Shown here: positions 1 to 32,000 of the stretch, piece after piece
Numbering within the stretch: position 1 is the first letter of the stretch
Layout: every line of letters starts with the position of its first letter
Source: Nostoc sp. PCC 7120 = FACHB-418
GTDB taxonomy: Bacteria > Cyanobacteriota > Cyanobacteriia > Cyanobacteriales > Nostocaceae
Assembly (NCBI RefSeq): GCF_000009705.1
Contig: NC_003240.1
Span: forward strand, 150,001 to 182,000
Reading direction: 5' to 3'
Length of the DNA stretch: 32,000 nt
The notes under the pieces: generated by a model
Told to the model about the DNA's origin: nothing
The model's input: the letters and a program-made list of their open reading frames with translations, nothing else
Databases searched by the model: none
Made by a program: the position numbers and the translations under genes

Positions 1-4
1 CCAA

Positions 5-3000
5 ATGTACCGTGAAATGATTGCCGAAGCAGCATTTCAAAATCAAATTGCAGTTGACCTTTTCAAGAGTGCCAAAAAACCTGAAATTGAAATTATTCGC
101 AACAACAGTCGGATTCTTCACCGTGAAGTCAACTATATTAAGGATAAGAAGAAAGATGTCTATATTGACAATACAATTCAACCGACAGGATATTCTCCTG
201 TTGAATTACTAATTGCTCAAACCAATCAGTATTTTGAAAAAGCTCGCCTCGAATCGCGTGAAATCGTTCAATTTCAAGCTTTATTTGAAGAGGTTGAATT
301 TTCTAACGAACAGCGATTAAAAGCTACCCTCATCAAAAAAGAATTCGACAAATCATTCAACCGAGCAAGTGAGCTATCTAAACAAAAAGAAACTGAAAAA
401 GGGCCATCTGTAAAAATTACCCTTGCTAATGGTAATCAAGTAAGTATAACTAATCTTCTACAGTATGATAATGAATTTATCTGGAAAGCTAATACAATTA
501 CGATAAAACTATCAGAAATATCCGAAGATAAGCGCAATAATAACCGTCCGCATAAATATTTAGTTTATGCTCAAATTAACGATGAAACTGAGAATGGTAA
601 ACCCAAGTTTAGAAAATTAGGGACACTGGCGAGGGAGCAAGAAAATAAACTCGAAGAGATAGTAATTACACTTGGGGAGGAAGTAAAATCTAACAAAATA
701 TCATTCCAACCTGAACTAAGCGAAGGTCAAATTAAACTTCTTTACCAAAAAGCTTACCAGATAGCAGAGGAATTTTATAATTCGCTCCCAGAAGACCAAA
801 AGCTAACAATGGCAGCTGCCACCTGGACGGTATCCACTACTCGTGAGAGTAATAATGATAAAAGTAGCGATCGCCAAAATAAAGTTTCTAATTTCGCCTT
901 TGCTGCCTTTCCTCAAGAGATTATCAGTCAGTTAGATACACTCAAGTTTACCGAGTTTAGTATCACTGGGTTTGACCGGAATAGTGAGTTTTTTAATGAA
1001 AATCAACCTCAGAGTATTCGATTTAATCTAGCTGAAGATGGAAAAAGCGTAATTGAAATCCAGAATCAAGAGGGTAATTACGAATCATTCGGAAATATTG
1101 AACAAAGTAACGCCCGGCTACCAATTGGTACTATTGCTATTGGCAGTATTGAAAAAGGTGAAGTATACACCACCTCTGTTACAACCAAAGTACCTGGACT
1201 ACCAGAACTAACTTTCAAAGTAGGCGAAGTTAATAAGTTTGGAAATTCCCAAAGGTTTAATAATGAACCTGTAATGTTAACAATCGAAAAGGTTGACCTG
1301 ATTCGGGAAGACTATACTATCTATCTTCAAAATGGCAATAAACCTGAAAAACTAGGCAATATTGATAAAGAATCAATCAAAGAAGGTATTACCCAAGGCT
1401 GGCTAGCAGAAAAGCCTGGGAATGGGCAACAGTTACATCTTAAAATTCAAACTATCATCACTGGACAAAATGCCTATGCTATAGCAGAGACATCTCAGAG
1501 CAATCTGTTACGAATTAATATTACGAATCCAAAATACAAGAAACAGGAGATTAACAACCAAGCATTTCAAGAAACTTTAGTTCGTGCATTTGATAAAAAG
1601 CACATTTATATTGCTAAAATTGGCGACCAATCACTCGGTATTATTGGTCAGCATAATGAACGTCTTGAAGCTGATTTAAATAAAGGAAATATACAAAAAC
1701 AGTGGCAAAGGAAAGAAACTAGCACTGTACAAAAATTAATTGATGCAGGTATTATTCGCCCAAACCAACAACGAACCACTATCCCTGTACAGATTACCAG
1801 TAATGAAAGTACTTGTAAAATAATAATTGATCCAGAAACAGTACAATATCCCGACAAATGGGTTAAACGCAGTCAGCTTATAAGTAATGAAAAGCCTGTC
1901 AGAGACGAGCAGCAAGAAAAACGCAACCAAATACTCGATAAAATTAACGAACGCCCTACAATCATGTTCCAAGATAAAGAGCAAAAATTAGTAGGGCTTT
2001 TAGGATTAGCAGTTGATGAAAATATAGCCGAAAAAACCAAAAAGTATCTCGAAAAAGTAGGAGTATCATACGAACAGCTTCCTAGATCACAAGCTCGGTT
2101 AGAAGCCAAAAAAGGAATGACTGTATTCGTACTTGATGAAAGTACCATCAGTGACGAATTAAGACAAACCTTTATTAACCGTGCTGGTGGTCATATCAAA
2201 AGTGCAGATACACCCTCACAAACCACTCCAATCATTCCCCAACAAACTGTATATTTTTATAATCCAAATCAACAATATACTTCCCCCAATGCATCGCTCT
2301 TAGAAACTAAAGAAGCTTTTGGATTAGTAGTTCCCGCACAAAACGCGGTCGCTGTAGCCACTTGGTTAGAATCGAAATCTACTGAAAACGACTATTTTAT
2401 TGAGAGTAACACAGCTACATTTATTTTCAATAAAAATGATATTAGTGAGGAAATTAATGAAGAATTAAATACTTTGCTTGGAGATGCTATTAATATCGCT
2501 GAAGTTGAGGGTTTTGACCGCTACGAACAGCTTAGTGCAGAGTTAAATGAAAAAGTCGCAACTGAAGGTAGTCTTTTAAAATTCAACCAAATTCCAGAAA
2601 ATAGTGAGTACCAAAAAGCTCTAAAAGCACTTCCTAACCGTCCAAGAGAACTCAATCAAGAAGATTCTCCAGTACCAATTATTCCTGCTAAAGCTTTACC
2701 AGAAAAGAATATAACTAATATTCAATTAAATACTAACGCCACAGTTGCAGGAATTTCACAAATCTATCAAAACGCGGTTGAGATACAAGTAGTAAAGAAT
2801 ACAAAATCAGAAGCTAAGAATCAACCAATATTACTACCCAACTCGCGTCAAGCCGATCCAACTAAAGCTATTGAAATCTTGGGTAAGGTAAACGAAAAAA
2901 AAGTAGACCAATTGCGATCGCATCTTGAAACCCACCTCAAACCTATACTTGAAAATGACAAATCTAACTATGCACCACTGAGACAAGTCGCCTGGGTCGG

Positions 3001-5665
3001 TGCAAAATGGGATTTGAAGGAGAAAGACTTCAAGCCAGGGATACAGGACGACAGGTTGATGGAACTTGTCAAACAAGTATATCCTGACGCTGATATTGTG
3101 CTGGTAACTTATTCCGAGAACCCCGGTGCTGGCATCAACTACCACCGCGATGACTCCTACGCCGCGACGGAAGCCCGCAGCATTAATATCAGAAATTCTG
3201 ACTGGGGCTATCGTGCTGCTAAGGAACGAATGGCATGGACTAGGGAAGAGAATCAGGACGCACCATACCAAGAGTTTAAACTTGAGTCGGGTACAGTAAC
3301 CCGCTTTAACTGCAAAAACGAACACGCTGCACTGAATACTGAGGCTGGCAGATGGTCTATCAACATCTGGTCAATTAAAAATGATCTGGGCAGAGAAAAC
3401 AGCGTTCGCCAGAAATTTGAAAACTTCCTCACCTCAAACCAACCTCCGCGTGCGGTAGTCCAAAGCAACAACGACCTTACCATCAAAGCTAACGAGTGGA
3501 CACCAGGGGGAGAAATTAAAGTAGAGCGCAGTTATACCAGCCTCAGAGAAGTCACCCAAAACATACCCTCACACCCTTCAAACCAACCAACTGTCGAAGA
3601 AATTATCGCCATTGCCAATTCCACTGCGGCACGCGCTGCTAATCCTCAGATTCCAGACAACCCGACTATATCTGGCAAACCAGTACCAATGGTTTATACG
3701 CTGCATCTGCACGGCGAAGCTGCCACAGTACCAGTTAACACAACCATCGATGCTATGCGCGGACACGGTAGAATACACACTACCAGAGGTGTAGACTACC
3801 AAAAAACTTATGGTATCAATGAGGGAGATATTGCGATCGCCCAAGGTAAAAACGGCGAGCAAGTTGCTTTTCGGGTAGGTAAGCAATACAAAATTACCAC
3901 CCAAATGATTCAAGACCCAAGTTACCAGCAAGCCTGGGCGAGATGGGAGAAGCATTCCACAAAAGAACTTACCCAAACTCAAGCGAGTAAGAGTCAGGTA
4001 TATGGCTTATTCATGGAGCCACTAGGAGATTATGTCAATGGCAAAATTGTTCCGTTCCCAACTAACCAAAAACAACCTGCAACTCCAGTAAATATCAGCC
4101 CCGACTCTAAAGATGGGCTGGGAGTAGCACTCAGCCTTGCCACTGCTCTCGCCAAAGAACAAGGCAAGCTGCAAAACGATTACCAAGTTTCAGTCAAAAA
4201 TAATCCAGAAGCTCCTGCTGGACAGTATGGAATAGAAACCCATGTCCAAAAACCTCAAGGGGTAGCATACGCATCCGCCGAACACGCATTTAATCACCAA
4301 AAGCAGTTGCATCCATCAGTTGATGAATACCAGCTAATGGTAGAAGTGCTTCAGGCTAAACTCGAACAACACCCCCGGCTGACTGAGGCGATCGCCAAAC
4401 GCGGGGGAGTCAATTGGCTAGAGAACTGTACGAGCATAAGTAATGCCCAAGATAAAAAGTGGGAGGGTGAGGGTAAAGAATCCGCATTTATTCAAGCCTT
4501 TAGCGAAGCGTATATGTATGTAGTTGCAAAATCACAACAAACTACAGTACAAACCCAGCACAACAAGTCCCAACAGACTGCTCTGCGGCCCACAAATCCA
4601 CTGTCCCAACTCGAACCTATAAACGCCGCCGTCGCTGAACACATGAAAAAAGACATTGCGATGGCCCAAATAGCTACCCAGTTTATCGGTAAATCAGCTG
4701 CACCCCTCGGTACACCTTCAAGCACACGAAATTACGAGCAAGCATGGGGAGAGCGCGCCAACACAGGAAATTACTCAAAAGAAGACATCATTATGGTGTC
4801 CGGATCTGGCCCGTGGCGCGGAGTAACAAGCGAGGAAATTGCCCAAACATTTGAAAATCACTATAAACCCTTACTTAATAAGGCAATAGCAGCGAAAAGC
4901 TCTTTTATAGTTGGAAACGCACAAGGAACTGACCAATTAGTTCACAATTATCTTCAAGAAAAAGGGTACAGAGTAGAACAAACTTCCCAAGGATACGCAG
5001 TATTTAATCCTGTAGAAAACACCAAAGTTAGTAGCGATATTATTTCTACTAATACACAAGTATCAGATAACTCATTAATTTCTAAAAACAAGAGCATTTT
5101 TTCATCACAACAAAGCCAAGAACCAAATATTGACCAAGCACTCGCATCATCTGCTCAACCCAATATGCAGCACGTTGGAGCAATGGATAGCATTATCGAG
5201 CGGATGAAAGCTAATACAGTGCAAAATCTCCAAGACTGGTATATGGCAGCTGAAAAACTCGGTAAATCAGACACATATCTCAATAGAATTCAAGAGATAA
5301 CTAATTTATACATTCAAGAAAATATTAGTCTTGAGAATGCTTTTAAGGCAATGGAACAAGACATTAAAGAATTAGAAAAAGTTAATGAGATGACCAGTTT
5401 TGCTCAACGTGTAGTTAAGACAATTGGACAAGAGGATATTAATGGCATTATGTCAGTCCAAACAGAAAAATATCAGATTGCTACTCAAACTCAAACCCAA
5501 ACTTATTTAGTTAAAGATAAAAAGGATAATATCTTGTTATATGTCAAACAAGGAAAAACTCAAGTAAGTAACATTAGTGATGAAACATTACAAGATTTTC
5601 AATTTATGAGCGATCGCATCAATAATGCACTCAAAGATGTCAAAAAAGATTTAGTAGAAAGGTAA
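5..5665 (+). CDS. Giant (at least 1886 aa) multidomain 'polyvalent' protein of a mobile element. The true 5' end probably lies upstream of the window.
   Basis: Uninterrupted 5.66 kb ORF. The frame is already open at nt 2-4, before the first ATG. It contains several recognisable enzymatic motif sets (listed as sub-features) separated by Q/N/S/T-rich linkers. All antisense ORFs inside it are short shadow ORFs. Confidence 0.85.
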   Translation: MYREMIAEAAFQNQIAVDLFKSAKKPEIEIIRNNSRILHREVNYIKDKKKDVYIDNTIQPTGYSPVELLIAQTNQYFEKARLESREIVQFQALFEEVEFSNEQRLKATLIKKEFDKSFNRASELSKQKETEKGPSVKITLANGNQVSITNLLQYDNEFIWKANTITIKLSEISEDKRNNNRPHKYLVYAQINDETENGKPKFRKLGTLAREQENKLEEIVITLGEEVKSNKISFQPELSEGQIKLLYQKAYQIAEEFYNSLPEDQKLTMAAATWTVSTTRESNNDKSSDRQNKVSNFAFAAFPQEIISQLDTLKFTEFSITGFDRNSEFFNENQPQSIRFNLAEDGKSVIEIQNQEGNYESFGNIEQSNARLPIGTIAIGSIEKGEVYTTSVTTKVPGLPELTFKVGEVNKFGNSQRFNNEPVMLTIEKVDLIREDYTIYLQNGNKPEKLGNIDKESIKEGITQGWLAEKPGNGQQLHLKIQTIITGQNAYAIAETSQSNLLRINITNPKYKKQEINNQAFQETLVRAFDKKHIYIAKIGDQSLGIIGQHNERLEADLNKGNIQKQWQRKETSTVQKLIDAGIIRPNQQRTTIPVQITSNESTCKIIIDPETVQYPDKWVKRSQLISNEKPVRDEQQEKRNQILDKINERPTIMFQDKEQKLVGLLGLAVDENIAEKTKKYLEKVGVSYEQLPRSQARLEAKKGMTVFVLDESTISDELRQTFINRAGGHIKSADTPSQTTPIIPQQTVYFYNPNQQYTSPNASLLETKEAFGLVVPAQNAVAVATWLESKSTENDYFIESNTATFIFNKNDISEEINEELNTLLGDAINIAEVEGFDRYEQLSAELNEKVATEGSLLKFNQIPENSEYQKALKALPNRPRELNQEDSPVPIIPAKALPEKNITNIQLNTNATVAGISQIYQNAVEIQVVKNTKSEAKNQPILLPNSRQADPTKAIEILGKVNEKKVDQLRSHLETHLKPILENDKSNYAPLRQVAWVGAKWDLKEKDFKPGIQDDRLMELVKQVYPDADIVLVTYSENPGAGINYHRDDSYAATEARSINIRNSDWGYRAAKERMAWTREENQDAPYQEFKLESGTVTRFNCKNEHAALNTEAGRWSINIWSIKNDLGRENSVRQKFENFLTSNQPPRAVVQSNNDLTIKANEWTPGGEIKVERSYTSLREVTQNIPSHPSNQPTVEEIIAIANSTAARAANPQIPDNPTISGKPVPMVYTLHLHGEAATVPVNTTIDAMRGHGRIHTTRGVDYQKTYGINEGDIAIAQGKNGEQVAFRVGKQYKITTQMIQDPSYQQAWARWEKHSTKELTQTQASKSQVYGLFMEPLGDYVNGKIVPFPTNQKQPATPVNISPDSKDGLGVALSLATALAKEQGKLQNDYQVSVKNNPEAPAGQYGIETHVQKPQGVAYASAEHAFNHQKQLHPSVDEYQLMVEVLQAKLEQHPRLTEAIAKRGGVNWLENCTSISNAQDKKWEGEGKESAFIQAFSEAYMYVVAKSQQTTVQTQHNKSQQTALRPTNPLSQLEPINAAVAEHMKKDIAMAQIATQFIGKSAAPLGTPSSTRNYEQAWGERANTGNYSKEDIIMVSGSGPWRGVTSEEIAQTFENHYKPLLNKAIAAKSSFIVGNAQGTDQLVHNYLQEKGYRVEQTSQGYAVFNPVENTKVSSDIISTNTQVSDNSLISKNKSIFSSQQSQEPNIDQALASSAQPNMQHVGAMDSIIERMKANTVQNLQDWYMAAEKLGKSDTYLNRIQEITNLYIQENISLENAFKAMEQDIKELEKVNEMTSFAQRVVKTIGQEDINGIMSVQTEKYQIATQTQTQTYLVKDKKDNILLYVKQGKTQVSNISDETLQDFQFMSDRINNALKDVKKDLVER
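2950..3390 (+). other. AlkB-like 2OG-Fe(II) dioxygenase domain within the giant ORF
   Basis: The facial triad and 2OG-binding motif have typical spacing: INYHRDD (H1047/D1049, nt 3143-3151), NEHAA (H1107, nt 3323) and RWSINIW (R1116, nt 3350). This resembles the AlkB HxD...H...RxxxxxR pattern. Confidence 0.65.
4100..4520 (+). other. NADAR/YbiA-like domain within the giant ORF
   Basis: YASAEHAFNHQK (E1426 at nt 4280), followed by MVEVLQAKLEQHPRLTEAIAKRGGVNWLEN and DKKWEGEG. This resembles the NADAR signature (Y.S.EH...Q..K / KF.Q.P.L...L..TG...L.E / D..WG.G). Recognised by eye only. Confidence 0.5.
4785..4990 (+). other. Possible Rossmann-like SLOG/DprA/YpsA-type module within the giant ORF
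   Basis: IIMVSGSGPWRG ... FIVGNAQGTDQLVHNYL resembles the glycine-rich loop plus GxAxGxD motif of SLOG-superfamily domains. The assignment is weak. Confidence 0.3.
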
Positions 5666-5672
5666 TTTTACT

Positions 5673-6443
5673 ATGAAAGAACTAGTTGAGTTTCCAGTAG
5701 AAGGTTTAACTCCAGCAATGCAAGCTTGTCTCCTCAGAGAATTAATCGCACAGCTTAATATACCTGATGAGAAATTTGAAGAATATGCAAAAAATCCTCC
5801 AACTGCTGAGGAACGACAAGAGGCTGTGTTAAAGTTAAATTCAGAAATGAATAGAATCAGTGAAATAGCACAAGAAGAAGTAAAGTTAAGTTCCACAGAA
5901 ATTGAACCTATCAATTTTGTTAATCCAGTTAGTCCAGAGTCATCTTTACAACCCGAAGTAAGCCAGTTTAAAGACAATACAATTGAGCCAGATGTTCTAA
6001 AAAATTTTACAGATAAAAATGACGACAATAATGGCAACCTAGTAGAAGAATGTCAACACGATAAAGTGCAATCTATTATCGCTAATTTACAAATTCAACA
6101 ATTTGTTATTCCTGTAATCTTAGACCGCTTAAATATATTTGGAAAACCAGACAAAGAGACAGAAAGTATCATTTATCAAAGTGAGGCATATACTGCAAGT
6201 CTAAAATTAGAAGAAGATTCACAAACTCTTAGCCTTGATAGAAATTCGCCTGATTCAGAAGCAAGCCAAGAAGCACTCCTAGCATCTCGTAATCAGAGCT
6301 CAGAGAATTACTCTATCATCATCAATAACCTTACCCATAATGAATTTGAACGTTTTAAGGCTCTGTTCGATGAGCAACAAGCACGCTGCGAACAGAACCA
6401 ACAAGAATTCAAAAGCCAGGATGCTGTTAAAGAGATAGATTAA
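5673..6443 (+). CDS. Strongly acidic hypothetical protein, probably co-transcribed with the giant gene
   Basis: 256-aa ORF starting 8 nt after the giant ORF stop. Composition is D/E/Q/S-rich, and the antisense ORF 5651-6037 looks like a shadow. Confidence 0.7.
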   Translation: MKELVEFPVEGLTPAMQACLLRELIAQLNIPDEKFEEYAKNPPTAEERQEAVLKLNSEMNRISEIAQEEVKLSSTEIEPINFVNPVSPESSLQPEVSQFKDNTIEPDVLKNFTDKNDDNNGNLVEECQHDKVQSIIANLQIQQFVIPVILDRLNIFGKPDKETESIIYQSEAYTASLKLEEDSQTLSLDRNSPDSEASQEALLASRNQSSENYSIIINNLTHNEFERFKALFDEQQARCEQNQQEFKSQDAVKEID

Positions 6444-6689
6444 TTAAATCAACCCAAAGCACACACCATACGAAAAAGCTATAAACCCCAAAATTAGCTT
6501 GTTATTAAAGCTCAAGGGAGTTTTGGGGCAAATAACAACCGCAGCAGAAAAATAGTAAAAAGACGCAGTAAAGTCAAACAAACTCGTCGGGTTAATAGGT
6601 AATCTACCTAACCCGACCAAACATAGCATTACTATTAAAGACCAAACAACAATATTTTCTATCCATCCTAAAATTTTATTGACATTCAT
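6444..6689 (-). CDS. Small hydrophobic (about 3 TM) hypothetical protein
   Basis: 81-aa ORF with three hydrophobic stretches, convergent with and abutting the stop of the 5673-6443 ORF. No homology recognised. Confidence 0.4.
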   Translation of the reverse strand: MNVNKILGWIENIVVWSLIVMLCLVGLGRLPINPTSLFDFTASFYYFSAAVVICPKTPLSFNNKLILGFIAFSYGVCFGLI

Positions 6690-6945
6690 AAAAAATCGTT
6701 TATTACTCCCTAAATTTGATAAATACTATTAAAACTAAAACCGTTCAATAAAATTGCCTAGTAAATAGATTGCTTAATGAAAACTACATAAACCATCCAA
6801 TCACTTTGTAAATTTTTTAAATTTAAAAATAAAGTTTTTAAATAAGCTGATTAATTTATAGTAACTGTAAAGATTAAGAAACAGTAAAAAGTAAGTGGTA
6901 TAAGTATTATTATCAGGGACAATACTAAACCAAACAGTATGTAAT

Positions 6946-7734
6946 ATGAAACCTATTAATGTTGTCATCATTGAAAATGAGAACATATCTAGGGTTGGCG
7001 CGGCAGCAATATTATCTGAAACTGGTAAAATCCAGGTATGTGGCCTTGCTAAAACCGGAAAGGAAGGAATAGAAACTGTTGACCAACAAAAGCCAGATAT
7101 CGTGGTGATAAATATTGATTTACCTGATATCAATGGCACTGATGTCATAAGTTTAATTAAATGCAAACACACGTCAATTAAAATAGTGGTTATGACTGCA
7201 AATAGCAGCAGAGATACCATTAACGCAGCAATTAGTAATGGCGCAGACTGCTACTACTGTAAAAATAATGCCAGAGAAGAAGTAGGAGAAAGATTCATTG
7301 AAGCAGTAATGGCTGCATACAATAATGAATCATGGATTGACCCAACTATTAATCGCATTTTGATTGATAATCTTAGGTCAAATGACACAGCCGATAGAGA
7401 TTCACTAGATTTGTTAAGTGATTTCTCTAATAAAGAAATTACAGTTCTCAAATTAGCGGCTGGTGGCATGAAAAATAATGAAATTGCTAATGTCATGTAT
7501 GTTTCCGAAGGTACAGTCAGGTCATATTTACATAATTCATTTATCAAGTTAGGAGTCAAAGATAGATTAAACGCTATCCGGGAAGCTATCCGTCTGGGAA
7601 TCCTCAGCTTTGCAGACATGAAAATCGAAGAAGAAGTTACTCAAGAAAGCCATACAAGAGTCAAAACCAACCAAAATAGTCAAAAGGATACAGCTAAAAC
7701 GAGTAATAAGGGATACAAAGGCTGGGTTGCCTAG
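6946..7734 (+). CDS. Response regulator transcription factor, NarL/FixJ (LuxR-type HTH) family
   Basis: Receiver motifs are present: PDIVVINIDLPDINGTD (phospho-acceptor Asp), VVMTANSS, GADCYYCK. The C-terminal LuxR HTH reads ITVLKLAAGGMKNNEIANVMYVSEGTVRSYLHNSFIKLGVKDRLNAI. Confidence 0.9.
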   Translation: MKPINVVIIENENISRVGAAAILSETGKIQVCGLAKTGKEGIETVDQQKPDIVVINIDLPDINGTDVISLIKCKHTSIKIVVMTANSSRDTINAAISNGADCYYCKNNAREEVGERFIEAVMAAYNNESWIDPTINRILIDNLRSNDTADRDSLDLLSDFSNKEITVLKLAAGGMKNNEIANVMYVSEGTVRSYLHNSFIKLGVKDRLNAIREAIRLGILSFADMKIEEEVTQESHTRVKTNQNSQKDTAKTSNKGYKGWVA

Positions 7735-7738
7735 AGAG

Positions 7739-8359
7739 TTAATCAACTGCAATTATGCAGCCACCTGAATACTTCTTCTGCTGACGGCAAGTTTTAATGA
7801 TGGCAGCGTTTCTAACATAAATACTACGTGCTACCTTACCTTCATTAGATTTGGCCCAATCCAGAAGCTTTTTATCTTCGGGTTGTAAAATAGCATTTCC
7901 AGAAGCCGCCTGCTGAAAAGTTACACTTCCAGCAATAGTTTTGTATGTAAAAACACCAATTGTAGCTCCCAAAGCCAGTACAAAACCCAACACTCCCGCT
8001 ACTTGTGCCAATCGCCAATTACTTACACCCAAGAGAGGCAATGCCCCACCAGCTTGCTTAGTCATCTTAATTAAATCCTTAGCGGCTTGGGCGATCGCAT
8101 TTTTTTGTTGCTGTATTGCCACCTTAGAAGCACTATTTAACTTATCGTCCACCATGTCAGCCCAACCCACCACAAGCGAGTCAAGCCTACCAGGTAGTTG
8201 CTGCAACGCAAATTGGGTTGTACCTAGTTCCGCGTATAGGTTAAACAAGGGATCGTCAGGTCGAACACCCAATTTAAGTATCCAATCAGTGACCTCTGCT
8301 TTCTTTTCTTCAGAATATTCTGCAATAACTTTTTCAACAACTTTTGCAATATTGGTCAT
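7739..8359 (-). CDS. Hypothetical protein with one central or C-terminal hydrophobic segment; last gene of the TraL-like operon
   Basis: 206-aa ORF, co-directional with and 55 nt downstream of the ORF 8415-9230. It carries the hydrophobic stretch LAQVAGVLGFVLALGATIGVFTY. Confidence 0.65.
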   Translation of the reverse strand: MTNIAKVVEKVIAEYSEEKKAEVTDWILKLGVRPDDPLFNLYAELGTTQFALQQLPGRLDSLVVGWADMVDDKLNSASKVAIQQQKNAIAQAAKDLIKMTKQAGGALPLLGVSNWRLAQVAGVLGFVLALGATIGVFTYKTIAGSVTFQQAASGNAILQPEDKKLLDWAKSNEGKVARSIYVRNAAIIKTCRQQKKYSGGCIIAVD

Positions 8360-8414
8360 AGGTTATTTAAGCAGTTAATTTAAAACCTCACTGTCAATTT
8401 GGTAAAGCTCATAC

Positions 8415-9230
8415 TTACCATTCTTCAGATGCAATATCTTCATTTACATCAAAATTGGAATTATTTTGTTTATGTGTGCCTATAGAAGCTAGTTCTGTAC
8501 AGTTCTTACTCAATCCTAAATAATTAGTAGCTATCTCATTAGTCACAATGGAGTTATGAAAATTCTCCATCCAGTTAAATACTATCGAACGCTGAATAGT
8601 ATTAAGAGGGGAGTCAGTTTCAATAAGTTGAGCATAGGGTAAACCAGTATCCTCAAGCAACTGATATAAGTCATTATATAAACCACCTAAAACTAATTCC
8701 GAACCGTTTAATTTTTTAATATCAGCTTGAAATTGACTACCTTCATAGTATCGAAATTGCTTGCCAAAGTAATAGTTTTTGATAACAACATAGTCAACTT
8801 GACTACTAAAATGGTTGTATAAATCCTGAAGATAATCTTCAACACAGTCTTTACGATGTGATATCGGGTGCAAGAAAGTAACACGATATCCGAGATGGTT
8901 AAGATTTTCTATCAGTGAAACATCTTTATCAAAAAACTTGAACTCTTGATGGTTTTGACCTGGCATATCCGTCAAAACTACATCAATATTTGGAAACATT
9001 TCTAAGTCCAGTAATAATCTATCCGAATCGCCCCTAGACAATCCCAAATGGTTTATTTCAAAACCTTTTGATTTATACATCGATAGCTTGTTACGATAAC
9101 CGTGGTAGAAAACACGCGCATTGCATTTACTTTTCAAGTACAATTCCAGTAAGAGCCTAGAAACTGTGGACTTACCCACACGAGCATCACCCGATGTAAT
9201 TACAAAACGCTTTCCAAACATAAAAGCCAA
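8415..9230 (-). CDS. TraL/ParA-like P-loop protein with a degenerate Walker A (paralogue of the upstream gene)
   Basis: ITSGDARVGKST replaces the KGGxGKST motif. It shares VDYVVIKNYYFG and the overall layout with the neighbour (VDYIVVKNLFHG). Confidence 0.7.
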   Translation of the reverse strand: MAFMFGKRFVITSGDARVGKSTVSRLLLELYLKSKCNARVFYHGYRNKLSMYKSKGFEINHLGLSRGDSDRLLLDLEMFPNIDVVLTDMPGQNHQEFKFFDKDVSLIENLNHLGYRVTFLHPISHRKDCVEDYLQDLYNHFSSQVDYVVIKNYYFGKQFRYYEGSQFQADIKKLNGSELVLGGLYNDLYQLLEDTGLPYAQLIETDSPLNTIQRSIVFNWMENFHNSIVTNEIATNYLGLSKNCTELASIGTHKQNNSNFDVNEDIASEEW

Positions 9231-9243
9231 GCAACCTATTCAA

Positions 9244-10152
9244 TTAAGCAGCTATATCTTCAGATGGTAAATTTGCATCTTGGTTTTTAGCTTTTTCTTT
9301 TTCTTCGTTTTCTCTAAGCTCTTTAGACTTTTCCACAACTGCTGGGTAGTAACAGTCATCTGGTTGTATATCAAAACCCAATAAATTAAATGCTGGCTTA
9401 ATTTGCGTTTCAAACTCACCAAGCCAAGATTTAATTCTTGACTTAATTACAATATTTGTTTCTTTATGAGTCTGACCTTCATTAAAGGTTAAAGCATGAC
9501 GGTCAAGAAAGTCATAAGATTTGTAGAATAAATCTGGCATTACAAGTTCTATCAGACCTTCTGCAAGCATATTCTGACGTAGAGAAGAGTCATTATATCG
9601 CTCAAACTTTTCTTCTTCACCATGAAATAGATTTTTGACTACAATATAATCTACTTGGTCTTTACAAAGTTCACGAAGTTTTTCTAAAACATTTATAGAG
9701 TCAAGAACTCTACTAATCACTGAAACCATTGTCACTCGACAATTAATTTCAGTTTTCAGAACTTCAAAAAATGCAAGCTCTTTGACATAACTTTCAAAGA
9801 AACCTCCAGATTGTGCAGGTAAGTCTAATAATGTGATAGGACAATCACTCTCATCTAGATTAATTAATAAATCATCAGCACCACCTCTATGAAAAATATC
9901 AATATAACGTATTATAGGGCGGTAATCTTTTTGAAAATATCTTTCTATCTGAGGATTTCTCAAGTCAGCTTCATAAGCAACACAGGGTAAATTTTTATTA
10001 ATGTAAAGTTGAAATATTGCTCGTGCAAAGGTACTTTTACCCACGCCACCTTTATCACCTGTTATAATTATCAGTCGCTTTTGAGGCTTATCATTAGTAT
10101 TGGAGGAAGTACTGTTTGACATGGCTGGTTGTTCTTTATTTTTTCTGGACAT
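9244..10152 (-). CDS. TraL-like (IncP Tra1-type) / ParA-MinD superfamily P-loop NTPase
   Basis: Deviant Walker A IIITGDKGGVGKST. The rest of the layout (LLDLPAQ; VVKNLFHG; ALTFNEG...IVIKSRIKSW) recalls RP4 TraL (VVWLNPYWG; LTFDQAL...IMTRQRLK). Confidence 0.75.
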   Translation of the reverse strand: MSRKNKEQPAMSNSTSSNTNDKPQKRLIIITGDKGGVGKSTFARAIFQLYINKNLPCVAYEADLRNPQIERYFQKDYRPIIRYIDIFHRGGADDLLINLDESDCPITLLDLPAQSGGFFESYVKELAFFEVLKTEINCRVTMVSVISRVLDSINVLEKLRELCKDQVDYIVVKNLFHGEEEKFERYNDSSLRQNMLAEGLIELVMPDLFYKSYDFLDRHALTFNEGQTHKETNIVIKSRIKSWLGEFETQIKPAFNLLGFDIQPDDCYYPAVVEKSKELRENEEKEKAKNQDANLPSEDIAA

Positions 10153-10460
10153 AATATTATTTACAAAGTAACTAAACTTTGTTGTGTTAGGTTAATGTCA
10201 ATCTAAATTTTTAAGTTGTAAACAAAAATCAATAAGTTAATGAAATAAAAAAATCAGCAACTATATTGCTCAATAAAATTTTCCTAATTTATTTTGAATA
10301 AACTACTTTGAGTATGCAACCTCTCGCTCAAAAAGCCAAGCAACAAAATTCCACATTAAAACAACATTTGTTGATATGTAAATTAGTCATAAATTTTATG
10401 TCGTTTAAAGTAACTTGACTTTCAAAAAGGGCATTATGATATTTTGATCGGAAATAATCT

Positions 10461-11420
10461 ATGAGTGAAGTACGAGCTGATTATGATGGTGCTTGGAAGG
10501 AAGGTGTAGAACAATATTTTGAAGCGTTTCTTGCATTTTTCTTTCCAGAGATTCAAGCAGAAATTGATTGGGAACGAGGCTATGATTTTCTCGATCAAGA
10601 ATTGCAACAATTGATAAGAGAATCTGAAATTGGTAAACAATTTGTCGATAAACTAATCAAAGTTTGGCTAAAAGATGGAAAGGAAACTTGGTTGCTGATT
10701 CACCTGGAAATCCAAAGTCAAGTAGATACGAACTTCCCTAAACGGATGTTTTCTTACCACTACAGAATCTTTGACCGTTATAACCAAGAAGTTGTTAGCT
10801 TGGCAATTCTGGGGGATAATCAAGCAAACTGGCGACCGCAAGAATATAGTTATGGTCGTTGGGGATGTCACTTGAGTCTTCAGTTTCCCATTGTAAAACT
10901 ACTGGACTATGAATCTCGTTGGTCAGAATTAGAACAAAGTGATAGTCCTTTTGCTGTACTGGTGATGGCGCACCTGCGGACACAAGCGACAACTCAAGAT
11001 TTAGCAGGCCGATTGCAGTGGAAGTTGAGCTTAATTAAACGAATGTATGAGTTAGGCTATAGTAGAGACAAAATCCAGCAAATCTTCCGGTTGCTAGATA
11101 GATTAATGACTCTACCGCCAGAGTTAGACTTAAATTTCAAAGCAGAATTAGAGCGTTTTGAGGCTGAACAAGAAATGACATACATGACAAGTATAGAACG
11201 CATAGGTATAGCAGAAGCTACCCAGAAATATATTGCTCAAATCCTAACAATTCGATTTAAAGATATTCCTACTGAATTAGTAGAAAAATTAAATAAATTA
11301 TATGACATTGAGTTATTGAATCAATTGTTAGAAAAAGCAGTAACTACAGGTTCAATATCTGAGTTTGAGCAACAATTAAGTCAGGAAGATACAAACACAG
11401 ATAATAAAACCAGCAGATAA
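10461..11420 (+). CDS. Rpn/YhgA-like PD-(D/E)XK recombination-promoting nuclease / putative transposase with a DUF4351-like C-terminal domain
   Basis: The N-terminus (DYDGAWKEGVEQYFEAFLAFFFPEI...DWERGYDFLDQELQQL) and WLLIHLEIQSQ (the ExQ variant of ExK) are typical of the abundant cyanobacterial Rpn-type family. The C-terminal MTYMTSIERIG... matches the DUF4351-type tail. Confidence 0.85.
   Translation: MSEVRADYDGAWKEGVEQYFEAFLAFFFPEIQAEIDWERGYDFLDQELQQLIRESEIGKQFVDKLIKVWLKDGKETWLLIHLEIQSQVDTNFPKRMFSYHYRIFDRYNQEVVSLAILGDNQANWRPQEYSYGRWGCHLSLQFPIVKLLDYESRWSELEQSDSPFAVLVMAHLRTQATTQDLAGRLQWKLSLIKRMYELGYSRDKIQQIFRLLDRLMTLPPELDLNFKAELERFEAEQEMTYMTSIERIGIAEATQKYIAQILTIRFKDIPTELVEKLNKLYDIELLNQLLEKAVTTGSISEFEQQLSQEDTNTDNKTSR
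11087..11206 (+). repeat. Direct repeat copy A (inside the Rpn-like gene, spanning its internal ATG at 11175)
   Basis: Hand alignment with 11464-11583 gives 113 of 120 identical positions. Confidence 0.9.
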
Positions 11421-11458
11421 AACGCTTCTCTAGTCGGAGTAAAGGCAAAGTCATTTAA

Positions 11459-11539
11459 TTACTCCAGTTGCTAGATAGATTAATGACTCTACCGCCGGAG
11501 TTAGACTTAAATTTTAAAGCCGAATTAGAGCGTTTTTAG
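11459..11539 (+). pseudogene. Remnant of a second Rpn-like gene (only the linker before the C-terminal domain remains), closed by an in-frame TAG
   Basis: It translates to LLQLLDRLMTLPPELDLNFKAELERF*, versus FRLLDRLMTLPPELDLNFKAELERFEAEQE in the intact gene. The TAG at 11537-11539 replaces GAG, and no upstream nuclease domain is present. Confidence 0.75.
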
Positions 11540-11583
11540 GCTGAACAAGAAATGACATACATGACTAGCATAGAACGCATAGG
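11464..11583 (+). repeat. Direct repeat copy B
   Basis: See copy A. The offset is 377 bp. Identity falls sharply after position 11583 and rises again near the 3' end (tctgagtttgRgcaacaattaagtca). Confidence 0.9.
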
Positions 11584-11779
11584 CAGAGCGCAGGCTATCC
11601 AGGAGTCGATCGCTGAAGTTCTAGAAGCTAGATTTAATCAAGTTACCCTTGAATTGATTGAGCAAGTAAATAAAATTTATGAGCTTGATAAACTCAAGCA
11701 GTTGTTGAGACGGGCTAGTATTACAGAGTCAATTTCTGAGTTTGGGCAACAATTAAGTCAAGAAAATACAGATACATAG
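11552..11779 (+). CDS. Stand-alone DUF4351-like small protein (C-terminal domain of an Rpn-like protein expressed on its own)
   Basis: 75-aa ORF starting at the ATG exactly homologous to the internal M239 of the neighbouring Rpn-like gene (MTYMTSIERIG in both). Protein-level similarity continues through to ISEFxQQLSQE. Confidence 0.6.
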   Translation: MTYMTSIERIGRAQAIQESIAEVLEARFNQVTLELIEQVNKIYELDKLKQLLRRASITESISEFGQQLSQENTDT

Positions 11780-11847
11780 TTTTAAAGTTGCACGGAACGC
11801 TGGCCGTATAGTCATAAATTCTAACTACCAGCTAACTTTGTTTGCTT

Positions 11848-12165
11848 TCAAATACAAATTAATTCTCCAATCAAATCCGCTGCTCGTTCTCCATATTTTT
11901 GTTGAATAGCGTCCCTGTGCGGCAAGCAATCTTCACTTAAAAAGTCGCGGATAAATAGAGAAAAATTAAATCCTCTTTTCGAGTCCACATATTCTGCTAA
12001 TTCAATATTAAACAACGATTTAAATTCATCCTCTCTTTGTTTGAGTGCTGAATATTTAGTTAAATTGTTGGCTTGGAAGATTGGTTCAACTGCTTGATTA
12101 AACAGTTTTTCCATTAAGATATCTTTCATATTTTCTTCTATATTTTTGTACCAAATTTTACTCAC
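11848..12165 (-). CDS. Hypothetical protein downstream of the replication gene
   Basis: 105-aa ORF, co-directional with and 87 nt downstream of the 12252-14447 ORF. No motif recognised. Confidence 0.5.
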   Translation of the reverse strand: MSKIWYKNIEENMKDILMEKLFNQAVEPIFQANNLTKYSALKQREDEFKSLFNIELAEYVDSKRGFNFSLFIRDFLSEDCLPHRDAIQQKYGERAADLIGELICI

Positions 12166-12251
12166 AAGTATAATAACTTCTGTAAAGCTGAATCACCTCT
12201 TTTTGTGCAGTTAAAATCCAAAATAACGAACATCTTACCGCCTGATGTCCC

Positions 12252-14447
12252 TCATCTTTCCCAAAATTTTTCGCTCTCCAACTCCAAGGAAAATGGTAAA
12301 CATCCAGGATTGGCAGCCGCCCACTCGTTAGCTTCTGCAATTAAAGTTTCGTTACCCGAATCGAGGTAGAATTGCATTTTGGCACGTTGCTCTAAGCGAT
12401 CGCGTTCCTGAGTGCTGAGAATATGTCTCGTGATTACGCAGTATTGGCGCACCTTAGTCCTAGCTTGGGTTAAAGCCATTAACCGTAGTTTTGTCGCTCG
12501 CTTGAGTTCCTCGATGCGGTAGGAAACATCAGCAATCTCTTCACCAACAGATGCACTCTGCCGCCCATTGTTGGCAATTTCCTGTGGTGGTTCTGGTGCA
12601 ACCGCAGCAGGTATCGAAACTACACCCTGCCCATTATCTTCTGTGTTAGATAAGTTTTGATTATCAACTCTTGACGACGTGCCGAGGCTAGAAGGGTATA
12701 TAAAATCCTGATGAAAACTGAATTCATTTGGGTGTAAAATGTCTGTATGAACTGAATTCTCTAATTGATTGCTGGTTTTATTTAAATTAATTTCAGCAGT
12801 ATTAGAAGAATTTATGAATTCAAGATTTTCCACAGGCTGGACGACAGCTGAGTCTTGCTGAGAAACATCGGGTTGTCCAACTACCCCTGCTGACTCCAGC
12901 CCTTGGGGGGCTGTAGCAGCAGGAAGTAAACAGAAAACCTTCATATAGGGAAAATGCCCGTAATTATCGATTTTATTAGGGGTTCTAACATTTTGAATTG
13001 AAAATGAGTTTTGAAAACTATTAAGTTGCCCGTTCTCTATTGATTGATAAGGGTTTGAGCTATTTTCTGCCCAAGGGTCTAAAATATAGCGTGTGGGATG
13101 CCACAAATGTAAGTGCTTTTGTAGTGTCTCTTGAGAGATAGTTTTGTTAAAGCGGCGTTTATACTCAGCACGTATAGCTTTTGCCCGTTCAGTAGCACCT
13201 GCTGGTAATCCACTATCCCACTCTATTGCTCTTACTACTATCTGGATGCGTCGTTGGGCTTGTTGACTGCGTTCCCAGTTCTGTTGGTGGCGACGGTCAA
13301 ATGGAATTACGTTATCTTTAGGTTGATCAATGCTACTAACACCTGCTATGGCTTCTGCAAATGTGTTGGTGAATGTACCCAACAGCCGTTCGGGATAACT
13401 AACGTAGGCACTGTACCATTTGTTACGAATCGTGCATTCTACCCAATGCCGTACTCTAGCTTCGATTTCATGTTTGTGTCGGCAATATTGCTTATAGCCA
13501 GGGGCGTTAATTGCGGTGGAGAGGCAAAATTCGACTAATTTATCGCCTCTTAAGTCTAGAAAGACGATTCCGTAGCCTGCAAAGATTTGTAGGAGGGTGT
13601 TTGTTTGTCCTTGTCCTGTCCAACCGATCGCAATTGTTTCTTCCCAGTTGGCACGCCACTGTGCAGCATCAGCAGACTCTTGCTTACGATATCTCTCCTG
13701 TGCAATTTGTTTTTTGGCCTTGTTTGCTACCCGTTTTAATTTGGTTAAATCTTGCCGACTGGCCGCACGATCGCAATAGTCAAGGAAGATAGAAACGGAA
13801 TCGCTAATAGCTTGTAAGTCATCATCAAGTAAAAATGACCCACTACCCGGTTGCATGGGACAACGGATGGCTTTGTAGTTGGTTATTTGTTTGGCACTAT
13901 ATGGTTTAGTATTGGGAAAGATTTCTAGGTGTCCTTGGCGCAAGATAAAGCCTGCATTTCTCAAGGTAATCTCTAGAGCGCAGGCTAAGGCAAAGGTAGG
14001 CAGGTGAGATGCAAAGTTTAAAATCAAGTGATAGCCACCACTAAAGCTGGACTGGAGAATGACAATATCAACTATGCCAATGTCCTCTAGTGCCGCTTTG
14101 ATGCGATTTATAGATTCAATGTTATGGTAGTCGCCAAAGAAGTCTAAATCGATAGTGGCGTAACGGGTTGTGTTGTCAAAGCGCAGACCTACTAATTTTG
14201 ACTTATCTTGGTGCAGCTTCCACAGTTGGGAGGGTTGCAGGTAATAATCGATAGTGCGCCATGCTGGTTTTGCACCTTCTACTAAAGAAGGGGCAACTAT
14301 CGCCCCAAATGGATGCCAAAAACGCTCTACGTAGCGTTTACCCACAGATTCTGAGGGTAAATGGGGTTTGATTTTCTTTTTTGAAAGCTGTGAAAGACTT
14401 AATGGGGGCTTGTTATCAACATCTGCCCCGAAATCTTCTTGGAACAT
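12252..14447 (-). CDS. Plasmid replication protein with an N-terminal archaeo-eukaryotic primase (AEP) primase-polymerase-like domain
   Basis: RYATIDLDFF (DxD) followed about 45 aa later by QSSFSGGYHLILNF, the sGG.H motif of Prim-Pol domains. A long low-complexity S/N/Q linker and a helical C-terminal region follow. Upstream is a structured, repeat-bearing non-coding region. Confidence 0.6.
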   Translation of the reverse strand: MFQEDFGADVDNKPPLSLSQLSKKKIKPHLPSESVGKRYVERFWHPFGAIVAPSLVEGAKPAWRTIDYYLQPSQLWKLHQDKSKLVGLRFDNTTRYATIDLDFFGDYHNIESINRIKAALEDIGIVDIVILQSSFSGGYHLILNFASHLPTFALACALEITLRNAGFILRQGHLEIFPNTKPYSAKQITNYKAIRCPMQPGSGSFLLDDDLQAISDSVSIFLDYCDRAASRQDLTKLKRVANKAKKQIAQERYRKQESADAAQWRANWEETIAIGWTGQGQTNTLLQIFAGYGIVFLDLRGDKLVEFCLSTAINAPGYKQYCRHKHEIEARVRHWVECTIRNKWYSAYVSYPERLLGTFTNTFAEAIAGVSSIDQPKDNVIPFDRRHQQNWERSQQAQRRIQIVVRAIEWDSGLPAGATERAKAIRAEYKRRFNKTISQETLQKHLHLWHPTRYILDPWAENSSNPYQSIENGQLNSFQNSFSIQNVRTPNKIDNYGHFPYMKVFCLLPAATAPQGLESAGVVGQPDVSQQDSAVVQPVENLEFINSSNTAEINLNKTSNQLENSVHTDILHPNEFSFHQDFIYPSSLGTSSRVDNQNLSNTEDNGQGVVSIPAAVAPEPPQEIANNGRQSASVGEEIADVSYRIEELKRATKLRLMALTQARTKVRQYCVITRHILSTQERDRLEQRAKMQFYLDSGNETLIAEANEWAAANPGCLPFSLELESEKFWER
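12539..12548 (+). repeat. Copy of the decamer CTTCACCAAC (inside the 3' part of the rep gene)
   Basis: Exact match to the decamers at 14662-14671 and 14841-14850. Confidence 0.6.
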
Positions 14448-14457
14448 GAGTGACTGT

Positions 14458-14583
14458 CCTGATGGTTTTCGTGCATCAGGTAGCCTCGCTGTTGGTCAAA
14501 ATGTGTTAGCCTAAATTTGAAATTTTTGTTTTATTAAGAAGCGGTTGGTTATCCGCTTGTTGGAGACGACTGGTAATCGTCTC
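14458..14583 (-). promoter_or_regulatory. Hairpin-rich leader of the replication gene (three stem-loops; the proximal one overlaps the likely Shine-Dalgarno sequence)
   Basis: Three stem-loops are visible. (1) CCTGAT(14458-63)/ATCAGG(14475-80), whose minus-strand arm contains AGGA roughly a dozen nt upstream of the ATG. (2) AAGCGG(14539-44)/CCGCTT(14553-58). (3) GAGACGA(14563-69)/TCGTCTC(14577-83). Confidence 0.45.
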
Positions 14584-14661
14584 ATGGTTGAAAGCAAACA
14601 GAGGTTATACTTGTTTAGGCTTAGACATACGTAGGCTTAGGCTAAGATTTAGTCCAACACG

Positions 14662-14671
14662 CTTCACCAAC
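14662..14671 (+). repeat. Decamer CTTCACCAAC, copy in the rep-parB intergenic region
   Basis: Exact decamer. Nearby are the repeats TAGGCTTAG at 14615-14623 and 14631-14639, plus the inverted TTAGCCTAA at 14506-14514. Confidence 0.6.
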
Positions 14672-14820
14672 AACAATGCGGCTACCCAACTTTTTTTTGA
14701 GAGCTATTTAAAGTAAGTTCTAACGAAGTTGTGACTAAATCTAGAAGAGACTTTTGGAATAAGAATACAAAGCTAGTAACACCTAAAAGTGTCACCAAAA
14801 ACTGGCAGAGGTTAGTACAA

Positions 14821-14850
14821 TTGGTGAAGATGAAATTACACTTCACCAAC
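14821..14850. repeat. Palindrome TTGGTGAAG-N11-CTTCACCAA(C), built from the same decamer
   Basis: The 9-bp arms at 14821-14829 and 14841-14849 are perfectly complementary. Candidate protein-binding site (Rep iteron or ParB-type site). Confidence 0.55.
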
Positions 14851-15001
14851 GAATTTAAAAACAAAAAACAGTCAAATATATCCATACGAGTCCAGCACCC
14901 AAAAAATGAACCCGTACTGCAATCAGTATTGAGATGCTAATCTATTAGGTAACATTAAATTGTGGGATAAATTCTCTGCTAGATTAACTGCTCACAGCTA
15001 C

Positions 15002-16186
15002 CTATGCAGCACGAACATTACCCTTTTTTCTATTTGTAGACACTTCCATTGCTTTCATTTGGTTCTTATAATCCTCCCAAGTTTTTTCAAATACGTCAGA
15101 CTCGTACATCCGCAATAAAACCTCCTCTTTATCAGTTAAATTTGGTAGTTTTAACAACTCCGCTAAAGACACTTGAACTGGAAAAACATCCCTAAATTTT
15201 TCCATTAAGTGAAGTATTCTTTCTCTCTGTTCCGCAGATGGTTCGTCTTGCAACTCTGCATAAATCTGTCGCGGACGTAGATTCACAATTTCTAAGTTCA
15301 TGTTTACTAAATTCCTCAATCCAAAGACAACAAATTCATTAGTTATACCTATAACACGCCCCACAATTTCCAACTCTGTCCGCAGTCTTTTCTTAAATTG
15401 ATATACTTGACCAACTTGGAAACGCCGAAACGGATTGCGATCGCCATTCCGCATCCAAGCGATACCATCACTTATACTACCTATCTCATCCGCTTCAATC
15501 AGGTCTATAACCTGGTCACAGATATCTTGATTGCAAACAAACTTGTACGCTGCATCAATACTTCGGTTAAATTCCGCCTCCAGTGCCACAACTGCCTTAA
15601 ATTTTTGAAGTTCTCTTAATTGAGAAATAAAATCAAATACTTTCTTACCCTTGTGATAACTACCAACACTTATCCTTAGATTCTCTGAAACCTCCCGAAT
15701 CACAGGTTTACCTTTTTTTAATTGAGAGTTACTCTCATCTATCGAAGTGTTCAAATTTGAATACTTCGATTCATTCAAACGACGAGCGCTTTCCCTCTGT
15801 CTTTCTTTCGCTTGGGGACGAAGTACGCTCTCCCAGTACTGCCCCTCATGAAATTTCTGGTAATGAGTCTTCCCTCCTTCCCGGTGGAGATTAAAGTCAA
15901 GCACTAGTTTCAAATCTTCTTCAGGCGAGCCAGACTCGACAAATTCCACTTTCACAGCAGAAATTCCCAACTGGCGAGCTATCTGCAATCGGCACTTACC
16001 TGCCAAGACCACATTTACACCAGTACGTGCAGTTACCTTCAAAGATTCCAGAATCCCTTTTTCCGAGATACTTTTTTCCAAAGCTGGACGATTCTCATTT
16101 TCACCATAGATTTCTATCAGCTTCGGATGAACAACTAACTCCGCAGGAGAAATATATACAATTGCCGGATTATGCACCTCAGACAT
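15002..16186 (-). CDS. ParB N-terminal (ParB/sulfiredoxin) domain protein
   Basis: ISPAELVVHPKLIEIYG...LEKSISEKGILESLKV...VVLAGKCRLQIARQLGISAVKVEFV fits the ParB-N box layout (GxxRxxAa..lG). The roughly 280-aa C-terminal part is unassigned. Confidence 0.8.
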   Translation of the reverse strand: MSEVHNPAIVYISPAELVVHPKLIEIYGENENRPALEKSISEKGILESLKVTARTGVNVVLAGKCRLQIARQLGISAVKVEFVESGSPEEDLKLVLDFNLHREGGKTHYQKFHEGQYWESVLRPQAKERQRESARRLNESKYSNLNTSIDESNSQLKKGKPVIREVSENLRISVGSYHKGKKVFDFISQLRELQKFKAVVALEAEFNRSIDAAYKFVCNQDICDQVIDLIEADEIGSISDGIAWMRNGDRNPFRRFQVGQVYQFKKRLRTELEIVGRVIGITNEFVVFGLRNLVNMNLEIVNLRPRQIYAELQDEPSAEQRERILHLMEKFRDVFPVQVSLAELLKLPNLTDKEEVLLRMYESDVFEKTWEDYKNQMKAMEVSTNRKKGNVRAA

Positions 16187-16582
16187 TATTAATACTCCGG
16201 GTCACAAATTGTCTAAAAAGATAAGTTCAATTTTGAAAAGCCCAAGCAGAAAACCAGAATAACTCAAGCAGCAAGACTTACAGCACTTTCATCCACTAGA
16301 GAAAGTGATATTATTAAAAATAATTAATTTTTGTAAAAAGTAAAGGATTAGCTACCAGAAAAACTATTGAAGAAAATTTTCCAGTCAGCAAACTATTATT
16401 CCCAACCCATTGAAAACTAATACGACTGAAGATATATTTAACGCACTGGTATTTGGGAAAAAAACATCTATCCAAAGAAAGATTTGTAAAACTATGTAAA
16501 CTCATGATATGATTGCTCTAGTTAGTTAAATTGACAAAACGATGTCCCGCCCTGTTCTAGTAACAGGTAGGCTTGTTTTTTC

Positions 16583-16613
16583 CTCAAAGCCCTGGTGCAA
16601 ACAGGGCTTTGAG
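16583..16613 (+). terminator. Perfect 12-bp stem hairpin (CTCAAAGCCCTG-GTGCAAA-CAGGGCTTTGAG) followed by CGAGTTTTT
   Basis: The stem was read directly from the sequence. The U-tract is interrupted and no plus-strand gene ends just upstream, so a terminator role is uncertain. Confidence 0.3.
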
Positions 16614-16706
16614 CGAGTTTTTAAGCAAAATGAACGCTACAAAAAAAGTATACCAGTCTTGATTCCATTTGGCAAAATTGTACAGTAAAGAGGGGTAAAT
16701 TTTTAG

Positions 16707-17159
16707 ATGCCTCGTCTTCAAATATTAAATTCTATTGAAAAACAAGCACTAGAACATATAGCGGCAACCAGCAGCGATGAAGTTAGCAAAAGAGCCAAGA
16801 TTCTGCTAGGACTAGACGAAGGCAAAAAATATGTAGCTTTAGCCCAAGAAATCGGTGTAACCGAAAAATCAATAGCAAAGTGGAAGAAAAGATGGACATC
16901 AAGTACCATCTTGTCAGAAACCCAAGAGTCGGCGATCGCAAAAGCTAATGAAGTATTGGGTGTCAACGTAGGCAGACCTAAGAAGTGCAAAAGTACAGAG
17001 GCAAGCAAAATTGTCGAAATCAGCGAATGGAGCAAGAACCGAAAACCTAGTCGCTCAAAGCACCACTACCATATGCAGGTAGCAGAAGAAGCCGCTAGGA
17101 GAGGTTTACCAACACTATCGCCAAGAAGTATAGGACGCATTTTGGAAGCTCAACCTTAA
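16707..17159 (+). CDS. Helix-turn-helix protein resembling the N-terminal DNA-binding part of IS630-type transposases (no DDE domain)
   Basis: RAKILLGLDEGKKYVALAQEIGVTEKSIAKWKKRW and GRPKK...SPRSIGRIL match the two HTH modules of IS630 ORF1-type proteins. The ORF stops at 150 aa. Confidence 0.7.
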   Translation: MPRLQILNSIEKQALEHIAATSSDEVSKRAKILLGLDEGKKYVALAQEIGVTEKSIAKWKKRWTSSTILSETQESAIAKANEVLGVNVGRPKKCKSTEASKIVEISEWSKNRKPSRSKHHYHMQVAEEAARRGLPTLSPRSIGRILEAQP

Positions 17160-17244
17160 TAGAAAAAGTCATCAAGCAAGTACCATCCTAGCCCAAGGGA
17201 GTAGTTTTGCAATCCCAGTTTTTACCGAGGCTTTTCATCAAAAT

Positions 17245-17751
17245 TTAAGCAAGCATTTCCACACACTCGACCACTTGAGCAGAGGTCACTTGTTGCGCGA
17301 TCAGAAAGTCAACGAGTCCATCAAGTTTTTTACGGTTGTAGACGGTAGAATAGCCTTGGATTCGGCGTTCTTTGCAGAACTGTCGCAGCTTCCGCGCACC
17401 TAAATCCAAAAGCTTCTTCCTTTCTTCCTTAACGTCTACTAGCACAAGCTGTCTAGCTTCATCCGCAACCCCAGTTTCAACAACTGGCGGAGCAGTTTCA
17501 ATAATGGAAGATTCTGGTTTAGAAAATTCTTCCCAAACAGAAGCAGCACCAACACCAGTCAAATCCCCATGAGTTTCCAAAACTGGCAACTCTTCAGAAA
17601 TCACCCCAACGCTATTACTAACTTGAAGTGATACTGATTGAGCAGGGACAAATATCACATAGAAGATTGGGAAGACCATCAAAAACAACTCGATTGGAAA
17701 CAAAACATCGTTAACAGATTGCACAAAAGGCGATATTGCAAAAGCAGACAT
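17245..17751 (-). CDS. Membrane-anchored hypothetical protein with a C-terminal HeH/SAP (Rho_N-like) motif
   Basis: N-terminal hydrophobic helix (LFPIELFLMVFPIFYVIFVPA). The C-terminal LDLGARKLRQFCKERRIQGYSTVYNRKKLDGLVDFL resembles the LxxLRxxaxxxgIxGxsxxxKxxLIxxL HeH motif. Confidence 0.55.
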   Translation of the reverse strand: MSAFAISPFVQSVNDVLFPIELFLMVFPIFYVIFVPAQSVSLQVSNSVGVISEELPVLETHGDLTGVGAASVWEEFSKPESSIIETAPPVVETGVADEARQLVLVDVKEERKKLLDLGARKLRQFCKERRIQGYSTVYNRKKLDGLVDFLIAQQVTSAQVVECVEMLA

Positions 17752-18022
17752 AATGTGGTTCCTCCATGAATTACTGATGGGCGGCGTTTAGCGGCTTACC
17801 ACCCAGTAGCGGGGGAAACCCCCGTACTGAGTGAAAGCTTTTACACGTATCCCAGCCAATAGCAGGAGAAAGGAGGATAAATTGCCTTTTTAAGCAATTA
17901 GATGAACTAAGTTTTCCAAAATTTGCAGATGTTGAATTCTAGAGATTATTAATTCAAAATACGGGAATTGCAAAAATGCGATTTTTCCGGCTTGTACTCG
18001 CAGCTTTTAGAAACCTCCTTAT

Positions 18023-19288
18023 TCATCTCAACACTCCATATTTTTTACTCTTAAGGTAGTTAACGTAGCTAACCAAGTTGTAGTTATATCTGAGTTCTTG
18101 AGGAACGAAAGTTGAGTAAGGATGCAGCGATACACCATCACGACGAAAGCAATGACAGGGCGCATATATATCAAAAAAGATAGATATTTCATCACCATCA
18201 ACTTCGATTTGAGCTATGCCCTTAAGTTCCTTTGCAAACTCTAAAACTTGTCCTGATGCTACATAGTCAAAGACCACTACATTTCGAGTACGGAAATACT
18301 GGATGTAAGAAAGAAGTGTTGCTTCCATACCAAGCTCAAGCAATCTGTCAGAATGTTTAAGCAAGATACCGGAATAGGAAAAAGAAAACCTACGGTTAGC
18401 GTATTCATCCCACAAGATAAGATTGCCATAAAATTTGTAAATATTCGCTTGATTGAACGATATTTCTCTATTTAAATTTTCGACAACAGCATCATCTTCA
18501 AATGGGAACAACGCCTTACGTTCATCCCATTGCTTATCTGGACAGCAACCATTTTCAAACCATCCATGTGGATGAATACCACAAACAATATTATTGGCAC
18601 CATGCAGTAAATTACACCCAGCACATACTCGCAAATAGCAAGAACTAAATTCTTCGCTATTAACTGCATTAATATAGCGTCGGTGTATATCTAAATGCTC
18701 CTCTAAAGCTTCACAAGATAAAGGTTTATACGAGGAGAATGTTTGTCCAATTAATCTGTCTGGATCGGTTTCATCATAGATTACTGCCAAGTCGTCAATT
18801 TGGTGAGAACGTAATTCTTCGTAAAGTACGAATTTCCGATATGGTTCTTCCTCAAATCTAGAAACAACCAAGCACTTTGAATCAGAATGTCTTGCAAAAT
18901 TCATCACCGTGTAAGTGTAAATTGAAGGCAGACAATCAGATTTTTCAGAGTTCTCAGCTTTTGTTAATACAAGCGGTTTTATGTCAGCTATTTTTGCAGT
19001 TTCTCTACTCGAATTAGTTTCCTCCGATTCTTCAACAATGCTTAAGAAAGCACCACCCAAGGAAGCAAAAATAATTCCGGTAAAGCCCAATACAATAGCA
19101 CCAGTGCCAATATAGACAATTTGTTCAGAGCGTTCTTTCTCGACGATTGGGAATCCGCCCTTAGCTAAGTACAATAAGCCCAAACCAGAAAAAGTTGCTA
19201 CAGTGCCTAAAGCAATAGCAGTCAAAGACACCATTCCAAAAGCAGCATTAAGGTTTCTCAAGCCATTAAACGCAAACTTCTTCAACAT
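18023..19288 (-). CDS. Membrane protein (2-3 N-terminal TM helices) with a Cys/His-rich cytoplasmic or extracytoplasmic domain
   Basis: 421-aa ORF with TM segments in the first roughly 85 aa. It carries the cluster CYLRVCAGCNLLHGANNIVCGIHPHGWFENGCCPD. Confidence 0.7.
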   Translation of the reverse strand: MLKKFAFNGLRNLNAAFGMVSLTAIALGTVATFSGLGLLYLAKGGFPIVEKERSEQIVYIGTGAIVLGFTGIIFASLGGAFLSIVEESEETNSSRETAKIADIKPLVLTKAENSEKSDCLPSIYTYTVMNFARHSDSKCLVVSRFEEEPYRKFVLYEELRSHQIDDLAVIYDETDPDRLIGQTFSSYKPLSCEALEEHLDIHRRYINAVNSEEFSSCYLRVCAGCNLLHGANNIVCGIHPHGWFENGCCPDKQWDERKALFPFEDDAVVENLNREISFNQANIYKFYGNLILWDEYANRRFSFSYSGILLKHSDRLLELGMEATLLSYIQYFRTRNVVVFDYVASGQVLEFAKELKGIAQIEVDGDEISIFFDIYAPCHCFRRDGVSLHPYSTFVPQELRYNYNLVSYVNYLKSKKYGVLR

Positions 19289-19559
19289 AATTTATCCCTC
19301 CAAAATGCAGGTCACAAGATTTTTAATTACTCTTGCCCCGGCACAAATTGGGATTTGCTGAGAACTACACTACTAACCTACCCCTTACTCTATTAACAAT
19401 TCCACAACTATTTAATAGATATGTACTCGTTAATTTTCAGTCTCAGTAGTAGTTTCATTCCCAATGGTGATAGCAAGAGTCGAACTTGCTTTGTTGCTGA
19501 AAACAACAATCTAACCGAACTGGAATATCACCAAATAATAATATTTAGAAATAGCATAT

Positions 19560-20039
19560 CTACTTTCCAAAAGTCCAAGTATTAGTTTCGTTTAATTCCA
19601 ATTCTTCAAAACAGTTAACAAAACCCGTAAAATGAAAACATCTTAGCGGCAGCCGAGATATTAATAGTAAAGAAAAATTTTCTAGTTGAGCCAACTGTTG
19701 TAATCTCAATAAATCGTCGCTAAAACTATCGCTAACAAAGTGCAATCTATCAAAATTATCAATCACAAGTAGTCTATTGAATCCTTCAGATAATTCGGTT
19801 ACTATATTTTGCCAATCCTGCTGGTAGTACAAATCAAAACTCATAGGAATAACATCAAATAAATGAGCCACACTAAAAGGATATTCAAGATTGAGATAAA
19901 CAGATTCTAAAGTAATATCTTTAAGTAAACAGTTTTTAACAGTAAAAGTCTTACCAATATCCTGTTTACCCCATAAATTAACATTCTTGCCTGCATTTAG
20001 TTCACCAATCAACCAAGTATATTCTTTATAACGTAACAT
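19560..20039 (-). CDS. Minimal P-loop ATPase (AAA/ORC-like)
   Basis: Walker A WGKQDIGKTF and Walker B LLVIDNFDRL in a 159-aa ORF, 21 nt downstream of the RusA-like gene. Confidence 0.6.
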   Translation of the reverse strand: MLRYKEYTWLIGELNAGKNVNLWGKQDIGKTFTVKNCLLKDITLESVYLNLEYPFSVAHLFDVIPMSFDLYYQQDWQNIVTELSEGFNRLLVIDNFDRLHFVSDSFSDDLLRLQQLAQLENFSLLLISRLPLRCFHFTGFVNCFEELELNETNTWTFGK

Positions 20040-20060
20040 TACTATTATCCTTTAGATAAA

Positions 20061-20537
20061 CTACAATTGTTTTGAGATTAAATGTGTGATTTTTTGATTG
20101 TGTCTTTCTAAACTACTTCTGGAGAATTGGTTAGATACAATAAAGTTCTCTAATAAAAAATCAGGTGATTGTGAAAGTCTTAACAGCACACCATCATCAC
20201 CACTACTGCGATGATAGTAATGTACAACAGGTGATTGGATAACTGTCAGGTTATCGTTACGAATTGCTCGTCCTGTAACTAGCCCATCCATAATAAATTT
20301 AGCGGCAGCAGCTACATTATCACTATCTCGTGCAAAATTTTTGAGATACCAATGAAACTCAATCCACACTGTACTATCTAAACAAAATTCACAGTCTCTA
20401 ACAAATTCACCAATTAAGTTTGTCCAGTACTTCTTAAGTTCAGCACTAGCTTGCCAACTCGACCGTGCCTGGTTAATAATTTCGTTCATACAAGGGGGTA
20501 AAGGCATGGTTAGTTCAAATATCATCTTCACCGCCAC
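20061..20537 (-). CDS. RusA-family crossover junction endodeoxyribonuclease-like protein
   Basis: LTMPLPPCMNE (compare E. coli RusA LPWPPSNN) and RDSDNVAAAAKFIMDGLVTGRAIRNDN (compare [25 protein letters not shown]). The start overlaps the FtsK-like stop, and alternative in-frame ATGs lie at 20525 and 20507. Confidence 0.65.
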   Translation of the reverse strand: MAVKMIFELTMPLPPCMNEIINQARSSWQASAELKKYWTNLIGEFVRDCEFCLDSTVWIEFHWYLKNFARDSDNVAAAAKFIMDGLVTGRAIRNDNLTVIQSPVVHYYHRSSGDDGVLLRLSQSPDFLLENFIVSNQFSRSSLERHNQKITHLISKQL

Positions 20538-22704
20538 CTTTAAAGTTATTTAAAAATTCTTCGACAACGTTTCTAAATTTCTTGTATGACCTACCATCTT
20601 GACGGGATAAATTGAATACTGCTTTGACAATTTCATCAAGTTGATAGCCTTTTTGATGCAAATTCATAATTGAGTTTCTTGCTTCTTCGTCAAGTTGCAC
20701 CTTAAAACTAAAGCTGCCCTCAAAATCAGTCTTAGATTGCTTAGTTTTAGTAGCAGTAGTGGCTTTAAATTTACCATTATCATTACTACTACTCTCGTCA
20801 TACAGACTAGCGACAAATTCATCAAAATCTAACCCAGATTTCCATGCTGTATAAGGATCGTTCTGGTTTTTTGCTTCCAAGAGTAATTGCTGGAAGTATT
20901 CAGGGTCTTCATCGTCAGCAACATATAAAGCTTGGAGTCGTAAAACTTCAGTCGTCTTGTACAAGAAATCACCGTATCCCAGCAAATAAACCGCACGCTT
21001 GTCTTTATCGTCCCCAAGGATGATACAACTGTCTTCAGGGCGAGTTGTAACAAAGGCTGTCTTCGCTGGAAAGTTTGAACGAATCAACGGGTCTATCACG
21101 TTTTTGTCAGGTCGCTGGGTATATAACAATACATGAATCCCCGCACCACCAGCTTTTGCAAGCAACTTCATCAGCGCAGTCTCAATGCGATCGCAGTAGT
21201 TATCATCAGAAAGTAGGTCAAAACACTCGTCAATCAGACAAATCACTCGTGGCATGATGCAATCAGGTGCGAACCGTGAGTTGTACTGTGCGATCGTTTC
21301 AATACTGCTGTGGCGCTCAAATTCCTGGTAACGCAATTCCATTTCTTCGACCAAGTAATCGAGTAAGTTAGCGGTAGACTCTGCATCACGCGCAACTGGG
21401 GCAACAAGATGGGGAAGTCCATCAAATTTACCAAAGGTCACGCGCTTAACATCTGAAAGTGCCAATCGAACAACAGAAGGGGGATATCGTCGCACCAAAT
21501 ACAAGATTGCGGCTTTCTCAAACTGCGACTTTCCACCCCGCGTCCGCCCACCACCAAGGATATGAGTCACGTTATCGCTATAAAGGGGAATTTCAACATA
21601 AGTGCCATCAACATCAACACCACCGGGGATAGACACCGAATAAATGTCAGGTTCGCCGTCAAAACTAAAGTAATCACGAAAATAAGCAAATTGTCTGTCT
21701 AACCTGGGTATGTCAAATACAACTCCCCCAGGCACTACACTCACCATTGGCGCAACTTTCAAGCCTAATTCTTCACCAAGCTGCTGTACTAAGTCATTAC
21801 CGATGTCTTCTACTTTTTTATAACTAACACCTCGTTCTAGTTTTACCCTAATACGGTTAAAAGTAGGGCCATTTTTGGCATCAACATACTTAGCATTAAT
21901 ATTAAAATCTTCTAAAGTATCAACTAATAGTTTTCCTGCTTGTCCCATAGTTAAAATATTTGAGCTAACAATCCCATTATTAGCAATTTCACTATTTAAA
22001 TATTTAGTTTCTTTTAAAATAATTGAGCCATCACCTGTCACTTTTAAATCTAGTGGTTTACCTGTGGCACGCGCAACAAGCACTGCCGTTCGACAGCAAT
22101 AGTTTTTAATAAATTTATCTTTAGATTGATTGGCTAAATCAGTAAAATAACTAATTGGTTTATTATTTAATAATAAATTATAAAGGTTCTCTTGAACTAA
22201 TTCATACCCAATCTGCTTAAGATAAATATTTTTTATAGACTCAATATATTCAAATAAAGATTCAATTGGCGAACTACTAACTATCTCAATCATTTTTTGA
22301 TACACGTTATTTTGCTCCCACTGTGATGGCATTCGATGGAGATGGATATATTCAAGTGCATAACGTACAAACTCGTACTGATTTAAAGTACAGTGTTCTG
22401 CACATATTGATAATATTTCATTATCGTTCGTACCTGCAATTACTGATTCGTATATTACCTGAAATAAAAATTCTAAGTTAAATTCAACAACTGGACGTGA
22501 TAATTTTGCTCTAAAGTCAATCTGCTTTAAAACAGTTTCAGCATAAAAAACCATTGCGTCCGGTAAAGCTTCCTGTACATTCTCTATAATCTCTTCATTG
22601 CTCAAACCATCTTGTTTGGCCTGTACAATTGCAGTCCAAAGCTGTTGTTTTTGAAATTCAGTATTGTTGTTATTAATATACATTTCTAACATTACTTTTC
22701 TCAA
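20515..22704 (-). CDS. FtsK/SpoIIIE-family DNA translocase
   Basis: Walker A GGGRTRGGKSQF, Walker B VICLIDECFDLL, and the hallmark HVLLYTQRPDKNVIDPLIRSNFPAKTAFVTTRPEDSCIILG. Confidence 0.9.
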   Translation of the reverse strand: MRKVMLEMYINNNNTEFQKQQLWTAIVQAKQDGLSNEEIIENVQEALPDAMVFYAETVLKQIDFRAKLSRPVVEFNLEFLFQVIYESVIAGTNDNEILSICAEHCTLNQYEFVRYALEYIHLHRMPSQWEQNNVYQKMIEIVSSSPIESLFEYIESIKNIYLKQIGYELVQENLYNLLLNNKPISYFTDLANQSKDKFIKNYCCRTAVLVARATGKPLDLKVTGDGSIILKETKYLNSEIANNGIVSSNILTMGQAGKLLVDTLEDFNINAKYVDAKNGPTFNRIRVKLERGVSYKKVEDIGNDLVQQLGEELGLKVAPMVSVVPGGVVFDIPRLDRQFAYFRDYFSFDGEPDIYSVSIPGGVDVDGTYVEIPLYSDNVTHILGGGRTRGGKSQFEKAAILYLVRRYPPSVVRLALSDVKRVTFGKFDGLPHLVAPVARDAESTANLLDYLVEEMELRYQEFERHSSIETIAQYNSRFAPDCIMPRVICLIDECFDLLSDDNYCDRIETALMKLLAKAGGAGIHVLLYTQRPDKNVIDPLIRSNFPAKTAFVTTRPEDSCIILGDDKDKRAVYLLGYGDFLYKTTEVLRLQALYVADDEDPEYFQQLLLEAKNQNDPYTAWKSGLDFDEFVASLYDESSSNDNGKFKATTATKTKQSKTDFEGSFSFKVQLDEEARNSIMNLHQKGYQLDEIVKAVFNLSRQDGRSYKKFRNVVEEFLNNFKGGGEDDI

Positions 22705-23369
22705 TTATTAGAATGATAAAATTGAGTTAAGGACTAAAAAATTCACTATGAAAAATTGGAATAAGTGGAATGCAGAAGAAGAAAAACTTCTTGCTAGATT
22801 AGTTACAAAATGCTCAAATATTGATGAAATACATCAGGAATATTTTCCATATAGAAGTAGACAATCAGTAAAAGGAAAACTGAGGTTACTAGGATTAACA
22901 CTTGAACCACAATGGACTGTCGAGGAAGAAGAAATATTACATGAACTTTACTCTGAGCTATCACCAAAGATGATACAATCTCAGTTCATGCCTCATAGAA
23001 CTCTTCCCGCAATTCACGCTAAAGCACAAAGGCTTAACCTAAAACAACGCCATAGATGGACAAAAGATGAAATACGATACCTCAAAGATAACTATTTAAC
23101 TGAAACTTATGAGGTCATAGGAAAAAAATTAGGTAGAGACGAAGCAGGGGTAAGAGCGAAAGCTCAAGCAATGAAATTAAGAAAACTTGAGTCGTACACA
23201 GTTAATCATAATTATTTTAGCACTCCAAATTTAGAAAATTGCTATTGGGCAGGATTTTTAGCAGCTGATGGATGCATAAATTATTCAAGTCATGGTTATA
23301 TTCTAGAAGTTGGACTACAGGAACAAGATTTAGAGCATTTAAAAACATTAAAGGATTTACTTGAATGCG

Positions 23370-23378
23370 ATCATCAAA
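23370..23378. repeat. Target site duplication ATCATCAAA (left)
   Basis: An identical 9-mer directly flanks the other IS end at 24545-24553. Confidence 0.85.
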
Positions 23379-23396
23379 GGGAGCATCTCACTTTTT
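23379..23396. repeat. IS terminal inverted repeat GGGAGCATCTCACTTTTT
   Basis: Perfect reverse complement of 24527-24544 (AAAAAGTGAGATGCTCCC). Confidence 0.9.
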
Positions 23397-23404
23397 AAAG
23401 TGGC

Positions 23405-24471
23405 TCAAACAAACAATAATCCATTGAGGTAAGCACAGCGATGAGCCAGAACTTGAGGCACATTTTCTCGTTTCCATTGCGCCCCAGAAATCTTTGTTCG
23501 ACGGTCAATCTGTTTAACGGCAGATTCAACAGACCCAGAACCAATGGAACAAATTTCTTCAGCTTGATGATATTCGTAGTTGATGATGCGATGACGATGC
23601 TTATCGAGATAACGACAAAAGTTTTGTACTTGTTTACCCTGACAACCAGTAAATAAGGCTTTAGCTTCTTCGACTTGACCTTTCCATAGTAAGGCTTGTG
23701 CCTGTTTCAAGCGTTTTTGTGAACCCCCAATTTTGTGAAGGTTTTCTATCAAATGAAACCAATCAAGTACTTCTCGACGTTGTACATCAGGTGCTAATTG
23801 GTCAATAATATTCCAAATGCCGTCATGCCCATCACCAATACAAGTGACTGTACTAGCCAGTAGTTGGTCATTCACCCAATCAATCACAACCTGATTATCT
23901 TGAAAGGACGTTCCAACAGTTTTGAGATGATGTAAGCTAATCGCTTTATAGCCAAGCCACGCACATACTTCTCCTGATTGAGTCCGAATGCGGATATTTC
24001 CACCATCAACACTTAATTCTTCAACTGTATGTTCTTGTGTTGGTAATTCAAATTTCTGACGATGTACCAATCTCTGTTGACTGCTGCGGGAGATATATAC
24101 ACCCGTAAAATACTCGATATCTGATGCCGCATCTTCATAGCTGACATTCGCGCTCACCCGTAAACAACAAGTTTCTAGATATGGACTCAGTTGGCTACTT
24201 GGCTCGACTTCTAGCTCAATAGCTTGCTTGCTCGTTATTGGTAACTCTCCCAGGATACTTTTGAGTCGTCGTTGGTATCCTGCGGTGGTTCCTGTAACTG
24301 CTTCGACAAAAAAACCCCTACTTCTGGCATTACATGCTTCTGCATTTGATTCCGCACTGCTTGTTCAATTCCTGCAAGGCTCGTTAGCCTTTCTGGTGAC
24401 GTGTCTTCGTACAATATTTTAGCTATCGCTTTGACATGTTCTTGAAGAGCTTGCTTTTGTTCTGGAGTCAT
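23405..24471 (-). CDS. IS transposase (ISKra4-like) in two overlapping frames joined at a T7 tract
   Basis: ORF A (24471-24235) and ORF B (open from about 24363, running to 23405) overlap, with ORF B in the -1 frame. The overlap contains U UUU UUG (24313-24307, minus strand). ORF B carries CIGDGHDGIWN, DWFHLIENL and GSGSVESAVKQIDRRTKISGAQW, as I recall for ISKra4-type transposases. Confidence 0.75.
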
Positions 24472-24526
24472 CGTTAAGTAAATACACTCATCTTACTTAT
24501 CCTGACTGATTTTTAACCTCTTTGCA

Positions 24527-24544
24527 AAAAAGTGAGATGCTCCC
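24527..24544. repeat. IS terminal inverted repeat (right end)
   Basis: AAAAAGTGAGATGCTCCC, the complement of 23379-23396. Confidence 0.9.
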
Positions 24545-24553
24545 ATCATCAAA
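24545..24553. repeat. Target site duplication ATCATCAAA (right)
   Basis: Same 9-mer as 23370-23378, in the same codon phase of the disrupted gene. Confidence 0.85.
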
Positions 24554-25050
24554 TAGCCGAAATGCATAACTCTAATCAAAAACATCAATATCCATTTGGG
24601 AAAACCTACACTAATGGTAAAGCCTTTAGATTGAGAATAAATAGTAAACAAATATGTGATGATTTAATTGGCAGATTTAATATTACACCAAATAAATCTT
24701 TGACTCTTGAACCTCCTGTTCTAGATAATGAGCAATTGATAAAAGCATTCATTATCGGATTAATAGATGGGGATGGTGGCGTAAACTTATTCAAAGTCAA
24801 AGGAAAAGTTAATAGCATAGAAATAGACCTCACAGGAACAATAGAAGTACTCAATTGGGTAAAAAACTGGTTTGATATTTGGGTTCCTAATAATCACTAC
24901 AAATGTGCTAAACCCAAACAAAGCATGAATTCAAAAGCTTATCGATATCATGTAGCAGGAAAACGAGGAATAGAATTATGGAAAATACTATCTCAAGTTA
25001 ATGTACCTAAGTTAAAACGTAAATGGCACAAACCTTTACCCTATTTTTGA
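24545..25050 (+). pseudogene. 3' part of the LAGLIDADG homing endonuclease gene
   Basis: Contains the second LAGLIDADG motif, FIIGLIDGDGGV, roughly 105 aa after the first in the reconstructed protein. The GTG 'start' at 24532 lies inside the IS repeat and is an artefact. Confidence 0.8.
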
Positions 25051-25877
25051 CTTCCATAAACTACCAACATTTTTTGATAATAATTACGTAACTCTTCTAA
25101 AGATTTTGGGTTTTGATTGTACGAGTTGCAAATAAGACTGGCCCATACCCTACCTACTTTGCATACAGCAGTATCAAACCTTCCTGCTTCAATGTCACTT
25201 AAAGCATTATTACGACGAATATATTCAATTGCCATCTTGTCCTGAGAAGCTGGACTAAAATCTTTTAAGTTTAACTTTGGTTGAAGGTCATACCAACTTA
25301 TATCCAACATTTGATAAGCACCAGCCGCAGTCGAACAAACATTTTTACTATTAATAGGAGCGCACTGTTTCTTTAACGGGTGTGTAGAAAAATCATTAAA
25401 AGTTCCGTTAAATACTAACTTGCGATAACTTTCTGGCTCACTGGTTCCTGTTTCTGCCCAACGAATTGTTGCTAAAAAAGCACTCAAACGTGGTGAATAA
25501 AGATGTGGTAAGTAATCTCTTGCACTAACTCTTCTTTTTAAACTATTTGACGACAATGAATAAACACCAGTACCTTGAGAAATTGAGAAATAAATGCCTA
25601 AAGTAATTAAGGAAGCAGTTGACAAATGAATGGGTTGAAACCGGGATATAAATTGACGACGAGGACTGAAAATCAATCCTACTAAACCACCAACAATAAA
25701 CCCAAATTTCCAACTATCAACTGCCTTACCGAAACTACGCACTTGACAGACAGTATCCGCACCCTTTGATACCAATCCACATGGCAGTGAAGCTACTCCA
25801 TAGGAAAATGCAACAGAGCAGGCTGCACCAACTACACCTGATATAAAAATCGGTACAATTTGCATTGCTCTTGCCAA
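25041..25877 (-). CDS. Membrane-anchored glycoside hydrolase family 104 (phage lambda R-type lytic transglycosylase)
   Basis: The C-terminal half aligns by eye with lambda R: AFLATIRWAETGT (AFLDMLAWSEGT), STAAGAYQML (STGAGRYQLL), LKDFSPASQD (LKDFSPKSQD), VWASL (IWASLPG). The N-terminal half has several hydrophobic helices. Confidence 0.9.
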   Translation of the reverse strand: MARAMQIVPIFISGVVGAACSVAFSYGVASLPCGLVSKGADTVCQVRSFGKAVDSWKFGFIVGGLVGLIFSPRRQFISRFQPIHLSTASLITLGIYFSISQGTGVYSLSSNSLKRRVSARDYLPHLYSPRLSAFLATIRWAETGTSEPESYRKLVFNGTFNDFSTHPLKKQCAPINSKNVCSTAAGAYQMLDISWYDLQPKLNLKDFSPASQDKMAIEYIRRNNALSDIEAGRFDTAVCKVGRVWASLICNSYNQNPKSLEELRNYYQKMLVVYGSQK

Positions 25878-25891
25878 TAGCTAAATAACTT

Positions 25892-26590
25892 TCAACGGTT
25901 TGCTAAATATTCGTGTAAATAAGGACGAGGGTTCTGCGCTACACCATTAATCTGAACTTCAAAATGTAAATGTGGCCCTGTCGAAAACCCCGTACTACCT
26001 ACTGCTGCAATCATCTGCCCACGGACAACTTGTTGTCCCTGCTGTACATACAGCTGACTGGCATGACCATAGAGAGTAGATAAACTTCCCTGATGCTGAA
26101 TAATAACTGCTTTGCCATAACCATCCTTGTCACCCGCAAAAACCACTCGGCCAGCATCAACTGCATAAATTGGAGTACCCTTGGCTGCGCCAAAATCAAT
26201 TCCTCTGTGAAACTTGCGATCGCCTGTAATGGGGTGTGTCCGCCAACCAAATTCACTAGTTACAGGAGTACCAGCCGCAGTTGGAAAGGCAATTCGACCG
26301 TTATTTAAAACCTTATTACTAACAACAGTTCTAGGTAGTATTAGATTCTGGAGAGATTTAACTAACAATTGAGATTCAATCCATCCAGAAACCTGGGGAA
26401 TGACCATAGCTGCAATTACAACTGAGGTGGCGATCGCATATCTCCAACTTTCACTGGAATTAGTATCGGCTGTCTCATCCAAACTAGTTACAGTCGAATT
26501 ACTAACCTCCTTTTTACCGTCAGTTTCAAGGATTATTCGCATTGCCTCAACGCCTTTTTGCATTAGCAGGAGAAACCTGCCAACAACCAA
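25892..26590 (-). CDS. M23-family metallopeptidase (LytM/lysostaphin-type)
   Basis: FHRGIDFGAAKGTPIYAVDAGRV (HxxxD) and GSTGFSTGPHLHFEV (HxH), plus an N-terminal hydrophobic anchor. Confidence 0.9.
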   Translation of the reverse strand: MVVGRFLLLMQKGVEAMRIILETDGKKEVSNSTVTSLDETADTNSSESWRYAIATSVVIAAMVIPQVSGWIESQLLVKSLQNLILPRTVVSNKVLNNGRIAFPTAAGTPVTSEFGWRTHPITGDRKFHRGIDFGAAKGTPIYAVDAGRVVFAGDKDGYGKAVIIQHQGSLSTLYGHASQLYVQQGQQVVRGQMIAAVGSTGFSTGPHLHFEVQINGVAQNPRPYLHEYLANR

Positions 26591-26888
26591 TCTTTGCAGT
26601 ACTCAATACTTCCTCAAAATCATTCTGAGCTACACGGCAATCGGGAGAATTTAGGCCATCTCCGGATGTTGCAGATTCCTTAACTTTAGGGGAATAGTGC
26701 GTAGAGACAGGATTAGAAGATATATTCACGCTAGGTGCAGCAGTAGAAACAGCAGTCGGCGATAAAAATTGCAGCTTTTGTACCAATGCCACAGCATTAC
26801 GCCAGTTATAAAACTGCAAATATCCTGGTTGCAAAATATCTGCAATCCATACCAACAGTACGAACCAAAAAATTGCCTTTACCCACAT
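26547..26888 (-). CDS. Small N-terminally anchored hypothetical protein
   Basis: 113-aa ORF with the N-terminal TM helix AIFWFVLLVWIADIL. Its start overlaps the stop of the upstream ORF by 1 nt, which suggests operon coupling. Confidence 0.6.
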   Translation of the reverse strand: MWVKAIFWFVLLVWIADILQPGYLQFYNWRNAVALVQKLQFLSPTAVSTAAPSVNISSNPVSTHYSPKVKESATSGDGLNSPDCRVAQNDFEEVLSTAKIGCWQVSPANAKRR

Positions 26889-27376
26889 TATTCCAATTGT
26901 TTAACCACAGGCAGGGCAAAAGAAGGAACTTCTTTGGGTACAACTTCAATCTTCTTCCCAGATGCATATCCTGGCCCGGTATAACTGCCATTAAGGAGAA
27001 AATTCAAGAGCATTATTAACAACCACACTCCCACAGCAGCGACACCCACAGGAGATTTAATTACATCAGATAAAAAATATACTGGATACCAGCCAAATCT
27101 CCAGGGATTCTGCGGGTGTAGCCGATGTGCTTTCCAAGTCTCAATATAGGGAATTTCTATCTGAGGAACTCTCGGCTTATAGGCAGTAGGCGCATTAATA
27201 TACCTAACTTCTACGGGTTGAGTATCATAAGTGGTCATAGGAGAAACGCTAGGTTGGTGATTTACCATTCCTCCTTGCTGTACCTGCTGCAACATATTTT
27301 GCAACCGATTGGCAGGCACAATTGCTCCACCTTCAGAATAATCAACATCAAAATTACGGCGTTGATTTCTACTCAT
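26888..27376 (-). CDS. Hypothetical protein with a C-terminal TM helix
   Basis: 162-aa ORF with the hydrophobic segment VGVAAVGVWLLIMLLNFLL. It is tightly packed within the operon. Confidence 0.6.
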   Translation of the reverse strand: MSRNQRRNFDVDYSEGGAIVPANRLQNMLQQVQQGGMVNHQPSVSPMTTYDTQPVEVRYINAPTAYKPRVPQIEIPYIETWKAHRLHPQNPWRFGWYPVYFLSDVIKSPVGVAAVGVWLLIMLLNFLLNGSYTGPGYASGKKIEVVPKEVPSFALPVVKQLE

Positions 27377-27402
27377 AATATGACCTCAAATTAATTAACT
27401 AA

Positions 27403-27969
27403 CTAGCTGGCGGGTTTATTATTTATTTGGGAGTTAGTATCTTCCCAGAAATCTTCCTCTTGAAGTTGGGCGTAAAACTCTTCTGGAGATAACATTCCAG
27501 TTTGGTTTTGTACTCCATCTTCAACAACCTGATTACCATCTACTCGCCCTAATCCAGAAACAGCAGAACGAGGAGAAAATTGAACGACATTTTTAGCAGA
27601 AAACTCGTTATTAAATCTCATCCCATGAGGCGCAACTGGGGGGATTAAAGAAGGCTGAATATCAGTATTAGAAACACCAACATTAAGTTGTTGATTGCCA
27701 GAATTTCCCAAGTTATCAGAAACTTCATCTGTTTCTTCAACTGCATTGTTATAGTCAGAAATTCCCCAACCCAAAAAACAAGCAAATCCAGCCATAAATA
27801 TAACTGCACTCATCCAATGCACTCCTGAATTGGGAGATGGCATCATTTCAACCGTTGTGCGAGTTGAACCTTCCAGGGTAGTACGAATAGGGGTACGTTT
27901 GACTGCCGCTACAACATTGAGCGAACACAAAGCTATGCAAATTATCGCAGCAGCAAACTTAACATACAT
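27403..27969 (-). CDS. Hypothetical secreted or membrane protein
   Basis: 188-aa ORF with a signal-like N-terminus (FAAAIICIALCSLNVVAA) and a second TM segment (AVIFMAGFACFLGWGI). Confidence 0.6.
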   Translation of the reverse strand: MYVKFAAAIICIALCSLNVVAAVKRTPIRTTLEGSTRTTVEMMPSPNSGVHWMSAVIFMAGFACFLGWGISDYNNAVEETDEVSDNLGNSGNQQLNVGVSNTDIQPSLIPPVAPHGMRFNNEFSAKNVVQFSPRSAVSGLGRVDGNQVVEDGVQNQTGMLSPEEFYAQLQEEDFWEDTNSQINNKPAS

Positions 27970-27973
27970 GACA

Positions 27974-28816
27974 TCACTCCCCTGATTTATTAACAGGTTT
28001 TCTATTAGAAATTGGCTGGGGTAATTGCTTCTTCATTTGTTGGAGATATATTCGCCTTTCCTCCTCCTTCTGGCGTATTTTCTCGCGGATGTCTGCCACC
28101 TGTGCCATCTGCTCTACTGGATCTAAATACCCCCGCGCCCGTAATAACTGCGCCTGTGCAAGAGAGTATGGTTCTTGAGCATTCCTAATCTGAATTAGCA
28201 TTTGATTGAGATCGACTGATGGTTGAGATTCCAAATTCTGGGCGTAATCAATCGCCTCTAATTTACCCAAGATCAAAACAGCAGCAGCCCCGGTTGGTAA
28301 CTTCTCCTCAACTTTCGTACCATCGGTTTTGCGGTATCCCCAATAAAAAGTATTATTTCCAGAAGCCGCTTCTAGTAAAACATCCAGCGAGTTGAATTTA
28401 ACTATCTCCAGTGCCGGCATATAGTGAAGGCGGTAAAACCCAGATTTCTCATTAGCCTGCATTCTGGATATTTCACCCCGCAGTTGCTGTCCCCACAATG
28501 CCGCCGCTAACTGTCGCCAGCCTGTAAGAGTAGGGGCACCTTCTACTGAGGAGTAACTGGACAGATGGTCTATATTGTAGTCAGTACGGGAAAGTTTTTC
28601 TAAGTACACTTCTCGAATTTGGGCAACTTGCGCCTTTACTTGCTGTACCTCCGATATCTGATTACCTGGAATTTGTTGCTTCCATCCCACCATTAATGCA
28701 ACCGCCCCAATAACAGACAGCGCACTAACAGTCGAACAAACCGTCCACAAAGTGACATTTACCTTTTGTCTTCTTCGACTTGGTTGTTTATTTCGGACAG
28801 GTGTAGGAGTAAACAT
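27974..28816 (-). CDS. N-terminally anchored hypothetical protein
   Basis: 280-aa ORF with a single TM helix (LWTVCSTVSALSVIGAVALMV) followed by a soluble, partly helical domain. The gap to the next gene is 4 nt. Confidence 0.65.
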   Translation of the reverse strand: MFTPTPVRNKQPSRRRQKVNVTLWTVCSTVSALSVIGAVALMVGWKQQIPGNQISEVQQVKAQVAQIREVYLEKLSRTDYNIDHLSSYSSVEGAPTLTGWRQLAAALWGQQLRGEISRMQANEKSGFYRLHYMPALEIVKFNSLDVLLEAASGNNTFYWGYRKTDGTKVEEKLPTGAAAVLILGKLEAIDYAQNLESQPSVDLNQMLIQIRNAQEPYSLAQAQLLRARGYLDPVEQMAQVADIREKIRQKEEERRIYLQQMKKQLPQPISNRKPVNKSGE

Positions 28817-28826
28817 AATTTACCCC

Positions 28827-29045
28827 TCACGTATTATCAACAACCAACTGCAACTGAGGGCGCTTGTTTAACTCGCGTGCGATCGCAATTCCCGCACCAC
28901 CCACAACTATCCCAGTAAGTAGCAGCAGAGGATGCAAGGCAAGCGTGGCCCCCACTCCCAATAGCTGTCCTACTATCCCAGAAACACCCAAGTTCATTAA
29001 CAAACCACCCGCAGTGTTAACCAAAAAGTCAAATGCTGCACTCAT
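28827..29045 (-). CDS. Small glycine-zipper membrane protein (2 TM)
   Basis: 72-aa ORF with GGLLMNLGVSGIVGQLLGVGA and LLLLTGIVVGGAGIAIA. Confidence 0.55.
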   Translation of the reverse strand: MSAAFDFLVNTAGGLLMNLGVSGIVGQLLGVGATLALHPLLLLTGIVVGGAGIAIARELNKRPQLQLVVDNT

Positions 29046-29105
29046 ACCTGCTCCCTGGCAATAATGCGACTAAAATCAGTAATTGCCTTGATTTTGAAAA
29101 GTTGA

Positions 29106-29366
29106 TTAGGTTTTTTGTTCGTCCCTAGTAAACCAAATTATTACTAGTGACAAAATTAAACCAACTAATTCACCTATACCCACACCAATCAAAATTGGCT
29201 GAATACTCGGAATTTCCTGCCTCTCTTGTGTTGGGGGAACCGCTACCCATGTCCCAACCACAGTACCAGCTACTACCGAAAGTAAATTTATACCAACTGC
29301 TTGGGTAGATGTTTTTCTCAAATTAAGTAAACTCTCATCCCGTATTCGATAGCAGATGGGTAACAT
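29106..29366 (-). CDS. Small 2-TM membrane protein
   Basis: 86-aa ORF with LLSVVAGTVVGTWVAV and ILIGVGIGELVGLILSLVIIWF. Confidence 0.55.
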   Translation of the reverse strand: MLPICYRIRDESLLNLRKTSTQAVGINLLSVVAGTVVGTWVAVPPTQERQEIPSIQPILIGVGIGELVGLILSLVIIWFTRDEQKT

Positions 29367-29374
29367 CTGAGCTA

Positions 29375-30004
29375 CTATTTCTTCTGAGATTGCCCGGTTT
29401 TCGGCTGCGAGGACTTCAACTGTCTCGGCTGCGGTGTCGATGTACCGACCAACAGAGGATGAGTCTCTTCCCCCCAGTTCACCTTGCCGAAAAAATCGTT
29501 ATCAATACGCGAATTGATTCGCTCTTGCGCCTGGTTGTAACCAGCCGCAACGGAAGTATTACCTTCAGCCAGCGAACTACTGCCATGAAAAACAAATTCT
29601 TCTAGAGCAAGTGTGGAAGATTCAAGCACTACTTTATGGCGTAATTCTCCTAACTGAATTCCCCTGTCTGCATCCCGATAAAGTATTCCTACAAAACTAT
29701 CGGAGGAAGCTTGTTCTGGATCTACGCCAAATCGCTGTTTAATATACTCGCGCTTGTCGAACTTATGTTCGCCTACTTCTGATTTGCGATCGCGCATTGC
29801 AATCAAGTGCTGGGCAGCTTCTTCCAAGGACATACCTTCACGAGAAGCTATCTCTTTAAGTTGAACTAATTGCTGTTCGATTGTTTCGTCAAGCGTATCA
29901 TTTGGCTGCAAAGCTAAATCTAACAACCGACAGCAGGTACGTACTACATCAAGCGACACCTGCAAAGTCTCTGCCACTTTGTTGATATGCTTCATTGCGC
30001 TCAA
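29375..30004 (-). CDS. Hypothetical soluble protein
   Basis: 209-aa ORF, second gene of the operon. Its start region overlaps the 3' end of the HTH gene. No motif recognised. Confidence 0.6.
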   Translation of the reverse strand: MSAMKHINKVAETLQVSLDVVRTCCRLLDLALQPNDTLDETIEQQLVQLKEIASREGMSLEEAAQHLIAMRDRKSEVGEHKFDKREYIKQRFGVDPEQASSDSFVGILYRDADRGIQLGELRHKVVLESSTLALEEFVFHGSSSLAEGNTSVAAGYNQAQERINSRIDNDFFGKVNWGEETHPLLVGTSTPQPRQLKSSQPKTGQSQKK

Positions 30005-30362
30005 TTCTCCTAATTACTGATTGCACAATTGGGTTATTTTTTTCTTCATCAGATATATGCTTGGTCAAAAAGTTATAAAGGGTTAAGCCATTGACTTTTT
30101 GTAAATAAGCATCTAAGCCACCAGCAGGAATTACTTGCTGTAAATATTCCTTATACGTCAACCGCCGAATTTTGGTAGCAACGTAGAAAACATCAGCAAT
30201 CTCAACTGTTGCTGCATCAAAATATCCTCCCCGCTTTCGCGGTTTTACTATACCCGCATAGGGATACCACTTTTGTAAAGCAGAGATTGAAATTCCGTAT
30301 CTTTCGGCAAGTGTTTTTTGGGTGTAGATAACGTTTTCACATATCATCAAACTCAATTCCAA
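29949..30362 (-). CDS. Helix-turn-helix protein; first gene of the minus-strand operon
   Basis: YTQKTLAERYGISISALQKW is a typical HTH. It is preceded by a roughly 375-bp AT-rich non-coding region. Confidence 0.6.
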   Translation of the reverse strand: MELSLMICENVIYTQKTLAERYGISISALQKWYPYAGIVKPRKRGGYFDAATVEIADVFYVATKIRRLTYKEYLQQVIPAGGLDAYLQKVNGLTLYNFLTKHISDEEKNNPIVQSVIRRIERNEAYQQSGRDFAGVA

Positions 30363-30738
30363 GTGAAAGACAACATCAATGAGAAGCGAATTAAACTAGC
30401 GCATTACTAAACTGTTTATAAATTAGAAAATAATTTACCAAATATGCCAGTTTAGTACAGGTATAGCTCAACTCAAATACATCTATAGTTCAACCTATCT
30501 CCAAATAAACTGCACACTAGCCAAGTTACATACTGCCTGTTGATAATGCAAGCACGTTTGTATATATGAGTAAAAACAATAAAAAAAATACTCTTTTAAT
30601 AAAAAATTACTCTAACAGAAATATATAACGAAATATGGGACTTAATAGCCTGTGAGAAGTTCATCGAACTTTTACCCATTTATCTTGCAGTATCATGTTA
30701 TGAAAATACTTGCCTTCACAATCTAATAACTGCAAAGC

Positions 30739-30987
30739 TTACTCTTGTTGAGAAATAGCCTGCTGCTGTTTCTTTACCGCGCGAGCTATCAGAGGGGCTT
30801 TTTTCTCTAATCCTTGTAGAGTCAAATCACCATCCAAATAAAGTTGATACCATTGTTGACGCTGGCGCAAGACTCTTTCGTCATCCCGTAACCGCAACCG
30901 TTCCAAAGTAAATTCTGCCCTTTGAAGTTGTTGCGGAGGAACTTTATCTGTTAATACTAATTGTAGGGAAGGAAGTAAAATTTCAAA
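30739..30987 (-). other. 82 sense codons in frame with, and directly after, the TAA of the HNH-like gene (lost C-terminus, readthrough extension or non-ATG small ORF)
   Basis: Hand translation gives FEILLPSLQLVLTDKVPPQQLQRAEFTLERLRLRDDERVLRQRQQWYQLYLDGDLTLQGLEKKAPLIARAVKKQQQAISQQE*. There is no ATG; the first TTG is at 30906-30904. Confidence 0.5.
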
Positions 30988-31326
30988 TTAATCTTCTCCC
31001 AAATCAAAAGGATCAAGCACCTGGTCGTCAAGTGTACCTTTACTACTATTAATCCAAGCAGAAGCAAAGCGTAAATTGCTCCATTCGTAAGCTAAATTGC
31101 GATAATTTTCACGGCTGCGATAATGATCTACTGTACCAACTGGTTCATACATAACGCTATAGCCACAAAGATTATTAAATCCATCGGCTAAAGAACTTTT
31201 GAAAGGCGACCAATAATCTCTGGTTCCTTTTTTGGGATCAGGATTTTTTTCCAACCAAGCATTTCCCGGTTGTCGCACTTTTTCATCAAAATTACGCGGT
31301 TCTGGAGGAGGATTAAATGGCATCAT
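30988..31326 (-). CDS. HNH-like nuclease of the TIGR02646/PtuB type (Cys-poor variant)
   Basis: CGYSVMYEPVGTVDHYRSRENYRNLAYEWSNLRFASAWINSSKG follows the C.YC...DH.....W.NL....CN..K layout but lacks most zinc-binding Cys residues. I prefer the ATG at 31326, which lies 5 nt after the ATPase stop, over the overlapping ATG at 31389. Confidence 0.6.
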   Translation of the reverse strand: MMPFNPPPEPRNFDEKVRQPGNAWLEKNPDPKKGTRDYWSPFKSSLADGFNNLCGYSVMYEPVGTVDHYRSRENYRNLAYEWSNLRFASAWINSSKGTLDDQVLDPFDLGED

Positions 31327-31331
31327 CTGTG

Positions 31332-32000
31332 TTATACCTCTGATAACCCAAAATTTCTTTTCTCCGTTGTAACTATCCAACGGGGCCAAAATGGGTCATG
31401 TCCTGGTAAAACTCTTTGAAGTTCCTGATGGATTTGTGTTGGTCTTCTCAAGTGTTCTGGAAACGCATTCATATCATCATTACGCATCCAAGCCTCTGCT
31501 GCTTCAATTGCGATTTCTGCTTCTTTGGAACGGGCTTGTTTGAGACCAAAAATTTCTGAGGTTAACCATCCAACTGTATCCCCTTGTTTTGACCAAGGTA
31601 CTTCATCAAGGCTAACTTCTCTATCTTGTAATTTAAATAAAAATAGTTGATCTTCTTGCTCATTAAAATTTGGCTCTAAGGAAGCAAGAACAAGTGGAGA
31701 ATGAGTAGTTACTAAAGCCTGTATCTTCATCCTGGGTTGTAATTCTTTCACTACAGCTAAAATAGCTGGTAGAATCACTCTCTGCCAACGAGGATGTAAA
31801 TGAGATTCAATTTCATCAATTAGTAAAACTATCTGATTTACTGGCTTTTGTTGCCGTAATTCAGCAGCTTTTTTATGTTCGTACCAAGTCCACACTAGTA
31901 AATAAGCTAGTCCCAGAATACGCTTCATTCCGGCTGATGTTTGAGTGACAGGAACATTCCCATAAGGTAGGTTAACTGTAGGAATATCGCGCACATCTTC
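31332..32000 (-). CDS. ABC-type (AAA_15/AAA_21-like) ATPase, C-terminal part; the gene continues beyond the window
   Basis: Signature-like TSAGMKRILGLAY, Walker B plus Q/H region IVLLIDEIESHLHPRWQR, and H-loop LVTTHSPLVL. The frame is open to nt 32000, and no Walker A is in the window. Confidence 0.8.
   Translation of the reverse strand, partial: EDVRDIPTVNLPYGNVPVTQTSAGMKRILGLAYLLVWTWYEHKKAAELRQQKPVNQIVLLIDEIESHLHPRWQRVILPAILAVVKELQPRMKIQALVTTHSPLVLASLEPNFNEQEDQLFLFKLQDREVSLDEVPWSKQGDTVGWLTSEIFGLKQARSKEAEIAIEAAEAWMRNDDMNAFPEHLRRPTQIHQELQRVLPGHDPFWPRWIVTTEKRNFGLSEV

Follow-up and report, generated by a model that had tools for sequence, protein, structure and literature searches.

What kind of protein is encoded by an open reading frame of at least 1886 residues on a cyanobacterial plasmid, and what might it do there? 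Little is understood of how cyanobacteria conjugate, and the plasmids of this phylum are full of unannotated giant genes. The stretch analysed here, called the window, comprises 32,000 nucleotides of the contig NC_003240.1 of Nostoc sp. PCC 7120 (positions 150,001 to 182,000) and opens inside such a gene. An earlier note, made from the letters of the window, had read the product as a polyvalent protein of a conjugative element or phage that combines AlkB-like, NADAR-like and other modules.

The frame at nt 5-5665 (+ strand) encodes the last 1886 residues, plus the stop codon, of a protein of 2581 amino acids. The full coding sequence of 7746 nt is intact in T. variabilis 0441 (L001) and in Scytonema NIES-4073 (L002), and comparison with these two places its start 2081 nt upstream of the window, so that residue 1 in window numbering is approximately residue 696 of the full-length protein. 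The full-length copy in L001 spans 12920-20665 and is WP_011316719.1. Nucleotides 2-4 of the window read CAA, which is not a stop codon, and the frame is thus open past the 5' end. The single long frame described in the earlier note is therefore real and intact, and is truncated only by the 5' edge of the window. The same note had considered that the frame might be an assembly chimera; the region occurs at about 95% identity in ten complete, independently sequenced plasmids of Nostocales, which rules this out. The plasmids that carry the gene are typed as conjugative (MOBP, MPF_T), and nikA and a relaxase gene lie 3.6 kb upstream of the giant gene. The same window also encodes an AbiEii/OLD-like AAA ATPase at nt 31332-31994. 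None of the curated family thresholds was reached by any part of the 2581-residue protein. All four motif sets that had been read from the letters were found where they had been placed. The parts of the frame are as follows.

nt 5-2209, + strand: C-terminal part of the N-terminal core (window residues 1-735; dN/dS 0.17)
nt 2210-2824, + strand: variable linker (window residues 736-940; dN/dS 0.58, Q/N/S/T fraction 0.33)
nt 2825-3544, + strand: module 1, predicted AlkB-like 2OG-Fe(II) dioxygenase domain (AF2 and Foldseek, invariant residues)
nt 3695-4069, + strand: module 2, beta-rich domain, the stretch earlier called ASCH-like (window residues 1231-1355)
nt 4070-4534, + strand: module 3, putative divergent domain of the NADAR superfamily (hhalign, retained catalytic residues; window residues 1356-1510)
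nt 4685-5014, + strand: module 4, small predicted Rossmann-like alpha/beta domain (window residues 1561-1670; motifs and AF2)
nt 5219-5662, + strand: module 5, conserved C-terminal tail (window residues 1739-1886; dN/dS 0.22)

The family to which the protein belongs is defined by its N-terminal core and not by the enzyme cassette that follows. Homologues align over residues 1 to about 1430 of the full-length protein; 341 representatives, counted at 50% identity, were collected at E <= 1e-3, and the proteins reach about 3700 residues. The earlier note had guessed that a relaxase, primase, methylase or ArdC domain would lie upstream of the window. None of these guesses was right, and the upstream part, once obtained, proved to be a large cyanobacterial core. 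Searches of the core of this protein against Pfam, NCBIfam and PHROG gave no match. When 53 diverse members were scanned with Pfam, the sole recurrent matches were RNA_pol_Rpb1_2 (5 members) and RdRP (2 members), with best E values of 0.007-0.011. A profile of the 53 core sequences matched a single PDB entry, RNA polymerase gamma (the N-terminal half of beta'), at E 1.8; the matched part was the catalytic segment, in register over RxP...DFDGD.

Alignments of the core family showed an invariant D-x-D-G-D and an almost invariant R-x-P. In full-length numbering these are R420, P422, D539, D541 and D543, corresponding to the R-x-P and D-x-D-x-D of the barrel A type. Both motifs lie just upstream of the window and are followed, at nt 41-70, by the invariant NQIAVDLFKS. 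Residues D145, R173/R187 and K190 are nearly invariant and are candidates for the acidic residue and the basic pair of barrel B, although the analysis yielded no alignment with a known barrel B. The eight invariant residues of two-barrel RNA polymerases are listed in PMC2919709, and cyanobacterial YonO-like proteins are on record (PMC2919709, PMC5467207). Comparison of the core with YonO or with a YonO-family profile by hhalign gave P values of 0.011-0.27, and shuffled controls scored equally high. In one relative, P0134, a PrimPol-PriCT2 unit is fused to the same core. Judged by its motifs and by matches below threshold, the core probably contains a nucleotide-polymerase active site of the two-barrel (YonO/RdRP/beta'-like) type.

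Module 1 occupies window residues 941-1135, with a conserved extension to about residue 1180. It had been proposed to carry an HxD...H...R set of 2OG-Fe(II) oxygenase residues. These are H1047-R-D1049 (nt 3143-3151), H1107 (nt 3323-3325) and R1116-W-S1118 (nt 3350-3358), and the H, D, H, R and S of the metal/2OG set are invariant in 17-18 copies of the module. The AF2 model that holds module 1 has a mean pLDDT of 81.5. In a Foldseek search of the PDB the best 50 neighbours all belonged to the AlkB family (AlkB, ALKBH2, 3, 5, 6 and 7, and Ofd2), with E values of 5e-7 to 3e-5 and TM scores (target) of 0.5-0.63; matches in BFVD were viral AlkB domains. The sequence itself missed the Pfam cut-offs for 2OG-FeII_Oxy_3 (E 0.084-0.097; 14.1 bits for the window segment, cut-off 27) and 2OG-FeII_Oxy (E 0.074-0.16; 12.7 bits, cut-off 23), and no AlkB-specific Pfam model was among its matches. 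The AlkB motif R-x-N-x-T-x-R has a second Arg. Its counterpart in module 1 is R-W-S-I-N-I-W, in which the W is invariant, and module 1 thus lacks the second Arg. The predicted fold, together with the invariant metal/2OG residues, points to the AlkB clade and supports the oxygenase call in the form of an AlkB-like 2OG-Fe(II) dioxygenase domain.

The stretch that had been taken as PUA/ASCH-like, which includes AMRGHGRIHTTRG at nt 3752-3790, is a real, widespread domain that is predicted with confidence to fold (pLDDT 90-95 in AF2). G-R-x-H-T-T-R, G-D, V-G-x-Q-Y, W..EK and P-x-G-D are invariant in it. Module 2 is the commonest module among relatives with an enzyme cassette (34 segments, as against 13, 17, 15 and 14 segments with each of the others). 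Of 141 new family representatives, 15 have module 2, 18 have module 3 and 20 have module 4. The beta-rich, conserved character of the stretch held up, and the ASCH label gained no support from profile searches: Pfam ASCH matched none of the 16 module 2 members in the alignment, the module 2 profile had no match in the PDB and hhalign against E. coli YqfB gave P 0.12-0.18. The Foldseek lists for the model of modules 1 and 2 were filled wholly by AlkB matches to module 1 and thus bear on that module only. By eye, the order of secondary-structure elements in module 2 resembles that of YqfB.

Module 3 contains SAEHAFNHQK (nt 4274-4303), WLEN (nt 4415-4426) and QDKKWEG (nt 4448-4468). Its key residues are E1426 (nt 4280-4282), K1433 (nt 4301-4303), E1473, D1483 and W1486; roles of NADAR residues are described in PMC11543638. 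The E, the K seven residues on, the downstream E and the D..W occur in 20-28 of the 34 copies, and some copies in relatives are without catalytic residues. An expanded module 3 profile, compared by hhalign with YbiA and two canonical NADARs from within the family, aligned over 85 columns with a probability of 96.3% and P 1.6e-9 (controls, P > 0.08); an earlier comparison with YbiA alone had given 89.6%. YbiA was also the top match in a PDB profile search (E 0.13) and ranked third in Foldseek (2b3w; E 0.35, 75 columns, TM 0.25), a search in which module 3 had no match at E <= 0.001. The Pfam NADAR model (PF08719) stayed below threshold (E 0.03; 14.9 bits, cut-off 35.1), with weak matches in 4 of 18 members. 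Profile-profile homology and the retained catalytic residues therefore bear out the YbiA/NADAR-like call below the Pfam threshold, and support module 3 as a putative divergent member of the NADAR superfamily.

The GxAxGxD segment, earlier described as Rossmann-like, lies in module 4. IIMVSGSG begins at nt 4787 and FIVGNAQGTDQ spans nt 4904-4936; the corresponding motifs, IMVSGxG and F-[IV]-V-G-x-A-x-G-T-D, are conserved in 30-31 of 35 copies. The AF2 model shows a beta-alpha-beta-alpha-beta pattern with pLDDT 87-97. PHROG 289, a 'GTP-binding domain', matched at E 0.0044. SLOG Pfam models did not match the module, Foldseek and a PDB profile search returned nothing significant, and hhalign gave P 0.73 against cpYpsA and P 0.02, through the motif only, against the YpsA-like YoqJ of SPbeta. 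A conserved, predicted small alpha/beta domain is thus supported, and its kinship with SLOG/YpsA proteins is suggested at the level of motif only.

The linkers and the tail differ from one another in composition and in constraint. The Q/N/S/T fraction is 0.33-0.46 in the linkers and 0.21-0.30 in modules 1-4 and the tail, as expected from the earlier description of Q/N/T/S-rich linkers. The linker at window residues 736-940 had no match in family searches, and most relatives have nothing like it. Module 5, which was also without a match in family searches, is C-terminal in 48 proteins as mapped by BLAST and HMM. Its retention at the C-terminus whatever the middle of the protein makes it a candidate element for recognition or translocation. 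The modules are under purifying selection, with dN/dS values of 0.17-0.42 compared to 0.58-0.65 for the linkers. GC3 is 0.33-0.50 in the cassette and 0.22-0.27 in the core and tail; the cassette is thus foreign in composition to the parts that flank it, which points to acquisition by recombination.

Each module recurs in relatives as a separate, shuffled unit. The order is permuted or modules are duplicated in the relatives P0018, P0019, P0002 and P0006, and in some relatives their place is taken by RNase H plus cpYpsA, DUF488-N3a or an SF1 helicase. Among 20 giant relatives, matches significant in Pfam include canonical NADAR (2.9e-46), cpYpsA (4e-60), YAcAr (1.5e-15), DUF4326 (7e-13), SF1 helicase and RNase H. 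Homologues of the cassette were found on 52 plasmids. Mob_Pre or TrwC relaxases are encoded at a distance of 4-8 kb from relatives, and three MOB classes are represented among the relaxases to which the family is linked. Here the giant gene is on the downstream side of the relaxase gene and in L007 and L008 it is on the opposite side, so its place with respect to oriT is not consistent. In RP4 and R64, taken as analogues, the region downstream of the relaxase is not the leading one.

On balance we consider it slightly more probable than not that this is a giant protein of the polyvalent type, in which a polymerase-like core, an exchangeable enzyme cassette and a tail act on transferred DNA. 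We infer the polymerase activity, the substrates, the entry into the recipient and the anti-defence role from these findings. The protein would act on the single-stranded transfer DNA of the plasmid during conjugative establishment, and the core would make RNA, as primers or early transcripts, on the incoming strand, a role that may be likened to that of the TraC1 primase and, in phage, of the N4 virion RNA polymerase. Module 1 would remove alkyl groups from bases oxidatively, module 3 would remove ADP-ribose from bases or process NAD/ADP-ribose derivatives and module 4 may bind a nucleotide. Together the cassette would erase marks of host defence, alkylation and DarT-type ADP-ribosylation, from the single strand. 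Primases and N4-type RNA polymerase modules accompany the DNA where they form part of known polyvalent proteins (PMC5512222). That the giant protein is itself an escort delivered by the T4SS, with the core as conjugative primase or first transcriptase and the AlkB and NADAR modules stripping alkyl and ADP-ribosyl groups from ssDNA, is a possibility that we hold tentatively. AlkB and NADAR modules could equally serve repair in the donor.

A different view, which we regard as unlikely, has the protein working only in the carrier cell, as a plasmid-resident factor for replication, repair or transcription that has no part in transfer or in countering defence. The core would then prime or transcribe plasmid DNA, much as YonO does with the late genes of SPbeta, and the AlkB and NADAR modules would keep plasmid DNA or RNA in repair as a housekeeping task. 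YonO is indeed a bona fide phage transcriptase (PMC5467207), the giant gene has partition and regulatory genes in its vicinity (ParA-like, DUF6753 and a LuxR-type regulator), it is downstream of the relaxase and not in an obvious leading region, and some family members are found on Mb-size replicons. A housekeeping protein would rarely have its effector modules shuffled, duplicated and replaced as quickly as they are here, however, and the linkage to relaxases is conserved across three MOB classes. The repertoire of the family (NADAR, SLOG, DUF4326, Macro-like) is also one that is tied to conflict systems.

Conflict might also be directed outward. As a defence or exclusion effector of the plasmid against phages or rival plasmids, the protein would use its SLOG-like and NADAR-like modules to handle nucleotide signals and its core as the effector. 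SLOG, NADAR and DUF4326 do occur on both sides of nucleotide-centred conflict (PMC9503650) and the AbiEii/OLD-like ATPase is encoded in the same window. The modules of the giant protein are, however, those of repair or reversal enzymes (dealkylation, de-ADP-ribosylation) and not of toxins, its neighbours are relaxases and not defence islands, and no PADLOC-type or other known defence architecture was recognised by means other than the PADLOC library; we judge this role to be improbable. It might finally be argued from the strong compositional mosaic inside the gene, and from the failure of any part to reach a curated family threshold, that the motifs are chance matches or that unrelated gene remnants have fused and decayed into a chimera without its own function. 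The intact frame of 7746 nt in L001 and L002, the identity of about 95% in ten plasmids, the constraint on the modules (dN/dS 0.17-0.42), the invariant catalytic residues, the confident AF2 models and the 341 family representatives make this extremely improbable. Conservation and selection refute it.

If a role on transferred DNA is correct, the polyvalent-protein principle extends to a phylum reported to be poor in such proteins, and it does so with another polymerase-like core and another enzyme repertoire. The core of a family of 341 representatives is at present covered by no curated model. Were it an active two-barrel polymerase, a role would be found for the 'enigmatic' bacterial YonO/RdRP-like proteins; were the protein also an escort, polyvalent effectors would include a further, unrelated polymerase type beside the Toprim/PrimPol primases and the T7-like RNA polymerase of N4. 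Should the AlkB and NADAR modules work on the transferred strand, plasmids would possess their own counterparts of the anti-DarTG enzymes of phages, in which case the family could be mined for anti-defence or DNA-repair activities. This may also matter for the engineering of gene transfer in filamentous cyanobacteria.

Comparison with known systems sets the individual parts in context. Module 1 shares with the AlkB family the predicted double-stranded beta-helix fold, the H-x-D...H iron triad and the 2OG-binding Arg, at 11-16% identity to PDB AlkB structures in structural alignments. Flexivirus replicases offer a parallel, as they too are large multi-domain proteins of mobile replicons with an AlkB domain inside. 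The homology of module 3 with YbiA spans YbiA residues 40-158. Module 3 has in common with NADARs the E, the K at +7, the E further downstream and the D..W.G motif, and other members of the giant family carry a canonical NADAR in the equivalent place. Between its E..K helix and the conserved helix that follows, module 3 has a deletion of about 30 residues. Orphan NADARs are reported to be used by phages against DarTG1 (PMC11825919). In contrast to NADAR antitoxins associated with DarT1, no DarT adjoins the giant gene.

With the YonO-like and cellular RdRP-like polymerases (Iyer 2003; Ruprich-Robert & Thuriaux 2010; Forrest 2017) the core shares R-x-P, D-x-D-G-D and then N..D..K[ST], in identical order. 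The motifs of YonO itself are RSP at 492, DNDGD at 535 and IDFAKT at 624, and their spacing is longer in the core (73-119 residues compared to 43, and 170 compared to 89). The giant protein is also 2-4 times larger than these polymerases and bears C-terminal enzyme cassettes, and its gene is plasmid-borne and linked to relaxases, whereas the YonO type is linked to prophage late genes.

The class of polyvalent proteins was described by Iyer, Burroughs, Anand, de Souza and Aravind (2017), with RP4 TraC1, pSa ArdC and the N4 virion RNA polymerase as examples; their survey reported few in cyanobacteria and did not mention AlkB or NADAR. The hallmark domains ArdC-N, zincin MPTase, SNF2, DNA methylase and ART are absent from the 2581-residue protein, as are Toprim/PrimPol and the T7-like RNA polymerase of N4, and only the relative P0134 has PrimPol and PriCT-2 of the hallmark type. 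In its general form, that of a shuffled multi-domain protein of a conjugative element, the polyvalent reading of the earlier note stands. The giant protein is like the polyvalent proteins in its size, in its presence on a conjugative element, in its unrelated catalytic domains joined by low-complexity linkers and in the combinatorial shuffling of domains among relatives. It also resembles them in the combination of a polymerase-like module with effector enzymes and in the linkage of its gene to DNA-transfer genes. It differs from them in that its polymerase-like core is probably of the two-barrel type and that the effectors of its family are AlkB, NADAR, SLOG-like, RNase H, DUF4326 and SF1 helicase domains.

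The largest ORF in the window, at 5-5665 (+), remains open to the window edge because nucleotides 2-4 read CAA. The first 12 kb of the window are covered to at least 95%, at ~95% identity, by ten complete plasmids of Nostocales (215-300 kb), among them Scytonema NIES-4073 plasmid1, Nostoc linckia NIES-25, Aulosira laxa NIES-50, Trichormus variabilis ATCC 29413 plasmid C and strain 0441, and Tolypothrix PCC 7601/7712. Most were typed as conjugative, with a MOBP relaxase and MPF_T in the two inspected, the plasmids of T. variabilis 0441 (L001) and Scytonema NIES-4073 (L002). The CDS annotated in both is 7746 nt long (2581 aa, WP_011316719.1, "hypothetical protein") and starts 2081 nt upstream of the window, so that residue 1 of the window part is residue ~696 of the full-length protein. 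The earlier note had named an assembly chimera as an alternative. This is excluded, since the frame is intact and of the same length in both inspected plasmids and ~95% identical across ten independently sequenced replicons; a pseudogene is rejected on the same grounds and because the gene is under purifying selection (against the L001 orthologue, folded modules show a dN/dS of 0.17-0.42 and linkers one of 0.58-0.65). Two opposite-strand ORFs, 2834-3325 and 3578-3982, were provisionally rejected as genes, both falling within conserved coding sequence.

Scans of the whole protein and of its segments against Pfam, NCBIfam and PHROGs gave nothing significant; the best segment matches were all below threshold (NADAR, E 0.033; 2OG-FeII_Oxy_3, E 0.097; 2OG-FeII_Oxy, E 0.16). 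As curated libraries gave no match above threshold, the region called for stronger methods. Window residues 960-1690 retrieved 42 cyanobacterial clusters in a homology search, and mapping their local alignments split the region into independently inherited modules. Together with the C-terminal tail, these are, in window residues:

941-1135: M1, plus a conserved extension
about 1190/1231-1355: M2
1349/1356-1510: M3
1525/1561-1665: M4
1739-1886: M5, the C-terminal tail

All four motif sets described in the earlier note (2OG-Fe(II) oxygenase, ASCH-like, NADAR-like and GxAxGxD) are present in the ORF where it had placed them. The enzyme cassette M1-M4 (nt 2825-5014) has a GC3 of 0.33-0.50, while the core and tail on either side lie at 0.22-0.27. 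So sharp a mosaic within one gene fits insertion by recombination and suggests that the cassette originated in a different genomic background.

The modules are rearranged among relatives. P0018 and P0019 have them in permuted order, P0002, P0006 and P0025 contain a duplicated M3, and the minimal architecture consists of core, M2 and tail (P0139, P0144, P0147). Other relatives instead have RNase H together with cpYpsA, DUF488-N3a or helicase domains of UvrD/PIF1 type, and Pfam-significant domains in relatives that share the core are NADAR, cpYpsA, YAcAr, DUF4326, RNase H and SF1 helicase. An SF1 helicase is fused in P0245 (3686 aa), and in P0134 (Prochloraceae) an N-terminal PrimPol with PriCT-2 is fused to the core. 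The family contains a wealth of domain combinations that lack annotation. No other ORF of the window, L001 or L002 bears any of the five modules, so the idea that the tail is shared with other plasmid proteins was rejected. Cassette homologues were found on 52 plasmids. Some small cyanobacterial plasmids among these carry M1 as a gene of its own: NZ_LR882957.1 (Planktothrix, 5.3 kb), NC_019428.1 and CP101713.1 have such homologues at 26-30% identity. M3-like sequences on Variovorax megaplasmids (NZ_LR594690.1) are the sole non-cyanobacterial ones among the matches listed. A tblastn search of phages gave no match for the core and only marginal Vibrio-phage matches for modules 2-4.

The reading of M1 as a 2OG-Fe(II) oxygenase of AlkB type held when structure was modelled. 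An AlphaFold2 model of M1 and M2, built from a 22-sequence alignment (mean pLDDT 81.5), returned 163 PDB matches at E <= 0.001 in Foldseek, and the best 50 of these were all AlkB-family proteins (E. coli AlkB, ALKBH2/3/5/6/7 and Ofd2; E from 5e-7, target TM ~0.6). In BFVD the matches were AlkB domains of viral proteins (plant-virus replicases, giant viruses and phages). The H-x-D, distal H and R-x-S residues of M1 are invariant in every copy. PDB sequence searches with M1, as a single sequence or a profile, gave nothing significant. The AlkB-specific motif R-x-N-x-T-x-R has a second arginine, whereas M1 reads R-W-S-I-N-I-W, in which that arginine is replaced. For this reason, and because its Pfam scores stay below threshold, M1 is classed among the AlkB-like proteins of the 2OG-Fe(II) superfamily and not taken for an AlkB orthologue. 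A 1058-aa "NADAR domain protein" of Pithovirus LCDPAC02 (BFVD A0A481YQG8) also has an AlkB-like domain that matches M1, so that the pairing of AlkB with NADAR recurs outside bacteria.

M3 had been called NADAR-like, and profile comparison bears this out. E. coli YbiA was the top hit of a PDB search with the M3 profile (E 0.13), and local hhalign of M3 with YbiA (MG1655) alone gave a probability of 89.6% (P 1.9e-6). When M3 was expanded to 33 segments and YbiA was aligned with two canonical NADARs from the giant relatives P0203 and P0283 (phmmer E 2e-9 and 4e-8), the probability rose to 96.3% (P 1.6e-9) over 85 columns covering YbiA residues 40-158; other modules, used as controls in the same comparison, gave P > 0.08. 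Relative to YbiA, ~30 residues are deleted in M3. Schuller et al. found a glutamate and a lysine seven residues apart and a downstream conserved acidic residue to be important in NADAR (PMC11543638), and all are kept in M3 as E1426, K1433 and E1473, along with D1483 and W1486. Foldseek with a model of M3 and M4 gave no match at E <= 0.001; YbiA ranked third (E 0.35), which is weakly consistent. These comparisons support M3 as a divergent member of the NADAR family.

The identities of M2 and M4 are less firm. M2 is the commonest module among relatives with the enzyme cassette; among 141 new representatives M2 occurs in 15, M3 in 18 and M4 in 20. Its model has a pLDDT of 90-95, and a set of polar residues is strongly conserved (G-R-x-H-T-T-R, G-D, W..E-K, P-x-G-D). 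The stretch described earlier as ASCH-like is thus a conserved, confidently modelled domain, but the ASCH label is unproven: Pfam, PDB sequence and profile searches and hhalign with YqfB (ASCH) gave nothing significant, and no test ties M2 to ASCH or another family. The M1 and M2 model returned AlkB matches alone in both fold libraries, M2 being masked by M1. M4, which contains the segment noted before as Rossmann-like, is predicted with high confidence to be a small alternating beta/alpha domain with conserved motifs IMVSGxG and F-[IV]-V-G-x-A-x-G-T-D. The second motif matches that of SPbeta YoqJ, a YpsA-type SLOG protein (FITGGALGTDQ; hhalign P 0.02), and the best PHROG match was a YpsA-like "GTP-binding domain" family (E 0.0044). 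Since neither the fold search with the M3 and M4 model, PDB sequence searches, nor hhalign with cpYpsA and YoqJ gave a significant match, the motif-based SLOG-like identity of M4 counts as a lead rather than a result.

The conserved core comprises the N-terminal 1430 residues, of which window residues 1-735 are the C-terminal half. The core is present in >113 cyanobacterial clusters, and a profile from its trimmed alignment, searched against 1.84 billion representatives, found 341 proteins of up to 3686 aa at E <= 1e-3, of which 146 reached E <= 1e-30. F-R-S-P, D-x-D-G-D and N-Q-x-x-x-D-x-x-K-S are among the invariant residues of the core, and the last of these motifs is encoded at window nt 41-70. 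Of the eight residues that do not vary among two-barrel RNA polymerases (PMC2919709), R-x-P and D-x-D-x-D supply five, and YonO has all three core motifs in this order. Comparison by hhalign with YonO or with a 16-sequence YonO-family profile was not significant; truncated regions and 30 column shuffles behaved alike. In an all-Pfam scan of 53 diverse core members, RNA_pol_Rpb1_2 was matched by five (best E 0.011) and RdRP by two (best E 0.007), and no other family by more than one. PDB sequence searches, single-sequence and profile, gave nothing significant; the sole match of the 53-member profile was an RNA polymerase gamma subunit (E 1.8), in register over "R-x-P ... DFDGD". A FliS match was dismissed because the aligned stretch is low-complexity and helical. 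Statistical support is weak but specific, and we consider it likely that the core is polymerase-like, with a two-barrel RNA polymerase signature. A cyanobacterial YonO-like group of unknown role is already in the literature (PMC2919709, PMC5467207).

Upstream of the giant gene, at a distance of 3.6 kb, are nikA-like and MOBP relaxase genes, and in three relatives a Mob_Pre+DUF3991 or TrwC relaxase is found at 4-8 kb, so that relaxases beside family members span three MOB classes (Mob_Pre+DUF3991, TrwC and MOBP/NikA). The coordinates of this linkage are L006 2575-4293, L007 1-3590, L008 704-5938 and L001 7034-9309. Gene position relative to oriT appears inconsistent among relatives. Shorter relatives share a conserved 176-aa gene directly upstream on the opposite strand that is absent from the plasmid lineage of the window. 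Downstream, a 256-aa ORF at 5673-6443 (+) starts 8 nt after the giant stop codon and is therefore probably co-transcribed; its PIN_8 match is weak and below cut-off (E 0.005), and its T. variabilis 0441 homologue is annotated shorter (L001 20673-21095). The remaining features are:

6946-7734 (+): LuxR-type response regulator
7739-8359 (-): DUF6753 protein
9244-10152 (-): ParA-like ATPase
10461-11420 (+): Rpn/YhgA-like putative transposase
12252-14447, 15002-16186 and 18023-19288 (-): large ORFs of 731, 394 and 421 aa, conserved in related plasmids, without Pfam match
20515-22704 (-): FtsK/SpoIIIE-family ATPase
25892-26590 (-): M23 peptidase, within the same-strand ORF run 20515-30362
31332-31994 (-): AAA_21/AAA_15 ATPase (AbiEii/OLD-type), C-terminal part, cut by the window end

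The downstream neighborhood of the giant gene is one of ordinary plasmid maintenance and regulation. The ORF at 12252-14447 has a GC of 0.44, above its surroundings. The run at 20515-30362 (-), with almost no ORF matching Pfam, is probably transfer or mating-pair apparatus, and the AAA ATPase is possibly a plasmid-borne defense or toxin-antitoxin gene.

The most economical mechanism would have the giant protein work on the transferred single strand, where RNA synthesis by the core could provide priming or early transcription and base adducts would be removed by the AlkB-like and NADAR-like modules. Both ssDNA and RNA are substrates of AlkB enzymes. DarT ADP-ribosylates ssDNA and NADAR reverses G-ADPr (PMC11543638), which together are the grounds for assigning adduct removal to M1 and M3. 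We infer, rather than show, transfer of the giant protein into the recipient, the role of its conserved tail, the substrates of the modules and any anti-defense effect. The interest of the family lies in its size, its complete lack of annotation, its unusual, probably polymerase-like core and a putative link, open to direct test, with anti-DarT activity and alkylation repair during conjugation. Polyvalent proteins, the class to which the earlier note assigned the ORF, are reported to be scarce in cyanobacteria (Iyer et al. 2017). Although the giant protein has none of the hallmark domains of that class and falls outside its original domain set, the label fits the architecture: as in polyvalent proteins, a conjugative element encodes a putative polymerase module joined to a variable assortment of effector enzymes.

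Follow-up and report, generated by a model that had tools for sequence, protein, structure and literature searches.

A plasmid of Nostoc sp. PCC 7120 (= FACHB-418) probably carries an Rpn-type module that resembles a toxin/antitoxin pair, in which a nuclease gene is followed by a free-standing gene for a second, type-2 version of its C-terminal tail (the orphan) that is kept as a coding gene, and in which conserved arms on either side of the tail recombine so that one state of the locus is converted into another. The whole stretch of DNA that was analysed, here called the window, is 32,000 nt long and covers positions 150,001-182,000 of contig NC_003240.1 (assembly GCF_000009705.1), where the module appears to be set in a conserved conjugative-plasmid backbone of the Nostocales.

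The arrangement belongs to a known kind, as both the intragenic RpnS antitoxins of the E. coli Rpn proteins and stand-alone copies of them have already been described (Zhong et al., PNAS 2023, PMC10400941). The work to which an earlier note on this DNA referred is indeed real; the idea that the note drew from it is not new, since stand-alone downstream rpnS copies under a DUF4351 annotation (ypaA, also called rpnESs, and rpnCSs), the loss of such copies through fusion of body and orphan, and even the speculation that the full-length nuclease (RpnL) itself triggers tail recombination are all found in PMC10400941. Should its behaviour match that of the E. coli pairs, the locus would teach nothing fundamentally new. 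What sets it apart is the identity of the spare tail, which in sister plasmids forms part of the gene itself. The "antitoxin within a toxin" architecture with a downstream tail gene would thereby be extended to a remote branch of the family, found on large conjugative plasmids of filamentous cyanobacteria, and a natural series of one locus in three states becomes available, from which it may be read how tails are exchanged via conserved flanking arms.

Anatomy of the locus

The features of the locus are as follows, all on the forward strand except the last.

10415..10443, forward: candidate sigma-70-like promoter (TTGACT-17-GATATT) from a consensus scan, 18 nt 5' of the main start codon
10461..11420, forward: Rpn-type gene for a 319-aa putative RpnL that joins a nuclease-like body to a type-1 tail (ORF, homologues, AlphaFold2 model)
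10461..11174, forward: body, residues 1-238, helices preceded by a PD-(D/E)XK-like alpha/beta domain (alignment, hhalign against RpnE, weak Foldseek matches)
11087..11206, forward: block 1, the conserved 5' homology arm, spanning Met216, an SD-like GAGG and Met239 (113/120 against block 2, 115/120 against locus L001)
11175..11420, forward: in-gene tail, type 1, putative RpnS, 81 aa from Met239 (Met239 invariance, match to the L006 tail)
11345..11399, forward: 3' homology arm, copy 1
11396..11463, forward: junction filler, the main ORF's terminal 25 nt and the 43-nt spacer after them, found in two-tail modules only
11464..11583, forward: block 2, second copy of the 5' arm by alignment to block 1, with ATG 11483 as the Met216 equivalent
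11552..11779, forward: free-standing tail gene, type 2, rpnSs-like, 75 aa (ORF, 97-98% identical tails at L001-L005)
11722..11776, forward: 3' homology arm, copy 2
11780..11847, forward: downstream flank common to single-tail syntenic loci (92-99% identical in L001-L020, L038 and L045)
11848-12165, reverse: convergent 105-aa gene, reached from the downstream flank

The Rpn-type gene has two ParA-like genes as neighbours, within a region for plasmid maintenance.

The repeat that the earlier note had aligned by hand was recovered unchanged when the two blocks were realigned without gaps, with 113 of 120 positions identical at an offset of 377 bp, and a match of 120 nt at 94% rules out chance. 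A repeat finder extends this to a 269-nt direct repeat (11061-11329 and 11438-11706, 77%) and adds the 55-nt direct repeat of the 3' ends (85%), both again 377 bp apart. In block 2 the upstream frame is closed by TAG at 11537-11539 and the ATG at 11552, homologous to that at 11175, opens the 75-aa ORF, both as previously read; in Chlorogloeopsis strain ULAP01 the Met216-equivalent ATG opens a 98-aa ORF, and the first 41 nt of the block (11464-11504) are absent from five other loci (L019, L026, L086, L088 and L090).

Along the two copies DNA identity is about 94% in the block and 85-88% at the 3' end, whilst the variable core of the in-gene tail matches the type-2 reference L001 at 97 of 153 positions (63%), so that the conserved-variable-conserved mosaic holds. 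It had also been stated that downstream of the repeat the copies diverge in DNA and stay similar as proteins, which holds only in part: over the variable part protein identity is 33/63 (52%), below the DNA identity, with dN/dS = 0.36 and dS = 0.94.

The region holds no more promoter-like sites than shuffled sequence does, so the candidate upstream of the main gene is weak evidence. Within the block the scan revealed no sigma-70-like site, nor did it find a terminator 3' of the main stop codon, and a search against Rfam returned no RNA family within the window.

The nuclease-like body and the internal methionine

Judged by its sequence, the 319-aa protein is a remote relative of the YhgA-like Rpn nucleases of COG5464, in which the catalytic constellation has been conserved. 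It has 2017 homologues, to which NCBI gives the Rpn family name; every HMM match of the window protein lies under the curated cutoff, with 19.7 bits (E = 7e-4) against 21 for PF04754 (Transposase_31) and 21.2 bits against 52.1 for TIGR01784. Its relatives score better, with PF04754 matching 27 of 34 at E <= 0.01 (best E 4.9e-5) and DUF4351 (PF14261) matching 10 of 34 (best E 2.2e-5). In an alignment of 34 homologues D9, D63, E83, Q85 and R95 are invariant and correspond to D11, D63, E82, Q84 and R94 of RpnA, all of which are required for toxicity and cleavage according to mutagenesis (Kingston et al., J Bacteriol 2017, PMC5350276). The last four are also paired with D63, E82, Q84 and R94 of RpnE by hhalign, at E = 0.09. 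The reading of the gene as Rpn-like is supported.

The AlphaFold2 model of the protein (mean pLDDT 85.5) has an alpha/beta core, and its best Foldseek matches in the PDB are PD-(D/E)XK nucleases, namely Cap4, NucS/EndoMS, EcoO109I and Kpn2I, all of them weak (E >= 0.03); a sequence search of solved structures with the family profile yielded noise only and PADLOC gave no meaningful defence-system match. The product would consist of a nuclease body of PD-(D/E)XK type, a hinge at Met239 and a helical tail. In the model a low-confidence hinge (237-243) is followed by helices at 244-266, 271-278, 283-295 and 299-317, and the orphan is likewise modelled (pLDDT 83) as four helices, a long first one (residues 3-28) and three shorter.

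The in-frame ATG at 11175 does encode Met239, at the head of MTYMTSIERIG as the earlier note had it, and this methionine is invariant across the 34 homologues. By analogy with the E. coli Rpn proteins the tail is probably also made alone from this codon, as RpnS, and would restrain the full-length RpnL through tail-tail binding. Consistent with such a start, 30 of 74 short stand-alone tail proteins begin at the Met239 equivalent, free-standing tail ORFs that begin there occur in several phyla, and in a solo gene (L087) homology starts only ~18 nt 5' of the ATG, at GAGGCTGAACAA. Against such a start count the 11-nt distance of the SD-like GAGG from ATG 11175, its replacement by TAGG in the window's orphan, and the want of a sigma-70-like site in the block. 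Upstream of the orphan start one and the same G-to-T change is seen in two separate lineages. Amino-acid variability jumps at codon 240, and dN/dS rises from 0.04-0.15 in the body to 0.2-0.6 in the tail. The synonymous-diversity profile, drawn up to look for an embedded promoter or RBS, dips mildly at codons 231-245, to 0.13 where the mean is ~0.23; this is not counted as evidence because codons 151-165 dip equally deep.

The likenesses to the E. coli L/S systems (RpnA-E and RpnP2) include a predicted PD-(D/E)XK-like body with its D...D...E-x-Q...R constellation, the hinge methionine followed by a small hypervariable helical tail, and an occurrence on plasmids and in defence-island-like settings. 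The E. coli RpnS proteins also have four-residue repeats 8-20 residues after the internal methionine (PMC10400941), and such repeats are found 11-13 residues after it in relatives of the window protein (P0103, P0113, P0115, L046, L047 and L065) but not in the window's own two tails. The window protein differs in being very remote from those systems by the profile scores and hhalign value given above, and in its tail of 75-81 aa with four predicted helices, RpnA-S (PDB 7TH0) being a three-helix bundle of ~48 aa that dimerises through its long first helix. A Foldseek search of the PDB with the tail model did not retrieve 7TH0 and gave no specific match (best E 2.2); on PF14261 the in-gene tail scores 14.6 bits, under the cutoff of 25, and the orphan alone gives no match.

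It is improbable, in our view, that the gene is neither toxin nor antitoxin and instead encodes a plasmid recombination or maintenance factor, with a tail that binds DNA or oligomerises and alleles that set partner or site specificity. The position beside the two ParA-like genes would suit such a factor, as would the remoteness of the characterised Rpn proteins, the relatedness to HTH motifs that Zhong et al. (PMC10400941) mention for RpnS from HHpred, and the tail model's want of a specific structural match. However, the residues needed for toxicity and cleavage by RpnA are invariant here, and hypervariable repeat-bearing tails, free-standing tail genes and the defence-island-like context of locus L088 (Eco57I-type R-M, an integrase, and AAA_15/21 with DUF4276) are hallmarks of Rpn L/S systems.

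Two tail alleles at one plasmid locus

The window carries tail types 1 and 2 in tandem, whereas syntenic plasmid loci carry one 313-aa gene of either type. One of these (L001) is syntenic on both sides and its single gene has a body 98.4% identical to the window's, yet its tail matches the window's orphan, with 149 of 153 variable positions identical. The orphan is 97-98% identical to the in-gene tails of L001-L005 (type 2). The variable part of the window's in-gene tail (11207-11395) shares in turn 98.9% of its positions with the tail inside the L006 gene, and this type 1 lies in the gene at no fewer than 16 syntenic loci (up to 98.9% identity), where it is followed by a copy-2-like 3' end and the same downstream flank.

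The earlier note had described the orphan as a diverged copy of the gene's own C-terminal domain, and this description has to be replaced. The orphan and the in-gene tail are 59% identical and separated by a dS of ~0.9, whilst the bodies of the window and L001 differ by 0.065; more generally dS between tail types is 0.84-0.94 and between bodies 0.065-0.26. On these comparisons of sequence the orphan is a different, old tail allele rather than a diverged copy, and the partners in recombination are alleles of one plasmid locus and not paralogues, as had been suggested.

The same figures weigh against the reading that the gene's own 3' end was simply duplicated in tandem and then diverged where it lay, which we rejected on grounds of divergence and consider highly improbable. 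The register of the two copies at a spacing of 377 bp and the high similarity of their ends are what such an event would leave, and Zhong et al. derive the E. coli rpnSs copies from their own upstream gene. Against it stand the dS of 0.94 between the variable cores, the 97-99% identity of each core to an in-gene tail at the same locus of other plasmids, and the 43 nt past the first stop codon, which are unrelated to the sequence past the second (19/60 matches).

Recombination at the locus is evident from its mosaic structure, as the body and the tail of a single gene do not share their nearest relatives, and type-1 single-tail alleles shift to copy-2-like sequence at differing points within the 3' arm, so that crossovers vary by locus. 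The variable core of the tail lies between two conserved arms, of which the 5' one is the 120-bp block and the 3' one is ~55 bp long. Under the explanation that we prefer, recombination in these arms would interconvert three states, one with tail 1 alone, one with tail 2 alone and one with tail 1 and a type-2 orphan.

A first model, in which a 377-bp foreign cassette had been inserted into a type-2 gene, was dropped as the sole explanation because tail 1 is an allele at the same locus and because the filler-bearing module is found in other contexts.

Recurrence of the module and selection on the orphan

The two-tail module, including its junction filler, recurs at no fewer than six further loci, which come from five strains or samples (L094 of ULAP01, L019, L026, L086, L088/L089 and L090), in differing flanking contexts. 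Homology of the filler is 80-82% in L019 and L026 and ~93% in L086, and it is also present in L088, L090 and L094; it is absent from all single-tail loci, and a search for a source of the 43-nt spacer gave matches in other two-tail modules only. Stand-alone tail genes are furthermore abundant in the protein library according to an exhaustive search of representatives, which was used in place of a word-indexed protein search with the 75-aa orphan that returned seven short proteins.

The ORF of the orphan is intact in L026, L088/L089, L090 and L094; in L019 it has a frameshift and in L086 the sequence past its ATG is eroded. Comparisons between orphans give dN/dS values of 0.18-0.47 (Fisher p 0.008-0.04 in several pairs), within the range of the in-gene tails (0.17-0.60), and by this measure the orphan evolves as a constrained gene, although the pairs are non-independent and exchange with in-gene tails could import a signal of purifying selection.

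These observations bear directly on the rather unlikely alternative that the orphan is a non-functional relic, the old 3' end that was left behind to decay when recombination replaced the tail. The two damaged orphans would be expected of a relic, a TAG closes the upstream frame in the window's own lineage, where the Pro-Pro of the conserved "VPPEL" is also gone ("VTLEL" in the window's orphan), neither a promoter-like site nor a strong RBS was found 5' of the orphan, and its E. coli counterpart ypaA is a pseudogene in the RefSeq annotation. The ORF has nevertheless stayed intact in the window and in the four other settings despite a synonymous divergence of 12-31%, its dN/dS is not close to 1, and the orphans of the window and ULAP01 differ at 5 of 228 positions, a density no greater than in the ~95% identical flanks. 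The abundance of stand-alone tail genes and the detection of the YpaA protein in E. coli (PMC10400941) argue in the same direction. A decaying pseudogene without conservation elsewhere, a prospect raised by the earlier note, does not fit a module kept across strains and contexts with an orphan dN/dS below 1.

As a gene that is kept, the orphan would most likely supply another tail protein that is non-cognate, which could be an antitoxin to the type-2 RpnL of related plasmids or an alternative tail kept in store. It could go further, although we think this unlikely and offer it tentatively: the arms may serve as a cassette switch by which the plasmid holds an alternative tail as a free-standing gene and swaps it into and out of the nuclease gene, and the heterotypic orphan may be selected for neutralising the type-2 nuclease of competing sister plasmids, a form of anti-addiction or cross-immunity like that of orphan immunity genes. 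The hints that led to this proposal are the recurrent G-to-T change 5' of the orphan start and the heterotypic nature of every independent in-gene/orphan pair examined (L031, L046, L047, L052 and E. coli rpnE/ypaA). The allele pair provides a ready test of tail specificity, namely tail 2 against the tail-1 nuclease, and of the roles that orphans may have in plasmid competition and phage defence.

In rhs and cdiA loci orphan C-terminal toxin/immunity cassettes lie downstream of a gene with a conserved arm and a variable C-terminus, and homologous recombination takes place in the arm. The likeness, which is one of analogy only, extends to the conserved arm before a variable cassette, the displaced alternative C-termini downstream and the recombination in the arm. 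The proteins are however unrelated, and there the cassette is a toxin with a separate immunity gene, whereas here it is a presumed antitoxin and oligomerisation tail shared by toxin and antitoxin.

A closer parallel is found in rpnE-ypaA and rpnC-rpnCSs. The DUF4351-type architecture of a separate small ORF 3' of an rpn gene is present here in the layout of rpnE-ypaA, and in both E. coli pairs the small ORF likewise lies directly downstream on the same strand, begins at the homologue of the internal-start methionine, has sequence just 5' of its ATG that is part of the duplicated DNA, and departs from the in-gene tail within helix 1. Between YpaA and the RpnE tail 46 of 56 aligned residues are identical (82%, global alignment), and YpaA has a KLEG repeat more. 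The E. coli orphan clusters with its own upstream tail, from which Zhong et al. take it to descend, whereas the window's orphan is a separate old allele. The stretch duplicated 5' of the ATG measures 88 nt here, against 47 nt in L026-type loci and 12 nt in K-12.

The two-tail gene and its relation to Rpn nucleases

Sequence comparison identifies a genuine two-tail Rpn-type module that is under selection. It consists of a main ORF, in which a nuclease-like body (residues 1-238) is followed by an in-gene tail from Met239, and of a free-standing tail ORF, here termed the orphan:
10461..11420, + strand, main ORF, 319 aa
11552..11779, + strand, small ORF (orphan), 75 aa

The observation made in the earlier note is confirmed, with a 120-bp block at 11087-11206 recurring without gaps 377 bp further on at 11464-11583 (113/120 identical), an in-frame internal ATG at 11175 that is Met239, a TAG at 11537-11539 that ends the frame entering the second copy from upstream, and the homologous ATG at 11552 that starts the orphan. 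The repeat finder returned a larger direct repeat of 269 nt (77% identity) and a second, separate repeat of 55 nt at the 3' ends (85% identity), and the conserved-variable-conserved mosaic of the two copies is real. It had also been claimed that the copies stay similar at protein level, however this holds only in part as the variable cores share 33/63 residues (52%), which is below their DNA identity of about 63%; between these cores dS is 0.94 and dN/dS 0.36. The interpretation placed on the observation is partly supported.

The window protein falls below all curated cutoffs, with 19.7 bits to Transposase_31 (cutoff 21), 21.2 to TIGR01784 (cutoff 52.1) and 14.6 to DUF4351 (cutoff 25); among 34 relatives Transposase_31 is matched in 27 and DUF4351 in 10. 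An alignment of 34 relatives has D9, D63, E83, Q85 and R95 invariant, the counterparts of D11, D63, E82, Q84 and R94 of RpnA, where mutation abolishes or alters activity (PMC5350276), and the weak hhalign match to E. coli RpnE (E = 0.09) covers exactly that catalytic core. In the AlphaFold2 model of the protein (pLDDT 85.5) a low-confidence hinge at 237-243 joins an alpha/beta body to a helical tail, and Foldseek with the full-length model gave weak matches (E >= 0.03), mostly to PD-(D/E)XK nucleases. The tail model (pLDDT 83) consists of a long first helix and three short helices, and Foldseek with this model did not retrieve RpnA-S (PDB 7TH0). The tail is hypervariable, as described for the family by Zhong et al., and in several relatives four-residue repeats start 11-13 residues past the Met, which is inside the range of 8-20 residues reported for RpnS of E. 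coli (Zhong et al., PMC10400941).

Tail alleles at one plasmid locus

Searching with the 319-aa protein gave 2017 homologues; most come from Nostocales and most are 313 aa long. The nearest in the first 238 residues are P0003, P0005 and P0006 (234-235/238), which have a tail of the orphan type (type 2) and not of the window's in-gene type (type 1). P0005 and P0006 are encoded on contigs (L001-L005) whose synteny with the window extends to both sides of the locus, and which carry one 313-aa gene, with its stop 69 bp before a convergent 105-aa gene.

Identity between the window and L001
Gene body: 616/626 (98.4%)
Orphan, variable part: 149/153
In-gene tail, variable part: 97/153

Further contigs from the genome survey (L006-L021, L038 and L045) are also syntenic with a single 313-aa gene. 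Their variable part reaches 98.9% identity to window 11207-11395, the 3' end after it resembles that of the window's second copy, and the downstream flank is the same. The window's in-gene tail is thus another allele of this same plasmid locus. The orphan had been taken for a diverged copy of the gene's own tail; it is instead a separate old allele, found inside the gene in sister plasmids. As single-tail syntenic loci carry either tail, one plasmid locus exists in three states: type 1 only, type 2 only, and type 1 in the gene with a type-2 orphan. Both tail types are old, since they differ from each other at dS 0.84-0.94 whilst the gene bodies that bear them differ at dS 0.065-0.26.

The variable core is flanked by two conserved arms, the 120-bp block and a 3' end of roughly 55 bp, and several features point to the states being interconverted by recombination in these arms. 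The window's body is nearest to L001 and its type-1 tail nearest to L006, whose body is only 94% identical; the two parts of one gene thus differ in their closest relatives. Among the type-1 single-tail alleles the change from copy-1-like to copy-2-like sequence falls at differing points within the 3' arm, late in L006, L007 and L017 and early in L010, L015 and L021, which again suggests exchange there. Furthermore, a window-like module would turn into exactly the type-2 gene by deletion between its two blocks, and into exactly the type-1 313-aa gene by deletion between its two 3' arms.

The window is conserved backbone of a conjugative plasmid, with two ParA-like genes immediately upstream of the module. 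It also encodes a response regulator, an FtsK/SpoIIIE-type ATPase and an M23 peptidase, and 14/14 matching PLSDB plasmids are typed conjugative. No Rfam families were found in the window. Two long ORFs are conserved in the syntenic plasmids and have no Pfam, NCBIfam or PADLOC match:
5-5665, + strand, 1886-aa ORF
12252-14447, - strand, 731-aa ORF adjoining partition-like genes
The latter may code for a protein of the replication or primase type that belongs to this plasmid family.

In plasmid2 of Nostoc linckia NIES-25 (L038 3699-4796) an insertion of ~1.1 kb, whose annotation gives two "putative transposase" genes, interrupts the orthologous rpn gene within the conserved block, and plasmid3 of the same strain has a solo type-2 tail gene (L087 2519-2752) that adjoins an integrase. 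Gene copies 91-96% identical, with internal deletions, occur in the pleurocapsalean Hydrococcus rivularis NIES-593 (L045) and in an "Acetobacteraceae" MAG (L054), a bin labelled alphaproteobacterium; these could reflect recent horizontal transfer or assembly or binning contamination.

The two-tail module in other genomes

The filler at 11396-11463, made up of the main ORF's final 25 nt and a 43-nt spacer, is missing in all single-tail loci and homologous in every other two-tail locus; comparison with single-tail and other loci found no source for it outside two-tail modules.

Other two-tail loci and the state of their orphan
L094, Chlorogloeopsis sp. ULAP01, 95.1% identical to the window across 6.3 kb: intact, without the TAG and hence annotated as 98 aa
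L026, Nostoc desertorum MAG: intact, 75 aa
L088/L089, metagenome assemblies: intact, 81 aa
L090, metagenome assembly: intact, 77 aa
L019, Nostoc sp. UHCC 0252: frameshifted
L086, Nostoc sp. NIES-3756 plasmid: eroded directly after the ATG

L019 and L026 have no flanking DNA in common with the window and the neighbouring genes of L086 and L088 are unlike the window's; the tandem form is a conserved module and not a one-off. In L088 (1-4671) it is surrounded by an Eco57I-type R-M gene, a tyrosine integrase and an AAA_15/AAA_21 ATPase + DUF4276 pair, a neighbourhood that resembles a defence island.

Pairwise dN/dS among intact orphans is 0.18-0.47, with several pairs individually significant (Fisher p = 0.008-0.04), although the pairs are non-independent and in-gene tail exchange could add to the purifying signal; the orphan therefore evolves as constrained coding sequence. 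In the same genomes dN/dS is 0.17-0.60 for in-gene type-1 tails and 0.04-0.15 for bodies.

At window 11537, 12 nt before the orphan ATG, a G-to-T change converts GAG to TAG and the SD-like GAGG to TAGG; L026 (about 4036) has this change too. The nearest relatives of the window (ULAP01) and of L026 (L088 and L090) retain GAG, and it is the sole difference between L026 and L088 in the 90-nt spacer. The change is either a parallel mutation or an inter-lineage exchange. Four of the five orphan-ORF differences between window and ULAP01 fall inside 12 nt (11645-11656), changing VPPGL in ULAP01 to VTLEL in the window, a pattern suggestive of a short conversion patch or of clustered mutation in a Pro-Pro motif that is conserved elsewhere. 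The second block copy is 41 bp longer at its 5' end in the window (11464-11504) and ULAP01; these 41 bp, flanked on both sides by ACT, are missing in L019, L026, L086, L088 and L090, pointing either to a microhomology deletion in the other lineage or to a gene-conversion extension in window and ULAP01.

The putative internal start and comparison with E. coli

Met239 is invariant to about 50% identity in the family alignment, its equivalent is where free-standing tail ORFs start in Nostocales, Anaerolineae and Gemmatales, and the conserved Met motif also occurs in an extra tail in Verrucomicrobia. Of the best 150 representatives from an exhaustive profile search, 74 were <=110 aa long, 30 of them starting at the Met-x-Tyr motif and 27 some 23 residues earlier at "M-x-L-P" (the Met216 equivalent). 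The ULAP01 orphan is of the latter form, the matching window position being ATG 11483. The Met239-start form is about 70-77 aa and the Met216-start form about 95-105 aa, with "M-x-L-P" nearly invariant.

Free-standing tail proteins of the two start forms
P0137, P0142, P0146, P0157, P0163, P0190, P0201, P0220

The Met216 equivalent may be a second natural start, or may reflect the gene callers' choice of the longest ORF. In the solo tail gene of N. linckia plasmid3 homology starts only ~18 nt before the ATG, at GAGGCTGAACAA. Against an internal start, a scan of the 120-bp block gave no promoter-like site, and the synonymous-site dip upstream of Met239 is unremarkable.

The architecture is of a kind already described in E. 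coli, where an rpn gene yields both the toxic nuclease RpnL and, by translation from an internal start, the antitoxin RpnS, which consists of the tail alone and binds RpnL; RpnS can also be a separate gene annotated DUF4351, such as ypaA downstream of rpnE (PMC10400941). The locus is a further member, and the window a further instance of the rpnE-ypaA arrangement. In K-12, ypaA starts 12 nt past the rpnE stop codon, the duplication reaches back to 12 nt before the internal ATG, and a single KLEG repeat distinguishes YpaA from the RpnE tail. The window's orphan is unlike ypaA in origin and in degree of difference, being 59% identical to the in-gene tail and not copied from it. Separate rpnS copies can be lost by deletion or fusion to the body, and it has been suggested that RpnL itself may trigger the recombination (PMC10400941).

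In 6/6 independent pairs examined, including the window and E. coli, the orphan is unlike the in-gene tail.

Heterotypic pairs
By core substitution (identity): window 59%, L031 51%, L052 62%
By repeat number: L046 +2, L047 -4, E. coli +1

In E. coli specificity depends on the tail, as RpnAS leaves RpnBL unblocked and a single extra repeat abolishes neutralisation (PMC10400941), therefore neutralisation of the adjacent nuclease by a heterotypic orphan would be unexpected. Such an orphan may instead be a cross-immunity antitoxin or a stored cassette, a reading that this makes worth testing. The locus thus adds a natural allelic series and a specific hypothesis on heterotypic orphan tails.

Some proteins of the representative library (P0131, P0133, P0134, P0158, P0200 and P0205) have two or three tandem tail domains without a nuclease body and look like fused arrays of the DUF4351-type tail.

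Follow-up and report, generated by a model that had tools for sequence, protein, structure and literature searches.

The locus examined here raises the question of what an operon that combines an FtsK-type motor, two cell-wall hydrolases and a series of small membrane proteins does for the replicon that carries it. The operon lies in a stretch of 32,000 nucleotides (the window) of plasmid beta of Nostoc/Anabaena PCC 7120. The initial annotation had described a tightly packed block of 13 minus-strand ORFs without VirB4, VirD4 or relaxase, and had proposed that it was the core of an undescribed DNA-transfer apparatus or, alternatively, a domesticated phage module. All 13 ORFs were present at the positions given (Table 1), and searches of Pfam, NCBIfam and PHROG confirmed that the block encodes no VirB4, VirD4 or relaxase domain. 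The junctions from the HTH gene to the lysozyme gene measured -56, 8, 60, 10, 4, 26, -1, -44 and 14 nt, and those downstream of the FtsK gene -23 and 21 nt; the tight packing thus holds for junctions of -56 to +60 nt, but not for the lysozyme and FtsK genes, which are 2336 nt apart. Nor does the unit end at position 19560, as first drawn, since p421 and p168 continue it in most related loci. The conserved operon is therefore taken here as positions 17245-30362 minus an insertion at 22666-25101, with a colinear core of the HTH gene, the 209-aa protein, two 2-TM proteins, four anchored proteins, an M23 or NlpC/P60 peptidase, the lysozyme, FtsK, p421 and p168. In a hydropathy scan, 10 of the 14 core proteins were membrane-anchored. 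A ParA / ParB-like / primase-like maintenance region adjoins the module within the window, and a Septu defence system was also found beside it there; in T. variabilis the neighbouring defence system is DISARM.

Table 1. Features of the operon and of its insertion, in window coordinates.
Feature	Position	Strand	Basis
HTH protein, 137 aa, first gene, putative regulator/DNA-binding	29949-30362	-	Pfam HTH_3, weak
Soluble 209-aa protein, no assigned family	29375-30004	-	no TM segment
p86, 86 aa, 2 TM	29106-29366	-	hydropathy scan; conserved in related loci
p72, 72 aa, glycine-rich, 2 TM	28827-29045	-	hydropathy scan
p280, 280-aa signature protein, N-terminally anchored	27974-28816	-	TM at residues 26-44
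p188, 188-aa membrane protein	27403-27969	-	signal/anchor and second hydrophobic segment; conserved
p162, 162 aa, TM near C-terminus	26888-27376	-	41-99% identity; codon-position test
p113, 113 aa, N-terminally anchored, fast-evolving	26547-26888	-	26-98% identity
M23 peptidoglycan endopeptidase, membrane-anchored	25892-26590	-	Pfam Peptidase_M23, 4.8e-36
Lambda-type lysozyme / lytic transglycosylase, membrane-anchored	25041-25877	-	PDB, PHROG
Secondary insertion, ~2.4 kb, outside module proper	about 22666-25101		junctions mapped
LAGLIDADG/Myb homing-endonuclease-like gene, two pieces	22748-23398 and 24532-25050	+	unsplit 381-aa gene in T. variabilis plasmid C
ISKra4-type element splitting the LAGLIDADG/Myb gene	23379-24544	transposase remnants on -	ISKra4 matches
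All7666, soluble FtsK-type DNA translocase	20515-22704	-	Pfam, PDB matches
RusA-like Holliday-junction resolvase, optional	20061-20537	-	PHROG, 1.4e-17
Mini P-loop ATPase, 159 aa, optional	19560-20039	-	weak AAA_22 match
p421, 421 aa, core	18023-19288	-	conserved after FtsK in most loci
p168, 168 aa, N-terminally anchored, last core gene	17245-17751	-	conserved; hydropathy scan

The insertion is missing from a Tolypothrix PCC 7712 plasmid that is 95% identical, and plasmid C of T. variabilis carries an unsplit 381-aa version of the LAGLIDADG/Myb gene. The core order recurs in most of the 84 loci that we compared, nearly all of them from Nostocales; a few carriers bear non-filamentous or non-cyanobacterial labels (Hydrococcus, Chroococcales and Methylacidiphilales bins), possibly through mis-binning. 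The colinear 14-gene order is retained down to 21-45% protein identity. The small ORFs are likewise conserved across genera in most of these loci, and because they combine this conservation with an excess of substitutions at the third codon position, they are real genes. The substitutions by codon position were 5/2/18 for p86 and 3/1/11 for p72 (43-99% identity among loci), and a bias to the third position was also seen in the HTH gene, which comes first in nearly all loci whose sequence extends that far (31-99% identity) and whose HTH_3 match covers residues 12-32. The longest ORF of the 209-aa protein shares 56 nt with the HTH gene, but RefSeq places the start later; this protein is 21-98% identical among loci and has no match in Pfam, NCBIfam or PHROG.

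The assignment of All7666 to the FtsK/SpoIIIE ATPases was borne out by Pfam (FtsK_SpoIIIE at 2.7e-21, together with FtsK_alpha), and by a PDB match to the FtsK motor 2IUS (2.7e-35). A family-specific N-terminal domain of ~250 aa is joined to the alpha and beta motor domains and to a conserved C-terminal domain of ~50 aa, and the Walker A, Walker B and TQRP arginine-finger motifs are invariant throughout the family. The bit scores were 117-125 for FtsK, versus 56-65 for EssC and 48 for a TcpA-like coupling protein, so that All7666 is, as judged from its sequence, closest to the true dsDNA translocases. None of 12 family members has a TM segment, sequence comparison revealed no FtsK-gamma-like domain, and a search for clt/KOPS-like 8-mer arrays found none. 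All7666 was previously handled as a divisome candidate (PMC9426583).

Both wall hydrolases predicted earlier were confirmed as well. The M23 peptidase has its TM segment at residues 53-71, and in loci L006 and L009 an NlpC/P60 peptidase occupies the same slot; a membrane-tethered endopeptidase is found in every case, which suggests selection for the activity and not for a single fold. The lambda-type lytic transglycosylase is usual. In the window it carries an N-terminal TM segment, matches 1AM7/3D3D at 3e-16 and a PHROG endolysin family at 9.4e-35, and its catalytic Glu aligns with that of the lambda R lysozyme (1AM7/3D3D), while in Rivularia-type loci it is swapped for a pair of proteins of 111 aa and 241 aa. 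The RusA-like resolvase (a weak match to E. coli RusA, 1Q8R) and the mini P-loop ATPase were also correctly recognised; the former is missing from L006-type and L080-L088-type loci and the latter is confined to the plasmid lineage, L063 and L074.

The remaining membrane proteins have the topology first proposed for them, with two TM segments each in p86 and p72 and anchors in p280, p188, p162 and p113 (hydropathy scan), and they match neither Spd, VirB or Tcp nor other known families, so any channel role is a guess from topology. In an exhaustive search of 1.84 billion representatives, relatives of p280 formed 33 clusters only, and the named carriers were all filamentous cyanobacteria (Nostocales, Symploca or Coleofasciculaceae). 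This protein has no profile or PDB match (Pfam, NCBIfam, PHROG, PDB), its database label, 'phage terminase large subunit', is unsupported, and its AF2 model (pLDDT 49) was not usable. The p421 family, seen in Nostocales only, has an N-terminal TM hairpin and a domain with an invariant CxGC..HG..C..CPD motif that, read by eye, possibly binds metal; p421 is the only well-modelled protein among the unassigned core proteins (pLDDT 64 overall, about 80-90 in the C-terminal domain). No profile matched p168.

The carriers of the module are large plasmids, multi-copy chromosomal islands in several genomes (three copies in Calothrix parasitica, four in Calothrix PCC 7103) and islands with a tyrosine integrase. 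This integrase lies beside tRNA-Phe in three chromosomal islands (L006, L064 and L071), and in L068 a stretch of 44 bp next to it repeats the 3' end of the tRNA; the left att site was not captured, so that excision-competent island ends are putative. None of the core genes was recognised as a replication initiator. In the 84 loci, the 10 kb around each copy contained no VirB4, VirD4/T4CP, VirB10 or capsid gene, and there was a single weak relaxase match. The canonical conjugation set does, however, occur farther off in sister plasmids: the Tolypothrix PCC 7712 plasmid has a MobA/VirD2 relaxase ~27 kb and a VirB10/T4CP/putative-VirB4 cluster ~50 kb from the block. Since the plasmid lineage owns such a set, the absence of VirB4, VirD4 and relaxase is a property of the operon and not of the replicon. 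The module proteins have no similarity to those of the Tolypothrix cluster.

We tentatively read the operon as a module with which mobile elements transfer or spread DNA between cells independently of a T4SS, at somewhat less than even confidence. The module would form a conduit spanning the cytoplasmic membrane and the peptidoglycan, powered by one FtsK-type motor, and would move its element from cell to cell with no type IV secretion system. The small proteins could build the channel and provide the docking site for the soluble motor, with p421 and p168 as candidates for docking; the hydrolases may open the septal or lateral wall, and the HTH and 209-aa proteins may control the operon or tag the DNA. 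Double-stranded element DNA would then be pumped by the motor into the adjacent cell. Between neighbours in a filament lie only two cytoplasmic membranes and a septal wall disc, and for this reason the route would resemble the transfer and spread by Streptomyces TraB/Spd. Another possibility is that, as in Thermus TdtA, the donor would 'push' the DNA and the recipient would take it up. The earlier proposal of a transfer core is partly supported. In its favour are the conserved gene order, the mobile context, the closeness of the motor to dsDNA translocases, the anchored wall hydrolases, the absence of T4SS and virion genes from the surroundings, and the filamentous cyanobacteria as the only named carriers of p280. 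Against it stand the lack of Spd, VirB or Tcp matches, of clt-like repeats and of an FtsK gamma domain; the motor without a membrane anchor, the core without a recognised replication initiator, the uncaptured left att site and the few carriers labelled as non-filamentous or non-cyanobacterial also count against transfer. On plasmids that already have a relaxase, T4CP and VirB10 cluster, a second transfer system looks redundant.

It is unlikely that the operon serves morphogenesis and packaging in a temperate virus, so far unrecognised, of a membrane-containing or pleomorphic type (plasmavirus-, pleolipovirus- or corticovirus-like). The small proteins would then be virion or envelope components, DNA would be packaged by the FtsK-family ATPase, and the hydrolases would be used for entry or exit. 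Many small membrane proteins with one FtsK/HerA-superfamily ATPase and muralytic enzymes fit such a virus, as do the compact, integrase-linked chromosomal version at a tRNA and the free-standing homing endonuclease inside the operon. The nearest phage FtsK belongs to a Nostocales cyanophage, but this similarity is confined to the motor at 35% identity, and a full alpha/beta motor of 650-750 aa contrasts with the minimal packaging ATPase of ~220 aa. Neither Pfam nor PHROGs pointed to a capsid, spike, portal or terminase, the adjacent genes include none for capsid, portal, terminase or tail, none of 2.9 million IMG/VR contigs holds a relative, and Foldseek matched the p421 model to nothing in PDB or BFVD. 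Stable carriage on plasmids of 215-395 kb also argues against a virus. The phage-type RusA and lambda-type lysozyme point to phage, and they lend some weak support to the idea of a domesticated phage module, but both are dispensable, some variants lacking one or the other, and no other phage-like parts accompany them.

An accessory or maintenance role is improbable too. The module could clear or segregate DNA through closing septa, resolve multimers (FtsK with RusA), or aid a co-resident T4SS by wall remodelling, establishment or exclusion. Of the 13 Nostocales plasmids with the module, 10 were typed as conjugative and have a relaxase and an MPF of their own, which speaks for such a role, whereas one carrier plasmid was typed as without MPF and the chromosomal islands have no T4SS gene within 10 kb. 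Division septa are the usual site of FtsK. All7666 has been a divisome candidate (PMC9426583), and the ParA / ParB-like / primase-like region adjoins the module; yet All7666 is without the N-terminal membrane domain by which FtsK is directed to septa, RusA is optional, and segregation or dimer resolution would leave eight to ten dedicated membrane proteins and the tethered hydrolases unexplained.

We give little credence to a protein-secretion, antagonism or defence system with an FtsK/SpoIIIE-family ATPase (compare T7SS EssC/EccC and SspH), with the hydrolases as its effectors or assembly factors. The EssC/EccC and SspH profiles do match the ATPase domain, and Septu and DISARM flank the module, but FtsK scores far above EssC. 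FHA and TM modules are typical of EssC/EccC, and All7666 has neither; its one ATPase domain is accompanied by an FtsK alpha domain. Searches found no WXG100-type or toxin-domain proteins, and no PADLOC system matched p421, p168 or the mini ATPase. A remnant prophage lysis cassette linked by chance to an FtsK gene is disfavoured and very improbable: two small, holin-like 2-TM proteins do precede two muralytic enzymes, with PHROG endolysin and RusA matches, but such cassettes normally have 3-4 genes, none of the 84 loci has further phage genes with the operon, and 14 genes kept in constant order under purifying selection across genera are not what a decaying remnant would show.

The cyanobacterial MPF_C system is a VirB-like locus centred on VirB4 (PMC4027160), and the module is not a case of it. 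Transfer by FtsK-type motors free of a T4SS has precedents in the AICEs (PMC3218068) and in ICETh1/TdtA, a 14-kb element at a tRNA (PMC5365140). If our reading is right, the operon may be a novel route by which DNA passes from cell to cell, one that needs none of the standard conjugation machinery; it lies outside the TraB/Spd and TdtA families, and Streptomyces TraB/Spd and Thermus TdtA would be its functional analogues.

All 13 minus-strand open reading frames (ORFs) listed in the initial annotation were present in the window, and the assignments it had made from the sequence were borne out by profile searches: the M23 peptidase (Pfam, 4.8e-36), the lambda-type lysozyme (PDB 1AM7/3D3D, 3e-16, with the catalytic Glu aligned; PHROG endolysin, 9e-35), the FtsK/SpoIIIE protein (Pfam FtsK/SpoIIIE domain PF01580, 2.7e-21, together with FtsK_alpha; PDB FtsK motor, 2.7e-35), the RusA-like protein (PHROG, 1.4e-17) and the mini P-loop ATPase, a 159-aa protein with a weak AAA_22 match. 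A hydropathy scan placed two transmembrane (TM) segments in each of the 86-aa and 72-aa proteins (p86 and p72; module proteins are named here by length) and an anchor in each of p280, p188, p162, p113, the M23 peptidase and the lysozyme. The tight, co-directional packing described earlier held at most junctions (gaps of -56, 8, 60, 10, 4, 26, -1, -44, 14, 2336, -23 and 21 nt) and failed at the 2336 nt between the lysozyme and FtsK genes. The block limits first proposed, 19560-30362, were too narrow, as the conserved unit extends further and takes in two more membrane proteins, p421 and p168. Counts of promoters and terminators were the same as in shuffled sequence.

The 2.3-kb gap corresponds to an insertion; in the 215-kb plasmid of Tolypothrix PCC 7712 (the sister plasmid) the lysozyme and FtsK genes lie 10 nt apart. 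The insertion is occupied by a free-standing LAGLIDADG/Myb-type homing-endonuclease-like gene, split in the window by a 1166-bp ISKra4-type element. On plasmid C of T. variabilis the gene at this position is intact (381 aa, on the opposite strand), and it is absent from the Tolypothrix plasmid. The module is adjoined on one side by a plasmid maintenance region and, directly upstream, by a Septu anti-phage pair, at the position of which T. variabilis plasmid C carries DISARM genes. At the left end of the window a giant protein is represented by its C-terminal 1886 aa; its version in the Tolypothrix plasmid measures 2584 aa, and Pfam, NCBIfam and PADLOC gave no match for the protein. At 3-5 kb the GC content is 0.46-0.48, against about 0.36 in the surrounding sequence.

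Table. Positions of the module, its neighbours and related features
Replicon or locus	Feature	Position	Strand	Remark
Window	Giant protein, C-terminal part	5-5665
Window	Plasmid maintenance region	7739-16186
Window	DUF6753	7739-8359
Window	Second P-loop protein	8415-9230
Window	ParA	9244-10152
Window	Rpn-family nuclease	10461-11420
Window	731-aa protein	12252-14447		weak primase match; AEP-like motifs by eye
Window	ParB-like 394-aa protein	15002-16186
Window	Module, 14-gene core	17245-30362	-	insertion not counted
Window	FtsK-type motor All7666	20515-22704	-
Window	Insertion between lysozyme and FtsK genes	about 22666-25101
Window	ISKra4-type element	23379-24544
Window	p280	27974-28816	-
Window	PtuB (Septu)	30988-31389		PADLOC 1.6e-44
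Window	PtuA (Septu), C-terminal part	31332-31994		PADLOC 8.9e-104; runs off the window end
Sister plasmid	MobA/VirD2 relaxase and MobB	50.6-52.7 kb
Sister plasmid	FtsK module	about 77-88 kb		initially annotated block 79.5-87.9 kb
Sister plasmid	T4SS cluster	135-153 kb
L006	Variable left arm of island	1-4238
L007	Variable left arm of island	1-1734
L092 (Symploca sp. SIO2E9)	570-aa ATPase	12542-14254

We fetched 84 related loci and mapped every window protein onto each of them. Homologues of the motor, with 43-53% full-length identity, were found throughout the Nostocales (Calothrix, Rivularia, Richelia, Scytonema, Dulcicalothrix), and synteny was preserved in most of the loci long enough to show gene order: the HTH gene, p209, p86, p72, p280, p188, p162, p113, endopeptidase, lysozyme, FtsK, (RusA), (mini ATPase), p421 and p168. 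The endopeptidase slot is filled by an M23 or an NlpC/P60 protein, the lysozyme slot by a lambda-type enzyme or by a pair of 111-aa and 241-aa proteins without known family, and RusA is in some loci replaced by a 67-aa ORF. The small ORFs, which could have been spurious, were conserved, and since orthologue substitutions in every one of them were concentrated at codon position 3 (p72, 3/1/11; p162, 2/2/26), they are real genes under purifying selection.

By megablast, plasmids of 215-300 kb from Trichormus, Tolypothrix, Nostoc, Scytonema, Aulosira and Microchaete carry the block at 95-96% identity; in Brasilonema and Nostoc C052 the identity is 81-90%. Among the more distant loci, one group (L080-L088) has small proteins mostly 70-90% identical to those of the window and an FtsK only 43-45% identical, and in another (L058-L071) the reverse was seen. 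These mosaic identities imply recombination between the membrane-protein half and the motor half, and they indicate that the two halves have different histories. The named carriers were almost all filamentous cyanobacteria. Near-identical copies of the block are also recorded under Hydrococcus rivularis NIES-593 and under two MAGs, one labelled 'Chroococcales' and one 'Methylacidiphilales' (L011, L026, protein clusters P0109/P0187); either these sequences are contaminated or mis-binned, or the filamentous-host pattern has exceptions.

The module is carried by 13 Nostocales plasmids, and its chromosomal copies are often multiple (three in Calothrix parasitica NIES-267, four in Calothrix PCC 7103); Calothrix PCC 7716 has it on both a plasmid and the chromosome. 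In Rivularia PCC 7116 and two related genomes (L006, L064, L071), p168 is followed by a tyrosine integrase abutting an intact tRNA-Phe gene, and in C. parasitica (L068) an exact 44-bp copy of the tRNA-Phe 3' end lies beside the integrase without the tRNA. A direct-repeat search of L006 found no left att site, the other end of the islands lying beyond the 10-kb flank. The chromosomal islands (L006, L007, L062, L064, L071) have in common a variable left arm, on which a DNA methylase is encoded together with a protein of the Alr2735 family (PF27288/PF27301) and one of about 200 aa; in Rivularia-type loci there is in addition a 197-aa protein, whose NikA-like match is sub-threshold, and after it an uncharacterised 276-aa protein. 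No replication initiator (RepSA, RepAM, Prim-Pol) was found in the core or within 10 kb of it in L006, L007 and L009, a range that covers the island left arm only in part. In the distant variant L093 a Prim-Pol/DUF5906 gene adjoins.

Six of the module proteins (p209, p188, p162, p113, p168 and p421) could be placed in no family of Pfam, NCBIfam or PHROG, also when searched with divergent orthologues from four loci (L006, L009 and the distant variants L092 and L093). For the signature protein p280, an exhaustive HMM search of 1.84 billion representatives returned only 33 clusters; its distant members with a named source are from Symploca, Scytonema and a Coleofasciculaceae bin, filamentous cyanobacteria without exception, and the same small-gene run surrounds them. 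In Symploca a 570-aa protein occupies the ATPase slot; it matches HerA/DUF87 only weakly (2.5e-4) and resembles neither All7666 nor the putative VirB4 of the sister plasmid, and the contig ends about 1 kb further on. The RefSeq/IMG name of p280, 'phage terminase large subunit (GpA-like)', was rejected: the protein has an N-terminal TM segment, no Terminase_GpA match and no Walker A motif by eye, and nothing in Pfam, NCBIfam, PHROG or the PDB profiles supported the name. Its AF2 model, built from 23 sequences, was unusable (pLDDT 49). The p421 family was found only in Nostocales and combines an N-terminal TM hairpin with an invariant CxGC..HG..C..CPD motif. Its model reached pLDDT 64, with the C-terminal domain best at about 80-90; a Foldseek search against PDB and BFVD gave nothing at E<0.001, only trivial helical hairpins, and neither the p421 nor the p280 profile had a meaningful match in PDB. 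If the module is functional, about ten membrane-protein families would be newly defined.

The FtsK-like protein of the window is 100% identical to All7666 (UniProt FTSKL_NOSS1, BAB77309) of Nostoc/Anabaena sp. PCC 7120 and FACHB-709, and from the all75xx-77xx gene numbering we take the window to be part of pCC7120beta. The Walker A and Walker B motifs and the TQRP arginine finger are invariant across the motor family. Hydropathy analysis found no TM segment in 12 family members, All7666 included, and for a motor without a membrane anchor a docking partner must therefore be assumed. The C-terminal domain profile had no meaningful match in PDB, and no gamma/wHTH domain was detected. The motor scored 117 bits against the FtsK equivalog (cut-off 1566), 30-56 bits against EssC models (cut-offs 347-778) and 20.1 bits (E 1.9e-4) against the TraB family model NF041214 of NCBIfam (cut-off 800); membership of the TraB family was thus rejected, the best matches being genuine FtsK proteins.

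In the literature, all7666 was present only as a putative FtsK or cell-division gene, and no paper describing the module was found. It was used as putative FtsK in BACTH assays of Anabaena divisome interactions (PMC9426583) and is listed among cell-division genes, Anabaena having a separate chromosomal FtsK candidate, Alr3799 (PMC7766704). Since All7666 is plasmid-borne, lacks a TM domain and is encoded inside a mobile-element operon, its role as the divisome FtsK is doubtful. As a practical correction, the All7666 of the divisome studies is most likely a mobile-element protein, and the divisome FtsK is more probably the chromosomal Alr3799.

Pfam, NCBIfam and PHROG searches of the operon detected neither a VirB4 or VirD4 domain nor a relaxase domain. 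The absence noted initially holds for the operon and not for the replicon, because the sister plasmid, nearly the whole of which was read, carries these genes elsewhere: a MobA/VirD2 relaxase with MobB, and a cluster with TrbI/VirB10, a coupling protein of the VirD4 type (TrwB_AAD_bind, 1.4e-29) and, as its probable VirB4, an ATPase of 942 aa from the HerA/FtsK superfamily. When all window proteins were compared by BLASTP with the 18 proteins of the T4SS region on the sister plasmid, no match had an E value below 0.008, and within 10 kb of the motor in the 84 loci we found no VirB4 (942-aa query), VirB10 or T4CP; the relaxase query gave one weak match (25% identity, L075). Plasmid p1 of Calothrix PCC 7716, which carries the module, is typed as mobilizable and without an MPF. 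The MPF_C class is defined by a compact, VirB-like gene cluster built around VirB4, with VirB3/6/8/9/10 homologues (PMC4027160); with no VirB4-type domain and no similarity to the T4SS proteins of the sister plasmid, the block was rejected as an MPF_C system. These comparisons indicate that the module is independent of the sister plasmid's T4SS cluster.

We tentatively read the module as a T4SS-independent apparatus that moves the DNA of its element between cells, a reading to which we give somewhat less than even weight. It is favoured because a single motor of the dsDNA-translocase type, ten membrane-anchored proteins and tethered hydrolases of exchangeable fold are carried together on plasmids and integrase-bearing islands, T4SS and virion genes are missing from the module, and the named carriers are nearly all filamentous cyanobacteria. 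The earlier proposal of an undescribed cyanobacterial DNA-transfer apparatus is partly supported, for a mobile-element operon, putatively T4SS-independent, that no paper describes; against it are the lack of clt repeats and of a gamma domain, and membrane proteins without Spd, VirB or Tcp match in profile searches. The search for clt-like repeats, limited to exact 8-mers (>=4 within 300 bp), found none in the module and flanks of the window and eight loci; L085 had one 8-mer cluster, outside the module. The intergenic sequence around p421, and that upstream of the HTH gene, had no convincing direct or inverted repeats either.

Alternatively, the module could belong to an unrecognised membrane-containing temperate virus, which we consider unlikely. 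A capsid-less, membrane-enveloped form keeps some plausibility because most of the small proteins could not be modelled. Adjacent virion genes, which the initial annotation took as the mark of a prophage, were not found: PHROG and Pfam searches detected no capsid, portal, terminase or tail gene nearby, and an IMG/VR scan with the family alignment returned no relative. Of the module proteins, PHROGs picks out the lysozyme, FtsK, RusA and, with a weak match, the HTH protein, and no others; phage FtsK-like genes match the motor only, at <=35% identity. There was no jelly-roll capsid or spike-fusion signal by sequence, and p421 had no BFVD or PDB match. A maintenance module or an accessory of the T4SS is improbable to the same degree; T4SS and module do occur together on the sister plasmid, about 50 kb apart, and the VirB4, VirB10 and T4CP queries found nothing within 10 kb of the motor in any of the 84 loci. 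We give still less credence to a secretion or defence system: no WXG100 protein was matched in the module (Pfam and other searches), and a known defence system was rejected, as PADLOC matches only the generic ATPase domain, via SspH. A decayed lysis cassette is the least credible reading, for a module whose genes keep their order under purifying selection.

If the module does transfer DNA, filamentous cyanobacteria might harbour plasmid-borne and integrative elements that move dsDNA by a machine of their own, a scheme that we hold slightly more cautiously than the transfer function itself. The soluble FtsK motor would dock on the novel membrane proteins, through which dsDNA would be moved, and the tethered wall hydrolases would breach the septal peptidoglycan. 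Filaments have a continuous outer membrane and sacculus (PMC9426583), and neighbouring cells share outer membrane and periplasm; the barriers on a septal route would therefore be no more than the septal wall and two cytoplasmic membranes. Such a system would be the first FtsK-driven conjugation or 'filament spread' independent of T4SS and relaxase outside Actinobacteria. It would also account for large plasmids about 95% identical over the block across Nostocales genera, and for the multiplication of islands within genomes. FtsK-driven DNA transfer as such is known, and the novelty would lie in the components, the membrane proteins. Cyanobacterial conjugation is almost unstudied experimentally (PMC4027160). 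The module, with a function that is so far only predicted, is of real interest because it is directly testable: its replicon, plasmid beta, belongs to Anabaena/Nostoc PCC 7120, which serves as the genetic model of the group.

Among known systems, T7SS has a membrane-anchored multi-ATPase (EssC/EccC) with WXG100 substrates; All7666 differs in its single ATPase domain, the lack of a TM segment and the presence of an FtsK_alpha domain. With divisome FtsK/SpoIIIE the motor shares alpha and beta domains at about 35% identity and intact Walker A, Walker B and Arg-finger; however, All7666 has neither the N-terminal polytopic membrane domain nor a detectable gamma (KOPS-reading) domain, and its gene is part of a 14-gene operon carried by a plasmid or island. 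The MPF_C T4SS occurs in the same hosts and, in the plasmid lineage, on the same replicons, but the cluster of the sister plasmid shares no protein similarity with the module.

The MPF_FA systems (pCW3 Tcp, ICEBs1, Tn916) resemble the module in an FtsK-family ATPase, with a measurable match of the motor to the 'DNA translocase coupling protein' 6O1Z (6e-12), in several small bitopic and 2-TM proteins, and in membrane-anchored peptidoglycan hydrolases (here M23 or NlpC/P60 plus lambda-type lysozyme, each with a TM segment). CwlT/TcpG of these systems combine membrane-anchored muramidase and endopeptidase activities comparable to the module hydrolases. However, MPF_FA systems always have a VirB4 ATPase and a MOB_T relaxase (PMC3548315, PMC4027160), whereas the module has neither, nor any detectable VirB8/TcpC-, VirB6- or VirB3-like protein, and FtsK-like coupling proteins (TcpA) have been reported only in Firmicutes (PMC3548315). 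ICETh1 of Thermus thermophilus is an integrative element that spans about 14 kb, is inserted at the 3' end of a tRNA and has a phage-type recombinase; through TdtA it donates DNA independently of T4SS, in a bacterium with an outer layer, by what is called 'transjugation' (PMC5365140, PMC7767461). Its hexameric-type ATPase of the FtsK/HerA superfamily on a tRNA-inserted element is a feature that the module resembles, and the tRNA-Phe 3'-end copy (44 bp) beside the integrase of the chromosomal relative is analogous. On the level of description, ICETh1 lacks the 8-10 membrane proteins and the wall hydrolases, and it needs a NurA-type nuclease and a restriction enzyme, neither of which was found in the module (no nuclease domain in the core).

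The closest functional precedents for FtsK-type transfer without T4SS are this Thermus donor system and the TraB of Streptomyces AICEs and plasmids with its Spd proteins (PMC3218068, PMC3548315); TraB-type transfer has been reported only in mycelial Actinobacteria, as have TraB homologues only in Actinobacteria (PMC3548315). Here the motor is soluble and closer to genuine FtsK than to TraB, the module has two wall hydrolases of its own, both tethered to the membrane, no Rep gene was identified in it, and its membrane proteins appear to be of unrelated families, with no Pfam, NCBIfam or PHROG family match for the small ones. Both systems have a single motor with an FtsK/SpoIIIE domain; in both, VirB4, VirD4 and relaxase are missing from the module, and small membrane proteins are encoded in a row beside the motor gene. 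Both are found on plasmids as well as on islands that carry a tyrosine integrase and lie at tRNA genes, and both have multicellular filaments as hosts. If the transfer function is real, this would represent convergent evolution of cell-to-cell dsDNA transfer with Streptomyces TraB/Spd in a second multicellular lineage.
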